Part shown: positions 1 through 51,011 of the stretch, piece by piece | How the letters are laid out: each line of letters opens with the position of its first letter | Numbering within the stretch: the first letter of the stretch is position 1 | Source: an uncultured Bacilli bacterium | GTDB taxonomy: Bacteria; Bacillota_I; Bacilli_A; RF39; UBA660 | Length of the DNA: 51,011 nt | Assembly: GCA_948479395.1 (NCBI GenBank) | Contig: CAOLUI010000005.1 | Coordinates: forward strand, 1-51,011 | Direction of reading: 5' to 3' | Notes under the pieces: model-generated | What the model was told of the DNA's origin: nothing | Database searches by the model: none | The model's input: only the letters and a program-made list of their open reading frames with translations | Translations under genes and position numbers: made by a program

Positions 1-1
1 A

Positions 2-940
2 TGGGGACTAGTAAATATAAATCCTAATGGAGCCAAGAAGATAAAATGTAATATAGATTTTAAAATGACAACGTTAGTAGAATACTTAACTAATTTAGAA
101 TCTAATGAACTAGTAGAAGATGATTTTGGCAATTTAAGATATATAGGAGCAAATCCTAACAATTATGTTAAATTCAATGATGAGTTATGGCGGATAATCG
201 GAGTAATGAAAGATATAGAAAATCCAGATGGAACAAAGGAAGACAAAGTCAAATTAATAAGAAGTGAAAGTATTGGAAGTTATGCCTGGGATAATAAGGC
301 AAGTGGAATAGGATCATCAACAAGTCAATACGGAAGTAATGATTGGAGTGATAGTGCATTACAAAAAGTATTAAATGAAGGAGCATACTATAATAGAACA
401 AGCGGTGATTGTCCGTATGGAAAAAATGGAGCAACAGCTAAATGTAATTTTAGTAGCACAGGATTAACTGAAGAATCTAAGAATATGATAAGTGAGGTAG
501 TATGGAATTTAGGTTCTGTTCCAAATGGAAAAACATTTAAAGAGTTTTATGAGTTAGAAAGAGGAAGTACAGTAGGAAGTGGAAGACCAACTTCATGGAC
601 AGGAAAAGTCGGATTAATGTATCCGTCAGATTATGGATATGCGACAAGTGGCGGGTCTACAACAGATAGAGATACATGTTTAAATAGGAATTCATATAAA
701 TGGTCTGAAGTAAGTGACTGCCAAACAAATGCTTGGTTATATAATGGTATAAATGATCAATGGACATTAACACCACTTTCTTCTAGTACTGACATTGCCT
801 TTGTTGTAATAAGAGGAGATATGAATCATTTCTATTTGACTAGTAAAGATATGGTGCGTCCTTCGATATATCTAAAACCTAGTATAGGAGTAGAGAGCGG
901 AGGAGCAGGCACAAGTACTTCACCATTTGTTTTGAAATAA
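2..940 (+). CDS. Surface/secreted protein, 3' portion of a gene running off the 5' edge; paralogue of 5788..6871
   Basis: The frame of the 65..940 ORF stays open back to base 2 (WGLVNINPNGAKKIKCNIDF...). Bases 1-70 align by eye at roughly 80% identity with 6088-6160 in the downstream paralogue. Both share '(L/I)WRII' and a C-terminal 'VRPxIxLKP...G.G.S..P(F/W)VL' motif, which is DUF6273-like from memory. Confidence 0.6.
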   Translation, partial: WGLVNINPNGAKKIKCNIDFKMTTLVEYLTNLESNELVEDDFGNLRYIGANPNNYVKFNDELWRIIGVMKDIENPDGTKEDKVKLIRSESIGSYAWDNKASGIGSSTSQYGSNDWSDSALQKVLNEGAYYNRTSGDCPYGKNGATAKCNFSSTGLTEESKNMISEVVWNLGSVPNGKTFKEFYELERGSTVGSGRPTSWTGKVGLMYPSDYGYATSGGSTTDRDTCLNRNSYKWSEVSDCQTNAWLYNGINDQWTLTPLSSSTDIAFVVIRGDMNHFYLTSKDMVRPSIYLKPSIGVESGGAGTSTSPFVLK

Positions 941-946
941 GTATTT

Positions 947-981
947 AATGCTAATTAATATTAAAATAATTAGCATTTTTA
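947..981 (+). terminator. Rho-independent terminator after the first surface-protein gene
   Basis: Perfect 11-bp stem AATGCTAATTA (947-957) / TAATTAGCATT (967-977) with a 9-nt loop, running into TTTTT. Confidence 0.7.
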
Positions 982-1048
982 ATTGTTTATAATTAGTTTT
1001 TCCGCCATCAAGATTGTTTTCATGATAAAATTAATAAAGAGGTGGATT

Positions 1049-3058
1049 ATGAAAGGTAATTTTTATGACATTTTGCTAAATACTTTAAAACAAAATCCTA
1101 CATTTGTGTCTAGTAATGGAGTTTTACTTAAAAATAAAATAAAAGAATACGCTTTAAAAATGGATGAAGAACTAATAAATATATTATTTGAAAATGAAAT
1201 TATACGCGAAAAGTTTTTTCAAAAAATAGGTGATAACTATATTTTTGATAAAATAGAATTTAGCTGGATGATAAATAATAAAGAATTTCTGCCTAATAAT
1301 TATACAAAATATGGCAATAAAATACATTTAGCAACTAATGATGATGAGTATTTAATGTATAAAAATGATGTCGTTTTAACATTTCCTTATAAAGATTGTT
1401 TATTAGAATTTGATTCTACTGATGAAAATGAAAAAAGAGATGAAATATTTTATAATGAATCTCTTGCAAATGATCAAATAGATGTTTTATTAGATTCTAA
1501 GGTTTTTACCAATATCAATTATCATACTAAAGATGGACTAAAAAAATACAATAGATTTGATATTAATGATAATTTATTAATTAAAGGAAATAATTTATTA
1601 GTTTTAGCAAGTTTACTTCCAGTTTATGAAGGAAAAATTAAATGTATTTATTGTGATGTTTTATATAATACCAATAGTGATTACGTTCCTTATAATGATT
1701 CTTTTAAACATAGCAGTTGGTTAGTTATGATGAAAAATCGTCTAGAAATAGCGAAAAAGTTATTAAAACCAGATGGCTTAATATTTATAAGCATTGATGA
1801 TAATGAACAAGCTTATTTAAGTGTTTTGATGGATGAAGTATTCGGTCGTGAAAATTCTTTTGATAAGGTATCTATTCAAACATCAGCCTCTCAAGGGGGA
1901 TTTGGAGATGTTAATCCTGGATTAATATCCAATACAGAAAATTTACTAATTTATATTAAAGACAAGAATTATAAAAAAACTTGTTTTAATGAAGAAAATA
2001 TGTATGTTGGAAAAGAATATGATGAAAATTATAAATACATTATGACTGATTTAGAAAAGTTAGAATACACAAACATTACATATTTGGCATATGAAAAATT
2101 AGGAATAAAAAAGCCTTATAATAATAGTACATGGCGAAAGGTAAAAGAAAAATATGGTGATAATTATAAAGAAATTCTTTATCAAGAAAAAGCTTCAATT
2201 GCTCTTGATAATAAAGAGTTAGTATTTAGAACCTTTAATCCTAATAAGCCAGGAAATGAATTAAAAGTGGCATTAAAAGAATCGTTAAAAAAGAAAGATA
2301 AAATATATATTTATAAAGATTCTAAGGATAATGAAAGATATATCTTAAATGGAGAAGTTGTTTTATTTTATTCTAAAGTATTTAAAAATATCAATGGAGA
2401 ATATGTTCCTGCAAGACGTTTAACTACATTCTGGAGTGATATTGCTTGGGAAGGTATTGCTCGTGAGGGAAATGTTAAATTAAATAGAGGAAAAAAACCA
2501 GAAAAGTTAATAAAAAGAATTATTGAAATAGCAACGAATAAAAACGACATTGTTTTAGATGCCTATTTAGGAAGTGGAACGACTTGTGCAGTTGCCCATA
2601 AGTTAGGAAGAAGATATATTGGAATTGAACAATTAGAGAACCATTTTTCAAAAGCCCTTAATCGAATGGAAAGTGTTATAAATGGAGAGACAGGTGGTAT
2701 TTCATCAGAAATCAATTGGACTGGTGGAGGAGCTTTTTTAAGTATGGAAATGATGGTCAATAATCAAAAATATATTGATAAAATAACACATGAAAAATCC
2801 AAGAAAGATATAGTCAGGTTATTTAATGAAATAATTAAAAATGCTTATATAAATAACTTATTAAGTTTAGATAGTATTTTGGAAAGTGTTGAAGAATTTA
2901 AAAAATTAGGACTTAATGATCAAAAGAAATTTTTAATAAATATTTTAGATAAGAATATGCTTTATGTAAATTTTTCTGATATTGAAGATAATGATTACAA
3001 AGTAAGTTGCGAAGATAAAAAATTTAATTACTCATTTTATGGTGATAGTAATGAATAA
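1049..3058 (+). CDS. mod: Type III restriction-modification methyltransferase (Mod), beta-class N6-adenine MTase layout, non-canonical motif IV (DVLY)
   Basis: 'LPNNYTKYGNKIHL' and 'DNLLIKGNNLLVLASLL..GKIKCIYCDVLYNT' match the Mod N-terminal/motif IV region. Motif I 'VLDAYLGSGTTCAVA' lies near the C-terminus. Start moved to ATG 1049 behind an AAAGAGGTGG SD. The 3' end overlaps the res start. Confidence 0.85.
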   Translation: MKGNFYDILLNTLKQNPTFVSSNGVLLKNKIKEYALKMDEELINILFENEIIREKFFQKIGDNYIFDKIEFSWMINNKEFLPNNYTKYGNKIHLATNDDEYLMYKNDVVLTFPYKDCLLEFDSTDENEKRDEIFYNESLANDQIDVLLDSKVFTNINYHTKDGLKKYNRFDINDNLLIKGNNLLVLASLLPVYEGKIKCIYCDVLYNTNSDYVPYNDSFKHSSWLVMMKNRLEIAKKLLKPDGLIFISIDDNEQAYLSVLMDEVFGRENSFDKVSIQTSASQGGFGDVNPGLISNTENLLIYIKDKNYKKTCFNEENMYVGKEYDENYKYIMTDLEKLEYTNITYLAYEKLGIKKPYNNSTWRKVKEKYGDNYKEILYQEKASIALDNKELVFRTFNPNKPGNELKVALKESLKKKDKIYIYKDSKDNERYILNGEVVLFYSKVFKNINGEYVPARRLTTFWSDIAWEGIAREGNVKLNRGKKPEKLIKRIIEIATNKNDIVLDAYLGSGTTCAVAHKLGRRYIGIEQLENHFSKALNRMESVINGETGGISSEINWTGGGAFLSMEMMVNNQKYIDKITHEKSKKDIVRLFNEIIKNAYINNLLSLDSILESVEEFKKLGLNDQKKFLINILDKNMLYVNFSDIEDNDYKVSCEDKKFNYSFYGDSNE

Positions 3059-5651
3059 TTATTTATATGAAACGATAGAAACTCTAAAAAAATATGCCAA
3101 TATTAATATTGACCTACCTAATATAATAAATGATAATTTAAATCCAAAATTTGAATTAAGAAAGTATCAAATAGAAGCTTTTAAAAACTTTATATTTTAT
3201 TATACAAACGAAAATTTAAAAGTAATGCCTTTTCATCTTCTTTTTCATATGGCAACTGGAAGTGGAAAAACTTTGATGATGGCAGGTCTTATTTTATATT
3301 TATACCAACAAGGCTATCGAAATTTTCTTTTTTTTGTAAATTCTACAACTATTTTAGAGAAAACTAAAGATAATTTTTTAAATAATCAATCAGGCAAGTA
3401 TTTATTTAATAAAACAATAGAAATCGATTCTAAAAAAGTAAATATTAGGGAAGTTACTAATTTTCAAGGGGTAAATAAAGATGATATCAATATTTGTTTT
3501 ACTACTATCCAAGGCTTACATAATGATATTAATTTTGTTAAAGAAAATAGATTATCTCTTGATGATTTCAAATTACATAAAACTGTATTTATTTCAGATG
3601 AAGCGCATCACATAAATGCTTTAACAAATAATAAATTATCAAGCGAAGAAGAAGATTTAAAAAAGTCTTGGGAACATACTATTGACAATTTATTACTCCC
3701 AGCAAATAAAGAAAATATCTTATTAGAATTTACGGCTACTTGTGATTTAGATAATTCAAATATTAAAGAAAAGTATCAAAATAAAATTATCTATAATTAT
3801 CCTTTAAGTAGATTTCGAGAAGATGGTTTTTCAAAAGAAGTTGATACACTTCAAAGTAATGTTGATTTAAAAACAAAAATGATTCAAGCAATTCTCATTA
3901 GCCAATATCGTTTAAAATTATTTCAGTTAAATAAAATTGATATCAAACCTGTGGTTTTATTTAAATCAGATAATATTGAGAATTGTAGGAAGAATTATAA
4001 TGAGTTTGTTAAAATTATCAATAATTTAAAAAAAGAAGAAATTTTAAGTATTAAAGAAAATTCAACTAGTAAAATTTTAGTTGATATGTTTGCCTATTTT
4101 GAAAATTTTGATATAAGTATAGATAATCTAATAAAAGAGTTAAAAGATGATTTTTCTAAAGATAAATGTTTAGTAGTTAATAGTAAAGAAACTTTAGAAG
4201 ATATTCAATTAATAGTCAATTCTTTAGAAGATAAAAACAATTTATATCGAACAATTTTTGAAGTTAAAATGCTTGATGAAGGTTGGGATGTTTTAAATTT
4301 ATTTGATATTGTTAGACTTTATGAAACTCGCGATGGGAATAATGGTAAACCAGGAAAGAAAACTATTCAAGAAGCTCAATTAATAGGTAGAGGTGCAAGA
4401 TACTGTCCTTTTTCTCTTAATAATGGTGAAAAAAGATATATCAGAAAATATGATGATGATATAAAAAATCCATTACGAATTTGTGAAACACTACTATATC
4501 ATTGTCAGATGGAGTCACGATATATTTCAGAATTAAAAATTGCCTTAAAAGAAACAGGTATTATTCCTAAAGAAAGTATTTCGGTTCAATATACTTTAAA
4601 AGATAGTTTTAAAAATTCTGATTTTTATAAAAATGGTTGGATATTTAGTAATGAAAAAATATTAAAATCAAGAAAAGAAATTAAATCAATTCCCCAAAAT
4701 ATTAAAAATGAAATATTTGAATTTGTATATGATTTAGGAGAAACTAAACAAGAAAATCTTTTTGACGAAAAGTTAGATTATTTAAATTTAAATGAAAATA
4801 AATTCGAAAAATCTTATACAATTAATGAATTAGCAGATAATAACTATAACTTAGTTTTATGCGTTTTAAGAAAATTCAATATTTTTAAATTTTCTAATTT
4901 AAAAACTTATTTTCCTAATTTAACTTCAACGAAAGAATTTATTACTTCTAAAAATTATTTAGGTGATATAAAATTTATAATAAAATCTATTTATGAAGAA
5001 CCCAATAATTATTTAATAAATAAGGCTCTTTATAGTATTTTTTCTAAATTAAAAGACAACATTATTACTTTAGAAGAAGTTTATGAAGGAGTAAATAATT
5101 TTCAAGCTAAAAAATTTAATGAAATATTTATAGATAAAGTTATTAATATCAACAATCCATATGAAGATAGTGTAGGAATATCACAAAATATGGTTAATGA
5201 TGATTCTTATAGAATGGATTTAAGTAATGAAGATTGGTATGTTTATAATGATAATTATGGGACTACAGAAGAAAAAAAATTAGTTAAATATTTTAGTAAA
5301 TTTGTCAAAGAATTAAAAGAAAAATATACAGAAGTTTATTTGGTAAGAAATGAAAGAACTTTACCAATTTATTCTTTTTCTAATGGGGAAAGATTTGAAC
5401 CAGATTTTATTTTAGTTTTAATTGATAAAATAAATAAAAAACAATATCAAGTTTTTCTTGAAGCTAAAGGGACACAATTATTATTGCTTGATAAAGAGAA
5501 AGAAGAATTTTTAATAGAGTTAAATAGTAAGGCTATTCCTATAAAAAAATTTAAAGATGATTATGAATATTTTGTTTTAGGGTTTCCTTTCTTTAATCAA
5601 GATAACAAAATAACAGAATTTAATGAATATATGAAAAAGATTATTGATTAA
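3051..5651 (+). CDS. res: Type III restriction enzyme Res subunit (SF2 helicase plus PD-(D/E)xK nuclease)
   Basis: 'HMATGSGKT' (motif I), 'SDEAHH' (II), 'LEFTAT' (III) and 'QLIGRGAR' (VI), plus C-terminal 'FEPDF...VFLEAKG'. ATG 3051 is preceded by GGTGA. The alternative ATG at 3039 has no SD. Confidence 0.85.
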   Translation: MNNYLYETIETLKKYANINIDLPNIINDNLNPKFELRKYQIEAFKNFIFYYTNENLKVMPFHLLFHMATGSGKTLMMAGLILYLYQQGYRNFLFFVNSTTILEKTKDNFLNNQSGKYLFNKTIEIDSKKVNIREVTNFQGVNKDDINICFTTIQGLHNDINFVKENRLSLDDFKLHKTVFISDEAHHINALTNNKLSSEEEDLKKSWEHTIDNLLLPANKENILLEFTATCDLDNSNIKEKYQNKIIYNYPLSRFREDGFSKEVDTLQSNVDLKTKMIQAILISQYRLKLFQLNKIDIKPVVLFKSDNIENCRKNYNEFVKIINNLKKEEILSIKENSTSKILVDMFAYFENFDISIDNLIKELKDDFSKDKCLVVNSKETLEDIQLIVNSLEDKNNLYRTIFEVKMLDEGWDVLNLFDIVRLYETRDGNNGKPGKKTIQEAQLIGRGARYCPFSLNNGEKRYIRKYDDDIKNPLRICETLLYHCQMESRYISELKIALKETGIIPKESISVQYTLKDSFKNSDFYKNGWIFSNEKILKSRKEIKSIPQNIKNEIFEFVYDLGETKQENLFDEKLDYLNLNENKFEKSYTINELADNNYNLVLCVLRKFNIFKFSNLKTYFPNLTSTKEFITSKNYLGDIKFIIKSIYEEPNNYLINKALYSIFSKLKDNIITLEEVYEGVNNFQAKKFNEIFIDKVININNPYEDSVGISQNMVNDDSYRMDLSNEDWYVYNDNYGTTEEKKLVKYFSKFVKELKEKYTEVYLVRNERTLPIYSFSNGERFEPDFILVLIDKINKKQYQVFLEAKGTQLLLLDKEKEEFLIELNSKAIPIKKFKDDYEYFVLGFPFFNQDNKITEFNEYMKKIID

Positions 5652-5685
5652 TTAAATTAAATGTAAATTTTATAAATTTGTTTGA

Positions 5686-5732
5686 GACATTATACCATTT
5701 ATTATTACATTTGGTATAGTGTCATTTTTTTT
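5686..5732 (+). terminator. Rho-independent terminator after res
   Basis: Stem GACATTATACCA (5686-5697) / TGGTATAGTGTC (5712-5723) with one G-T pair, followed by T8. Confidence 0.75.
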
Positions 5733-5787
5733 GTTGTCTGATTAAAAAAGTATGATATAATTTAGATAATAGAAAGAGGGATAAAAA

Positions 5788-6871
5788 ATGAAATTAAAAA
5801 GTTTCAAGAAAAACAAAAAACTAAAAAATACCCTCCTAGCCCTAGGCGCAATAGCACTATTGGGGGGTGGGTATAATAGTATATAGGAGTTATGCCCTAT
5901 ACCAACAAAATAAAAGTTATAATGTCTTGCGAGGAACAATACCAGACTTTAGTAGTGGAGATATAGAACTAACATTTACAATAGATGGCCAAGTAGTAGA
6001 TCAAGCATTTCCAAGTAAAAGCGATGGATATGGAGTAAACAATGTGACATGTGAAGATGGTGTAACAGCAGAGTGGAATATAGATAATTGGGGATTAGTA
6101 AATATAAATTCCAATAACAGTAAAAAGATAAAATGTAATATCGATTTTATAATTATCACTGATTTTGTTAAAAATTCTAAAATCGGAGATTATGTAAAAA
6201 TGGTACCTACAAGATCTTCTTACTCAATAGGCTATAGTAAAACTGGTTATAATAGCACCCAAATTATATATCCTTCACAATTAAAAATATGGCGAATAAT
6301 AAAGAAAAATGAGGATAATACTATTGAAATGATTTCTGATAATACTAGTAGTACAGCGATTCATTTTAAAGGTACTAAGGGGTTTCAATATTATATAGGT
6401 ACATTAAATGAAATAGCAAAAGCATATGAAAATAATAATACTATTGGGTCAAGATATTTTGGTTATAATGGACAAACAGAAGTAATTACAGATACATCTC
6501 AATTTAATTGTAAAAGTAATTGTAATATAACAGAATCTCAAGGAGGAGAAGATAATTTATATATGGGAGATGCTAATTTAGTAAAAAATGCCGTAGGAAC
6601 GTTAGAAGCTATACCAATAGACTCAGAATCAAAAGCGAGTTATTATGTTGCCACACGTCGTCTTACTTGGAGTAAGAATACTTATAACTATGGATATATA
6701 GGTACAGTTTATGGTGATGCTGTTAGTACATCGTCTCAATATATTTTTTCTTATCATATAGTAACTCAGGAATATGATTCATCTGCTCATCTGCGACCAA
6801 TAATAGTTTTGAAGCCAAATTTAAAAGCTACTGGTTTAGGGCAAAGTGATAATCCATGGGTATTAGAGTAA
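5788..6871 (+). pseudogene. Membrane-anchored surface protein, paralogue of 2..940; reading frame broken at a G6 tract (candidate phase-variable gene or homopolymer error)
   Basis: ATG 5788 lies behind AGAAAGAGGG and encodes MKLKSFKKNKKLKNTLLALGAIALLGG, then stops at 5884. The long ORF (5867..6871) is in the +1 frame. Removing one G from GGGGGG (5862-5867) fuses them into ...LLGVGIIVYRSYALYQQ.... The total length of 1084 nt is 3n+1. Confidence 0.65.
5862..5867 (+). repeat. Homopolymeric G6 tract at the frameshift point of the surface-protein gene
   Basis: Read directly: ctattGGGGGGtgggtat, located inside the predicted signal-anchor coding region. Confidence 0.9.
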
Positions 6872-7269
6872 TTTTTATTATATTAAATTATTATAGTATA
6901 TCAATTTCCTTTTAATGGCGAAACTTAGTAAGTTTTATAAGTAAATAAAAGTTAAACAGGTATTATTATGTTAAAATTTTGGTTGATTGTCAATTGGTGT
7001 GTGTACACGAAAAAACGATAATTAATATTAAAGGTTAATACCGATTAGGTATTGACTTTTATAATAGAAGAAAATAAATTTTTATAAATCATAATACAAA
7101 CTATGAATCTATGAAAAGAACGAAAACTAAAGTAATTCTTCTAATAAAAATATTAGAAGAATTATTTTCAAAAACGTTATAGTTATCTTATCATTAATTT
7201 AAATTTAGAATTAAATTATTTTCCTAATATTCCTTATACATGGTATACTTATCTAAAGAGGTGAAACAA

Positions 7270-7791
7270 ATGGACAAATTTATTCCCGATATATACCAAA
7301 AAAGTATTTATGAAATAGATTACAAAGCATTAAAAAGTCGTGGAATAAAGTGTATTATTTTTGATTTAGACAATACTATTGCTCCCGTAAATATTCCAGT
7401 ACCTGATAAGGAAACTAAAGATTTATTTTCTGATTTAGAATATTTAGGTTTTAAACTTATTATTATGTCTAATTCGAATAAAACAAGAGTTGAGCCCTTT
7501 AAGGAAAAATTAAATGTCGATTCTTGTTGTCATAGTAATAAACCTCTTAAGAAAAAATATAAAAAAATAATGAATATTTATGGTTTTAAAGATAATGAAA
7601 TAGCTTGCATTGGAGATCAACTTCTTACAGATATATTAGGAGCTAACCGCATGGGTTTTTTAAGTATTTTAATAAATCCTATCAGTAAAATAGATTATTC
7701 TATTACCAAAATTAATCGCTATATTGAAAAAAAAATATTTCAAAATTTAACGAAAAAAAACTTATTTAAAGTAGGCAAATATTATGAATAA
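7270..7791 (+). CDS. yqeG: YqeG-family HAD phosphatase
   Basis: HAD motifs 'CIIFDLDNTI', 'IMSNS' and 'GDQLLTDI'. About 174 aa and directly upstream of, and overlapping, yqeH as in Bacillus. Start moved to ATG 7270 behind AAAGAGGTG. Confidence 0.8.
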   Translation: MDKFIPDIYQKSIYEIDYKALKSRGIKCIIFDLDNTIAPVNIPVPDKETKDLFSDLEYLGFKLIIMSNSNKTRVEPFKEKLNVDSCCHSNKPLKKKYKKIMNIYGFKDNEIACIGDQLLTDILGANRMGFLSILINPISKIDYSITKINRYIEKKIFQNLTKKNLFKVGKYYE

Positions 7792-8764
7792 GTGTTTAGG
7801 TTGTGGAGTTTTTTTACAAACTAAAAATAAAAATGCTCTAGGCTTTATTCCAGAAGAAAAATATAATAAATCTTTATGCGAGAGATGCTTTCGAATTGTT
7901 CATTATAATGAATTTAAAATAGTAGAAGCACCTAAATCTCAAGAATTTTTGAATACTATTAATAAATCAGGCCAATATGCTTTTTTCTTGTGTGATTTAT
8001 TAAATATAAATAAAGAAGTTATAAATACGTATAAAAAAATAATAATTCCTAAATGTTTAATTATAAGTAAAATCGATTATATTCCCAAATATATAAATAA
8101 AGAAAAAATAAAAAATTGGTTAAAAAAAGAATATGATTTATTAGAAGATATTCATTTTATAAGTGTTAAAAAAAATTATAATATTCAAATTATTAATACA
8201 ATTTTAAGAGAAAAAAGTCTTAAAGAAGGATATTTGTTAGGATATACTAATGCTGGAAAAAGCTCTTTGATTAATAAGCTAAATAAAGATTCTCACATTA
8301 CAACCAGTTCTACTCCTAATACCACCCTTGATTTTATAAAAATAAAAATATCAGAAAGTTTATCTATAATTGATACTCCTGGATTTAATTATCAAAATAG
8401 TTTTTATGAGTTTAATAATCAAGCTTTAATTAAAAAATTCAGCCCTAAAAATGTTTTAAAACCTTTAACTTATCAATTAAAAAAAGGAACTAGTATTGTA
8501 ATTGAAGATAATTTTAGATTAGAAAATGTGAGTGATCAATGTAATATAACCCTTTATTTAAGTAATTTATTGAATTTAAAAAAAATATATGAAAAAAATA
8601 TTCAGCTTAAAAATTTAAAAGTAACCCAATTAAGAATTAAAAAAAATCAAGATCTGGTAATAAAAGGAGTTGGATTTATTAATTGTAAAAATGACGCAAT
8701 ATTAAATATTTATTTAAAGAACGAAAATATTTTAGAAGTTCGTAATTCTTTTTTTGAAAGGTAG
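7784..8764 (+). CDS. yqeH: Ribosome-biogenesis GTPase YqeH (circularly permuted)
   Basis: N-terminal zinc knuckle 'CLGCG...CERCF'. Permuted order 'SKID' (G4), 'GYTNAGKSSLINKL' (G1), 'DTPG' (G3). Confidence 0.8.
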   Translation: MNKCLGCGVFLQTKNKNALGFIPEEKYNKSLCERCFRIVHYNEFKIVEAPKSQEFLNTINKSGQYAFFLCDLLNINKEVINTYKKIIIPKCLIISKIDYIPKYINKEKIKNWLKKEYDLLEDIHFISVKKNYNIQIINTILREKSLKEGYLLGYTNAGKSSLINKLNKDSHITTSSTPNTTLDFIKIKISESLSIIDTPGFNYQNSFYEFNNQALIKKFSPKNVLKPLTYQLKKGTSIVIEDNFRLENVSDQCNITLYLSNLLNLKKIYEKNIQLKNLKVTQLRIKKNQDLVIKGVGFINCKNDAILNIYLKNENILEVRNSFFER

Positions 8765-8770
8765 TAAAAT

Positions 8771-10531
8771 ATGAGTAAAATAAAAGTAATGAATGAAAAT
8801 TTGGCCAATAAGATAGCAGCTGGAGAAGTAGTAGAAAAAATTTCTAGTGTAGTTAAAGAACTAGTTGAAAATAGTATCGACGCTAAGGCTCAAAATATAG
8901 TTGTTTCTTTAACAGAGGGCGGATTAAAAAAAATTGAAGTTTTAGATGATGGAGTAGGGATGGATAAAGAGGATGCAATACTTGCTTTTTCGCGTCATGC
9001 CACTAGTAAAATTACTCATGATGATGATTTATTTTTCATTGATACTTTAGGTTTTCGTGGGGAGGCTTTACCATCTATTGCAAGTGTTAGTTTAGTCACT
9101 TTAAAGACGTATTCTAATAATAGCGATTGCGGAACTTTAATTGAGATAAAAGGGGGGCAAATTTTAAAAGAAGAGAAAACCGATAGTCGAGTAGGCACAT
9201 GTATTAGTGTTTCGGAATTATTTTATAATACGCCAGCTCGTCTAAAATATTTAAAAAATGAAAGTTATGAGCTAGCTAATTGTGTTTCTTTAATTGAAAG
9301 ACTAGCTTTATCTCATGATAATATATCTTTTGTTTTAACTAATAATGAAAGAGTTCTCGTTAAAACTTCTGGTAGTGGAAATTTACACAAATGTATTCAT
9401 GAAATATATGGCTTAAATGTATCTTCTAAAATGCTTGAAATAAAAAATAGTAATGACGATTTTGATTTATATGGCTATATCTGCAAACCAGAAATATTAA
9501 AATCTAATCGCAATCATTTTATAACTATGGTAAATGATCGAGTTATTAAAAATAATGATCTAAATAAAGCTATTAATGATGCTTATTATACCTATAAACC
9601 AGATACTAAATATCCTATTGTTGTTTTAAAAATTAATACTGATCCAACTCTTATTGATGTTAATATCCATCCTACTAAACAGGATATAAAAATTTCTAAA
9701 TCTAAAGAGATATATGAACTTATTTATAATACAATTAAAGATGCCTTATATAAAAGTTTATTAATCCCAGATGCTGTTAAAAAACCAGAATATAATGAAA
9801 TTAAAGACCAATATGTAGAAAATTTTATAAAAGAACAAGAAGAAGATTTTTCTACAAGTAAACAAGTGGTAATGGATCTTTCTTATCCCGAGCCTTTAGA
9901 AGAAGAAAAAAAAGAAGAGCCTATTGTAATTAATGAAGAATTAAAGAGATTAGTTTTATATCCAGTCGGTATTGCTCATGGCACTTATATAATTGCCCAA
10001 AATGAAGAAGGAATTTATATGGTTGATCAACATGCGGCCCAAGAACGTATTAATTATGAACGTTTTTTAAAATGTTTAAAGAATAAAGAAATAACTACCA
10101 CTTCTTTATTATTTCCTATTACAATTGAATTATCTTCTAGTGAGTTTTTAAGTTTAAAAAATTACTTAGATATTTTATTTAAAATGGGTTTTAAAGTTGA
10201 AGAATTTGGTTTAAATACGTTTATTTTTAAAGAACATCCAACCTGGTTAAAAACAGGATATGAAGAAGAATCAATTCACAAAATTGTTGATTTAATTATT
10301 AAAAATAAAGGAGAATTTGATCCTGTAAAATTTAATGAAAGTATTGCGATTACTCTCGCTTGTAAAATGAGTATCAAAGCTAACATGCGAATAAGTAATG
10401 AAGCCGCTGAAGAATTACTTCAAGAATTAGTTTTATGTGATAATCCTTATAATTGTCCTCATGGAAGACCAACTATTATAAAATTTTCCACTTACGATAT
10501 TGAAAGAATGTTTAAAAGAGTAATGAATTAA
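8771..10531 (+). CDS. mutL: DNA mismatch repair protein MutL (endonuclease-type)
   Basis: GHKL motifs 'NKIAAGEVVE', 'ELVENSIDA' and 'GFRGEAL'. C-terminal 'DQHAAQERINYE' and 'CPHGRPT'. Confidence 0.9.
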   Translation: MSKIKVMNENLANKIAAGEVVEKISSVVKELVENSIDAKAQNIVVSLTEGGLKKIEVLDDGVGMDKEDAILAFSRHATSKITHDDDLFFIDTLGFRGEALPSIASVSLVTLKTYSNNSDCGTLIEIKGGQILKEEKTDSRVGTCISVSELFYNTPARLKYLKNESYELANCVSLIERLALSHDNISFVLTNNERVLVKTSGSGNLHKCIHEIYGLNVSSKMLEIKNSNDDFDLYGYICKPEILKSNRNHFITMVNDRVIKNNDLNKAINDAYYTYKPDTKYPIVVLKINTDPTLIDVNIHPTKQDIKISKSKEIYELIYNTIKDALYKSLLIPDAVKKPEYNEIKDQYVENFIKEQEEDFSTSKQVVMDLSYPEPLEEEKKEEPIVINEELKRLVLYPVGIAHGTYIIAQNEEGIYMVDQHAAQERINYERFLKCLKNKEITTTSLLFPITIELSSSEFLSLKNYLDILFKMGFKVEEFGLNTFIFKEHPTWLKTGYEEESIHKIVDLIIKNKGEFDPVKFNESIAITLACKMSIKANMRISNEAAEELLQELVLCDNPYNCPHGRPTIIKFSTYDIERMFKRVMN

Positions 10532-10547
10532 AAAGGAAAAGATATTA

Positions 10548-11416
10548 ATGAATTTAAATTTTAATGAATTAAAAGAATTTTTATATAATATAAGAAATTC
10601 AAATCTTTTTGATAATCCTAAAGATTTATATAAAGCCATTAATCTTATTTCTGAAAAAAAGAAAAATTAGCGTTTAATGAAAACTTAATGTTAAAACTAT
10701 TTTACGAATGTGCTTATAGATACAATAAAACAGGGAATTTAAAAAAATATTTAAAAATTAGTTCTAAATGTTCTTTTGCAGATTTTTATAATTTTATGCA
10801 GAATCTTAAAAATGTTTCTATTAGAAGTGCTATACCAAATGATACAGCTCATAATTTAATAATTCGTAAGATTAAAAGAATATTAAAACACGATGAAATA
10901 GGAAGATGGACTTTTATTGATTTTTCAGTTATTCAAAATGAAGAAAAAGAGGATGATTCTTCTCTAAAAATATATTTATCTATTGATAATAAAAATTTGC
11001 ATTTTTTTGCAATTACATTTTTAAAATTATGTGAAGAAATAGGAATTAAATATAATTTTAAAATTAATGCTGATGATAGATATCGAAGAGCAGATAATGT
11101 TGTAATATATACTAATATTGCTGTTTTTTTTCAATATATTTATGTAATAGAGAGTATTAAAAAACAAAATCCTTAAATAGATTTTGGATCAGCACCTTTA
11201 TTAACTTATCATTATAATGAATATATTGCTCTAGCTCCTAAAGAGAAGGGCGGAAGCATTAGTTATTCTGAAAAATTATGTCAAGAAATATGCCGTTTAA
11301 GAGATGAAGCAGTAACTTTTCAAGATTTTTTTGAAGCAGTTCAACTAACAATAATAAAAGAGTTGGGTGAAATTGTTGATTTTTGCGAAATAAATAACTT
11401 TCCCGCTCGAAAATAA
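10548..11416 (+). pseudogene. HopA1-like family gene (tentative) broken by one frameshift and one in-frame stop
   Basis: Three collinear pieces: 10548-10667, 10688-11176 and 11177-11416. A frame change in an A-rich run near 10655-10687 and an in-frame TAA at 11174-11176 separate them. The length of 869 nt is 3n+2. 'LKIYLSI...NFKIN..RRADNVVIYTN' recalls T3SS-effector HopA1-family proteins of Bacillota (memory only). Confidence 0.5.
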
Positions 11417-11468
11417 ATAATTGTCTTTTAAAAAAAAATTTATTATAATCAATTTTGGTGATAAAATT

Positions 11469-12809
11469 ATGAAAAATAAAGATATTCTTTCTTTTTTAAA
11501 ACCGTATTTAATGAAAGAAAAAAAATATATATCTTTAGCTATTATATTCGCTTTAATTAGCAGTTTAATTAATTTAACTTATGGTTATTTGTCTGGATAT
11601 GCTCTTAATGCTGCCAGTGAAAAAGTTTTTAAAGTAGCCATTATAACGATACTAATAAATTTATTTTTTAGTAGTCTTAATTATTTAGTATTTTCACGAC
11701 AAAGTAATATTATATCTTCCAAAACCAGTTTAAATATTATGGAAGACATAAACTCATCTTTATTTTTAAAAGTTTTAAGTTTGCCTACCAAAGCTTTTGA
11801 AGAAAAATCAAGTGGCGAATTTATTAATCGTATAACTTCAGATACTGAAACAATAACAGATGCTATTTCTACACTTTTAAGTGTTGTTTTAAAAATATTA
11901 ACTAGTTTATTGGTTTTTATATATGTTTTATTTAATTCTAAATTAGTTTGTTTTGAAATAATAATCTATATTTTTATCTTATTCAAAATATCTTCAAAAT
12001 ATCGTCCAATTTTAAAAAAACAACAAAAAGAAATAAGAGAACAAAACGATAAATATGTATCTCATGTTAATGAATCTATTTTAGGTATTAGAGAAATAAA
12101 AATAATCGATTTGAACAAAATTACTATGCTATAATATATACTTTAGATGAAATTTTTGTTGCTTTAGTTTTTAGTAGCATTATTGGCGAGATCATTGTAG
12201 GAAAAAGTAACCTTACATTTCTAATTGCCATGAGTTATTATATTTATAATTTTATGAATTTAGTAAATTCTTTTATATCTTTTTCAACTTATTATCAAAA
12301 GCTTAAAGTCTCTGTTGAACGTATTAATGAAATCATTAATAATAAATTATATCAAGATACTAATTTTGGTAACTATCATAATCTCTCTATTTTAGGAAAA
12401 ATCGAATTTAAAAATGTAACTTTTCATTATCATGATAGTAAAAGAAAGATTTTAGATAAATATAACTTAATAGTTAAACCTAATACTAAAATCGCCATTG
12501 TTGGTAAAAGTGGAGAAGGAAAAAGTACAATTTTTAACTTATTATTACGTTATTTTGATATTATTAAGGGAGAAATATTACTTGATGATATTAATATACA
12601 AGAATATGATGAAACTAGTTTACGCAATAATATCAGTATTATTCGCCAAGATCCTTTTTTATTTAATCGAACAATTTTCGAAAATTTTAAAATGCTTAAT
12701 CCTAAAATTACTTTAAAAAAGATTCGAGAGTATTGTAGAATTGCTTTAATTGATGATTATATTATGTCTTTACCTCAAAAATATAATACTGTAATAGGAG
12801 AGGGGGGGG
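11469..12809 (+). pseudogene. ABC exporter (TMD-NBD fusion), 5' fragment; frameshifted and then truncated by insertion
   Basis: TM-rich N-terminus, Walker A 'GKSGEGKST' and Q-loop 'IIRQDP'. The frame switches in an A-run near 12095-12105 ('GIREIKII..*' to 'RFEQNYYAIIY'). Sense is lost after 'TVIGEGG' at the G8 run 12802-12809. Confidence 0.75.
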
Positions 12810-12810
12810 C

Positions 12811-12830
12811 GAATGAAGCTTATACCCAAA
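12811..12830 (+). repeat. Left terminal inverted repeat of the insertion
   Basis: GAATGAAGCTTATACCCAAA matches the reverse complement of 15018-15037 at 17 of 20 positions, including 12 contiguous. Confidence 0.6.
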
Positions 12831-13237
12831 ATAGATAAAAAGTAAGAAAAAAGCGGGTAGGTTCAAAAAAAGTTCTTCTAAAATCCTTATAAATAAAGGC
12901 CAAAATAGAGATTTTTAAGAAATTAGAACCCAAAAATGTGTAAAAAGGGTTCTTTTCGCAAGTGCGAAAAGTGTTAGTGGTGCAACTACGATGAATTTTA
13001 AACTCTTATTTTATAAGCGTTTTAAAGTTTCGTGGTGCATTCCCATATCCTGTTGTTATAAAAATTTCTTCTTTTTTTGTTATTTATAATATATATTTGC
13101 TTTTATGCAAAACCACCATAATTTAATATTTAATGGAAATTTTGAATATGCTACATTTCTTTTTAAAATGTACATGATATAATTATTTTTGGCTAACTGT
13201 GTTATAATATTGGTAGTTTGCATGAGGAGTTGAAGTA

Positions 13238-14980
13238 ATGATGAAAAATAAAAACAAATCAAATTTTTTAAAGAATATTAAAAAAACTTGGAATTATATA
13301 AGGGAATGTAAATTCAATTTAATTGGATATGCTGTGGTCAGCATTGTTGAAGCTGTAATTGGTGCAATTTTACCTTTAATTTCTGCTAAAATTATTTTAA
13401 ACATTACTGATGGAGTTATGATGCAATTAATATTGTCTGCTTTAACAGTATTTGGTATCGAATTTATATTATATATTGTGTTCTATTTTAAAGGATTTCT
13501 ATATCAAAGAGTTTATCAAAAAACATTGATTAATTTACAAACTGCTGTTGCTAGAGAAACATTAAATTTAGAAATAAGGGAAATAGACAGAGCATCCTCT
13601 GGATTATTTATAGATAGACTAAATAAAGATACTGGGGATATTTCAGGAATGTTTATGGAATATACATATTGGACATCATACGTAATATCAAATATTGGTG
13701 TTTTAGTTGCTGTCTTTATATTAAATAGATATTTATTCATATATGCCGTTATAACTTCAATTTGCATATTTTTAATAAATAAGAAAAGATTAAGTAAGCA
13801 GTATGAAGTACAAAAAAATTTAAAAAAAATTCAAGAAAAAAAAACAGGACTTACTGGAGAACTTGTTAGAGGTATAAGAGATATTAAAGTATTAAATGCC
13901 AGTAATACCATTCTAAAGCAAACAACGAATAAAATCATAGAATCTTCAAATGAAGAAGTGAAAATGTTAAATATTAGAAGAATATATCAATATTTTGAAA
14001 ATAATTTAAGAGCAATAAGCGATTTACTTTTTATTGTAATAGGATGTGTTCTGCATAACAAATCTTTATTAACAATTCCTACTTTTGTTATAATTTATAA
14101 TTATCAATCTAAAATAAAGAATTTATTAACTGGTGTTGTTCAATTATCAGAATATAATAAAAAATTTGTTGTCGCTTCTGATAGAATTTATGAAGTTATT
14201 GAAAATGAAAAATTTAGCAAAGAAAAATTTGGAACTTTGAGTACAAAAAAATTGTCAGGTCATATAAAATTTAATAATGTAAAATTTGGCTATAATGATA
14301 ATAAAATTATTGATGATATGAGTTTTGAAATCAAGCCTAATCAAAAGGTTGCCTTTGTTGGTAAAAGTGGTGCTGGTAAAACAACTATATTTAGTTTAAT
14401 AACAAAATTATATTCTATTGATGAAGGTGAAATATTATTAGATGGACATAATATTAATGATTTGAATTGCGATTCCTTAAGAAATAATATGTCTATTATT
14501 ACTCAAAATCCCTATATATTCAATTTTTCAATAAAGGACAATTTACTTTTAGCAAAAGAAAATGCAAGTATGAAGGAGATTCGTAATGCTTGTAAAATGG
14601 CATGTATTGATGATTTTATTATGTCTTTACCAGACAAATATGAAACAATGGTTGGTGAAAATGGAGTAATATTATCAGGTGGGCAAAAACAAAGGTTAGC
14701 AATTGCGAGAGCTTTGCTTATGAAAACTGAAATTATTTTGTTTGATGAAGCTACAAGTGCTTTGGATAACGAAACTCAAAGTGAAATACAAAATGCGATA
14801 AAAAACTTAAAAGGTGAATATACAATATTAATTGTTGCACATAGATTATCTACTGTAATAGATAGTGATAAAATATTTGTTGTAGACGATGGTAAAATAA
14901 TTGATAGTGGTTCTCATAAAGAATTATTGAAAAAAAGTAATTTTTATAAAAATCTATATGAAAAAGATTTAAATGTTTAA
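13238..14980 (+). CDS. ABC transporter ATP-binding/permease fusion (exporter type), intact; cargo of the insertion
   Basis: 580 aa. N-terminal TM domain, then 'GKSGAGKTT', 'LSGGQKQRLAIARAL', 'IILFDEATSALD' and 'VAHRLS'. A GAGGAG SD lies upstream. Confidence 0.9.
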   Translation: MMKNKNKSNFLKNIKKTWNYIRECKFNLIGYAVVSIVEAVIGAILPLISAKIILNITDGVMMQLILSALTVFGIEFILYIVFYFKGFLYQRVYQKTLINLQTAVARETLNLEIREIDRASSGLFIDRLNKDTGDISGMFMEYTYWTSYVISNIGVLVAVFILNRYLFIYAVITSICIFLINKKRLSKQYEVQKNLKKIQEKKTGLTGELVRGIRDIKVLNASNTILKQTTNKIIESSNEEVKMLNIRRIYQYFENNLRAISDLLFIVIGCVLHNKSLLTIPTFVIIYNYQSKIKNLLTGVVQLSEYNKKFVVASDRIYEVIENEKFSKEKFGTLSTKKLSGHIKFNNVKFGYNDNKIIDDMSFEIKPNQKVAFVGKSGAGKTTIFSLITKLYSIDEGEILLDGHNINDLNCDSLRNNMSIITQNPYIFNFSIKDNLLLAKENASMKEIRNACKMACIDDFIMSLPDKYETMVGENGVILSGGQKQRLAIARALLMKTEIILFDEATSALDNETQSEIQNAIKNLKGEYTILIVAHRLSTVIDSDKIFVVDDGKIIDSGSHKELLKKSNFYKNLYEKDLNV

Positions 14981-15017
14981 AAGGAGAATGCTTTTTTTGA
15001 TTAATTTTGTATTTTGC

Positions 15018-15037
15018 TTTGGGTATAAGGTCTATTC
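15018..15037 (-). repeat. Right terminal inverted repeat of the insertion
   Basis: Plus strand reads TTTGGGTATAAGGTCTATTC. Its reverse complement aligns with 12811-12830. Confidence 0.6.
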
Positions 15038-15039
15038 TA

Positions 15040-15359
15040 GGGGGGGGGGAATAAATTTTTCTGGAGGTCAAAAACAAAGAATTGCTATAGCAAGAGCTTT
15101 AGCTAAGAATAGTAAAATAATATTATTTGATGAAGCAACTAGCGCTTTAGATAACGAAGCCCAAGAAAAAATTATTAAAGTTATTAATGAAATAGCTAAA
15201 GATCATACAATTATCACAATTGCTCATCGTCTTTCAACTATAATAGATTCAGATACAATTCATATAATGGACAAAGGAAAGATAATTGCCTCAGGAACTC
15301 ATCAATCTTTATTAAAAAATAGCTCAATTTATCAGGAATTATATCAAAATAATGCGTAA
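15040..15359 (+). pseudogene. ABC exporter 3' fragment (signature motif to natural stop) belonging to the gene at 11469
   Basis: From the G10 run: '(G)INFSGGQKQRIAIARAL', 'IILFDEATSALD' and 'IAHRLS'. This is exactly the NBD part missing after 12809. The 'MFKRRM...' N-terminus in the ORF track is element-derived read-in. Confidence 0.75.
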
Positions 15360-15399
15360 AAAAATCATTTTTTTGGTATACTAACATTAGTGATGTATT

Positions 15400-16578
15400 A
15401 TGAAAAAAGATTGGATCAAAGTATTACCAATATTAATTCTAATTTTTCCTTTAATTTTTTCTTTGGAAAAAAATGAAATAAAAAATTCCAACTTAGTCTT
15501 TAATTCACAAAAAAAAGTCGAAAACAGTGTAGAAGAAATAATTAATGATAATAAAGATAAAACCATTCAAGAAAATAAAACCATTTCTGATAAATTTATT
15601 TATTTAGAATTTACTAATAAAAATCAAATATATAGTTATTATATTGATAAAGCAACCGGAGAAAAAGCAAATTTTGAGGATTTTATTAAAGCCGATAAAA
15701 AAGAAGCTTTTAAAGAAAAAATAAATGAATTACTTTATTTAAAATATCCTAAATTTATTGCTGATATATTAATAGAGGATCAAGGAGATAAAGTATATAA
15801 AATAGATAATGATAAATTAATTATTTATTTTGATAATTTTATAATTGAACCAGTAATAACCGAAAAATTATATTTAACAATAGATTATAACGAAATAAAA
15901 GAATACTTAGATTTTTCTTTTGTTTTAAATAAAGAATATCAAAATGAAGATGGTTTTATTAGAGATAAAAATAAAAAAGCTGTTGCTTTTACATTTGATG
16001 ATGGACCAGCAGGTGAAACAACAAATAAAATAGTTGATCTACTTGAGCAAAATAAAGCTCATGCTACCTTTTTTATGGTAGGTAATAAAATGGAATATGG
16101 AGCTAATACAATCCAAAATGTACTAGAAAAAGGCAATGAAATTGGTAGTCATTCGTATGCTCATAAAAGTATGAAAAGACAAAAATTTCCTGATTTAATA
16201 AAAGATGAAGAAAAAACTAAAGAAATTTATCGAAATATAACTGGAAAAGATTTGATTTATACAAGGCCTCCATATGGCGCAATAGACGCTAAAATTAAAG
16301 AAAATTTAGATACTATTTTCATTACTTGGGATTTGGATCCAGAAGATTGGTTACGCCGTGATAAAAATTATATTATTGATTATGTCATGGAAAATGTTAA
16401 AGATGGAGATATTATTTTAATGCATGATTTATATGATTCTACTGTAGAGGCTGTAGCTGAATTACTACCTAAATTATATGCTGAAGGGTATCAAGTTGTT
16501 AGTATATCCGAACTTGCTAGTTTAAAAGAACAAACTTTAGAAAAGCATAACATCTATCGTAATATTAGAAAAAATTAA
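15400..16578 (+). CDS. Polysaccharide deacetylase (NodB homology domain) with N-terminal signal/anchor
   Basis: 'AVAFTFDDGP', 'GSHSYAH', 'TRPPYG' and 'ILMHD'. Hydrophobic N-terminus. Confidence 0.85.
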   Translation: MKKDWIKVLPILILIFPLIFSLEKNEIKNSNLVFNSQKKVENSVEEIINDNKDKTIQENKTISDKFIYLEFTNKNQIYSYYIDKATGEKANFEDFIKADKKEAFKEKINELLYLKYPKFIADILIEDQGDKVYKIDNDKLIIYFDNFIIEPVITEKLYLTIDYNEIKEYLDFSFVLNKEYQNEDGFIRDKNKKAVAFTFDDGPAGETTNKIVDLLEQNKAHATFFMVGNKMEYGANTIQNVLEKGNEIGSHSYAHKSMKRQKFPDLIKDEEKTKEIYRNITGKDLIYTRPPYGAIDAKIKENLDTIFITWDLDPEDWLRRDKNYIIDYVMENVKDGDIILMHDLYDSTVEAVAELLPKLYAEGYQVVSISELASLKEQTLEKHNIYRNIRKN

Positions 16579-16951
16579 GTAAAAAATCATCATCATCAGA
16601 ACCAAATATACTAAGTAATAAATTAATTAATCCACCAACCAAAAAAATAACAGCAGCAATAAATCCAATATTTGATATTATAATATCTTTAAGACTAGAA
16701 CTTTTATCTAATTGTTTTATATGTTTATAATTTATATAAACAAAATATAAATAAATTATAAATGTTATTATAAAAATTTCTGTGTTAATAGTTCGAAAAA
16801 TTTTTTGAGAATTTTTATCATTTTTTTTTAGATATTCTTTTTCATAATGATTTGAAACAATAGCAAATATTGCTAAAAAAATATATATGATCCATATATA
16901 ATCTTCAATTTTTAATTCTTTTAAAGTTTCTGAATCATTTGCATTATACAT
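16565..16951 (-). CDS. Small multi-pass membrane protein, family unknown
   Basis: 128-aa ORF with three or four hydrophobic segments. Convergent with, and slightly overlapping, the deacetylase gene. Confidence 0.45.
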   Translation of the reverse strand: MYNANDSETLKELKIEDYIWIIYIFLAIFAIVSNHYEKEYLKKNDKNSQKIFRTINTEIFIITFIIYLYFVYINYKHIKQLDKSSSLKDIIISNIGFIAAVIFLVGGLINLLLSIFGSDDDDFLLNFF

Positions 16952-17088
16952 ATTAATTATTATGCTTATAATATTAAAAAATTTTAAAAATTAGGGTAAA
17001 AGTAAAGGAGATTATTTGCATTAATCAAGGATATTTATTTTTGGGGTTAAAAAAGAAAAAATAACAAAGATAAATTTATAAAAAACGC

Positions 17089-17117
17089 TTGCAATAAATA
17101 GGAAAATAGTATAAAAT
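17089..17117 (+). promoter_or_regulatory. Sigma-A-type promoter for the tRNA-Ile/tRNA-Glu pair
   Basis: TTGCAA (17089-17094), 17-nt spacer, TAAAAT (17112-17117), about 22 nt upstream of the tRNA. Confidence 0.5.
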
Positions 17118-17139
17118 AAAATAGTCAATGAGACAAAAT

Positions 17140-17216
<77 letters not shown>

Positions 17217-17227
17217 TTTTGTTTTTT

Positions 17228-17304
17228 GGCCAGTTGGTGAAGCGGCTTAACACACTGCCCTTTCACGGCAGCATTCACGGGTCCGAATCCCGTACTGGTC
17301 ACCA
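17228..17304 (+). tRNA. tRNA-Glu (anticodon TTC)
   Basis: Acceptor GGCCAGT/ACTGGTC, anticodon arm CTGCC-CTTTCAC-GGCAG, T-arm GGTCCGAATCC, encoded CCA. Confidence 0.85.
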
Positions 17305-17314
17305 TTTTAAAAAT

Positions 17315-17338
17315 AACATACTTTAATAGTATGTTTTT
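17315..17338 (+). terminator. Rho-independent terminator after the tRNA pair
   Basis: AACATACT-ttaat-AGTATGTT followed by a T-run. Confidence 0.75.
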
Positions 17339-17474
17339 ATTTGAAAAAATTTAATTGTCATTTTTTCTATCAAAATACACCATTTTTGCAAGTGCAAAAA
17401 TTTACTTGCATTTATTTTGCCCTTAAAATAAAAGATTTATGTTTATTTAGTGGCAATTATCATATCCTGTTTTT

Positions 17475-17902
17475 TTAATGCCATAAAGAGAATTTTTTTG
17501 TTAAAGGATCTATGATATCTTTTTCTCCAAAACCAACGATACAAAAATATTTCATTTCTTCTTCTGAAGTTTCTAATGTTTTATCTAATTGTTCTTTAAA
17601 AGTATCACCTGTCATTGTTTCAGTAAAATCTGTAAAAAGGATATTACTTTCAATAAAATTTTTTCTTAATTTTTTTATTTCGTTATTTTTGCCTCTTAAT
17701 ACAATTAATGATAAACCTGATATACTCTTGTGAATAGAGCCTTCTTTATCAGTAAAATCAATAAAACTCATTTTTTCTTTTAAATCATTTGTAGCAATAG
17801 ATACTAACCCTACACAGGAATGAGCAATTGCATTTAGTGCTTTTCCAATTTCTAATCTTTATTAACTACAGCAACAAATTTATGTGTTTCATTATAAACC
17901 AT
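17475..17902 (-). pseudogene. DUF2000-family gene with a 1-nt frameshift
   Basis: Minus-strand ATG at 17902 gives MVYNETHKFVAVVNKD*. Restoring one T in GATTAGAA (about 17853-17857) gives ...VVNKDLEIGKALNAIAHSCVGLVSIATNDLKEKMSFIDFTDKEG..., continuous with the 98-aa ORF. The length of 428 nt is 3n-1. Layout matches DUF2000 from memory. Confidence 0.6.
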
Positions 17903-18003
17903 ATTTTCACATCTCTTTTCTTAAAATTATTATATAATCCTATTAGGAACATCAGTTGTGGAGTGTCTACCAAATCTCGCAAAAGAGAGGAGGTTTGATA
18001 AAA

Positions 18004-18096
18004 ATGAAAACTAAGACTTTTATTTTAAAAGTTCTAAAGCTCATTGCTATCATTTTATTTCTCCTTATCATTATGATAGTAGTTATAAAAAAATGA
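18004..18096 (+). CDS. 30-aa hydrophobic peptide (MKTKTFILKVLKLIAIILFLLIIMIVVIKK), function unknown
   Basis: AGGAGG (17988-17993) lies 10 nt before the ATG. One TM-like segment has Lys-rich ends. Two plus-strand hairpin/T-run terminators follow (18095-18137, 18145-18181). Confidence 0.35.
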   Translation: MKTKTFILKVLKLIAIILFLLIIMIVVIKK

Positions 18097-18232
18097 CACT
18101 TAATTCTACATTGAATTAAATGTCTCACTAATTTTTTACGGTAGGCATTCAACTTGCAAAAATTGAATGTTCCCTTTTTTATTTTATGCAAGTTTCCTTG
18201 ACATATTCCCATAAATAGGGATAAATAACAAA

Positions 18233-18308
18233 TGGTGTCCCCTCAGGGATTCGAACCCTGGACCCACTGATTAAGAGTCAGTTGCTCTACCAACTGAGCT
18301 AAGGAGAC
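18233..18308 (-). tRNA. tRNA-Lys (anticodon CTT)
   Basis: Reverse complement GTCTCCTTAGCTCAGTTGGTAGAGC..., anticodon arm ACTGA-CTCTTAA-TCAGT, T-arm GGTTCGAATCC, encoded CCA. Confidence 0.9.
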
Positions 18309-18394
18309 ATAAATTAAATATATTCACAATTATAACATAAAAATTGGAAATATGATATATATTTTTTTATGTTATAATATTTTTAGGTGATTTA

Positions 18395-18691
18395 ATGTTA
18401 AAAACAAAGTATGAAAGAATGAATAAAGAAGAAAAGAAAAAGTTGGTTGAAAAATATAAGAAAAATGATTCAGGATTAGCAATATATAATCGTTTAATTC
18501 GCTTAAATATCACGGGTATTTTAGGTATAATTTTTTCTAGTTTTCTTTTTATATCCCAATATAAATCTTTAGAAATATTAGATTATTTAACCATTATTCC
18601 TCTTTTTTTAGCTTCTTTATTATTTGTAATAATGGCCCACAAATTAAAACTGAAAGTATTAAATAATTTTCTTATAAAAAATAAAATATAA
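18395..18691 (+). CDS. Small two-TM membrane protein
   Basis: 98 aa with a Lys-rich N-terminus and two hydrophobic helices. An AGGTGA SD lies upstream. Confidence 0.5.
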   Translation: MLKTKYERMNKEEKKKLVEKYKKNDSGLAIYNRLIRLNITGILGIIFSSFLFISQYKSLEILDYLTIIPLFLASLLFVIMAHKLKLKVLNNFLIKNKI

Positions 18692-18703
18692 TAGGGAGAA
18701 AAT

Positions 18704-19204
18704 ATGCAAAAATTATTTTATAACACAGCCAAAGAAACAATAGAAATAGTTTTAGAAAATAATAATTTTTGGTTGGATTTAAAAAATATAATTACTTTAT
18801 ATGGAATTAGAAATAATAAAGATTTATTAGAAAAATATAAGACGAAATTGTTAAATAATAAATTATATTATCATTTAAATGACGTATTAGAATTAGGATA
18901 TAAGTTAACTAAAAAAGAGGCTATACAACTTTTATCTTGGTCAACTAACATATTAAAAGAAAGAATTAATATTAATAAAGATGAAAAAGTCTATAATTAT
19001 CGAATATATTTAGGCGATTATCATAATGGTTATGATTATATTGCTACTGTCTTAGATGAAACAGATATTAGAAATTATTATTTTCCTAATGAAAAATATA
19101 CTAAATTGTTAGTTATTAGACATGATATTTATCAAGATATTGATGAACCATATTTATTAGAATATTTTGATAATAGACTTAGTAGAAAAAGAAAAAAATT
19201 TTGA
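18704..19204 (+). CDS. Shortened RhuM-like protein (tentative)
   Basis: 'TIEIVLENNNFWLDLKNIITLYG' and 'KLYYHLNDVLELGYKLTKKEAIQLLSWSTNILKE' parallel RhuM 'IEVRLEDETVWLTQAQMAELF' and 'YYNLDVIISVGYRVKS..GTQFRIWATQVLKE' (from memory). A GGGAGA SD lies upstream. Confidence 0.45.
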   Translation: MQKLFYNTAKETIEIVLENNNFWLDLKNIITLYGIRNNKDLLEKYKTKLLNNKLYYHLNDVLELGYKLTKKEAIQLLSWSTNILKERININKDEKVYNYRIYLGDYHNGYDYIATVLDETDIRNYYFPNEKYTKLLVIRHDIYQDIDEPYLLEYFDNRLSRKRKKF

Positions 19205-19289
19205 GTCCAAAAGCATAAGTAAAAGATTAAAAATGTTATATTTGCAATAACGATATTATTTTGATATTATTTATTATAGTGATTATAGC

Positions 19290-22200
19290 ATGAATGATAT
19301 AGATATTTTAAATCAAAAATTAAAATCTGATTATAGCTCATTTCAAGAAGTTTTTAATTTGCCAGAAGCACTAGAGGTCTGTATAAAAAATCCAAAACTA
19401 TATAAATATATTTATTATTTTAATGAAAATACTTGGACAAATGATAATCAGAAACTATTTTCTGATATATTAGAAGAGTATAATAAAAGTTATCATTTTT
19501 CTAAATTCAAAATTACGAACCCATCGTTATTAACGCATGCTTACCAACTTGATTTAGCCTCATTATATAGAAATGCTACAAATGAGTCCTTAAATGAAGA
19601 AAATATTAAATTAGCTTATGAAAATAATAAAGTAGATTTTTTGTTATTTAGAAATAATTCTTTAGCTCTTAAAATCTATTTAAATAATAATTATAATTTC
19701 CAATTTGAGTTTACTGATTCAGCTTGGAATAGTGAAAATGCCAGAATTTATATAAAAAAAGTTAACGAAGGAAGTTTAAAAAATAAAATTTTTAGTTTTT
19801 ATACAAGTCTAATTTGTTTTAAAGAAGTCATTAATGAGCATCAATTTCAATTTATTAATAATTTTTATACTAATGATTTTAAGTTGGATGACAAAATAGG
19901 AAATCTATTATGTCAAAAAATGATTGAACATCCTGATTCGATAGTACCAATCAAAATGTGTATACTAAAAGAAATCGAAAGTTATTATTTAAAAGGATTA
20001 TTATTAGCTAAAAGAATCGATTTAGTAGATTCAGCTTTAACAGAAAAATCTCTAAATGAAGAAAATTTCTTATTATTAGCTGATAACTTAGAAGAATACT
20101 TAAATAGCGTTAATGATAAAATTAGTTTTTATTTATTCAAAAGCTCTATTATTTTGCATAAACTAATTGAAATAAAAAAATATGATATTATTTCATATTA
20201 TATATATAATGGGAATTGGACTGAGGAAAATATTAAGTTTTATTATGAACAAAATCTAAAAGACTCCTATTATCATATATTTGTCTACAATCCTAAAGCT
20301 TTAGAAATTTACTGTTTAAAAGATTATAAATATAAGATAAATTTTGCTAAAGAATGCTGGACAAAAGAAAATATTGAATATTATTTTGCCTATTTAAAGC
20401 GTGTTAAACCTAGTAATATAATACCAACATTTATATATATTCCTAATTTTTTTAACAGTTGTTTAAAGCATAATGTTTTTAATTATTTTAAATTTTCTTA
20501 TGATGAGAATATTAATTACGATTTATTATGTGAGAAATTAAGAGAATTCCCTAATGAAGAATTCAATTTTCATAATACTTTATTAAAAGGACATCCTGAA
20601 TTAGTTTTAACTTTTATTGAGACAAAAAGATATTATATATTTGAGAGTTGTCTTATTGATTGTAATCAAATAATTATTGAAAAATTTTGTTCCATTATGG
20701 ATGAATATTTTCAATTAGGTTTTAAATATGTTCCGAGTGCCATTGAAAATAGTCCTTTATTCATTAAAAGAGCCATTGAATTAAAACATTATGATAAATT
20801 GTCGTCTTTATCCCATGGCTGGACTATAGAAAACGCAACTTTATTAGCCAATAAATATGTAACTGATGATAATCTTTATTTTTATGATCTGTCAAGATGT
20901 AATAGTAAATATTTAATATATGCTTTAAAAAATTTAAATGTATATTTGCCATCAAATAGTAAGTATACTAGTAATTGCATTGATTACCATAATTACAAAG
21001 ATAGTTTCTTTACTTATCTAACAGAAAATAAAATCAATGATGTTTATAATTTAATTGATTATTTTAAACAAGAAAATGTTATTGAGGAATACATATCAAA
21101 TGGGTACTTGACAGATAAATTTAAGAAGATATTGATTTTTAATCATGGATACCAATGTTATTGTCAAGAAAAAGGAATTGATATTTTTGCCACTATCAAT
21201 GATTTAAGTTTAATTTCTTATTTAAAATGCGCGTATAAAGTACCTAATTTGTATCACGGAATATTTATTAATGAAACAAATTATAACTATTATTTTGATG
21301 AAAATGGTCCAAAACAAGAATTATATGATGACTTATTTAATGTCAATTCTTTATCTATTTTTAAAGCATTAATTGATAAATATCCTAACGAAAAAGATAA
21401 ACTAAAAATTTATTTTGCTGATAAATTTAGTAATATTGAAAACAAAAAGATTATCACATCATGTTTAAATTATTTTAAAAAGAATTATAAAATTATGACT
21501 GAAAAAAAGGTTGATGATTTATTAAACCTTATTTATAGAATTGACTATAGTAACGCCTTAGAAATCCATCAATTTTCTGAACAAATAATATCTAATATTT
21601 TAACTTGTGCTAATCCTTTAGATAAATTAAATAAAATTGAAAAAATATTTTTAAAAGATGATATTCCAATGTTTGCGAAAGTATATCAATGCTTTAAAAC
21701 ATTATATCCGCAATTTCAAAAATATGATAATCACAAAATGGTGTTTGATTTTAGTGATAATAGTCGTATATCTCCTGAATTATTAAAAGCAGATCCTAAT
21801 AGCATAAGAATGCAATTATTTAAAAAAATAGTAAATAATGATAAAACTAAAATTCGTTTTCAACTTATTTTTAATGACTTATTACGATGTTCACTTAATA
21901 GTAAAAATGAATCTTTAATGCAATATTTAAATAATTTAAAAAAGGGTAACGATTATATGTTTAAACTATATAATCATAATTTCGATAGTGATATTTTAAC
22001 CTCAGAAGAATTAAAGATTTTAAATAAGTTTGTTAGTTATTTAACCGTTATTTATGAAAATATAAATAATCAGAGTATAAATCATTTAGAGTTAGCTGAT
22101 AAATGTCAATCTTTAATCGCTTATTATAAACCTAATAGTAGATATTCATTAGCAGATAGAGTTGTAAGATCATTTGGCTTCTTTGCAAGTATTGACTCTT

Positions 22201-23837
22201 TGGAACAAATATTTGATTTGATAAATTGTTCTCATCAAAAAGCAAAATTAGAAAATGAATATCTAGGTTCGTATTTAGAAAATCATAATTTTGAATTACA
22301 TGATGATGATTTATTGCGATGTATTGGGAAATTTGATAATTTAGGGAGTTCTTTAGAAAATGGAAATGTATGTAAAGAATTATTAGGTTCTTTTATAGGA
22401 AAAAGTGATTCAGATACTACCCCAATGGATGTTGATTTTTCTTTAATTAAAAGTTCTGCTTCTATCTATAATTGTATTGATGGAACTCCAACAGGTTGGA
22501 ATTTTGGTAATATATTCTTAATTTTAAAAGATTATTATGTTACTAGAGACAAAAATGGCAACTTACTAGAATCTACATATGATCCTATGAAAGTGGAAGT
22601 TTTTGGGACAAGTACAAAAAAGGGCGGACATGAAACTCATTGGGGTGGTAGAAGTGGATTTGCTAAAACGAATATAAAATGTATTTTGTATAAAAAAATG
22701 GCGAAAATTAATTCTAATAAACCTTATAATGAAGATGGAAGTGTAAACTATGAGGAAAATGCTTCCTTTGATGATTTGCCTTCAATTAAGTTTGAAATTG
22801 TTCGAAATGGTCTGTATATTCCAATTGTTGATTTAAGTGGTAAATTAATATTTACGATTAATGAATATAACTATCTACGTTCAAAAATGATGGGATTATC
22901 TAAATATGGCTGCCCAGAATATCATTTAGATACGAATTCTTTGTATTTTGATGGTATTGATGAATTAGTTATGGAGATGGTAAACGATAGAAAAAGAATA
23001 TCAAATATTCGAAAATATATTTATAAACGTATAACAGAGATTATAATGGACTCTAAGTATAATTTAGGTATCCAAAAAATTGATAATTCTTTTCAAGGGG
23101 ATTTAACAAGTGGGATTGCCGAATTATTAGAAATTGGATCAACTGCTAGATTTAGCAATATTCCTTTTGATAGTGATTTTGATTTTATGTTAAAGTTAGA
23201 TAGAAAAATAATGATTGATAAAGAAAAAACAAAAAAAATTATTGAGATTTTTGAAAAAGAATTTAAACCTTATAAAACTGTTCCTACAAAATCAAATCGC
23301 TTTCGTGGTACAGGGATAAGCATATCTGAATTTGATAATCTTGATATTGATATTTCTATAGATAAAAGAAGAAATAACGACAGCTACTCGTCAGAAAAAG
23401 CCTTAAATGATATATATAATTCTATTAAAAAACAATATCCTGATGATTACCCTTATGTTTTAGCTAATATTGTAAAAGCAAAACAATTACTTAAAAATGC
23501 AAATATCTATAAACGCGTAGATAATGGTCTAGGTGGGATAGGAGTTGAGAATTGGATATTACAAAATGGTGGATCTTTAAAAAATGCTTGTCAAGATTTT
23601 ATTATACACGCATATAAAGCGGATGGAACTTTAAAAAGTTTTGCTGAATTTAAATCTTCTTATTATATATTTGATTTTGGGTGTAATCATGAACCAAGAG
23701 AAAAAATAAAAAATATTTATTATTCTTATGATAACTATATGGCTGATAACTTGAATGAATATACCTATAAGAAAATGGCAAATATTTTACAGGAGTATAT
23801 TGATAAAATAAATTTTGAAAATAAAAATAGAATATAA
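19290..23837 (+). CDS. 1,515-aa cytoplasmic repeat-rich protein with C-terminal Pol-beta-superfamily nucleotidyltransferase (CCA/PAP/OAS-like) domain
   Basis: Uninterrupted 4.5-kb ORF. Five or more W-(T/N)-x-(E/D)-N repeats lie in the first ~560 aa. 'IGSTARFSNIPFDSDFDF' (G1283-S1284...D1296-x-D1298) fits hG[GS]x9-13DxD. Also 'LDIDISID' and a 'GLGGIGVENWILQNGGS' neck-like motif. Confidence 0.8.
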   Translation: MNDIDILNQKLKSDYSSFQEVFNLPEALEVCIKNPKLYKYIYYFNENTWTNDNQKLFSDILEEYNKSYHFSKFKITNPSLLTHAYQLDLASLYRNATNESLNEENIKLAYENNKVDFLLFRNNSLALKIYLNNNYNFQFEFTDSAWNSENARIYIKKVNEGSLKNKIFSFYTSLICFKEVINEHQFQFINNFYTNDFKLDDKIGNLLCQKMIEHPDSIVPIKMCILKEIESYYLKGLLLAKRIDLVDSALTEKSLNEENFLLLADNLEEYLNSVNDKISFYLFKSSIILHKLIEIKKYDIISYYIYNGNWTEENIKFYYEQNLKDSYYHIFVYNPKALEIYCLKDYKYKINFAKECWTKENIEYYFAYLKRVKPSNIIPTFIYIPNFFNSCLKHNVFNYFKFSYDENINYDLLCEKLREFPNEEFNFHNTLLKGHPELVLTFIETKRYYIFESCLIDCNQIIIEKFCSIMDEYFQLGFKYVPSAIENSPLFIKRAIELKHYDKLSSLSHGWTIENATLLANKYVTDDNLYFYDLSRCNSKYLIYALKNLNVYLPSNSKYTSNCIDYHNYKDSFFTYLTENKINDVYNLIDYFKQENVIEEYISNGYLTDKFKKILIFNHGYQCYCQEKGIDIFATINDLSLISYLKCAYKVPNLYHGIFINETNYNYYFDENGPKQELYDDLFNVNSLSIFKALIDKYPNEKDKLKIYFADKFSNIENKKIITSCLNYFKKNYKIMTEKKVDDLLNLIYRIDYSNALEIHQFSEQIISNILTCANPLDKLNKIEKIFLKDDIPMFAKVYQCFKTLYPQFQKYDNHKMVFDFSDNSRISPELLKADPNSIRMQLFKKIVNNDKTKIRFQLIFNDLLRCSLNSKNESLMQYLNNLKKGNDYMFKLYNHNFDSDILTSEELKILNKFVSYLTVIYENINNQSINHLELADKCQSLIAYYKPNSRYSLADRVVRSFGFFASIDSLEQIFDLINCSHQKAKLENEYLGSYLENHNFELHDDDLLRCIGKFDNLGSSLENGNVCKELLGSFIGKSDSDTTPMDVDFSLIKSSASIYNCIDGTPTGWNFGNIFLILKDYYVTRDKNGNLLESTYDPMKVEVFGTSTKKGGHETHWGGRSGFAKTNIKCILYKKMAKINSNKPYNEDGSVNYEENASFDDLPSIKFEIVRNGLYIPIVDLSGKLIFTINEYNYLRSKMMGLSKYGCPEYHLDTNSLYFDGIDELVMEMVNDRKRISNIRKYIYKRITEIIMDSKYNLGIQKIDNSFQGDLTSGIAELLEIGSTARFSNIPFDSDFDFMLKLDRKIMIDKEKTKKIIEIFEKEFKPYKTVPTKSNRFRGTGISISEFDNLDIDISIDKRRNNDSYSSEKALNDIYNSIKKQYPDDYPYVLANIVKAKQLLKNANIYKRVDNGLGGIGVENWILQNGGSLKNACQDFIIHAYKADGTLKSFAEFKSSYYIFDFGCNHEPREKIKNIYYSYDNYMADNLNEYTYKKMANILQEYIDKINFENKNRI

Positions 23838-23889
23838 ATTTTTATTTAAATTGTTAAAAAAAACAAAAAGTAAAAAAAGATATTATAAA

Positions 23890-23918
23890 AAGCTCGTATT
23901 TACGAGCTTATTTTTTTT
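23890..23918 (+). terminator. Rho-independent terminator after the 1,515-aa gene
   Basis: AAGCTCG-tattta-CGAGCTT followed by T8. Confidence 0.8.
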
Positions 23919-23920
23919 AA

Positions 23921-24011
23921 TGGCGGAGCAGGAGAGATTCGAACTCTCGCGCCAGTTACCCGACCTATACCCTTAGCAGGGGCACCTCTTCAGCCTCTTG
24001 AGTACTGCTCC
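23921..24011 (-). tRNA. tRNA-Ser (anticodon GCT), long variable arm
   Basis: Reverse complement GGAGCAGTACTCAAGAGGCTGAAGAGG-TGCCC-CTGCTAA-GGGTA..., T-arm AGTTCGAATCT, acceptor CTGCTCC, G, CCA. Confidence 0.9.
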
Positions 24012-24077
24012 AATAAAACTACAATCTAATTTTATAATAGTTTTAAAAGATAGTCAATGGTAACTTTTTTATAGTAT

Positions 24078-24899
24078 TTATAAGTTTTTTTCATATTTTT
24101 GGTAAAATTTAGTGACCTGATTTATTCTTTTTAAGCTTAAATAATTATCAAAGTCTGATGTTAAATCAGTAAAAAATCTTTTTTCGGGATTTTTATGAGG
24201 ATACATTGTAATTATTTCATTAGAATCCGGTAAAGTTACAACTTCAAAATAATCTGTTAAAGAATAACTAATATGACCATTTGCAGTATATTTAAACATG
24301 TAAACATCAGAAAGAGCAGAATCATATAATTTTGTTTTTCCAGGCAAAATATTGCGTAGTTTAAAAAAAATCTCTTCTAAAGGGAAATCTTGTACAAATT
24401 CTGAAGGATTGTCACTTAAATATTCATGTTTTTTAATATGAGCTAAGGCTTCATCCTCGTTATAATCTTTAATTTGTTTTATTAAATAGGCATCTTTACT
24501 TGAACAAAAAGGTAAATCTAACTTTTTTCTTAAAAAAATATTTAAATAACTTGTATCAATTGTTTCAAGAAAAGGGGTATATTTTTGTAAGAGAATAAAA
24601 CATTCAATATATTTTTTTTGACAACATAATAATTTTAATTCTATCCAAAGAAAAAATTCTTTAATATCCTTTTTCATATTTAAATTAAAGACTCTTTTTC
24701 CTTCTTCCAATAAAAGGCTAGCTTCATAAAAATTTCCCATTTTTATAAAAATATCAGTTAAACACGCATAACCACATAAATCATAAGGGTAATTTTTAAT
24801 ATATTTTTGTGATTCTATTAGAGCTTTTTCTAATTGATGCGATTTAACTAATTTTAAAATTTTATTATAATAAGCCGTATTAAAATAATTTTTAGCCAT
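24078..24899 (-). CDS. Hypothetical protein with an N-terminal TPR-like helical region
   Basis: 273-aa ORF with a GGAG SD. The N-terminal ~110 aa look like TPR-type helical repeats. The C-terminal '...YFEVVTLPDSNEIITMYP' block is unassigned. Confidence 0.55.
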   Translation of the reverse strand: MAKNYFNTAYYNKILKLVKSHQLEKALIESQKYIKNYPYDLCGYACLTDIFIKMGNFYEASLLLEEGKRVFNLNMKKDIKEFFLWIELKLLCCQKKYIECFILLQKYTPFLETIDTSYLNIFLRKKLDLPFCSSKDAYLIKQIKDYNEDEALAHIKKHEYLSDNPSEFVQDFPLEEIFFKLRNILPGKTKLYDSALSDVYMFKYTANGHISYSLTDYFEVVTLPDSNEIITMYPHKNPEKRFFTDLTSDFDNYLSLKRINQVTKFYQKYEKNL

Positions 24900-24958
24900 A
24901 AAAAAACTCCTTTAACGAATATATTATAATAAATATTATTCATTTTACAAGAAGATTT

Positions 24959-25828
24959 TTATTCGCCTAAAGTGGCATTTTTTATGTCTGTTAAATAATT
25001 ATCCATAATTGTTAAATAATTTTCATTATTATTTTTACTTTCATTAGATAATGTCGTCATTGTATTAACTTTAACTACTTTGGCATTATAGTCTTTTTCT
25101 AAATTTTTAATTAAATCTGTTTTTTCTTCTGTATCCTTAATAAAAATAGTTGTATATAAACCATCTTTAAAATTATTTTTTAAAGCATTAAGATTTGTCG
25201 GAGTTAAATTTTCTTCATCTTCCAAAGAAATAACATTAAAACCATAATTATTTAAATACTTAAACATATTAGAAGAAACTATTAATGTTCCTTTGTTTAA
25301 ATCATTAGCACTTTTGGCAATTTTTCTTAAATCAGCATCCATCATAGACAAGGTTTCTTCTAATTTTTGATAATTTTTTGTAATTTCTTCATTAATATAT
25401 TTACTTTTTGTAAATTCTTGTAAATTATTTTTGATAGTGGTTGCCAGCATTAAATAATAATTAGGAGACAACCACAATTCTTCAATTCCGTTATCAAAAT
25501 TTAAACCATAAGCTACATCAATAATTCTGATTTTATTGTTTTTATTAATTAAATTTTTTGCCACATTTAATTCATTAGAAAGCCCATTATAAATAAAAAT
25601 ATTATTTTTACTATATTCTGTAATTTGTTTATCCGTTAAACTATAACTATTAATATCTACTCCTTCCGGATAAATACTAGTTATATCTTTTTGGTTATAA
25701 ATTTCATTAGTGATATAAGCTAAAGGATAAATAGTAGTTAAAATATGTAATTCTTCTGTTATATTTTGTTTACAAGCAGTTGTACTTATTAAAAGTACTA
25801 AAAGTAAAATAACTTTTAATTTTTTCAT
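24959..25828 (-). CDS. Metal (Zn/Mn-type, ZnuA/TroA-like) ABC substrate-binding lipoprotein; no cognate permease or ATPase nearby
   Basis: Lipobox 'LLISTTAC'. 'ILTTIYPLAYITNEI' is typical of cluster A-I metal SBPs. Start moved to MKKLKV behind GGAG, 1 nt after the yidD stop. Confidence 0.65.
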   Translation of the reverse strand: MKKLKVILLLVLLISTTACKQNITEELHILTTIYPLAYITNEIYNQKDITSIYPEGVDINSYSLTDKQITEYSKNNIFIYNGLSNELNVAKNLINKNNKIRIIDVAYGLNFDNGIEELWLSPNYYLMLATTIKNNLQEFTKSKYINEEITKNYQKLEETLSMMDADLRKIAKSANDLNKGTLIVSSNMFKYLNNYGFNVISLEDEENLTPTNLNALKNNFKDGLYTTIFIKDTEEKTDLIKNLEKDYNAKVVKVNTMTTLSNESKNNNENYLTIMDNYLTDIKNATLGE

Positions 25829-25829
25829 C

Positions 25830-26060
25830 TTAATTCTCCTTTTTCGGAACCGGATCATATCCAAAATCACCTTTAGGACGGCATTTTTTTAATCTTTTTA
25901 GACCCATTTTTATTCCTTTTTTAATTCCATATATATTTATTGCTTCAACCATATATTCACTACATGTTGGGGTAAAACGACATAATTTATGGGAAGCAAA
26001 AGGGATTATTTGATAACATCTTATAATAAATATAAGAATATTTTTCATTTTCTTCACCAT
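25830..26060 (-). CDS. yidD: Membrane protein insertion efficiency factor YidD
   Basis: 'CRFTPTCSEYMVEAI..YG..KG...GLKRLKKCRP' is a YidD hallmark. 76 aa. Confidence 0.85.
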   Translation of the reverse strand: MVKKMKNILIFIIRCYQIIPFASHKLCRFTPTCSEYMVEAINIYGIKKGIKMGLKRLKKCRPKGDFGYDPVPKKEN

Positions 26061-26146
26061 CTTAATTTTACTACAATTTATATTTATTGTAAAATATGTT
26101 TTTGGCTATCTTTATGATATAATAAATAAGACTTGGAGGAATTATA

Positions 26147-26818
26147 ATGAAAGAAATACTAGAATCCTTTGGAATAAAAGTTAAAAACGAAGAACTTTTA
26201 TTAAATGCTTTAACTCACAGCTCTTACTCAAATGAACATAATACTTCTAATTATGAAAGATTAGAATTTTTAGGCGATGCTATTTTAGAAGTTATAACTA
26301 GTGAATATTTATTCTTGAATACAGATTATAATGAAGGAGATATGAGTAAAATAAGAGCTAGTTACGTTTGCGAAGAAGCTTTATACAATTATGCTAAGGA
26401 TATTAGATTAAAAGATTATATTAGAGTAGGTCATGGTCAAGAAAAAAATATTAATAGTACTATTATTGCAGATGTTTTTGAAAGTATTATAGCTGTTATT
26501 TATTTAGAAAATAATTTAGAAATAACCAAAAATTTTGTTTTAAAACTAATTCTTCCTTATATCGAAAATAATGTGCAATTTGTCCATGATTATAAATCAT
26601 TATTACAAGAAATGGTGCAAACAGATAAAAAAAGCTTAGATTATGTTTTGATAAAAGAAACAGGTCCAGCTCATGAAAAAGAATTTACAATTGAGGTGCA
26701 AATTGATGGGATGATTTATGGAAGAGGTATCGGTAAAAGTAAAAAAGAAGCTGAACAAAATGCTGCCCAGGATGCTTATCAAAAGTCAGTAGTTAAAGGA
26801 GAAAAAAGATGTTTTTAA
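26147..26818 (+). CDS. rnc: Ribonuclease III
   Basis: 'ERLEFLGDAIL' and 'DVFESIIAVIYL'. C-terminal dsRBD 'GPAHEKEF...GKSKKEAEQNAAQDA'. Confidence 0.9.
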   Translation: MKEILESFGIKVKNEELLLNALTHSSYSNEHNTSNYERLEFLGDAILEVITSEYLFLNTDYNEGDMSKIRASYVCEEALYNYAKDIRLKDYIRVGHGQEKNINSTIIADVFESIIAVIYLENNLEITKNFVLKLILPYIENNVQFVHDYKSLLQEMVQTDKKSLDYVLIKETGPAHEKEFTIEVQIDGMIYGRGIGKSKKEAEQNAAQDAYQKSVVKGEKRCF

Positions 26819-29751
26819 AAAGTATTAAAGCTAATGGATTTAAATCTTTTGCTGAAAAGATTAATATAATGCTCGATAATAACATTACTTGTATTGTTGG
26901 GCCCAATGGATCTGGAAAATCTAATATTGTAGATGCTGTTCGTTGGGTTTTGGGAGAACAATCTATAAAAAATTTACGCGGAACCTCTGGAATGAGTGAT
27001 GTTATATTTACTGGATCCAAAACTAGAATAGGAGCTAATCGTGCTGAAGTGTCTTTGACTTTTGATAATAGTGATCACTACTTAAATAGCGAATTTAAAG
27101 AAATTGAAATCAAAAGAATTCTTTATCGAAGTGGAGATAGTGAATATTTCATTAATAACTCCAAAGTTAGATTAAAAGATATTACAGATCTTTTTTTAGA
27201 TAGTGGAGCGGGAAATGATTCTTTTAACATAATTAGTCAAGGAAATATTGAAGCGATTATTAATAGTAAGCCACACGAACGAAGAATAATTTTTGAAAGT
27301 GCTGCTGGAGTTTTAAAATACAAAAAACGCAAAGAAGAAAGTCTAAAAAAATTAGAAAAAACTCGTGAAAATATTGAAAAAGTCAATTTAATTATCGAAG
27401 AGTTAAAAACAACTCTGGAACCCTTAAAAGAGCAAAGTCTAAATGCCCAAAAATATTTAGAATTAAAAGAACAATTAAAAAATATTGAAATAGCTACGAT
27501 TGTGAATGAAATTCAATCCCTTAATGATTTAATAACGCAAGTAAAAAACGAAATAGAAACTAAGAATACCAAAATATTAGATTTAAATACATCTTCTAGT
27601 GATGAATCAGTTAAATTAGAAACTTTAAAATTACAAAGTATTAAATTAGATGAAATTATTAATGAAACTAATAAAACTTTATTAAAGGTTACTAGTAAAT
27701 TTGTTAATCTCCAAAATGAAAAATTAATGTATACCGAAAGAAAAAAATATAATGGTGATAATCTTAATCTTGATCAAAATATTTTAAACTTAAAAGAAGA
27801 AGTTTTAGCATTAGATAAAACTATTAACTTGTTAGAAAATGAAATAAATTCTTTAACTATTCAAATGAAAAAATATAATCATGATTTAAGTGAAATAAAT
27901 GAAGAACAAAGCTTTAATAAACTAAAAGGCAATGCACTAAATTTAAAATTTCAAGAAAGTTTAAAAGAATTATATACTTTAAAAAGTCAAGCTGAAGTTT
28001 TAGAAAATAGTCTTTTGAATGATGTTAAAATGCCTAATTCTGTAAAAAGTGTTTTAACAAATGAAAGTTTAAAAGGTATTTATAATACAATAGGTAAACT
28101 TATCACCGTTCCTGATCAATATGTAACAGCTATTGATACCATTTTAGGAGCTAGTTCAAATTTTATTGTCGTTAAAGATGAGTTAGTGGCTAAAAAATCT
28201 ATCGCTTATCTAAAAGAAAAAAAATTAGGTCGAGCCACCTTTTTTCCCCTTAATATTATTAAAGAAAAAAATATTTCTTCCCAAATAAAAGATAAATTAA
28301 AAAAAATGTCTGGTTTTATTGGGGTTGCGAGCGAGTTAGTAGAATATAAACCAGAATTTTGTAATATTATTAGAAATCAGCTAGGAAATGTCTTAGTCGT
28401 TGATTCAATCGATTCTCTAAATAAAATTGGCAAAGAACTAGAATACAAATTTCGCATTGTTACTTTGGATGGAGAAGTATTACATACTGGAGGTTCTTTA
28501 AGTGGAGGTTTTAAATCTTCTCATAACAGTATATTAAACGATAAACTAGAATTAACCAAAATAAAAAATAATATAGCAAATAAAGAACAAGAAAATATTA
28601 GCTTTAGAAAAGAATTAGAAGAACATGAACAAAAACAAAATACTTTGCACGAAAAAGAAGAAGAATTAAATCGAATTATTATAAATTTAAAAGAAAGTAT
28701 AAAAGAAAAAACTAATTTAATGGATAATAAAAAGCAAAAACAATTAGAGCTTAACAAAGAATTAGAAGGCTCGATTGCTCTTAAAGATGGTAATATTGAT
28801 CAAAAATTAATGGTTATGTTAGATGAAGTAAATGAAGCTCAAATGGCTAAAGATTTAACTGAGACTAAATTAAACGATTTAAAAAATGAAAAGAATAATC
28901 TTTTAAGCGAAATAACTGAATTAGAGCATACTTATCGCGAAAAAAATTCTTTACATAATAAATTCCAAAATGAATTAAAAGCCCAAGAAATTGAATTAAG
29001 TAAATTAGAAATTAAATTAGATACTTTGTTAAATACTTTAAATGAAAATTATAATTTAACTTATGAGAAAGCTCAATTAACCTATATCTTAGAAATAGAT
29101 ATTAACTTAGCTCGAAAACAAGTTTTAGAATTAAAAAATTCGATTGCTAAATTAGGGGAAGTAAATGTTTTTGCCATTGAAGAATATGAAAGAATTAGTA
29201 CTCGTTATAATTTTTTAGAAAATCAAAAAAATGATTTAGAAGAAGCAAGTTCTAATTTAAATAATGTTATTGAAGAAATGGATACTATTATGATTGATAA
29301 ATTTAAATCCACTTTTACGGCGATTAATAAAGAATTTCAAAAAGTTTTTAAAAAATTATTTAAAGGGGGAACAGGTCTATTAAAACTTACCGATCCGGAA
29401 AATATTTTAGAAACCGGAATTGAAATAGTTGCTGAACCACCAGGAAAAAAATTAAATTCTATCGGTCTTTTAAGTGGGGGCGAAAAAACTCTTACTTCTA
29501 TTTCCCTTTTATTTGCTATTCTAAATATTAAAACTATTCCTTTTTGCATTTTAGATGAAGTAGAAGCTGCTCTTGATGAAGCCAATGTTGATGCTTTTGG
29601 TTCATATTTACAAGAATATAAAAAAAATAGTCAGTTTATTTTAATTACTCATAAAAAAAGAACAATGGAATATGCTGATACTTTATATGGAATAACCATG
29701 CAAGAATCTGGAGTAAGTAAAATAGTTAGTGTTAAACTTGAAAATATTTAG
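26809..29751 (+). CDS. smc: Chromosome segregation protein SMC (short, 980 aa)
   Basis: 'GPNGSGKSN', long coiled coils, hinge 'GRATFFPLN', 'LSGGEKTLTSISLLFA' and 'FCILDEVEAALD'. Overlaps the rnc stop. Confidence 0.9.
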   Translation: MFLKSIKANGFKSFAEKINIMLDNNITCIVGPNGSGKSNIVDAVRWVLGEQSIKNLRGTSGMSDVIFTGSKTRIGANRAEVSLTFDNSDHYLNSEFKEIEIKRILYRSGDSEYFINNSKVRLKDITDLFLDSGAGNDSFNIISQGNIEAIINSKPHERRIIFESAAGVLKYKKRKEESLKKLEKTRENIEKVNLIIEELKTTLEPLKEQSLNAQKYLELKEQLKNIEIATIVNEIQSLNDLITQVKNEIETKNTKILDLNTSSSDESVKLETLKLQSIKLDEIINETNKTLLKVTSKFVNLQNEKLMYTERKKYNGDNLNLDQNILNLKEEVLALDKTINLLENEINSLTIQMKKYNHDLSEINEEQSFNKLKGNALNLKFQESLKELYTLKSQAEVLENSLLNDVKMPNSVKSVLTNESLKGIYNTIGKLITVPDQYVTAIDTILGASSNFIVVKDELVAKKSIAYLKEKKLGRATFFPLNIIKEKNISSQIKDKLKKMSGFIGVASELVEYKPEFCNIIRNQLGNVLVVDSIDSLNKIGKELEYKFRIVTLDGEVLHTGGSLSGGFKSSHNSILNDKLELTKIKNNIANKEQENISFRKELEEHEQKQNTLHEKEEELNRIIINLKESIKEKTNLMDNKKQKQLELNKELEGSIALKDGNIDQKLMVMLDEVNEAQMAKDLTETKLNDLKNEKNNLLSEITELEHTYREKNSLHNKFQNELKAQEIELSKLEIKLDTLLNTLNENYNLTYEKAQLTYILEIDINLARKQVLELKNSIAKLGEVNVFAIEEYERISTRYNFLENQKNDLEEASSNLNNVIEEMDTIMIDKFKSTFTAINKEFQKVFKKLFKGGTGLLKLTDPENILETGIEIVAEPPGKKLNSIGLLSGGEKTLTSISLLFAILNIKTIPFCILDEVEAALDEANVDAFGSYLQEYKKNSQFILITHKKRTMEYADTLYGITMQESGVSKIVSVKLENI

Positions 29752-29794
29752 AAAATATGGTATATTATCTCCCAATTAAAAAAGGGGGATTTTT

Positions 29795-30688
29795 TTGAAA
29801 ACTATATCCATATCTAAAAAAGCTTTTAAAAATTTAGATTTACTAGATCTTCCTCAAGAAGTATTAAATACAGAAGGTATAATTTATCAATTTTCTTATA
29901 AAAGACAAGACAAAATTTTAAAAAAATTATATCACTGTGAAGGGCCAGTGTTTGCCAATAAACTTTATACTTTAGAAATGTTAGATTATTATAAAGATTA
30001 TTTACCAGCTAATTTTTATATTCCGGATTATTTAGTTTCAGTAAGTAACAGAATAAATGCTTTTACTTGTCCTAAATGCCAAGGAAAAACATTGCAAGTT
30101 ATTTTAAGTGATAAAAATCTTGATTATAATGAAAAAATATTTTATTTAAAACAAATTGGCTTTATTTTAGAAAAATTAAAAAATATTCGCAAATATACGC
30201 CGTTAAAAGATATTTATTTAAATGATATTCATTCTTCTAATTTTATGGTTGAACCTATTAATCATGAAGTTTCCGTAATTGATTTAGATAGTTGTAAAAT
30301 TGCTGACAATAAAGCTTTTCCCTCTAAATTTCTTATCGATGATTCTCTTGTTTCATTAATTCCAAGTAAATATCAAAAAAATAACGATCAAATGCCAGGA
30401 ACGGGATTATTTATTGTAGATGAAGAAACTGATTTATATTGCTATAGTATGTTGATTTTAAACTATTTATGCGGCATAAATGTTCATCGTTTAAGTTTAG
30501 AAGAATATTATGAATATTTAAATTATTTAGAAAGTATAAGAGTTTATCAAAAATTATTAGATATTTTTGCTAAACTTGTAGCCTCAGGCCATAATGAAAA
30601 TCCCGTAAATTATATTGATGCTTTAACAAAAGAACAAATTTATCGGGCTCATAATATTGTTTATTCTAGAGTTCGAAAAAAAAGCTGA
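29795..30688 (+). CDS. Atypical protein-kinase-like fold protein
   Basis: Catalytic-loop-like 'LNDIHSSNFMV' (D-x4-N) followed by 'VIDLDS' (DFG-like). I saw no clear glycine-rich loop. TTG start behind AAGGGGGA. Confidence 0.5.
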   Translation: MKTISISKKAFKNLDLLDLPQEVLNTEGIIYQFSYKRQDKILKKLYHCEGPVFANKLYTLEMLDYYKDYLPANFYIPDYLVSVSNRINAFTCPKCQGKTLQVILSDKNLDYNEKIFYLKQIGFILEKLKNIRKYTPLKDIYLNDIHSSNFMVEPINHEVSVIDLDSCKIADNKAFPSKFLIDDSLVSLIPSKYQKNNDQMPGTGLFIVDEETDLYCYSMLILNYLCGINVHRLSLEEYYEYLNYLESIRVYQKLLDIFAKLVASGHNENPVNYIDALTKEQIYRAHNIVYSRVRKKS

Positions 30689-30691
30689 AAA

Positions 30692-30719
30692 ATGCGAAAA
30701 ATTTTTAAATTTCTCGCAT
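30692..30719. terminator. Hairpin between convergent genes (candidate bidirectional terminator)
   Basis: ATGCGAAAAATTT-t-AAATTTCTCGCAT, a 13-bp stem with one mismatch. The 3' arm overlaps the last def codons. Confidence 0.4.
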
Positions 30720-31256
30720 ATTTTCCATATTTTTATAGGGATTTTTAGGATCTATTTTATCGGTAAATAAAATTCCATTCAAATGATCAATTTCATGTTG
30801 AAAAGCGATCGCTAAATCTTCTCGAACACGTATTCTGTAAGGATTGCCTTCTATATCAAAGGCTTCTACTGTAACACGAGCATATCTTGGGACAATCCCT
30901 TCAGTTTCGCGGTTTATACTTAAACATCCTTCGCCTTCACCAACATAAATTAATTCTTCACTATTACTAACAATTTTAGGATTGATAACAATATAGTTTT
31001 CAAATTGCCCTTCATCAACTTCATCAACAATTACAAAAATTCTTTTGGCAATTCCTAACTGAATATAAGCAAGACCCATACCAGCTCGTAAATTATATTT
31101 TTCTCTTAAATCATCTATTTGGCTAATTTTTAAATAGTCTAACATATCTTGAATCCGCTTTTTGTCTTCATTTGAGAGAGGAAAAACTACTTCTTTACTA
31201 ATCAAACGCAATCGTTTGTCTTTTTCATCTAATATAACTAAATCAGGTAACTTCAT
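30705..31256 (-). CDS. def: Peptide deformylase
   Basis: 'GMGLAYIQLG', 'EGCLS' and 'QHEIDHLNG'. Confidence 0.9.
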   Translation of the reverse strand: MKLPDLVILDEKDKRLRLISKEVVFPLSNEDKKRIQDMLDYLKISQIDDLREKYNLRAGMGLAYIQLGIAKRIFVIVDEVDEGQFENYIVINPKIVSNSEELIYVGEGEGCLSINRETEGIVPRYARVTVEAFDIEGNPYRIRVREDLAIAFQHEIDHLNGILFTDKIDPKNPYKNMENMREI

Positions 31257-31320
31257 AAAACTCCCTTTCTTTCGCCATTTATTGTATCAATAAAACAGCA
31301 AAAAAGGAAGCTTAAACTTC

Positions 31321-31521
31321 CTAATTATTATAGTTATTGCCCCAATTCCATCCTGCACCAATGATGATAACAAGAAGTATAAATAGAACAATCCATATTG
31401 CAGCCCCAATACCATAACCAGATGTATATCCAGCATATGATGCATTAGAACACATAGGAGCAGCATTACATCCGCCACCATAACCAGCATTATAGTAGCC
31501 ATTATTTCCGTAATAATACAT
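31321..31521 (-). CDS. Gly/Tyr-rich small membrane protein (YjcZ-like)
   Basis: 66 aa: a G/Y/N-rich N-terminus and one TM 'AAIWIVLFILLVIIIGAG'. GGAGG SD. A minus-strand hairpin plus T-run lies at about 31293-31317. Confidence 0.55.
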   Translation of the reverse strand: MYYYGNNGYYNAGYGGGCNAAPMCSNASYAGYTSGYGIGAAIWIVLFILLVIIIGAGWNWGNNYNN

Positions 31522-31646
31522 AGTTTAACCTCCTTTATGTATCTAATATAGTTTATTATAAGTCATAAAAAATGCTACTTTAAAAACCTAAAAAATATTT
31601 TTTCATTTTAATATAATTTATGATATTATTATAATAGGTGAAGAAG

Positions 31647-32816
31647 ATGCGGAAAATTATTACTAAAATAGATATTCCTTTATTAATAATGATGTTAATT
31701 TATTCTGTATTAGGTTTAGTAATTATTCTTAGTGCCTCTTCTGTTTCTGCTGTTTTAAGATATAATGTTTCTTCATACCATTTCTTTATTCGCCAATTAA
31801 TATTTATATTAACTTCTTTTTTCGTTGGTTTTAATGTGATTTTAAGATTTCCTACCTCAAAATACAAATTATTTACGCCTTTATTAATAGTAGGTATTTT
31901 AGCATCATTAGTTGGCTTATTTTTTTATGGAATTATTTCTAATAATGCTCAAAGTTGGTATAAAATAGGTTTTTTCAATTTACAACCAGCTGAATTTGCA
32001 AAATCTGTTATAATTATTTATATGGCCGTATTTTATCAAAAAAGTCTAAAAAAGAAAAAAGTTAGTTTATATTATAATTTAATACCTTTAGCCATTGCGG
32101 GGACAATTTTTATTTTAGTAGCCATGCAACCTGATTTAGGTGGTGCTCTTATAATTGGCGGGATTGCATTTTTAATTTTTTTAATCGTTCCTTTAGGAAA
32201 ACAAAATCAATTAAAACTCTTTAAAGTTTTAGCAATTGCCGGAGTTATAATAGTTGTAGGTCTTCTTTATAGTGGTACTGATATTTTAAATTCTCGCCAA
32301 CTTAGTCGTTTAAAATTTCAAAATCCTTGTGCTAGATATTCTGAAGACACGGGATATCAAGTATGTAATGGTTTTATCGCTATTCATAATGGTGGTCTTT
32401 TTGGAGTTGGTTTAGGCAATTCTACTCAAAAATATTTATATTTACCTGAAGCTCATACTGATTTTATTTTTCCTATTTTAGTTGAGGAATTAGGAGCGAT
32501 TGCCGGAGTTTTAGTCTTAATTGGTTATATTTTTATCTTATACCGAATTTTAAAAATTGGAAAAGAGGCTAAAGGCAATATTCGAAATATGATTTTATGT
32601 TACGGAACATTTGCTTTTATTCTTCTTCATTTAATTGTTAATTTAATGGGAGTATTAGCCCTTATTCCTTTAACAGGAGTACCACTTCCTTTTCTAAGTT
32701 ATGGAGGCAGTTTCACTATTAACTTAATATTAATGTTATTCGTTATTCAAAGAGTTGCTATTGAAAATAAAAACACTAAATTAAAAAGAGAATTAACTTA
32801 TTTGCAAGAAAATTAA
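31647..32816 (+). CDS. SEDS-family protein (FtsW/RodA/SpoVE)
   Basis: Polytopic protein with 'QPDLGGALI', 'HTDFIFPILVEELG' and 'GVPLPFLSYGGS'. ATG 31647 lies behind AGGTGA. Confidence 0.85.
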   Translation: MRKIITKIDIPLLIMMLIYSVLGLVIILSASSVSAVLRYNVSSYHFFIRQLIFILTSFFVGFNVILRFPTSKYKLFTPLLIVGILASLVGLFFYGIISNNAQSWYKIGFFNLQPAEFAKSVIIIYMAVFYQKSLKKKKVSLYYNLIPLAIAGTIFILVAMQPDLGGALIIGGIAFLIFLIVPLGKQNQLKLFKVLAIAGVIIVVGLLYSGTDILNSRQLSRLKFQNPCARYSEDTGYQVCNGFIAIHNGGLFGVGLGNSTQKYLYLPEAHTDFIFPILVEELGAIAGVLVLIGYIFILYRILKIGKEAKGNIRNMILCYGTFAFILLHLIVNLMGVLALIPLTGVPLPFLSYGGSFTINLILMLFVIQRVAIENKNTKLKRELTYLQEN

Positions 32817-32895
32817 TGGATCTTTAAATGAGATCTTTTTTTATTTTAAAAAGGAAATATCAAAAATTGGTTGTAAATATATAAGTAGGAGGTGA

Positions 32896-33582
32896 ATGAT
32901 GAAATATTTTAAAAATTATATTATTTTATATTCTATTATCGGTTTGTTATTTTTAACCAATATTGGAAGTATCAGTTATTTTTTTCTTAAAAAAATAAAA
33001 TGCCCTATATGTAACGAAACCCCAACAGAAGAGTTAGTTGTGTTAAAAGAAGATAAAAAAGATAATATTTCTAAAATTCATGTTGATATTAAAGGTTATA
33101 TTAAAAATCCTGGAGTTTATGAAATAGAAGAGGGAGCAATAGTTAACGATATTATAAATCTTGCTGGCGGTCTAAAAAAAGGAGCTATAACAGATAATAT
33201 TAACTTAGGAAAAAAGTTGGTTGATGAAGCAGTGGTTATTATTAATTCTAAAGCTGAATTAAATAAAAAAGAAACATGTATTGAAAAAAAAGAAGAAAAT
33301 ACTCCCAATAATTTCGCTGCTATTGATACAGAAGTTATTACCGAAAATAATCCTTTAAACAATCAAAATAATTCTACTGGAAAAGATAACAATGGGAAAA
33401 TCTCACTTAATAAAGCTTCAAAAGAAGAATTAATGACACTTTCTGGAATAGGAGAAAAAACAGCCGAAAAGATTATTGAATATCGTCAAAGTCAAATTTT
33501 TACCAGTATTGAAGAAATAAAAAACGTTAATGGAATAGGGGACGCCTTATTTGAAAAGATTAAAGATAATATTACAATCTAA
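32896..33582 (+). CDS. comEA: Competence protein ComEA (DNA receptor)
   Basis: N-terminal TM, SLBB-like 'HVDIKGYIKNPGVYEIEEG', and C-terminal tandem HhH 'LNKASKEELMTLSGIGEKTAEKIIEYR...VNGIGDALFEKI'. Confidence 0.85.
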   Translation: MMKYFKNYIILYSIIGLLFLTNIGSISYFFLKKIKCPICNETPTEELVVLKEDKKDNISKIHVDIKGYIKNPGVYEIEEGAIVNDIINLAGGLKKGAITDNINLGKKLVDEAVVIINSKAELNKKETCIEKKEENTPNNFAAIDTEVITENNPLNNQNNSTGKDNNGKISLNKASKEELMTLSGIGEKTAEKIIEYRQSQIFTSIEEIKNVNGIGDALFEKIKDNITI

Positions 33583-35614
33583 TCTTTTTTATATAATATT
33601 ATCCTTAATTTTAATAATTTTTATTTTTATAAATACTAATTTACGCCATTATTCATCATCGTTTAATGACAAGACTAAAAAAATAATTGCAAGAATTGAA
33701 TCCTTTACAATAGATGGTGATAAAATAAGCTTTTATTTTAAAGAAAAAGAAAAATTTGTTGCTACTTATTATCTAAAATCGGAAAAAGAAAAAAAGTATT
33801 TTCAAAATAATTTAAAAATTGGTTTAAAAGTATTAATAGAAGGTGAAAAAAATGATCTCCAAAATAATACTATCCCAAATACTTTTAACTATCGAAAATA
33901 TCTTTATAATAAAAAAATTTATTTTTCTTTTTTAATAAATAAAATTACGATAACGAATCAAAAAATATCCAAATTAGCTCAAATAAAAAATTTAAGCCTA
34001 AATAGAATAGAAAAATTAAATAATAATCCATATTTAAAAGCTTTTATTTTAGGAGATAAAGATTTGATGCCACAAGATATATCAAAAGTTATTCAAAATA
34101 ACGGAGTAAGTCATTTATTTGCTTTATCAGGAATGCATTTATCTTTTATATATGAATTTTTAAATAAAATTTTAAAGAAGTTAAAATTCAAAAAAATTAT
34201 TATTTATTCCTTTTTACTTTTTTATTTGGGGTTAGCATCTTTTCCTATTTCCTTTATAAGAGCTTTTTTATTTACTGTTTTTTTAGATTTCAATAAAAGT
34301 TTTGATATTAGTATTTCTAAAATAAAAATATTATATTTAGTGGCCATAATAACGCTTTTTTCTAATCCTTTTTATATTTATGATATTGGTTTTATTTATA
34401 CTTTTATTATAACTTTTTCTTTATTATTTTGTTCTAATTTATTAAAGGTAAAAAATAAAATTTTACAAATAGGAATAGTGAGTATTATAACCTTTTTATT
34501 TAGTGCTCCCATTACTATATTTATTAATTATGAACTAAATTTATCTTCAATTATTAATAATATTATTCTTGTTCCTTTTGTAAGTATTATTATTTTTCCT
34601 TTAGCAATATTAACTTTTTTTCTTTCTTTTTTTCTTCCCATATTTGAATTTATAACTACCATATTAGGGCATTTAAACATTTTTCTTCATCACTTCTCAT
34701 GCCCTATAATATTTGGGAAAATTAATATATTTGAAGTTTTAATTTATTATGTTTTACTGTGTATTTTAGTAAAATATAAATCAAAACTTTTGGTTGTAAT
34801 ATTTTTAATTTATCTATTATTTCTCTATAATAAAAATATTTTTATCAAATATTATTCAGTTTATTATCTAGATGTTGGTCAAGGAGATGCTTCGCTTTTA
34901 GTTTCCCCACAAAATAAAGAAGTCATTCTAATAGATACAGGAGGTCAAATTACTTATGAAAAAGAAAGCTGGCAAAAAAGAAACAAAGAATATAACGTAG
35001 GAGAAACTATAATTCAATTTCTAAAAAGCAAAAGAATTAGAAAAATTGATTTTTTACTTCTGACGCATGGAGATTTAGATCATATAGGATATGCTAATTA
35101 TCTTGTCGATAATATTAAAATAAAAAAAGTCATGATTAATAATGACCAAATAAATTCTTTTGAAAAAAACATTATTCAAAAAGTTCCACAAGTTTTTAAA
35201 TATCAATCTCCATATTTTATCTATAAAAATTTAAATAAGCTAAAATATGATAATGAAAATGATAATAGTTTAATATCATATTTTCAAATTTATAACTATC
35301 AATTTCTATTTATGGGGGATGCTTCCAAAAAAGTAGAATTAGATCTTTTGGCAAAATATTCCTTAAAAATCGATTTTTTGAAATTAGGCCACCATGGTTC
35401 CAAAACCAGTTCTGATGAACAATTTTTAAAAGAAGTATCACCTCAATATGCTATTATATCGGCTGGTCGCAATAATCGTTATAACCATCCTTCCTCTGAA
35501 ACAATTAATTTATTACAAAAATATCACCTTAATATATTAAATACGCAAAAGCATGGTACTATTGAAATTAGAATAACGAAAGAAAAATATCACATAAGCT
35601 TAAATTCTTCATAA
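33551..35614 (+). CDS. comEC: DNA internalization competence protein ComEC/Rec2
   Basis: 'GVSHLFALSGMHLS' competence domain, many TMs, and C-terminal metallo-beta-lactamase 'LLLTHGDLDHIG' and 'LKLGHHGS'. Confidence 0.85.
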   Translation: MKRLKIILQSNLFYIILSLILIIFIFINTNLRHYSSSFNDKTKKIIARIESFTIDGDKISFYFKEKEKFVATYYLKSEKEKKYFQNNLKIGLKVLIEGEKNDLQNNTIPNTFNYRKYLYNKKIYFSFLINKITITNQKISKLAQIKNLSLNRIEKLNNNPYLKAFILGDKDLMPQDISKVIQNNGVSHLFALSGMHLSFIYEFLNKILKKLKFKKIIIYSFLLFYLGLASFPISFIRAFLFTVFLDFNKSFDISISKIKILYLVAIITLFSNPFYIYDIGFIYTFIITFSLLFCSNLLKVKNKILQIGIVSIITFLFSAPITIFINYELNLSSIINNIILVPFVSIIIFPLAILTFFLSFFLPIFEFITTILGHLNIFLHHFSCPIIFGKINIFEVLIYYVLLCILVKYKSKLLVVIFLIYLLFLYNKNIFIKYYSVYYLDVGQGDASLLVSPQNKEVILIDTGGQITYEKESWQKRNKEYNVGETIIQFLKSKRIRKIDFLLLTHGDLDHIGYANYLVDNIKIKKVMINNDQINSFEKNIIQKVPQVFKYQSPYFIYKNLNKLKYDNENDNSLISYFQIYNYQFLFMGDASKKVELDLLAKYSLKIDFLKLGHHGSKTSSDEQFLKEVSPQYAIISAGRNNRYNHPSSETINLLQKYHLNILNTQKHGTIEIRITKEKYHISLNSS

Positions 35615-35712
35615 AATATAGTACACTAATTAGTGTTTACATAGATGAAAGGTAATTCCTTTCTTTTTATATTTGAATAATTTTGTTATAATAAAAAGCA
35701 AGGACTGATTAG

Positions 35713-36648
35713 ATGTATTTAATTTATGGAGCAAGTTTTCATCTTATTAATGAAGAAATAAATAAAATTATTCAAAATAATCCTAATGTTATTATTATGG
35801 ACTTATCAATTAATAGTTTATCAGAGGTTTTAGCAGAAGCTTCGTATATTTCTTTATTTGCTGAACAAAAATTTATTATCGTAAAAAATTCTTTATTTTT
35901 TACTAGTCTCAAGGAAAATGAGAGTGAATTAGAATTACTTTACCAATATATGGCTAATCCTGTATCTCTTACAACTCTTATTTTTACAACTTATGAAAAA
36001 ATTGATATGCGTAAAAAAATAAGCAAAACATTTAAAGAAAAATATCCCATAATTTCAGTTAATGATTTAACCAATGACGATTTAATTATAAAAATAAAAG
36101 AAATAATAAATAAAAATAAATATCATACTAATCTAGATGTTATAAAATACATCATAAATTGCTGTCAAAATAATTATGATTTAATTTATAATGAATTAAG
36201 TAAAATATTTCTTTATTATAATGAACCACAAGAAATTCAAATGAAAGACTTAAAAGAAATTATTTCTAAACCACTTCAAGATAATAATTTTAAATTTATT
36301 GAAGCTATTGTAGATAAAAATTGGTTTTTAGCTCTTAAAATATTAGATGATCTATATGCCTTAAAAGTTGATCCTATCGCTCTTATAATATTACTTGCCC
36401 GAGAATATCGTCTTATGTATTCAGTTAATCTATTAATGCGTAATGGCTATAAAAAAAATGATATTTTAAAAACGCTTAATCTGCAAAATTGGCAAGTTGA
36501 TAAACTACTAAAAAAAAGCAATTATTATTATCCAGATGATTTAAAAAATTATTTACAAAAATTAGCCATTATTGATTCGGAAATAAAAAAGGGCAATATA
36601 GATAGATTTATTGGCTTAAAAACATTTTTATTAGAAATAGAAGATTAA
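35713..36648 (+). CDS. holA: DNA polymerase III delta subunit
   Basis: 311 aa. Follows comEC as in Bacillus (comEA-comEC-holA). The general delta-subunit pattern is recognised only weakly. Confidence 0.65.
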   Translation: MYLIYGASFHLINEEINKIIQNNPNVIIMDLSINSLSEVLAEASYISLFAEQKFIIVKNSLFFTSLKENESELELLYQYMANPVSLTTLIFTTYEKIDMRKKISKTFKEKYPIISVNDLTNDDLIIKIKEIINKNKYHTNLDVIKYIINCCQNNYDLIYNELSKIFLYYNEPQEIQMKDLKEIISKPLQDNNFKFIEAIVDKNWFLALKILDDLYALKVDPIALIILLAREYRLMYSVNLLMRNGYKKNDILKTLNLQNWQVDKLLKKSNYYYPDDLKNYLQKLAIIDSEIKKGNIDRFIGLKTFLLEIED

Positions 36649-36651
36649 TAT

Positions 36652-36680
36652 TTGCGTTTTTATCATATATTTGTTATAAT
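36652..36680 (+). promoter_or_regulatory. Sigma-A-type promoter upstream of rplS
   Basis: TTGCGT (36652-36657), 17-nt spacer, TATAAT (36675-36680). Confidence 0.55.
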
Positions 36681-36767
36681 GTTCTTGCTTTTTAGCAGGT
36701 AATCCGCTGAAAAATGAATTTATGATTACTGAAGATAAGTTAATTGAATAAAAGAAAGGAAGAAAAA
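36681..36767 (+). ncRNA. Structured rplS 5' leader (possible L19 autoregulatory leader)
   Basis: About 87-nt UTR with the bulged hairpin TTTTTAGCAGG-taat-CCGCTGAAAAA. L19 leaders are described in Bacillota. Identity was not verified. Confidence 0.3.
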
Positions 36768-37127
36768 ATGGCTAATTTAGTAGACAAAATTAATAAAAAG
36801 CATATTAAACCCAATATTCCTGAATTTCGTGTTGGTGATATTGTTAGAGTGGATGTTTGGGTAAAAGAAGGAAAGAAAGAAAGAATCCAAGCTTTCGAAG
36901 GTATTGTAATAGCTAAAAAAGGTTCAAGTGTATCTGAAACTTTTTCTGTTCGTAAAAAATCAGGTGGTGTTGGAGTTGTGAGAGTATTTCCTGTAAATGC
37001 GCCAACTATCGATAAAATTACAGTTATTAAAAAAGGTATGGTTCGTCGTGCCAAACTTAACTTTATTAAAAATATGCGTAAAGAATATAAAGTAAAAGAA
37101 AGAAATTCCGTTAAAGAAGCAGCTTAA
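36768..37127 (+). CDS. rplS: 50S ribosomal protein L19
   Basis: 'IPEFRVGDIVRV', 'RIQAFEGIVIAKKG' and 'GVGVVRVFPVNAPTIDKI'. ATG 36768 lies behind AAAGGAAG. Confidence 0.92.
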   Translation: MANLVDKINKKHIKPNIPEFRVGDIVRVDVWVKEGKKERIQAFEGIVIAKKGSSVSETFSVRKKSGGVGVVRVFPVNAPTIDKITVIKKGMVRRAKLNFIKNMRKEYKVKERNSVKEAA

Positions 37128-37200
37128 TGCTTTTTTTATTTGAAATTAATTTTGTATAAAGAATAGCATTGATGTATAATAAAAAGGAAAGGATTAAATT

Positions 37201-37695
37201 ATGAAAGAAAAAATAATCAAAAATATTAAAGAATTAATGCCCTATATTATTATTTTATTAGTAATCGCCTTTGTTAGAACTTTTATTATAACTCCCATCA
37301 AAGTTAATGGAAGCTCTATGTTTCAAACGTTAAATGGAAAAGAATATATGCTTTTAAATAAATTAGGACATATTGATCGATATGATATAGTAGTTGTTGA
37401 TACTAAAGATGATGAATTAATCAAAAGAGTTTATGGGCTTCCAGGAGAAAAAATTGCTATTCAAAATAGTAATATTTACATTAATGACAAAAAAATTGAA
37501 GATAAATATGCTTATGGAAATACAAATAGTTATGATGCTATTACTTTAAAAGAAGATGAATACTTTGTTTTAGGAGATAATCGTTTAGTTTCACTTGATA
37601 GTCGAACCATTGGGCCAGTAAAGAAAAAAAATATAAAGGGTACAACTGATTTTATTATTTATCCTTTTAATCGTTTTGGCATTTTAAAAAAATAA
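37201..37695 (+). CDS. lepB: Signal peptidase I
   Basis: 'NGSSMFQTL', 'IKRVYGLPGEKI' and 'VLGDNRLVSLDSR'. N-terminal TM. Confidence 0.88.
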   Translation: MKEKIIKNIKELMPYIIILLVIAFVRTFIITPIKVNGSSMFQTLNGKEYMLLNKLGHIDRYDIVVVDTKDDELIKRVYGLPGEKIAIQNSNIYINDKKIEDKYAYGNTNSYDAITLKEDEYFVLGDNRLVSLDSRTIGPVKKKNIKGTTDFIIYPFNRFGILKK

Positions 37696-37706
37696 AAGGT
37701 GAAAAT

Positions 37707-38303
37707 ATGCAATATAAAACAATTAATGATCAATTAAAAATATTTATTCAAATATTAGAAAAAAATAAAGAATTAATAGCGGTGTTAGATTTTGTGAACA
37801 ATTTAAATTTGCCTAATTTTTATATCGCAGCAGGTTCTATATTTCAAACTATATGGAACTATTATGATAATAAAGATTTAAATTTTAATATAAAAGATAT
37901 CGATATCATTTATTATGATAAAACAAATTTAAGTATTGAAAAAGATTTAGAATATTATAATATAATTAGTAACTTCGTTAAAGAAAAAGGGTTTAAATAC
38001 GAAATAGATGTTTCTAACGAAGCCAGAATGCATTTATGGAAGATGGAACATGAAAATAAGAAAAAAGTAGAGCCCTATAAAAATTCAGAAGACGCTATAA
38101 CTAAATGGATAGCAACCGTTCATGCTATTGGAATTACCAAAGAAAATAATGAAATAAAAGTATATTCCCCCTTTGGTTTAGAAGATATTTTTAGTAAAAT
38201 TATTAGGCCAATTAAACACAAAGATAATTCCCAAGAACTTTATAATCAAAAAGTTTCTAGCTGGACTAAAAGATTTTCTAATTTAACGATTATAGAGTGG
38301 TAA
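37707..38303 (+). CDS. Nucleotidyltransferase family protein (PF06042/DUF925-like)
   Basis: 'LPNFYIAAGSIFQTIWNYY', 'IKDIDIIYYD', 'VSNEARMH', 'EDAITKWIATVHAIG' and 'SPFGLEDIF' match the remembered NTP_transf_6 pattern. Confidence 0.7.
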   Translation: MQYKTINDQLKIFIQILEKNKELIAVLDFVNNLNLPNFYIAAGSIFQTIWNYYDNKDLNFNIKDIDIIYYDKTNLSIEKDLEYYNIISNFVKEKGFKYEIDVSNEARMHLWKMEHENKKKVEPYKNSEDAITKWIATVHAIGITKENNEIKVYSPFGLEDIFSKIIRPIKHKDNSQELYNQKVSSWTKRFSNLTIIEW

Positions 38304-38327
38304 ATAAAAATAAAGGAGCTATAAAAA

Positions 38328-38771
38328 ATGATATATCTTAATAAAAAAGATTGTAATGATTATATTAAAAGACCAGGAGCTTATGCGATTATTGAAAATG
38401 AAAAAAATGAAATAGCTGTTGTTAAAAATGATAAAAACGAATTATTTTATTTTGGTGGTGGCTTAGAAGCAGGAGAAACTAAAATTGTGGCACTTAAAAG
38501 AGAAATGAAAGAAGAAACCGGATATTCATTAAAAGATATAAAATATTTTACTGAAGTAGGAGAGTTCTTAAAATCCCAAGAAGGAAAATATATTGAAATT
38601 ATGGCTACGATCTATCTGGCTAAATTTGATAAGTACCTTGTTGATCCCATAGAATATGATCATCATATTTTATGGGTAAAACCTGAATCTTATCAAGGAA
38701 AATTATTACGGGCTTGGCAAAATTATGTTTTAGATTTATATATTAATTATAAAAATAATCAAGGAAAGTGA
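38328..38771 (+). CDS. NUDIX hydrolase
   Basis: Complete Nudix box 'GGGLEAGETKIVALKREMKEETGY' (Gx5Ex7REx2EExG). Confidence 0.85.
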   Translation: MIYLNKKDCNDYIKRPGAYAIIENEKNEIAVVKNDKNELFYFGGGLEAGETKIVALKREMKEETGYSLKDIKYFTEVGEFLKSQEGKYIEIMATIYLAKFDKYLVDPIEYDHHILWVKPESYQGKLLRAWQNYVLDLYINYKNNQGK

Positions 38772-38777
38772 TAAAAA

Positions 38778-39341
38778 ATGAATAAAATTGTATATCATGG
38801 AAGTCCTAATGATAATATAAAAGTATTAACATCCAATAAAAGTACGCATCAAAAAGATTGCATATATGCTAGCGATAACAAGGTTGTAGCTCTTCTTTTT
38901 ATGGGGAAAGGAAACGGTGATTTAGATACTAGAATATCAAATGCCAATGGTACAGTAGAATTGGTGGAAAGAAGAAAAGACGTTCTTGAAAATTTGTACA
39001 ATAAAGAAGGATATTTATATGAACTTGATGGAACCACATTTAATCATTATGATTATTTATGGTCTTTAGAAGTTATCTCCTTTGAAAAGCAACTTATTCC
39101 TCTCAATAAAATATATTATAAAAACATCTTAGAGTCTTTATTTGAAGAAGAAAAGAAAGGAAATATAATAATTTATAGATATCCTAATCGCCCTCAAGAT
39201 ATGCCACTAGATAATTCAGATTTAATAGAAAAATATTTTAATTTTGAAAAGCAAGGAATAAATGGTGCGATTCAAAAGCTTTTAAGTATTTATCCTGAAT
39301 TTAGAGATATTGTTGAAGAGCAAAATTGTATGAAAAAATAG
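38778..39341 (+). CDS. Hypothetical protein (weak H-Y-E ADP-ribosyltransferase-like spacing, unverified)
   Basis: 187-aa ORF 6 nt after the Nudix gene. 'VYHGS', 'CIYASDNKVVALLF' and 'GYLYELDG' are spaced like the Arr-type ART triad (memory only). Confidence 0.5.
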   Translation: MNKIVYHGSPNDNIKVLTSNKSTHQKDCIYASDNKVVALLFMGKGNGDLDTRISNANGTVELVERRKDVLENLYNKEGYLYELDGTTFNHYDYLWSLEVISFEKQLIPLNKIYYKNILESLFEEEKKGNIIIYRYPNRPQDMPLDNSDLIEKYFNFEKQGINGAIQKLLSIYPEFRDIVEEQNCMKK

Positions 39342-39352
39342 GTGATAAAATA

Positions 39353-39814
39353 ATGAGATTAACTAAACGTTTTATAGTCAAATCAATAGATAAACTCTCT
39401 TTAAGTAATCCCCTTAGATATGAACGCTATTATCTAAACGATAATTTAAGAATTCAAAGTAAAAATAACATATTTGAAAAAGAAATTTTAAACGATGAAA
39501 ATATTATATTAGAAAAAAAGCTTATTTCTGAAGAGGAATTTAATCAATTAAAAAAAGAAGCATCAGTAAAAATAATAAGAGATAGTTATTTATATTTAAA
39601 CGATGATAGAATTTCTATAAAAGTTTATCATGCCGATTATAAGGGATTAAATAGAGTTGAAGTAAAATTTTCTTCTAGAGAAGAAATGGTTAATTATGAA
39701 AAGGAAAAATGGATGGGAAAAGAAATAACTTCCAGTCCATTAGCGTTTGATAAATACTTAAGTAAATTAACAAGAAAGGAATTCTTATTAGAAATTCAAA
39801 AATATGAAAATTAA
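39353..39814 (+). CDS. CYTH-like domain protein lacking the N-terminal ExExK motif
   Basis: 'NRVEVKFSSREEMVNYEKEKWMGKEITSSPLAFDKYLSKL' matches the CYTH C-terminal pattern (vEvEF.seeea..f..P.W.g.EVT). The N-terminus reads 'RLTKRFIV' where 'EIERKFLV' is expected. ATG 39353 lies behind AGGTGA. Confidence 0.6.
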   Translation: MRLTKRFIVKSIDKLSLSNPLRYERYYLNDNLRIQSKNNIFEKEILNDENIILEKKLISEEEFNQLKKEASVKIIRDSYLYLNDDRISIKVYHADYKGLNRVEVKFSSREEMVNYEKEKWMGKEITSSPLAFDKYLSKLTRKEFLLEIQKYEN

Positions 39815-39991
39815 ATAATCGAGTTAAAAGGGAAATTTTTAATATATTGTGAAAGTAAATTTGTTTAATATCATATTTTGTAATTGCTGTAAAAAAACAT
39901 TATGTATTTAATTTTTTAAGAATAATAAAAGTATTAAAATTAATAGGTGCTAGTAATTTATATAAATAAAAATCAAAAAGTTGGTGCAAGT

Positions 39992-40555
39992 ATGCAAAAA
40001 TATATGAAAGTTATGTATGATACTAAATCTCATGCTGGGGATTTTGAATACAAAATTAATGAAATAAATGAAACAGACAATTGGAATCCAGCCGCAAGTA
40101 ATCCAAAAGACTTTGGTGGTTTTAATTTTTCAACGGAAAATAAAATTTTAAGATGGTTACTAAGAGGTAATACTCTTTATGATGTAGAAATACCAGAGGA
40201 TGCTGAAATAATCGAATGTGAAAATAAAAATGCACCTCATGGAGTTTTTAGAAGCAATAAAATAATTTTGACTAATCCAAGAATTTTAACTGACGATTTG
40301 GTAATGGATTTATACTTAAAATCTGATTTACCAGATAATACTTATTTTCAATGCTTAACTTTTTTATCTTTGAAAAATTATGACAAAGTATGTGAGAAAA
40401 TTATAGAGGATAAAGTTAATAAAGATAATATTAATCAAGCTATTGAAACATTTACAACCTTTTTTGAATTAAAAGAAAAAAATAAAAATGAATGTTATAA
40501 TAAAGTATATCAATCGTTAAAAGAAATAAGTGAATTAAAAAGTAATACAGATTAA
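39992..40555 (+). CDS. Hypothetical protein
   Basis: 188-aa ORF from ATG 39992 (MQKYMKVMYD...). No family recognised. Weak SD. Confidence 0.5.
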   Translation: MQKYMKVMYDTKSHAGDFEYKINEINETDNWNPAASNPKDFGGFNFSTENKILRWLLRGNTLYDVEIPEDAEIIECENKNAPHGVFRSNKIILTNPRILTDDLVMDLYLKSDLPDNTYFQCLTFLSLKNYDKVCEKIIEDKVNKDNINQAIETFTTFFELKEKNKNECYNKVYQSLKEISELKSNTD

Positions 40556-40582
40556 TAATAATATAAAAAAGGAGATAAATTT

Positions 40583-41194
40583 ATGGATAAAATATTTTTA
40601 GAAATTCCTACAATAAATAGAAAACAGGAAGCGTTAGATTATTTAGCTGAAAATATTGAATATAATTCAGACTTAAATGGTACAGGTAGTATGGATGAAT
40701 GCCTAAATAAAATGACTTATGAAGAATGGTTATTAGAACTTGAAAAAAGAAAAAATATAGAATATTTAAATCAAATAAATAGATGCCAATCGAAAACATT
40801 TTTTGTAGTAAGAGAAAATGATAATAGAATAGTTGGTATGATAAATATTAGATATAATATTTCAGATGATAAACTAAAAACCTGGGCCTCTCATATTGGG
40901 TATGGTATTAGACCTACTGAAAGGCGAAAAGGATATGCTAAAATAGCATTATATTTAGGGTTGTTAGAAGAACAAACATTAGGTGAAGAAAAGGTATTAT
41001 TGGAATGTACTGTTGATAATATTGGCTCAAATAAAACTATTTTATCTTTAGGTGGAGAGTTAGAAAAAACTGAACTTGATAAATATGATAATACGATGAC
41101 TAATTATTATTGGATAAATGTTAATGATTCGATTGAAAAATATTATGAGTGTTATAAAAATCAAATAAATCGAGATTCTAAATTAACCAAATAA
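40583..41194 (+). CDS. GNAT-family N-acetyltransferase
   Basis: 'GYGIRPTERRKGYAKIAL' (acetyl-CoA motif A) and '...CTVDNIGSNKTILSLGGEL'. GGAG SD. Confidence 0.75.
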   Translation: MDKIFLEIPTINRKQEALDYLAENIEYNSDLNGTGSMDECLNKMTYEEWLLELEKRKNIEYLNQINRCQSKTFFVVRENDNRIVGMINIRYNISDDKLKTWASHIGYGIRPTERRKGYAKIALYLGLLEEQTLGEEKVLLECTVDNIGSNKTILSLGGELEKTELDKYDNTMTNYYWINVNDSIEKYYECYKNQINRDSKLTK

Positions 41195-41246
41195 ATGAAA
41201 TTTTATAATAATCGACAAAATATACCAAATATAAGGAGAAAAAATA

Positions 41247-41750
41247 ATGAAACAAGGAGTAGTAATTGCAGGATTTGCAACCTGTGGAAAAAGCACATTA
41301 GGGAAAAAATATAAAAATGTGATAGATTTAGAATCAAGTAATTATAAGCATAATAATAATCCTGAAAATATTCCAATTGAAATGAGAAAAGGTACTAAAA
41401 GAGAAATAAATCAAGAATGGCCTGAAAATTATTATCAAGCGATTGCAGAGGCTATAAATAAATATGATGTAGTTTTGGTTCAATTGAAGCCAGAACATTT
41501 AGATCATTTTGATAAAAATAATATTAAATATAGTATAGCTTATCCTAATATTAACGATTGGAAAACAGTTAAAATGAAATGTATTGATAGAGGAAATAAT
41601 CAAAATTTTATAAAAAAACTAAAAGAAGTGTTTGTTCCGTATTATGAGGATGTTATTAGAAGAAATTATGAAAATTTATATATAATTAATAAAAACGAAA
41701 CATTAGAAAGTGTTTTAATTAAAAATAATTTCATTTTAAAAGATAAGTGA
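41247..41750 (+). CDS. P-loop NTPase/kinase-like protein
   Basis: Walker A 'IAGFATCGKSTLG' at the N-terminus. 167 aa. AGGAGA SD. Confidence 0.6.
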   Translation: MKQGVVIAGFATCGKSTLGKKYKNVIDLESSNYKHNNNPENIPIEMRKGTKREINQEWPENYYQAIAEAINKYDVVLVQLKPEHLDHFDKNNIKYSIAYPNINDWKTVKMKCIDRGNNQNFIKKLKEVFVPYYEDVIRRNYENLYIINKNETLESVLIKNNFILKDK

Positions 41751-41981
41751 AATAAAAAAACAACAATAAAGACAAGATTCGGCAAATATTAACTGGTTGA
41801 TTACGATTTATTTAATCTCCTTAGCAAACTCTTATAAATAAAGACTTCATTTGATTTTAAATCCAAAAAATGATAAAAATATAATGATTTTAATGATATT
41901 TATGATAGAAATTAAAAAGGTAATTACGACATTGCAACCCCCTGCGAAATTTTGATTATAATAAAGAAATGAGGCGAATAT

Positions 41982-42824
41982 ATGGCAAATAAAATAATAG
42001 AAGTTCAAAATATTAAAGTTAATATAATAAACACGAATGATAATGATTATATATGTATTTCTGATTTTACAAAAATTAAAGATGGGAAATCTACTTCAGA
42101 TGATATTATAAGAAATTGGTTAAGGAATAGAATTACATTAGAATTTTTAGGGACTTGGGAATCAATATATAATCCTGATTTTAATTCCGTCGAATTCGAC
42201 GGGTTTAAAAGTAAGGCTGGACTTCATACTTTTACATTAAGTGTAACTGAGTGGTGTAACAAAACAAATGCCATTGGTATATATTCAAAACGTGGTAAAT
42301 ATGGTGGAACATATGCGCATAAGGATATAGCATTTGAGTTTGCCTCTGCAATAAGCCCAGTATTTAAATTATATTTAATAAAAGAATTTGAAAGGTTAAA
42401 AACATTAGAAAATCAAAATAGAGAATGGGATGTAAAAAGAATTTTGACTAAGAATAATTATCTTATCCATACCGATGCTATTAAAAACTATATATTACCT
42501 AATAAAGATTATTATAAAGATAGAAAATGGTTAAAATACGCCGAAGAAGCAGATATACTAAATGTAGTCTTATTTAATACAACTGCTAAAAGATGGAGAG
42601 AACTTAATCCTGATTTTGCAAAGAATTCAAATGTTAGAGATTATGCTTCAATAAATGAATTAACCGTTTTATCAAACTTAGAATCACATAACGCAGAATT
42701 AATTAAAGAAGGGAAAAGTAAAGAAGAAAGATTTGAAATATTAAGTGGTATTGCTAAATATCAACTTAATATACTGAATAATGCTGAAAAGATAAAATTG
42801 TTAGGAGAAAAAAATAATATATAG
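41982..42824 (+). CDS. KilA-N domain protein
   Basis: 'ICISDFTKIK...IIRNWLRNRITLEFLGTWESIYNPDFN..EFDGFKSKAG..TFTLSV.EWCNKTNAIGI.SKRGKYGGTYAHKDIAFEFASAISP' is the classic KilA-N pattern. Confidence 0.8.
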   Translation: MANKIIEVQNIKVNIINTNDNDYICISDFTKIKDGKSTSDDIIRNWLRNRITLEFLGTWESIYNPDFNSVEFDGFKSKAGLHTFTLSVTEWCNKTNAIGIYSKRGKYGGTYAHKDIAFEFASAISPVFKLYLIKEFERLKTLENQNREWDVKRILTKNNYLIHTDAIKNYILPNKDYYKDRKWLKYAEEADILNVVLFNTTAKRWRELNPDFAKNSNVRDYASINELTVLSNLESHNAELIKEGKSKEERFEILSGIAKYQLNILNNAEKIKLLGEKNNI

Positions 42825-42887
42825 TATTTTGCATATTTGTATTACCTCTTTCTAAATAATAAAATTATTATAGAAAGAAGGTAGAAT

Positions 42888-43163
42888 ATGAATAAATATG
42901 ATATTAAAGAATTAAGAGAGAAATTAGAACGTTGTAGAAATGTAAATCTTGATGATGTAAAATTAGAAGATGTAGATAAGATAAGCTCTATAAAAATAGA
43001 TAGAAGAAAACCTAGTGAAGAAAGAATATTAGATTTTATTAAGAAAACAAAAAATCCTTATATATTTAAGATAAAAGGGAAATTAGTTAGAATCAAATTT
43101 TCAGATACTGATAAAACTACAGAAGATTGTCTGACTAATGTTTTAAAGAATTTATATAGATAG
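42888..43163 (+). CDS. DUF6870-like small protein (mobile-element-associated in Bacillota)
   Basis: '...DVKLEDVDKISSIKIDRRKPSEERILDFIKKTKNPYIFKIKGKLVRIKF' resembles the 'KEERI..FI.QIKNPYCFK.G...VK' family (memory). Confidence 0.5.
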   Translation: MNKYDIKELREKLERCRNVNLDDVKLEDVDKISSIKIDRRKPSEERILDFIKKTKNPYIFKIKGKLVRIKFSDTDKTTEDCLTNVLKNLYR

Positions 43164-43179
43164 GTTAATTGGAGGTAAA

Positions 43180-43570
43180 ATGAAAGCAATAACAATTAAA
43201 CAACCTTGTGCAACATTAATAGCAGAAGGTTACAAAGAATATGAATTTAGAACTTGGAAGACTAAATATCGTGAAGATATACTAATTCATGCTGGTAATG
43301 GTATAGATAAAAAGGCAATTACTGAAAGTAAAAGATTTGATAGAGTTTATCAATAGAGCAACATTAGAGGCCATAACAGTTGAAATAATTGGATTATATA
43401 AATATTCAAATTTTGAAGAGTTATATAAACATTTTGATAAAATAGCAATGGGATACCATAATGATGCTATAGCAAATCCTAAAGATATGGAAAAATATTA
43501 TTCGAAAGAAGAACAAGATAAATATGGAGTTATTGGAATAGAAATAAGAGTGATAAAAGATAGGAAGTGA
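43180..43570 (+). pseudogene. Chimeric/frameshifted ASCH-domain remnant
   Basis: ATG 43180 (GGAGG SD) encodes 'MKAITIKQPCATLIAEGYKEYEFRTWKTKYREDILIHAG', one ASCH subtype, and stops at 43354. From about 43307 another frame encodes 'KRQLLKVKDLIEFINRATLEAITVEIIGLYKYSNFEELYK...PKDMEKYYSKEEQDKYGVIGIEI', the C-terminal two-thirds of a second ASCH subtype. Confidence 0.6.
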
Positions 43571-43575
43571 AAAGT

Positions 43576-44433
43576 ATGGAAAATAATCGACAAAATTCAA
43601 CAAATATAAACTGGTATCCAGGACATATGGCTAAAACTAGAAGATTAATTAAAGAAAAATTTGCTCTTATAGATATCGTATATGAGCTTGTAGATGCCAG
43701 AATCCCTTATTCGTCTAAAATAAGAGATATATATGATATAATAAAAGACAAGGAAAAAATAATTATAATGACTAAAAAAGATCTTTGTGATCTAAAAGCT
43801 ACCCAAAAATGGATCAATTATTATGAAAATTTAGGTTCTAAAGTAATACTTGTTGATTTAAATAATAATAATGATTTCAAAAAAATTATTGATGTTACTA
43901 AAGAAATGACAAAACATTTACAAGAAAAAAGACAAGAAAAGAAAATGAAAGAAAAAGATATTCGGGCTTTAGTTGTTGGTATTCCCAATGTCGGTAAAAG
44001 TACACTAATAAATAAAATGGCTAATAAAAAAGTTGCTGATGTAGGAAATAACCCTGGAGTTACCAAGCATATTAAATGGTTAAAAACGCCTTACAATATC
44101 TCTCTTTTAGATACCCCAGGTATATTATGGCCTAAAATAAGCGAGACCAATGTCGGATTAAACTTAGCGGCTATGACAAGTATTAAAGAAGAAATTTTAC
44201 CCCTTGATGATGTAGCCATCCATATATTAAAAACATTAGAAAAATATTATCCTGATCTATTAAAGGAACGTTATAATATTGAAAATGTTAAAGATATTGA
44301 AAAGGCTTATGAAACTATTGGCCAAAAAATAGGAGCTATAAAAAATAATGAAATTGATTATGAACGAGTAAGTAAAAAAATAATCAATGACATAAAATCA
44401 GAATATATAAAGGGAATAACATTTGATCGATAA
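43576..44433 (+). CDS. rbgA: Ribosome biogenesis GTPase A (YlqF/RbgA)
   Basis: 'INWYPGHMAKT', 'DARIP', 'MTKKD' (G4), 'GIPNVGKSTLINK' (G1) and 'DTPGILWP' (G3). ATG 43576 lies behind AGGAAGTGA. Confidence 0.88.
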   Translation: MENNRQNSTNINWYPGHMAKTRRLIKEKFALIDIVYELVDARIPYSSKIRDIYDIIKDKEKIIIMTKKDLCDLKATQKWINYYENLGSKVILVDLNNNNDFKKIIDVTKEMTKHLQEKRQEKKMKEKDIRALVVGIPNVGKSTLINKMANKKVADVGNNPGVTKHIKWLKTPYNISLLDTPGILWPKISETNVGLNLAAMTSIKEEILPLDDVAIHILKTLEKYYPDLLKERYNIENVKDIEKAYETIGQKIGAIKNNEIDYERVSKKIINDIKSEYIKGITFDR

Positions 44434-44455
44434 ATAGAAAAGGAAGTAGTAAATA

Positions 44456-45316
44456 ATGAAAAAATTAATGCCAAATATTTTATTTCATATTGAAAGTGAA
44501 CGTCTATTTGATTTATTAGAAAAGTTTAATGAAAGAAAATTAAATTATGAACGACGATTACCGGTGGCTAAAACTCCATATCATGGGATAATAAGTACTA
44601 TAGATGTTTCTTTCGAAGAAAAAGATTTAAAAAAATTTTTAGAAATAATAAAAGAAGAAAATTACAAATCAAGAATAAGATTATATAAGTTAAAGGATAA
44701 TTACTATCGCCCCTTTGTTGTCCAAAATGAAAATAATTACTTAATTTATACAACATTTTTTTATCAAAAATTATGTAATGCTGAAAATTTTGTTGCTCAA
44801 AAAAATGACATTAGCGATTATAATTTTTTAGAATGTTTTGAAATAACAGCTAAAACCGAAAATGAAGCAAAAGGATATTATCGTTCAGTTGCCCATATTC
44901 CAGCAAGTGAATATTTAACTAATACTGATACAGGAACATTTAATATAAAAACATTTAATAATAATAATGATTATACTGTTATTACAAATGCAATAAATAT
45001 TCGCGATATAATTACATCATATAGAAGTTTTTATGACGATTTATTTTCTTTACCAATATATAATGGAATTAGTGAATTTCAAGTTATAGAATATTATATT
45101 TCTTTTATGGAAAATATGGTTATTCATTTTGCTGAAGATGTAGATATTGTCGAATTATATTCTAAAGACAATGGAGTTTTAACAGAAAAACCAATGTTAA
45201 AATTCTCTAAAAGTAAAACATCAAATAAATTAGAAGAAAATGTAGTAGATATAATAAATAATTTTTTAGAACAACAATATGGATTAAAAAGAAAAAACAC
45301 ATATAAAGTAGATTAA
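44456..45316 (+). CDS. Hypothetical protein
   Basis: 286-aa ORF with a GGAAG SD. No recognisable motifs. Lies between rbgA and rnhB. Confidence 0.55.
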   Translation: MKKLMPNILFHIESERLFDLLEKFNERKLNYERRLPVAKTPYHGIISTIDVSFEEKDLKKFLEIIKEENYKSRIRLYKLKDNYYRPFVVQNENNYLIYTTFFYQKLCNAENFVAQKNDISDYNFLECFEITAKTENEAKGYYRSVAHIPASEYLTNTDTGTFNIKTFNNNNDYTVITNAINIRDIITSYRSFYDDLFSLPIYNGISEFQVIEYYISFMENMVIHFAEDVDIVELYSKDNGVLTEKPMLKFSKSKTSNKLEENVVDIINNFLEQQYGLKRKNTYKVD

Positions 45317-45360
45317 ATATTTACTTTTTTTCATGGAAAAAACCTCTATTAAAAGAAAAT

Positions 45361-46059
45361 ATGATAAAATTAAATTATTCTGGAAGTGAAATAATGGAAA
45401 AACAAAAAATTAATCTTTTAAAATATGAACAAGAATTATATCAAAAGAATATAACATTAATAGCTGGAGTAGATGAAGTAGGAAGAGGACCATTAGTGGG
45501 TTCTGTTGTAGCAGCAGCAGTAATTTTGCCTAAAAATTATCATTTAGAAGGATTAACAGATTCTAAAAAATTGAGTGAAAAAAAGCGTAATTTATTCTAT
45601 GAAATTATTAGTAGGGATGCTATTGCTATTGGGATTGGAGAAATATCAAGTCAAAAAATAGATGAAGTAAATATTTATGAAGCTAGTAAATTAGCCATGA
45701 AAGAAGCTTTAAAAAACTTAAATGTTAAACCAGAACATGTTTTAATTGATGCCATGCCTCTTAATTTAGATATGCCAAGTACAAGCATTATCCATGGCGA
45801 TGCTCTATCAATTTCTATTGCTGCTGCAAGTGTAATAGCAAAAGTTACTCGAGATAAAATGATGTATGAGTTAAATGAAAAATATCCTGAATATCACTTT
45901 GATAAACATAAAGGCTATCCTACCAAACTTCATTTAGAGTGTTTAAAAAAATATGGTCCATTACCAATTTATAGATTTACATATAAACCAGTTCATGATT
46001 TAATATTAAAAGGTGGCGAAGTAAAAAATGAAGAAATTAAGGAAAAACAAACTATTTAA
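45361..46059 (+). CDS. rnhB: Ribonuclease HII
   Basis: 'GVDEVGRGPLVGSVVAAAVIL', 'DSKKLS', 'LIDAMP', 'SISIAAASVIAKVTRD' and 'HKGYP'. The start could instead be ATG 45394. Confidence 0.88.
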   Translation: MIKLNYSGSEIMEKQKINLLKYEQELYQKNITLIAGVDEVGRGPLVGSVVAAAVILPKNYHLEGLTDSKKLSEKKRNLFYEIISRDAIAIGIGEISSQKIDEVNIYEASKLAMKEALKNLNVKPEHVLIDAMPLNLDMPSTSIIHGDALSISIAAASVIAKVTRDKMMYELNEKYPEYHFDKHKGYPTKLHLECLKKYGPLPIYRFTYKPVHDLILKGGEVKNEEIKEKQTI

Positions 46060-48055
46060 AAATTACATATCTTTATTAATTCCTTTATTTATAATTGAAA
46101 TATTATTTAAAATATTATTAGAAATGCCAATTATAGAATGGTCAACTTTAAGAATCTTTATTAGTTGTAATATATTAGCTTTATTTATTAGTCTTATTAC
46201 ACTTTTCTTAAAAGAAAAAAGTAATAAAATAATTAGTAGTCTTATTTTATTAATAGCTAGCATTTATGCTATTATGCAAGCAGGATTTGAAAATTATATT
46301 GGTGTTTATGTTTCTCTTGGAACAAGTAGTCAATTAGGAGCTGTAAAAGAATATATAAAAGATTACTTTGATTCATTTAATCCCTTATTTTATACTTTAG
46401 CTATTCCTTTTATCTTATTCATAATATATAAATTAATCTTCGAAAGAAAAATATTTAAAAAGTATTATAAAGAATATGGAAATAAATTTGAAAAATTAAC
46501 TAATTTAAAAAGTGCTAAATTAGCTTTAATTATTATTACTTTGTTATGCGGTATTTATTATGGAACTTTACGGTTAAAATTTATGCAAAATGAACTTCAA
46601 TTAGAAAGTACTTATTCTTTATTTAAAAATCCTAATAATCCCAATATTAGTGTGAACCAATTTGGTATTTCTTTTTTTGGCATTTTAGATGTTAAAACTA
46701 CTTTAATAAAACCTAATACAGAAGAAATTATAGACTTTGCCAAAGATCATAACAAAACCGAAAATACAGATTATTCAAGAACTATTGATGATACTAATTG
46801 GCTTGATTTAGATAATGAAACAACTAATAATAATTATAAAACTTTAAACAGTTATTTTATGAATCGTACTATAACCGATAAAAATGAATATACTGGGGTA
46901 TTTGAAGGTAAAAATTTAATTGTAATTATGTTAGAATCAGTTAATGAAATTTTTATAAATCCTGAATATTATCCAACATTTTATAAATTATATACTAATG
47001 GTTGGAGTTTTGAAAACTCTTATTCGCCTAGAAATTCTTGTTCAACAGGGAATAATGAAATGAGTGGGATGATAAGTTTATTTAGTATTTATAGGACTTG
47101 TACAGCTAATAATTATAAAAATAATCAATATGATGAAAGTATTTTCAATTTATTTAATCGAGCTGGCTATCAAACGTCTTCTTATCATAATTATACAGAA
47201 AAGTACTATTATCGTTCAACAATCCATCAAAATATGGGGAGTGGCAAGTATTATGGCGTCGAAGATTTAGAAATTCCTTATAATGAAGAATATAAAGAAT
47301 GGCCTAGCGATATCTTGCTTATGGAAGAAGCGATGAAAAGAATTGATACTACTAATCCTTTTATGGCTTGGATTACCACTGTTACAAGTCACCAACCTTA
47401 TTATTTAGCTAGTGAAATGGGCGAAAAACATTTAAATTTATTTGATAATACCAATTATCCTACAACTTTAAAACGTTATATGTCAAAATTAAAAGAATTA
47501 GATTTAGCTTTAGAAAGACTTTTAGAACTTTTAGAAGAACAAAACGTTTTAGATGATACTGTATTAGTTTTTTTTGGCGATCATTATCCTTATGGTTTAA
47601 ATACTAATGATATTAATATGGCCTTACCATATGATGTCAATGAAAAAAATAATGTTGATAAAACTCCTTTTGTTATATATAATAGCAAAATAGAAAAGCG
47701 AAAATTTAGCCAATATACTTCTTATATGAATATTCTTCCCACCCTTGCCAACTTATTTAATCTAGAATATGATCCAAGAGTCTATATTGGAGAAGATATT
47801 TTATCTCCAAACTATATAAATTCTTACAAAAATCGTGTAATACTAGCGGATGGTTCATGGGAAGATAAAAATGCCACTTATGATGCTACAACAGGAAAAA
47901 TTACATATTATACTGATAAAAATTATAGTAATGAAGAAATAATTTCATATAATCAAGAAATAAATAATATGATTAAGATGAGTAACTTAGCCATTAAAAC
48001 CAATTATTTTAAATATTTAAAAGAAGGTCTTAATAAAAATAATATTGAAAATTAG
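46028..48055 (+). CDS. LTA synthase family protein (membrane-anchored sulfatase-fold phosphoglycerol transferase)
   Basis: Five N-terminal TMs, then 'LIVIMLESV', 'CSTGNNEMSGM', 'TVTSHQPY' and 'FGDHYPYG'. Confidence 0.75.
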   Translation: MKKLRKNKLFKNYISLLIPLFIIEILFKILLEMPIIEWSTLRIFISCNILALFISLITLFLKEKSNKIISSLILLIASIYAIMQAGFENYIGVYVSLGTSSQLGAVKEYIKDYFDSFNPLFYTLAIPFILFIIYKLIFERKIFKKYYKEYGNKFEKLTNLKSAKLALIIITLLCGIYYGTLRLKFMQNELQLESTYSLFKNPNNPNISVNQFGISFFGILDVKTTLIKPNTEEIIDFAKDHNKTENTDYSRTIDDTNWLDLDNETTNNNYKTLNSYFMNRTITDKNEYTGVFEGKNLIVIMLESVNEIFINPEYYPTFYKLYTNGWSFENSYSPRNSCSTGNNEMSGMISLFSIYRTCTANNYKNNQYDESIFNLFNRAGYQTSSYHNYTEKYYYRSTIHQNMGSGKYYGVEDLEIPYNEEYKEWPSDILLMEEAMKRIDTTNPFMAWITTVTSHQPYYLASEMGEKHLNLFDNTNYPTTLKRYMSKLKELDLALERLLELLEEQNVLDDTVLVFFGDHYPYGLNTNDINMALPYDVNEKNNVDKTPFVIYNSKIEKRKFSQYTSYMNILPTLANLFNLEYDPRVYIGEDILSPNYINSYKNRVILADGSWEDKNATYDATTGKITYYTDKNYSNEEIISYNQEINNMIKMSNLAIKTNYFKYLKEGLNKNNIEN

Positions 48056-48066
48056 AAAGGGTAAAA

Positions 48067-50088
48067 ATGAAAAAATTAGTAATAGTAGAATCACCATCCA
48101 AAAGTAAAACAATTGAAAAATATTTAGGAAATGATTATAAAGTAGTCTCAAGTAAAGGTCATATAAGAGACTTGGCAACTACAGGTAAATTTGGTTTAGG
48201 AGTAGATGTCGAAAATGATTTTGCTCCTAATTATGTTCCTATAAAAGGAAAATCCAAAGATATAAACGCTTTAAAAAAAGATGTGAAAAATAGTGATTTT
48301 GTTTATCTTGCAACTGACCCCGATCGAGAAGGAGAAGCAATATCATGGCATTTAAAAGATACTTTGGATATTAATGATAATTATAGTCGAGTAGTTTTTA
48401 ATGAAATTACCAAAGATGTTGTATTAGATGCTATCAATAATCCTCGAAAAATAGATGATAATTTAGTCAAAAGTCAGGAAACAAGAAGAATTCTGGATCG
48501 GATTATTGGTTTTCGTTTAAGTAAACTTATGCAATCTAAAACTGGGGGAAAAAGTGCAGGTAGAGTTCAAAGTGTGGCTTTGAAATTAATTGTTGACCGG
48601 GAACGTGAAATAGAAAGTTTTATTCCTGTCGAATATTGGACAATTACTGCTGATTTTAAAGATTTTGTTGCTAATTTAGAAAAATATCATGGAAAAAAAA
48701 TAGAAATATCTTCCGAGGTTGAAGCAAATGAAATTCTTAATAAATTAAGTAATGCTTTTAAAATTGATTCCGTTAATAATACGGATAGCGAACATAAAGC
48801 TAAACCGGTCTTTAAAACTTCAACAATGCAACGAATGGCCGCTAATAAAATCAATTTTGCACCTTCAAAAACCATGCGTATTGCACAAAAGCTTTATGAA
48901 GGAATTGATATTGGAAGTGAAACTGTAGGTCTTATAACCTATATGAGAACTGATTCTGAAAGAGTTTCAAATACTTTTGTGGCTGAAACATATGAGTATA
49001 TCAAAAAAAAATATGGATCTGAATACATCGGTAGTGTTAAAGTTGGAAAAAAAGATAAAAATATGCAAGATGCCCATGAAGGTATTAGACCCACTAGCAT
49101 TAAAAGAACTCCAGAAAGTCTAAAAAAATACTTAAGTGCCGATGAATATAAACTTTATAATTTAATTTATATTCGTGCATTAGCTTCTTTAATGGCTAAT
49201 GCTAAATTAATATTAACTAGTGTTTTATTAGAAAATAATGGCTATTTATTTAAAGCAAATGGAAGTGTTTTAAAATTTGATGGTTATTTAAAAATTTATC
49301 ATGAATTTGAAGATCAAAAAGATACAATCTTACCAGATTTTGCTAATTATAAAAGTAATACCATTATTGCTAATGATATTTTAAAAGAACAACATTTTAC
49401 TAAACCTCTTCCGAGATATAGAGAAGATAGTTTAATAAAAGAAATGGAAAGTTTAGGCATTGGAAGACCAAGTACATACGCTACTATTATATCAACGATT
49501 AAAGACCGTGGTTATGTAACTTTAGAAGATAAAAAATTAATTCCTACTTCAATTGGGATTGAAACAACCGATAAACTCCAAGAATTTTTCAGTAATATTG
49601 TTAATGTTGAGTATACTAGTGCTATGGAAACTGATTTAGATAAAATAGCTGAAGATAAGCAAGATAATATTAAAGTATTAAAAGAATTTTATAATAAATT
49701 TGAGCCTTGTGTTGAAGAAGCATTCACTAAAATGGAAAAAAAAGAAGCTGAAAAAACTGGAGAAATTTGTCCAGAGTGTGGAAATGATTTAGTAATTCGT
49801 CGAGGAAGATATGGAGAATTTGTTGCTTGTTCTAATTATCCTGAATGTAAATATATAAAAAAAGAGGAGCAAGAACATAAAGAAATAATTAATTGCCCTA
49901 ATTGTGAAGGAAAAATTATAGAGAAAAAAACCCGCAAAGGCAAAATTTTTTACGGTTGTTCTAATTATCCTAAATGTAAAACAGCTCTTTGGTATAAACC
50001 AACAGGAGAGTTATGTCCTGAATGTAAAAATATGTTAATTGAAAAAAAGGATAAAATAGTTTGTTCTAATTGTGAATACGAAAAATAA
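48067..50088 (+). CDS. topA: DNA topoisomerase I
   Basis: Toprim 'LVIVESPSKSKTI' and 'ATDPDREGEAISWH', active-site 'GLITYMRTDS', and three C-terminal CxxC...CxxC zinc ribbons. Confidence 0.92.
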   Translation: MKKLVIVESPSKSKTIEKYLGNDYKVVSSKGHIRDLATTGKFGLGVDVENDFAPNYVPIKGKSKDINALKKDVKNSDFVYLATDPDREGEAISWHLKDTLDINDNYSRVVFNEITKDVVLDAINNPRKIDDNLVKSQETRRILDRIIGFRLSKLMQSKTGGKSAGRVQSVALKLIVDREREIESFIPVEYWTITADFKDFVANLEKYHGKKIEISSEVEANEILNKLSNAFKIDSVNNTDSEHKAKPVFKTSTMQRMAANKINFAPSKTMRIAQKLYEGIDIGSETVGLITYMRTDSERVSNTFVAETYEYIKKKYGSEYIGSVKVGKKDKNMQDAHEGIRPTSIKRTPESLKKYLSADEYKLYNLIYIRALASLMANAKLILTSVLLENNGYLFKANGSVLKFDGYLKIYHEFEDQKDTILPDFANYKSNTIIANDILKEQHFTKPLPRYREDSLIKEMESLGIGRPSTYATIISTIKDRGYVTLEDKKLIPTSIGIETTDKLQEFFSNIVNVEYTSAMETDLDKIAEDKQDNIKVLKEFYNKFEPCVEEAFTKMEKKEAEKTGEICPECGNDLVIRRGRYGEFVACSNYPECKYIKKEEQEHKEIINCPNCEGKIIEKKTRKGKIFYGCSNYPKCKTALWYKPTGELCPECKNMLIEKKDKIVCSNCEYEK

Positions 50089-50110
50089 AAAATAAAAGGA
50101 GCATTTTAAA

Positions 50111-50878
50111 ATGAAAAATTTAAAAAATTCTTTAATGAAAATAAGAAAAAAAGCATTGATGTTAGGAGTAGCTACAAGTTTAGCCGTTTCTTCTAGCGCT
50201 TGTTCCAAAAATGAGGAAGAAAAAATAGGATTTCAAATTGAAAATGAAATTAATAATTTAGACAATAATGGTTTATATGAATATTTAGTTGATTATTCGG
50301 GATTAGAAAGCCAAAATTATGACTTTTCAGATAATTTTAATAGTAAAAGTTTTGCTAAAGTTGATAGTGAAGAAATTCATGGCACTAGTTTTTGGAATGA
50401 AAAATCCTCTGCCTATTATCGTCAAAATTTAGTTCTAATATGGCCTGATTGTTACAGTTTATATGATATTACTCCTTGGCTTAGAGAATCTAACTTTGAC
50501 CTAGATTTAAAATATGAACAACTTAAGTTATTAAATGGTCCTAAGTTTTTAGTAATTTATTCTTCTATTACTGCCAAAAGAAAACTAAACTTAATAGGAA
50601 AAGATATTTTAAATAGCGATAAATTAGAATTTTTAAGTGGTGACAATATATCAAGTACTGCTATTTATTATGAAGGAGAATTAGTTGCCTTTAAACAAAC
50701 TGGTGTTGGTAGTGATTGTGAAAATGTTCAAAAAGCCATCGTTGGGGATGTTGATATAGCACTTAATAAAATTTCACAATTAGGTTTACTAAAAAAATCT
50801 GAAAAAATAAGTTTAGACGATTTATTAGTTTATCAAGAAGAATTAAATCAGGAAAATAAATTACAAAGAAAAAAATAA
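50111..50878 (+). CDS. Lipoprotein, function unknown
   Basis: Signal peptide with lipobox 'LAVSSSAC'. 255 aa. Confidence 0.6.
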   Translation: MKNLKNSLMKIRKKALMLGVATSLAVSSSACSKNEEEKIGFQIENEINNLDNNGLYEYLVDYSGLESQNYDFSDNFNSKSFAKVDSEEIHGTSFWNEKSSAYYRQNLVLIWPDCYSLYDITPWLRESNFDLDLKYEQLKLLNGPKFLVIYSSITAKRKLNLIGKDILNSDKLEFLSGDNISSTAIYYEGELVAFKQTGVGSDCENVQKAIVGDVDIALNKISQLGLLKKSEKISLDDLLVYQEELNQENKLQRKK

Positions 50879-50890
50879 AAGTGCTTTAAG

Positions 50891-50922
50891 ACTATTACAG
50901 ATATTTTTAGTAATAGTTTTTT
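50891..50922 (+). terminator. Rho-independent terminator
   Basis: ACTATTAC (50891-50898) / GTAATAGT (50910-50917) followed by a T-run. Confidence 0.6.
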
Positions 50923-50977
50923 ATTGTTTAAAAAAATAAAAATGATATAATGTGATTAAGATAGGAGCTAAAAATAA

Positions 50978-51011
50978 ATGAATAAAAAAAGAATAATAAT
51001 GCTAAGTGTGA
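50978..51011 (+). CDS. 5' end of an ORF running off the window (MNKKRIIMLSV...)
   Basis: ATG lies about 9 nt after AGGAG. The signal-like start is too short to classify. Confidence 0.3.
   Translation, partial: MNKKRIIMLSV

What the first reader, a model, noticed from the sequence alone, without database searches (positions are those of the whole stretch)
12802..15049. ABC exporter gene split by a 2.2-kb TIR-bounded, transposase-less element carrying an intact paralogous ABC exporter
Seen: the gene starting at 11469 loses sense right after '...TVIGEGG' at a G8 run (12802-12809). The exactly complementary remainder, '(G)INFSGGQKQRIAIARAL...IAHRLS...stop', resumes at a G10 run (15040-15049). 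Joining the G runs recreates one continuous NBD. The intervening DNA starts GAATGAAGCTTATACCCAAA (12811-12830) and ends with the inverted copy GAATAGACCTTATACCCAAA (reverse complement of 15018-15037), 17/20 identical. Inside are a 0.43-kb non-coding leader and a single intact 580-aa exporter gene. I saw no transposase or integrase. The only other ORF of at least 60 aa in the leader is a low-complexity antisense one. Known: TIRs plus a duplicated target are the footprint of DDE-type transposition, and cargo-only derivatives mobilised in trans are uncommon in bacteria. Inference: a non-autonomous cargo element that targeted the G-run encoding the 'GEGG' just before the ABC signature of a paralogue. 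This in effect replaces a decaying exporter with a functional one. The family of the mobilising enzyme is unknown.
Basis: partly seen in the sequence, partly recalled or inferred. Interest (0 to 1): 0.65.

Follow-up and report, generated by a model that had tools for sequence, protein, structure and literature searches.

The report
Recombinase-less cargo element in G-run
The 2.2-kb insert splitting the ABC transporter gene is a real mobile element with no enzyme of its own, most likely moved by a large serine recombinase supplied by related conjugative elements that insert into short runs of G.

Summary
The host ABC gene stops at a G8 run and resumes at a G10 run. The 2.2-kb insert has inverted ends and one intact 580-aa exporter gene. 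Four independent assemblies carry the same insertion, so it is not a poly-G assembly artefact. Two related species carry the gene uninterrupted.

The DDE-transposon reading is probably wrong. The same ends (consensus GAATGAAGCTTATACCCAAAAT), always next to a G-run, bound a family of elements in gut Bacilli and Erysipelotrichaceae-type MAGs. Small members (1.1-3.6 kb) carry unrelated cargo and no enzyme. One of them is 92.6-99.6% identical at four unrelated sites, so these units move as such.

Large members are conjugative elements. Their last gene, 21-24 bp from the right end, is a TndX-like large serine recombinase with DUF4368. One identical recombinase sits beside nine different flanks, each after a G-run.

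I read the inverted ends as the two halves of a recombinase attP site and the G-run as the crossover core. The small elements share a 250-bp left module that fits a MOBP nick consensus, a candidate oriT. No excision product or empty site in the same species was seen.

This is a new variant of known kinds (Tn4451/Tn5397, CIME, ΨSCC).

The parts
11469..12134 (+). Host ABC exporter, first reading frame (N-terminal transmembrane part, 221 aa), ending at a stop after ...GIREIKIIDLNKITML
   Evidence: PF00664 ABC_membrane. The frame break is compared with the orthologues.
12101..12809 (+). Host ABC exporter, second frame (rest of the membrane domain plus the first part of the ATPase domain), open up to ...TVIGEGG at the left junction
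   Evidence: It aligns with the uninterrupted orthologues L056 and L057.
12802..12809 (+). Left G-run (G8 here; G6 or G7 in other samples). Proposed crossover core in attL.
   Evidence: Every left end in the family abuts a G-run of 4 to 9.
12811..12832 (+). Left arm, GAATGAAGCTTATACCCAAAAT, a perfect match to the family consensus. Proposed P' half-site of the recombinase attP.
12810..13063 (+). Left-end backbone module, shared by family members that carry unrelated cargo
   Evidence: 89% identical in L033 and 72% in L038 and L032. Seven-member alignment A4.
12952..12971 (.). Palindrome CTTTTCGCAAGTGCGAAAAG. Three variants in the family are compensated on both sides (C/G, T/A, G/C). It is either a hairpin of the candidate oriT or a terminator for leftward transcripts.
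13034..13055 (+). 22-mer GGTGCATTCCCATATCCTGTTG, identical in five family members and with its core conserved in all seven. TATCCTGT at 13046-13053 fits the MOBP nick consensus. Candidate oriT nick region; shared backbone ends and cargo begins right after it.
   Evidence: The consensus (C/T)ATCCTG(C/T) comes from PMC3772185.
13185..13237 (+). Proximal promoter and ribosome-binding region of the cargo gene (TGTGTTATAAT around 13198-13208, GAGGAG before the ATG)
   Evidence: This stretch is conserved together with the gene in every context, including those without the inverted ends (L014 from 13185, L012 from 13194). It is read directly from the sequence.
13238..14980 (+). Cargo: intact 580-aa ABC half-transporter (fused membrane and ATPase domains, MsbA-like). 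Substrate unknown.
15016..15037 (-). Right arm. Its reverse complement, GAATAGACCTTATACCCAAAGC, has 5 mismatches to the family consensus. Proposed P half-site of attP.
15040..15049 (+). Right G-run (G10 here; G8 in other samples). Proposed crossover core in attR.
15045..15359 (+). Host ABC exporter, remainder (GGINFSGGQKQR...IAHRLS...stop): ABC signature, Walker B and H-loop
   Evidence: PF00005. It is contiguous with the left part in L056 and L057.

Best explanation
The insert is an integrated, recombinase-less member of a family of integrative elements that a TndX/TnpX-like large serine recombinase (LSR) moves.

Inferred mechanism, using the established chemistry of serine integrases:
- In the excised circle the two ends would meet as ...ATTTTGGGTATAAG..CATTC-TA-G(n)-C-GAATGAAGCTTATACCCAAAAT... 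That is two inverted 22-bp arms around a G-run, the layout of an LSR attP site.
- A recombinase dimer on this site pairs with a dimer on a chromosomal G-run (attB). Both duplexes are cut with a 2-nt stagger at a GG inside the runs, the subunits rotate, and the ends are rejoined.
- Each junction (attL, attR) then keeps one arm and part of both G-runs. This explains why G-runs flank the element on the same strand and why their lengths differ.

In this window the target was the G5-6 run made by the codons for E-G-G just before the ABC signature, so the host gene was cut in two.

The element has no enzyme. The recombinase must have come from a co-resident conjugative element of the same family, whose last gene is this LSR.

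The 250-bp left module probably adds an origin of transfer (hairpins plus a TATCCTGT nick motif). If so, the unit would borrow both the integrase and the conjugation machinery.

Shown: the anatomy, the family, the link between recombinase and right end, many target sites, the same small units at several sites, and an uninterrupted orthologous site.

Inferred: the catalytic role of the LSR, the crossover inside the G-run, supply of the enzyme from elsewhere, and the oriT function.

This particular copy is present in every sample seen and its right arm is degenerate, so it may no longer move.
For: 1. The ends define a family. A genome scan with the right-end pattern gave 10 true members with different cargo: Fic plus metallo-beta-lactamase-fold; LysR, CoaD and CoaE; DUF5680 plus YhcG nuclease; and a 661-aa LSR. 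Complete members have nearly perfect 22-bp inverted ends. L033 has 22/22 with G9 and G10 flanks.

2. The recombinase is linked to the right end. The LSR of L039 has Resolvase, Recombinase, Zn_ribbon_recom and DUF4368 domains. It ends 21 bp before the right arm.
   - In 12 further metagenome loci that hold the 3' end of the LSR gene, whole or as a remnant, the right arm follows within 21-24 bp.
   - The same holds in 10 loci encoding one identical LSR, P0244.

3. It hits many targets, always at a G-run. P0244 sits on the same element backbone (VirD4-type coupling protein, sortase, LSR) beside 9 different right flanks, each after G4-G11. In all there are 30 distinct right flanks.

4. The enzyme belongs to the right clade. 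Its nearest annotated relative is TndX (27% identity over 88% of its length, E 2e-42). DUF4368 marks the multi-targeting LSR clade that includes TndX-like transposases (PMC10083194). The Tn4451 recombinase recombines at 2-bp identical sequences and needs no directionality factor (PMC5704250).

5. Enzyme-less units move as units.
   - The Fic/MBL unit is 92.6-99.6% identical in four loci whose flanks share nothing.
   - The LysR unit lies at two sites (L030, L032).
   - The ABC unit lies at two complete sites (window, L018) and two partial ones (L011, L020).

6. Unequal G-runs at the two junctions argue against a fixed duplication.

7. An uninterrupted site exists. Orthologues L057 (G5) and L056 are intact, and L056 shares the gene order PGP-phosphatase, RsgA, MutL, ABC.

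8. Candidate oriT. The left module is conserved in 7 members with unrelated cargo. It holds a palindrome with three compensated variants, a conserved hairpin CTTAT-NNN-ATAAG, and an invariant ..CATATCCTGTT. This fits the nick consensus (C/T)ATCCTG(C/T) (PMC3772185). The DNA fold of the window copy has z = -4.6.
Against: - Nothing was tested biochemically, and no circle junction or empty-site contig was seen in the runs examined. Only assembled contigs were available, not raw reads.
- No complete element carrying an intact LSR was recovered with both ends. The conjugative elements extend beyond the 10 kb fetched. The one two-ended element with LSR sequence (L050/L054, 7.1 kb) has only a C-terminal remnant and a different left-end type.
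- No LSR of this family was shown in the same genome as the window. The window has none.
- LSR half-sites normally sit at fixed distances from the crossover. G-runs varying from 4 to 11 would change that spacing and could block re-excision.
- The window's right arm differs from the consensus at 5 of 22 positions.
- The long hairpin upstream of the nick motif folds convincingly only in the window copy.
- No matching motif was found in the sequenced parts of the conjugative elements, so the oriT reading is only a lead.
Confidence: 0.72

Rival explanations
1. It is a non-autonomous DDE-type transposon, a cargo-carrying MITE or mobile insertion cassette. An unseen IS transposase recognises the inverted ends, and the G-runs are a target-site duplication.
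For: The element has terminal inverted repeats and a direct repeat of the target on both sides. Enzyme-less units lie at several sites.
Against: No DDE transposase is associated with these ends in about 45 loci. The only transposase-like ORF is a truncated IS110-type fragment inside one member, L037. A large serine recombinase is next to the right end in all 23 loci that hold its 3' end and the DNA behind it. The flanking G-runs are unequal and range from 2 or fewer up to 11, unlike a fixed staggered cut. No non-G base is ever duplicated.
Confidence: 0.07
2. It is an assembly or sequencing artefact: a chimeric join at poly-G produced by two-colour Illumina chemistry.
For: Poly-G is a known artefact of two-colour chemistry (my own knowledge). 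Some contigs break at the runs (L005 and L006; run X7).
Against: The same junctions occur in four independent assemblies and in 19 or more public runs. Depth is even across both junctions. The host reading frame resumes exactly. The same ends plus G-runs recur in about 40 loci from many projects. One is HF996712.1, a 'Clostridium sp. CAG' scaffold; from my own knowledge of that dataset, not from a tool, it predates two-colour instruments.
Confidence: 0.01
3. It is a remnant left in place. A full-size recombinase-bearing element inserted here and later lost everything except its ends and the ABC gene. On this view the small unit never moved as such and needs no enzyme from elsewhere.
For: Decay of integrated elements into att-bounded remnants (CIMEs) is well documented (PMC5704250). 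L050/L054 show a decaying LSR inside a two-ended element. This copy is present in every sample seen and has a degenerate right arm.
Against: The same 2.2-kb architecture (left module, ABC gene, right end) is present at an unrelated site in L018 at 91% identity over its whole length. Other small units are near-identical at up to four sites. Independent deletions would not give the same unit each time.
Confidence: 0.15
4. It is moved by an IS110-type, RNA-guided recombinase, with the structured 0.43-kb leader acting as the guide RNA.
For: L037 contains a Transposase_20 (IS110-family) fragment about 600 bp inside the right end. The leader is structured.
Against: The fragment is truncated and occurs in only one member. 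No IS110 gene accompanies the ends elsewhere. Rfam finds no RNA family in the region. From general knowledge, IS110 elements lack long terminal inverted repeats.
Confidence: 0.03

Closest known systems
Tn4451/Tn4453 (TnpX) and Tn5397 (TndX): transposon-like elements of Clostridia moved by large serine recombinases
   Same: The recombinase has the same domain set, including DUF4368, and its nearest annotated relative is TndX. It uses many target sites. A short sequence is identical at both junctions, and the ends are imperfectly inverted. These enzymes work without a directionality factor (PMC5704250). Part of the family is conjugative, like Tn5397.
   Different: Identity to TndX is only 27%. 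The repeated core here is a homopolymeric G-run of variable length rather than the 2-bp identical sequences reported for Tn4451 (PMC5704250). The recombinase gene is the last gene and reads outward toward the right end. The window's element has no recombinase and no relaxase.
Multi-targeting LSR clade (Durrant et al. 2022, PMC10083194)
   Same: DUF4368-bearing LSRs whose close relatives integrate into many unrelated targets that share a short motif. P0244 shows exactly this behaviour.
   Different: The example described in the text I read (PMC10083194) is a TT core in A/T-rich surroundings. Here the motif is a G-run, often directly ahead of a TAnnnT hexamer. I did not check whether this LSR cluster is in their database.
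CIMEs (cis-mobilisable elements) and ΨSCC cassettes
   Same: They are bounded by recombination sites, carry cargo, lack their own recombinase and depend on that of a relative. CIME is defined in PMC5704250. ΨSCCmec is reported in PMC6450365; that ΨSCC elements lack ccr is my own knowledge.
   Different: CIMEs and ΨSCC sit at one specific chromosomal site and are thought to arise by decay in place or by accretion. The small units here are found at several unrelated sites and look like free-moving miniatures. They may also carry their own oriT.
Mobile insertion cassettes (IS231-derived MICs) and cargo-bearing MITEs
   Same: Transposase-less units with inverted ends and passenger genes, moved by an enzyme supplied from elsewhere.
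   Different: Those use DDE transposases and give duplications of fixed length. Here the linked enzyme is a serine recombinase and the flanking repeats vary in length.

Membership tests
LSR-mobilised integrative element (Tn4451/Tn5397-like, multi-targeting clade) | A large serine recombinase (Resolvase + Recombinase + zinc ribbon, often DUF4368) is encoded next to one end | tested here: met
   Met for the family. L039 has all four domains. The gene ends 21-24 bp from the right arm in L039, in 12 other metagenome loci and in 10 P0244 loci. Not met for the window's own copy, which encodes no recombinase; that is why I call it non-autonomous.
LSR-mobilised integrative element (Tn4451/Tn5397-like, multi-targeting clade) | The ends form an imperfect inverted repeat around a short core that is identical at both junctions | tested here: met
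   22-bp arms: 22/22 in L033, and about 17/22 between the two arms here. A G-run lies on the same strand at both junctions.
LSR-mobilised integrative element (Tn4451/Tn5397-like, multi-targeting clade) | The same or nearly the same recombinase is integrated at many unrelated targets that share a motif | tested here: met
   The identical LSR P0244 lies beside 9 different right flanks. There are 30 distinct right flanks in all, each after a G-run.
LSR-mobilised integrative element (Tn4451/Tn5397-like, multi-targeting clade) | Excision to a circle and re-integration are catalysed by the recombinase | not testable with these tools
   Only assembled contigs of public runs were available, and no circle or empty-site joint was seen. 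An experiment or raw reads are needed.
CIME / non-autonomous att-bounded element | [quoted passage not shown] | tested here: met
   Both arms and both G-runs are present. The only gene is the ABC exporter.
CIME / non-autonomous att-bounded element | Arose by decay in place at the specific site of its parent element | tested here: not met
   The same small units occur at unrelated sites, so they moved as small units.
DDE-type non-autonomous transposon (MITE / MIC) | A target-site duplication of fixed length, and a cognate IS with matching ends and a DDE transposase | tested here: not met
   Flanking G-runs are unequal and vary from 2 or fewer up to 11. No DDE gene is linked to the ends in any locus. 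The only hit is a truncated IS110-type fragment in L037.
Integrative mobilisable element with a MOBP-type oriT | The nick motif (C/T)ATCCTG(C/T) preceded by an inverted repeat, and nicked by a relaxase | tested here: inconclusive
   TATCCTGT is invariant in 7 members, with conserved hairpins upstream. The long hairpin is strong only in the window copy. No cognate relaxase or matching oriT was found in the sequenced parts of the conjugative elements.

The most novel reading that the evidence does not exclude
These 1-4 kb units may be a class of 'double hitch-hikers' reduced to three parts: two recombinase half-sites, an oriT and a cargo. They would borrow both the serine recombinase and the conjugation machinery of a related conjugative element. 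The recombinase itself may be aimed at homopolymeric G tracts. In these A+T-rich gut bacteria such tracts lie mainly in the -35/-10 spacers of surface-protein promoters. Insertion and excision would then also switch surface genes off and on.
Probability: 0.3. Interest if true: 0.72.

Novelty: new variant of a known kind. Interest (0 to 1): 0.55.

Why it matters
**A worked natural example of enzyme-less elements served by a serine recombinase.** Miniature cargo elements that depend on a transposase supplied from elsewhere are well known for DDE enzymes. For serine recombinases, the enzyme-less relatives I know of (ΨSCC cassettes, CIME-like remnants) sit at one fixed site. Here units of 1-4 kb carrying single accessory modules sit at several sites, and near-identical copies occur in different species-level genomes. 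The modules include an ABC exporter, Fic plus an MBL-fold protein, a nuclease and coenzyme A genes.

**A possible tool.** The recombinase has a very simple apparent target rule, a G-run, and a compact attP of about 50-55 bp. Multi-targeting LSRs of this clade are already being developed for genome engineering (PMC10083194), so that combination is of practical interest.

**A possible link to surface variation.** Half of the insertions lie between the -35 and -10 parts of promoter-like sequences that contain a G tract, upstream of surface-protein genes. That suggests an interplay with phase variation in poorly studied gut Bacilli.

**For this window.** The practical message is that the host ABC gene is inactivated, and that the cargo exporter is a horizontally moving accessory gene of unknown substrate.

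Tried and rejected
- **Rfam on 11000-16000, E up to 1.** Only a chance hit, so the leader matches no known RNA family.
- **Whole element against plasmids and phages by blastn.** Only generic ATPase-domain similarity; the element is not a known plasmid or phage segment.
- **Both end patterns against viral contigs, and the LSR against viral contigs.** Nothing found, so the family is not phage-borne in that collection.
- **Laying public runs on the window element and on the recently moved L033 element.** I was looking for empty-site or circle joints. Only assembled contigs were available. The joints listed were cross-matches between ABC paralogues, and no excision product appeared.
- **L053 and L050 as candidate complete autonomous elements.** L053 is truncated on the right. 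L050 keeps only a remnant of the LSR.
- **Left ends of the conjugative elements L040-L048 and L058-L061.** They lie beyond the 10 kb fetched.
- **Long hairpin upstream of the nick motif.** It is significant only in the window copy, so I rely on the short conserved hairpins and the compensated palindrome instead.
- **The same nick module, or a relative of the L014 relaxase, inside the conjugative elements.** Neither was found.
- **The LSR next to the 97%-identical ABC gene in L014 as the cognate enzyme.** It is only about 20% identical to the family LSR. That is a different, Tn4451-like carrier of the same cargo gene.
- **Homologous recombination between the paralogous ABC genes (repeats D1 and D2).** Rejected because the junctions lie at the inverted ends, not in ABC sequence.

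Full report
**1. The observation**

- The host ABC exporter gene reads ...NTVIGEGG up to a G8 run at 12802-12809. It resumes as (G)INFSGGQKQRIAIARAL...IAHRLS... after a G10 run at 15040-15049 and stops at 15359.
- These two runs are the only stretches of 7 or more G in the 51-kb window, against 0.38 expected by chance.
- Directly inside the runs lie inverted ends, 12811-12830 and 15018-15037, which are 17/20 complementary. Only 1 of 5000 random pairs of 30-mers from the window does as well.
- Between the ends are 428 bp without a credible gene and one intact 580-aa ABC half-transporter gene at 13238-14980.
- No recombinase or transposase lies in the element or anywhere else in the window. The rest of the window is ordinary core chromosome: type III restriction-modification, MutL, RNase III, SMC, FtsW, ComEC, TopA and others.

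**2. It is not an artefact**

- The exact 580-aa protein is encoded on contigs from several independent samples. Four of them (L001-L004) carry the same insertion in the same gene.
- In three further public runs a single contig crosses both junctions at even depth.
- The G-runs differ in length between samples: 6, 7 or 8 on the left and 8 or 10 on the right.

**3. The uninterrupted site**

- I searched with the joined ATPase-domain sequence. This found orthologues that cross the junction without interruption.
- L057 is 78% identical and is followed by the same downstream gene. It reads KIGEGGVNLSGGQKQR, with GAAGGGGGAGTA (G5) at the site.
- L056 is 70% identical and shares the gene order PGP-phosphatase, RsgA, MutL, ABC. 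It reads GAAGGTGGA at the site.
- So the target was the short G-run made by the codons for Glu-Gly-Gly.
- The host gene also changes frame near 12100-12135. Both orthologues are broken in the same part of the membrane domain, so this lesion is older than the insertion.

**4. The cargo gene and the whole element occur elsewhere**

- Homologues of the cargo protein form a graded series in uncultured gut 'Bacilli'.
- At 87-92% identity (for example L007, L012 and L026) they are ordinary chromosomal genes without the inverted ends.
- At 94-97% identity they lie in unrelated contexts.
- In L018/L019 the whole element, colinear with window 12808-15045 and 91% identical, sits in an intergenic promoter-like site. 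Its flanks are ...GCATGGGG and ATGGGGGTATTAT....
- L011 and L020 keep the right end plus a G-run but have different left parts.
- In L014 the gene alone lies beside a relaxase, TnpV and an unrelated serine recombinase. That is a Tn4451-like unit.

**5. The ends define a family**

- I scanned one genome per species with the pattern TTGGGTATAAGNNNNATTCN{0,3}GGGGG. It returned 11 loci.
- Ten of them come from Bacilli, Erysipelotrichaceae or 'Tenericutes'-labelled MAGs and one 'Clostridium sp. CAG' scaffold, and are true relatives.
- The internal DNA differs between them:
  - a Fic protein plus a metallo-beta-lactamase-fold protein (L031, L033, L036, L038);
  - LysR, CoaD, CoaE and an MBL-fold protein (L030, L032);
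  - DUF5680 plus a YhcG-type nuclease (L035);
  - one small unknown gene (L034);
  - in L039, a 661-aa large serine recombinase.
- Complete small members span 1.1 to 3.6 kb. Their ends are nearly perfect: L033 has 22/22 (GAATGAAGCTTATACCCAAAAT) with G9 and G10 outside.
- The Fic/MBL unit is 92.6-99.6% identical in four loci whose 1.2-kb flanks share nothing. These enzyme-less units therefore move as units, and did so recently.

**6. The enzyme**

- The L039 protein has Resolvase, Recombinase, Zn_ribbon_recom and DUF4368 domains, plus an inserted LysM domain. Its gene ends 21 bp before the right arm.
- A metagenome scan with this protein gave 16 loci. In all 12 that contain the 3' end of the gene and the DNA behind it, the right arm follows within 21-24 bp. 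It is followed by a G-run in all but the L049/L050/L051/L054 insertion, where only one or two G remain. Nine different flanks are represented.
- In L040, L059, L060 and L061 the upstream genes include a VirD4/TraG-type coupling protein and a sortase. This is the backbone of a conjugative element.
- One identical recombinase, P0244, on that same backbone is followed by ATTTTGGGTATATCCTTAATTCT, then G4-G11, then nine different sequences.
- The nearest annotated relative is TndX of Tn5397 (27% identity over 88% of the protein, E 2e-42).
- DUF4368 is the hallmark of the multi-targeting LSR clade that includes TndX-like transposases (PMC10083194).
- For the best-studied member, Tn4451, recombination occurs between 2-bp identical sequences and needs no directionality factor (PMC5704250).
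- L050/L054 is a 7.1-kb member with both ends and only a C-terminal remnant of the recombinase. It lies inside a collagen-like repeat gene.

**7. Mechanism proposed**

- Joined in a circle, the two ends would read right arm, TA, G-run, C, left arm. That is two inverted 22-bp arms around a non-palindromic core, as in an LSR attP site.
- A crossover at a GG inside the G-runs of attP and of the target would leave a G-run on the same strand at both junctions.
- The run lengths would depend on where the runs were aligned, and later on slippage.
- The data show 9 against 2 or fewer in L050, 11 against 5 in L022, 4 against 5 in L018, and 6-8 against 8-10 here. A staggered DDE cut would give equal repeats of fixed length.
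- The catalytic steps are inferred from what is known of serine integrases. They were not tested here.

**8. Target preference**

- Of 30 distinct right flanks, 15 begin with TAnnnT directly after the G-run, against a background of 3.9% per position. Several more have TATAAT a few bases further on.
- Of the nine distinct insertion sites whose left flank was recovered, five have TTGACA 1-9 nt before the run: L018, L020/L022, L033, L034 and L053.
- Joining the flanks of L033 gives TTGACA-ACCCTC-G(n)-TGATATAAT, a complete promoter-like sequence with the G tract in its spacer.
- The genes downstream often encode surface-type proteins: DUF285, LRR_5, Flg_new and N_methyl.
- I cannot tell whether the recombinase reads these flanks, or whether G tracts in these 23-30% G+C genomes simply sit mostly in such promoters.
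- The ABC gene of the window is an atypical target. That cargo and target are paralogues is most simply a coincidence.

**9. The 'leader'**

- The first 254 bp of the element (12810-13063) are a backbone module shared with members that carry other cargo: 89% identity in L033 and 72% in L038 and L032. The module is still recognisable in the divergent L034 and L035.
- Four blocks are conserved:
  - the arm itself;
  - a palindrome TTTTNGCAAGTGCN'AAAA, found in three forms compensated on both sides (C/G, T/A, G/C);
  - a hairpin CTTAT-NNN-ATAAG with a variable loop;
  - TGGTGC..CATATCCTGTT. As the 22-mer GGTGCATTCCCATATCCTGTTG (13034-13055) it is identical in five members.
- TATCCTGT fits the MOBP nick consensus (C/T)ATCCTG(C/T), which normally follows an inverted repeat (PMC3772185).
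- Similarity between members with different cargo ends three bases after this motif. In L020/L022 foreign DNA is joined exactly at its 5' edge.
- I read the module as a candidate origin of transfer, with moderate confidence, for three reasons:
  - the long hairpin is convincing only in the window copy;
  - the palindrome also scores as a terminator for leftward transcripts;
  - no matching site or relaxase was found in the sequenced parts of the conjugative elements.

**10. Verdict**

The best-supported explanation is integration by a TndX/TnpX-like large serine recombinase supplied by conjugative elements of the same family.
- The window's copy is present in all samples seen and has a degenerate right arm, so it may be immobile now.
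- Its closest relatives are Tn4451/Tn5397-type elements and the multi-targeting LSR clade. In life-style it resembles CIMEs and ΨSCC cassettes.
- It differs from these in its homopolymer core, in the miniature free-moving derivatives, and possibly in a private oriT.
- I rate it a new variant of a known kind, of moderate interest.

Noticed in passing
window 12060-12235: The host ABC gene changes reading frame here (a stop at 12132-12134; the continuation is open in another frame from about 12101). Orthologues L056 and L057 are also split into two ORFs in the same part of the membrane domain. Even so, their ATPase-domain ORFs stay open and 70-78% identical. The gene may be an old pseudogene or a functional two-ORF gene.
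   Followed up: partly
window 12802-12809 and 15040-15049: The two G-runs differ in length between samples: 6, 7 or 8 on the left and 8 or 10 on the right. I could not separate real slippage from homopolymer sequencing error.
   Followed up: partly
window 5862-5876: An unoccupied G6 run is directly followed by TGGGTATAAT, just upstream of the ORF at 5867-6871 (334 aa, no Pfam match). It is the same kind of G-tract/-10 arrangement that the family usually inserts into.
   Followed up: no
L014:6001-11381: A 97%-identical copy of the cargo ABC gene, without the inverted ends, lies next to a MobA/VirD2-type relaxase, TnpV and an unrelated large serine recombinase (about 20% identical to the family enzyme). 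The same exporter gene has therefore been picked up by a second kind of mobile element.
   Followed up: partly
L037, reverse-strand coordinates 3277-3738 (about 600 bp inside the right end): A truncated IS110-family transposase fragment (Transposase_20 domain only) sits inside one family member. It is probably a nested IS remnant.
   Followed up: partly
L050:3476-10640 and L054: A 7.1-kb family member is inserted in a collagen-like Gly-X-Y repeat gene. It carries an aminotransferase, an MFS transporter and a LiaF-like protein. By eye, it also has a disrupted C5 DNA methyltransferase right after its left end. Its left arm is of a second type (GATTGAAGGATAAACCCAAAAT) without the candidate oriT module.
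   Followed up: partly
L018, L020/L022, L032 and L034 left flanks: The motif TTGACAAAAnnGCCT followed by a G-run recurs upstream of independent insertions in different genomes. It may be a conserved promoter of a surface-protein gene family with a phase-variable G tract.
   Followed up: no
L007, L008 and L009, downstream of 7749: Three strains sharing an 87%-identical chromosomal homologue of the exporter differ immediately downstream of it. One of them has an AraC-type regulator plus a second ABC exporter. This is a variable region next to that gene.
   Followed up: no
window 19290-23837: A 1515-aa ORF has no Pfam match. It is conserved in the same position in L001.
   Followed up: no
window 983-5651: These two ORFs are a type III restriction-modification pair: a methylase (N6_N4_Mtase, TypeIII_RM_meth) followed by a ResIII/DEAD helicase-type subunit.
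   Followed up: no
window 17140-17304 and 18233-18308: tRNA-Ile(GAT) and tRNA-Glu(TTC) lie on the + strand and tRNA-Lys(CTT) on the - strand. The C6 run at 17201-17206 is part of tRNA-Ile.
   Followed up: yes

Follow-up and report, generated by a model that had tools for sequence, protein, structure and literature searches.

The giant gene and its predicted expression signals

The window analyzed here is a stretch of 51,011 nucleotides from an uncultured Bacilli bacterium, a gut organism of low GC content (contig CAOLUI010000005.1, forward strand). It contains, at positions 19,290..23,837 (+), a complete ORF that starts with ATG and encodes 1515 amino acids followed by a stop codon, with a predicted product of 178.7 kDa and a pI of 6.15; no second long ORF is present in this interval. 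A promoter-like site (TTGCAA and TATTAT separated by 17 nt, with TG upstream; 19,241..19,270, +) lies 20 nt 5' of the ATG and is a consensus match only, of a kind equally frequent in shuffled sequence of this AT-rich DNA. Downstream, a search for hairpins followed by T-runs located an intrinsic terminator (8-bp stem with 4 GC pairs; 23,890..23,919, +, with hairpin and T-run called at 23,890-23,909; chance expectation, 0.6 sites) that can be read on both strands and is common to the giant gene and a convergent tRNA-Ser gene (23,921-24,011, −; tRNA search). The first-pass annotation, made from the sequence alone, had described a single ORF with its own terminator and no signal peptide, in agreement with these features and with the hydropathy profile, which shows no hydrophobic N-terminus. 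Neither a signal peptide nor a transmembrane segment is apparent in the 1515-aa protein (top Kyte-Doolittle 19-residue mean, 1.09), and no secretion or trafficking domain was recognized by Pfam scan and hydropathy. Searches with this protein retrieved an identical sequence (P0001) and seven full-length homologs, and none of the models from Pfam, NCBIfam, PADLOC, PHROG, and PDB sequences places it.

A variable N-terminal repeat array

Residues 1-560 (19,290..20,969, +) consist of seven repeats of ~47 residues, delineated with the motif [W/L]-[TNS]-x-E-N and a repeat HMM, that are centered on residues 49, 101, 146, 255, 310, 357, and 511 and conform to the consensus PSLFYNNPIALKVLLELNYLDKIISFTKEAWTEENIKLYFNKLKYLD. 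At least five W-centered repeats had been noticed originally; all five W-x-x-[ED]-N sites (W49, W146, W310, W357, W511) are present, and two Leu variants, L101 and L255, complete the set of seven. This motif accounts for 5 of the 8 Trp residues in the whole protein, a placement with a chance probability of roughly 3e-8 as estimated from residue frequencies, and the motif residues are kept in the alignment of orthologs. The HMM built from the repeats detects 12 copies in the distant homolog P0027 (E 6e-40), and the repeat bodies are modestly alike in pairwise comparison (mean local score 36.6 vs 25.1 in control segments). Motif and HMM both support the proposal that the NTase is tethered to a very large region. 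This region is non-catalytic, and its repeats are helical-looking. Conservation within the protein is lowest here, with 82, 45, 44, 44, 43, 44, and 21% identity to the orthologs, and the array is followed by a clade-specific region (residues 561-744; 20,970..21,521, +) that is conserved in close orthologs only and lies outside the family-wide core.

A conserved core ending in a nucleotidyltransferase

The core common to the family occupies the C-terminal ~770 residues (745-1515), the phmmer alignments with 32 ORFs beginning near query residue 745. It comprises a conserved domain of ~240 residues, an alpha/beta domain of ~240 residues, and a nucleotidyltransferase (NTase) of ~300 residues, in this order, and within the family the NTase is always preceded by both of the other domains. 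Invariance was scored over 33 homologs from Bacilli, Clostridia, and Patescibacteria (three phyla). The core is acidic family-wide (the middle domain has a median pI of 4.8, the NTase one of 5.3), which is atypical of RNA-end-binding NTases and was counted against the reading proposed below.

The first core domain (residues 745-983; 21,522..22,238, +), defined by the phmmer alignments and the 33-sequence alignment, contains the motifs SN(S/A)xEI, KIExxFxKNNxPxxGK, and SRxSPxL, with P793 and S828 invariant, and is predicted from sequence to be helical; residues 960-983, the sole part that was modeled, have low model confidence.

The middle domain (residues 984-1222; 22,239..22,955, +), an acidic alpha/beta domain delineated by structure model and alignment, shows the highest conservation of the whole protein. 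Its motifs are GD(F/L)(I/L)(K/R)G, ILQNG, SDxTPxDxD, KxExF, HxGxRxG, and NGxYIPxxD; G1025, D1042, T1044, D1047, D1049, G1119, and G1123 are invariant among the 33 sequences, and E1030, P1045, E1103, H1117, and R1121 are nearly so. The strings in residues 1000-1130 that had been singled out as unrecognizable are indeed present in this most conserved domain, but C1028 is not a family-wide feature, being replaced by A or S in most members of the wider family. Likewise, the domain had been described as unassigned and Gly/His-rich; no sequence model matches it, but it is conserved and probably catalytic, and its predicted structure weakly resembles the ADP-ribosyltransferase (ART) fold. The model is confident (pLDDT 80.5, pTM 0.77), and a Foldseek search of the PDB with residues 984-1225 yielded exclusively ART-fold proteins among the top 50 matches, including DarT1, tankyrase, PARP4, CteC, DarT, and a diphtheria-toxin homolog, all with weak scores (best E 0.037, range 0.04-1; TM 0.2-0.34). 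In BFVD, the best viral match was a DUF3626 (SopF-family) protein (prob 0.96), and other matches were PARP-like proteins and a DarT. Alignment of the middle domain with PARP1 by hhalign gave a probability of only 0.2%, the Pfam ART models match neither the query nor the core members, and the canonical ART triads, H-Y-E and R-S-E, are not present in the domain. An ART-like fold is possible on structural comparison and is not confirmed by sequence methods.

The C-terminal part (residues 1223-1515; 22,956..23,834, +) combines, according to AlphaFold and Foldseek, a long helix, a Pol-beta NTase catalytic domain, and a helical 'neck' of the PAP/CCA type. The alignment identifies the NTase motif G1283-S1284-T-A-R1287...D1296-F-D1298 (hG[GS]-x11-DxD; 23,136..23,183, +), in which G1283, S1284, R1287, D1296, and D1298 are invariant in 33/33 sequences; the third catalytic carboxylate, D1354 (23,349..23,351, +), is also invariant and lies in the predicted beta-strand 'LDIDISI'. 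The aligned neck motif, G1413-L-G-G-I-G-V-E-N-W-I-L-Q-N-G-G-S1429 (23,526..23,576, +), retains G1415, G1416, G1418, and V-E-N-W in all 33 sequences and resembles GFLGGVSWAxLVA of PAP and GFSGYxxELL of the archaeal CCA enzyme. The model of residues 1209-1515 is confident (pLDDT 80-95), and its Foldseek matches (prob 1.0, E 4e-5 to 1e-3) are class I CCA enzyme, TUT4, GLD-2, Cid1, PAP, Trf4, and CdnE/CdnC, the best being 3ovs, 4x4u, and 1uet (E 4e-5). The Pfam model NTP_transf_2 scores above its cut-off (21 bits) in two relatives (P0147, 23.3 bits; P0153, 21.6 bits); the core members show weak matches to NTP_transf_2 and SMODS, of which SMODS is the commonest (3/33, best 2e-3). No RNA-binding domain was detectable with Pfam in the query or core members. 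The invariant triad and the matched fold bear out the initial assignment of Pol-beta NTase motifs: alignment and model together show that the C-terminal ~300 residues form a template-independent Pol-beta NTase with an intact catalytic site, belonging to the PAP / class I CCA / TUTase type.

A large, patchily distributed family

The giant protein is not an orphan but a member of a large, unnamed family of small-genome bacteria that is apparently undescribed. An exhaustive profile search identified no fewer than 956 clusters (50% identity, E<=1e-3), 650 of them at E<=1e-30, and the core is common to about a thousand sequence clusters; the architecture, initially considered without known placement, indeed fits no database model but is no one-off. 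Among the matches listed, nearly all are 1,000-1,700 aa long, with some up to 5,100 aa, and the NTase-bearing module is C-terminal. The family is hosted by uncultured gut Bacilli, by Saccharibacteria along with other CPR (Patescibacteria), and by some Clostridia; no copies were found in viral contigs. The distribution is patchy and crosses phyla of similar lifestyle, with at least 142 matches among 185,579 species genomes in a pattern-limited search. The family tree largely tracks taxonomy, and in it the Saccharibacteria copies cluster with those of Bacilli, not with other CPR copies.

The N-terminal 600-1000 residues vary by clade, with the W-x-x-E-N array in the query and DUF4116 repeats in relatives; against the same ortholog, P0003, identity is 45% for the N-terminus vs 71% for the middle domain. 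In some super-giant relatives, the same core is fused to toxin-type domains: the L010 ORF carries an extra ADPrib_exo_Tox domain (E 1e-14), and Transglut_core domains are added in L034, P0102, P0176, and P0147.

Genomic context

The gene had been placed in a tRNA-flanked island beside a RhuM-like gene. It does have tRNA genes and a RhuM-like fragment at its flanks, but its GC content is the same as in the remainder of the window and its closest relative is syntenic; the housekeeping genes among which it is embedded in the window include znuA-yidD-rnc-smc. All four tRNA genes of the window already encode CCA. Distant homologs adjoin ftsZ (ftsA-ftsZ), polC, rnc-yebC-prfB, or alr, often co-directionally, and the genomic position differs among homologs. 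The anticipated enrichment in defense islands failed to materialize: across 80 loci, there was no defense gene and no conserved partner, save a conserved small ORF directly 3' of the family gene in the Clostridia clade. Neither the window nor the clades of Bacilli and CPR showed an immunity-like gene next to the family gene, and no gene for a CBASS effector or signal receptor (SAVED, TIR, patatin, etc.) adjoins it in the window or the 80 loci.

Possible functions

The observation that started this analysis is confirmed, and its interpretation is partly supported. The reading that we favor, tentatively and at somewhat below even probability, is that of a soluble, stand-alone multidomain NTase enzyme of an uncharacterized family with a role in conflict, as an effector or toxin, rather than in housekeeping. 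D1296, D1298, and D1354 would hold two Mg2+ ions and the NTP, and the NMP would be transferred to a hydroxyl acceptor, by default for this clade an RNA 3'-OH; because the core is acidic, a protein or small cationic molecule could be the acceptor instead. The middle domain, perhaps ART-like, might act on or present the substrate of the adjoining NTase through (K/R)1010, D1042-x-T-P-x-D1047-x-D1049, E1103, and H1117-x-G-x-R1121, and the variable repeat array would choose the target or partner. Such an enzyme would probably serve in inter-organism (or inter-genomic) conflict, since the N-termini diversify, the family occurs patchily and across phyla that share a similar lifestyle, and bona fide toxin-type domains are joined to the core in super-giant relatives. 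Also counted in favor were the small downstream ORF of the Clostridia clade, the shifting genomic position, and the Saccharibacteria-Bacilli grouping; the lack of a secretion signal, immunity-like gene, PADLOC/PHROG matches, and viral copies, and the same-strand housekeeping neighbors, were counted against.

A lineage-specific housekeeping RNA enzyme, which tails, repairs, or marks RNA/tRNA 3' ends in reduced-genome bacteria and is docked by its large N-terminus on ribosomes or the RNA-processing machinery, seems rather unlikely. The top structural matches are RNA 3'-end enzymes, the neighbors in the window and elsewhere are housekeeping genes, the tree is mostly taxonomic, and the catalytic residues are under strong purifying selection, but such a role is at odds with the patchy occurrence, the tRNA genes that already encode CCA, the acidic core without tRNA-binding body and tail domains, and the wholesale N-terminal change between clades together with the fused toxin-type domains. 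The acidity of the core, as expected for cationic substrates, would suit an enzyme that nucleotidylylates basic proteins or small molecules (AMPylation-type: DrrA/SidM, GlnE, MNT, aminoglycoside NTases), as would the lack of a detectable RNA-binding domain and the fusions with protein-modifying toxin domains; yet the top 50 structural matches comprise RNA 3'-end NTases and CD-NTases but no AMPylating NTase, and the neck motif is of the PAP/CCA type. We regard this option as quite improbable. Least credible is a signaling NTase (OAS / cGAS / CD-NTase-like), in which the repeats would sense an invader and the NTase would make a linear or cyclic oligonucleotide, as in CBASS: a sensor would suit the variable N-terminus, and CdnE, CdnC, and SMODS appear among the matches, but the CD-NTases rank below RNA-tailing enzymes, effector genes are missing next to the gene in the window and the 80 loci, PADLOC gives no match, and the even better conserved middle domain is left unexplained.

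Comparison with known systems

The NTase shares with class I CCA enzymes, PAP, TUTases, GLD-2, and Trf4 the catalytic beta-sheet with hG[GS]-x11-DxD and a third Asp and the subsequent helical neck with its G-x-L-G-G-x-G-x-E-x-x-x-L motif. It differs in that HMMER detects no similarity to PDB sequences, that the core is acidic in a host whose tRNA genes encode CCA, and that the NTase stands at the end of a protein of 1,515 aa and follows two further conserved domains. Class I CCA enzymes hold tRNA with body/tail domains, whereas the query has only the head and neck of such an enzyme and ends ~85 residues past the neck. CD-NTases / SMODS and OAS/cGAS have the same fold (E about 1e-3 for CdnE and CdnC), but the query is far larger, with conserved extra domains, and no CBASS effector or Cap genes lie nearby in the window or the 80 loci. 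Compared with PARPs, the N-terminal element 'h-h-(K/R)-G-h ... I-L-Q-N-G' appears, judging from the sequences, to resemble the strand-helix 'L-W-H-G-S ... I-L-S-Q-G', whereas the invariant acidic D-x-T-P-x-D-x-D segment and the H-x-G-x-R-x-G strand have no counterpart in known ARTs.

DUF4116 (PF13475) is of interest because close relatives such as P0208 ('Firmicutes bacterium CAG:321') bear it in place of the W-x-x-E-N repeats, with a similar repeat length of about 47-49 aa; however, Pfam DUF4116 does not match the query at E<=1, and the query-repeat HMM gives marginal matches only in DUF4116-clade proteins. Finally, in comparison with polymorphic and polyvalent toxins, namely, MARTX-like or Rhs-like arrays and the polyvalent proteins encoded by phages or conjugative elements (PMC5512222, PMC3482391), the family lacks secretion, PAAR, LXG, MuF, or trafficking domains, an immunity gene in most clades, and copies in viral contigs, and keeps the C-terminal enzymatic core constant while varying the N-terminus, the opposite layout. 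What it shares with them is the giant single polypeptide with several enzymatic domains in series and variable repeats; the super-giant members carry ADPrib_exo_Tox domains and transglutaminase-like (papain-fold) domains in addition.

The giant gene and its family

The giant gene (19290-23837, + strand) is an intact ORF that encodes 1,515 aa under code 11. It is preceded by a promoter-like site (19241-19270) and followed by a hairpin with a T-run (23890-23909), which abuts a convergent tRNA-Ser gene (23921-24011); the protein has no hydrophobic N-terminus, signal peptide, or transmembrane segment. Thus, the description in the first-pass annotation, which was made from the sequence alone, of a single ORF with its own terminator and no signal peptide holds. 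Searches with the whole protein against Pfam, NCBIfam, PADLOC, PHROGs, and the PDB sequences produced no significant match, and neither phmmer against the PDB nor profile searches with A3 and A4 yielded anything significant for this protein.

A word-indexed search with the whole protein retrieved only 8 clusters; when a profile of residues 960-1515 was run in an exhaustive HMMER search, 956 clusters (at 50% identity) were retrieved at E≤1e-3, of which 650 reached E≤1e-30. Among the matches listed, nearly all are 1,000-1,700 aa long, with the module located at the C-terminus, and a few reach 2,000-5,100 aa. When the giant protein was compared by phmmer with 32 full ORFs from GTDB genomes, homology started near residue 745 in most of them, so that residues 745-1515 represent the family-wide core. 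The core consists of a conserved domain (745-983), a middle domain (984-1222), and the nucleotidyltransferase (NTase), and is preceded by N-terminal regions that differ by clade. The giant protein, which at first pass had appeared to have an architecture that could not be placed, is therefore one of many with this organization, a member of a large, apparently undescribed family with a conserved three-part catalytic core. We found no description of this family in the literature, nor is it represented by a model in Pfam, NCBIfam, PADLOC, or PHROGs. A third homolog search, for which Patescibacteria and Clostridia loci supplied the middle-domain profile, retrieved only 23 proteins, most of them fragments.

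A scan of the GTDB species genomes identified at least 142 relatives, a lower bound that is limited by the search pattern. The hosts include uncultured gut and rumen Bacilli, Erysipelotrichaceae, 'Mycoplasma sp.' MAGs, Candidatus Saccharibacteria, at least 10 other lineages of Patescibacteria, a clade of uncultured Clostridia, and two 'Gammaproteobacteria' MAGs. The GC content of the loci spans 0.23-0.63, so AT-rich composition does not explain the family. No family member was found among the IMG/VR viral contigs, and a viral origin was rejected on that ground. A neighbor-joining tree mostly tracks taxonomy, with the exception of the Saccharibacteria, which cluster with Bacilli and not with the other CPR. 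Locus L054 (contig CAZXZS010000001.1, 759 kb; locus GC 0.63), from a MAG labeled Gammaproteobacteria, falls among the non-Saccharibacteria CPR sequences, and locus L021 (GC 0.27), from a 'Muribaculaceae' MAG, falls among the Bacilli; these placements reflect either horizontal transfer or mis-binning or mislabeling.

Upstream of the core, all five W-x-x-E-N repeats quoted at first pass are present, and two Leu variants (L101 and L255) bring their number to seven. Five of the eight Trp residues of the giant protein lie within this motif, and a repeat HMM detects 12 copies in a clade of homologs with 27% identity. These repeats characterize the clade of the giant protein; a large gut clade (for example, 'Firmicutes bacterium CAG:321') carries DUF4116 repeats, and others have different repeats. 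The giant protein itself shows no match to DUF4116 (PF13475) at E≤1, and kinship between the two types of repeats was rejected because the repeat HMM gave only marginal cross-matches.

Several super-giant members (1,541-3,984 aa) contain extra toxin-type domains. In the ORF at locus L010 (167-9064), the core is followed about 600 aa later by a bona fide ADPrib_exo_Tox domain (E 1e-14), whereas the ORF at locus L034 (3-11954) and the homologs P0102, P0176, and P0147 contain transglutaminase-like papain-fold domains.

The C-terminal nucleotidyltransferase

The C-terminal motif strings are present as quoted at first pass, and both the NTase fold and the conservation of the catalytic triad were borne out. 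In an AlphaFold2 model of residues 960-1515, built with 8 sequences, residues 1209-1515 have pLDDT of 80-95. The best Foldseek match of the C-terminal model in the PDB is the class I CCA-adding enzyme of Archaeoglobus (E 4e-5, probability 1.0); T. brucei TUT4, GLD-2/TENT2, Cid1, yeast PAP, and Trf4 are also matched with probability 1.0, as are, more weakly, the CD-NTases CdnE and CdnC. Altogether, 27 NTase chains were matched with probability 1.0 at E≤1e-3, with 304-310 aligned columns for the best matches (3ovs, 4x4u, and 1uet). In an alignment of 33 sequences from Bacilli, Clostridia, Saccharibacteria, and other Patescibacteria (three phyla), G1283, S1284, R1287, D1296, D1298, D1354, N1393, K1398, K1408, and the GG-G-VENW neck motif are invariant. 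The segment G1283-S1284-x11-D1296-F-D1298 satisfies the Pol-beta pattern, with an hG[GS] turn and a DxD 9-13 residues on, and the third catalytic carboxylate, D1354, in 'LDIDISI', is on a predicted beta-strand. Two relatives exceed the Pfam cut-off (21 bits) for NTP_transf_2 (PF01909), P0147 with 23.3 and P0153 with 21.6 bits; the giant protein itself is unmatched, and members among the 33 core sequences show weak matches to SMODS and NTP_transf_2, none significant. Given the confident model, the Foldseek matches, the invariant motifs, and the two relatives above the Pfam cut-off, the C-terminus is confirmed as a Pol-beta NTase, and the predicted enzyme is very probably active. The match spans approximately 300 of the approximately 440 residues of the CCA-adding enzyme, and about 85 residues lie between the neck motif and the C-terminus (residue 1515) of the giant protein, which contains no recognizable RNA-binding domain.

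The middle domain

The middle domain is the best-conserved part of the giant protein, with 71% identity to the ortholog P0003 vs 45% for the N-terminus. G1025, E1030, D1042, T1044, P1045, D1047, D1049, E1103, H1117, G1119, R1121, G1123, and N1173-G-x-Y-I-P1178 are invariant or nearly so across the family, and K/R1010 is conserved as well. The first-pass annotation described a 'Gly/His-rich' domain that matched nothing; this remains true of sequence models, but weak structural matches to the ADP-ribosyltransferase (ART) fold were detected. Residues 960-1130 had pLDDT below 50 in the 8-sequence run, vs 80.5, with pTM 0.77, when the middle domain was modeled alone with a 23-sequence alignment. 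The top 50 Foldseek matches of this model in the PDB are all ARTs, none of them strong (E 0.037-1), including DarT1 (E 0.037), tankyrases, PARP4, CteC, Thermus DarT, and a diphtheria-toxin homolog. SopF is an ART as well. In BFVD, the top match is a protein of DUF3626, which is the SopF family (PMC6682159), with E 1.7e-3 and probability 0.96, and PARP-like and DarT entries appear lower down.

Other comparisons temper this assignment. TM-scores of the model to the Foldseek matches are 0.17-0.37; Pfam ART models do not match the giant protein or any of the 33 core sequences; a PDB profile search came back empty; hhalign of the middle-domain profile with the human PARP1 ART domain, a sequence matched against its PDB entry, gave a probability of 0.2%; and the canonical ART triads, H-Y-E and R-S-E, are absent. 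Because of the low TM-scores, the missing HMM matches and triads, and the negative hhalign result, we consider an ART-like fold of the modeled domain to be only slightly favored; the conserved residues may, we infer, map onto ART strands. Two other candidates were rejected. A second NTase was suggested by the resemblance of 'FLG-S--SD-TPLDTD' to G[GS]-x-DxD, but the top matches of the confident model include no NTase. A Cys-His protease (C1028...H1117) is incompatible with the lack of conservation of C1028, a position that most family members fill with Ala or Ser.

Genomic context

In the window, the giant gene lies amid tRNA genes (Ile-GAT, Glu-TTC, Lys-CTT, and Ser-GCT; 17140-17304, 18233-18308, and 23921-24011); a RhuM-like fragment precedes it, and znuA, yidD, rnc, and smc follow on its downstream side. 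Of the tRNA-flanked island beside a RhuM-like gene proposed at first pass, the flanks are confirmed but the island is not: GC content is 0.21-0.27 within the gene vs 0.22-0.28 in the window, which is uniformly AT-rich (0.21-0.29); no integrase is present; and an 85%-identical ortholog has a syntenic locus.

Two adjoining small ORFs, of 98 and 166 aa (18395-19204, +), immediately precede the giant gene. The only similarities of the second are to the first ~40 residues of RhuM (PF13310), below the cut-off, and to PADLOC PDC-S05 models, so that it resembles a RhuM-like gene that has been truncated or split. The syntenic locus L007 has a 96-aa and 164-aa pair in this position. Between the tRNA-Ile/Glu pair and tRNA-Lys, a 98-aa ORF (17475-17771, -) is probably an N-terminally truncated gene because its match covers positions 38-132 of the 133 in the DUF2000 model. 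Farther away, a 128-aa ORF (14973-15359, +), which encodes just the C-terminal end of an ABC ATPase domain, overlaps the 3' end of a 580-aa ORF (13238-14980, +); together (13238-15359) they may represent a single ABC transporter gene that was frameshifted or split.

In other genomes, homologs are located after ftsA-ftsZ, after polC, before alr, among LRR/Big_2 surface proteins, and between rnc-yebC and prfB, beside znuA-yidD. The znuA-yidD-rnc block adjoins the giant gene both in the window (24959-29751) and at L089 (5302-12056), the locus of a distant Bacilli relative with 32% identity in the core, on different sides, which points to a long-standing place in the chromosome and to rearrangement nearby. 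When the ORFs of 80 loci were clustered all against all, the only groups to emerge were generic ABC ATPases and GTPases, and, except in the Clostridia clade, there was no conserved partner. Given these positions among housekeeping genes and the lack of a conserved partner, the defense-island interpretation is unsupported. In the Clostridia clade, a conserved ORF of 110-155 aa begins only a few bases from the stop codon of the giant gene (L046, 9725-10180; L051, 9707-10156; L056, 9714-10166; L078, 4647-5111; L087, 9752-10207; and others). It matches no Pfam or PHROG family, lacks a counterpart in the window and in the Bacilli and CPR clades, and could encode an immunity, antitoxin, or chaperone partner. 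At L007, a 127-aa PBECR2/PBECR3 (barnase/EndoU/colicin-like nuclease) gene (492-875) lies ~3 kb upstream of the giant gene, with no counterpart noticed in the window. At L001, the locus of the homolog P0007, a run of GNAT acetyltransferase, AadA_C, and APH genes (16725-20862) ~5-9 kb downstream resembles an aminoglycoside-resistance cluster and is probably unrelated to the homolog.

Possible functions

Because of the toxin-domain fusions, the turnover of the N-terminal repeats, and the patchy, lifestyle-correlated distribution, we tentatively lean toward an effector or conflict function for the giant protein; the housekeeping neighbors, the absence of a secretion signal, and the lack of an immunity gene in most clades count against such a role. 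A housekeeping enzyme acting on tRNA or other RNA ends appears rather unlikely. Both the acidity of the core across the family (median pI 4.8 for the middle domain and 5.3 for the NTase) and the tRNA genes of the window, all four of which encode the 3' CCA, each followed by a T-run, so that de novo CCA addition is not required, mildly disfavor it; an RNA-tailing activity would imply bacterial use of a PAP/CCA fold of the eukaryote/archaea type. These same features keep protein and small-molecule acceptors in play, and nucleotidylylation of such acceptors is quite improbable but worth considering; to a signaling NTase, we give very little credence.

A more specific version of the effector hypothesis, which we regard as unlikely, is that the 770-residue core is a previously unrecognized bifunctional enzyme, deployed by small-genome, host-dependent bacteria against host or neighbor cells. 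The middle domain would then be a highly derived ART-fold domain, with metal-binding-type residues (DxTPxDxD and HxGxR) replacing the NAD-type triad at the catalytic positions, and would act in tandem with the PAP-like NTase, of eukaryote/archaea type, to make or attach a nucleotide-derived modification of a new kind. The enzyme would be a hallmark effector of Saccharibacteria, other CPR, and gut Bacilli. Despite their tiny genomes, Patescibacteria and the uncultured gut Bacilli of low GC content devote 4-15 kb to this gene; because its conservation extends across phyla and its active-site residues are intact, it is likely to be important for the lifestyle of these bacteria. The core presents a concrete biochemical target in organisms that are hard to study, with D1296, D1298, and D1354 of the NTase and D1047, D1049, E1103, and H1117 of the middle domain as the testable residues. 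If the giant protein is an effector, it would belong to the small number of candidate molecular tools of episymbiotic bacteria.

The giant protein differs from each of the known systems that it partly resembles. CBASS/CD-NTase systems have adjacent effector/Cap genes and are recognized by defense models, whereas the giant protein has neither such neighbors nor a PADLOC match. Polymorphic toxins combine an N-terminal secretion or trafficking domain with a downstream immunity gene, neither of which was found here. DUF4116 links the relatives, but not the giant protein, to proteins with PF13475 repeats, and known ARTs have no counterpart to the invariant D-x-T-P-x-D-x-D and H-x-G-x-R motifs of the middle domain. 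Compared with the class I CCA-adding enzyme, the giant protein lacks the body and tail, which bind the tRNA acceptor and T-arm, but shares the head and neck domains.
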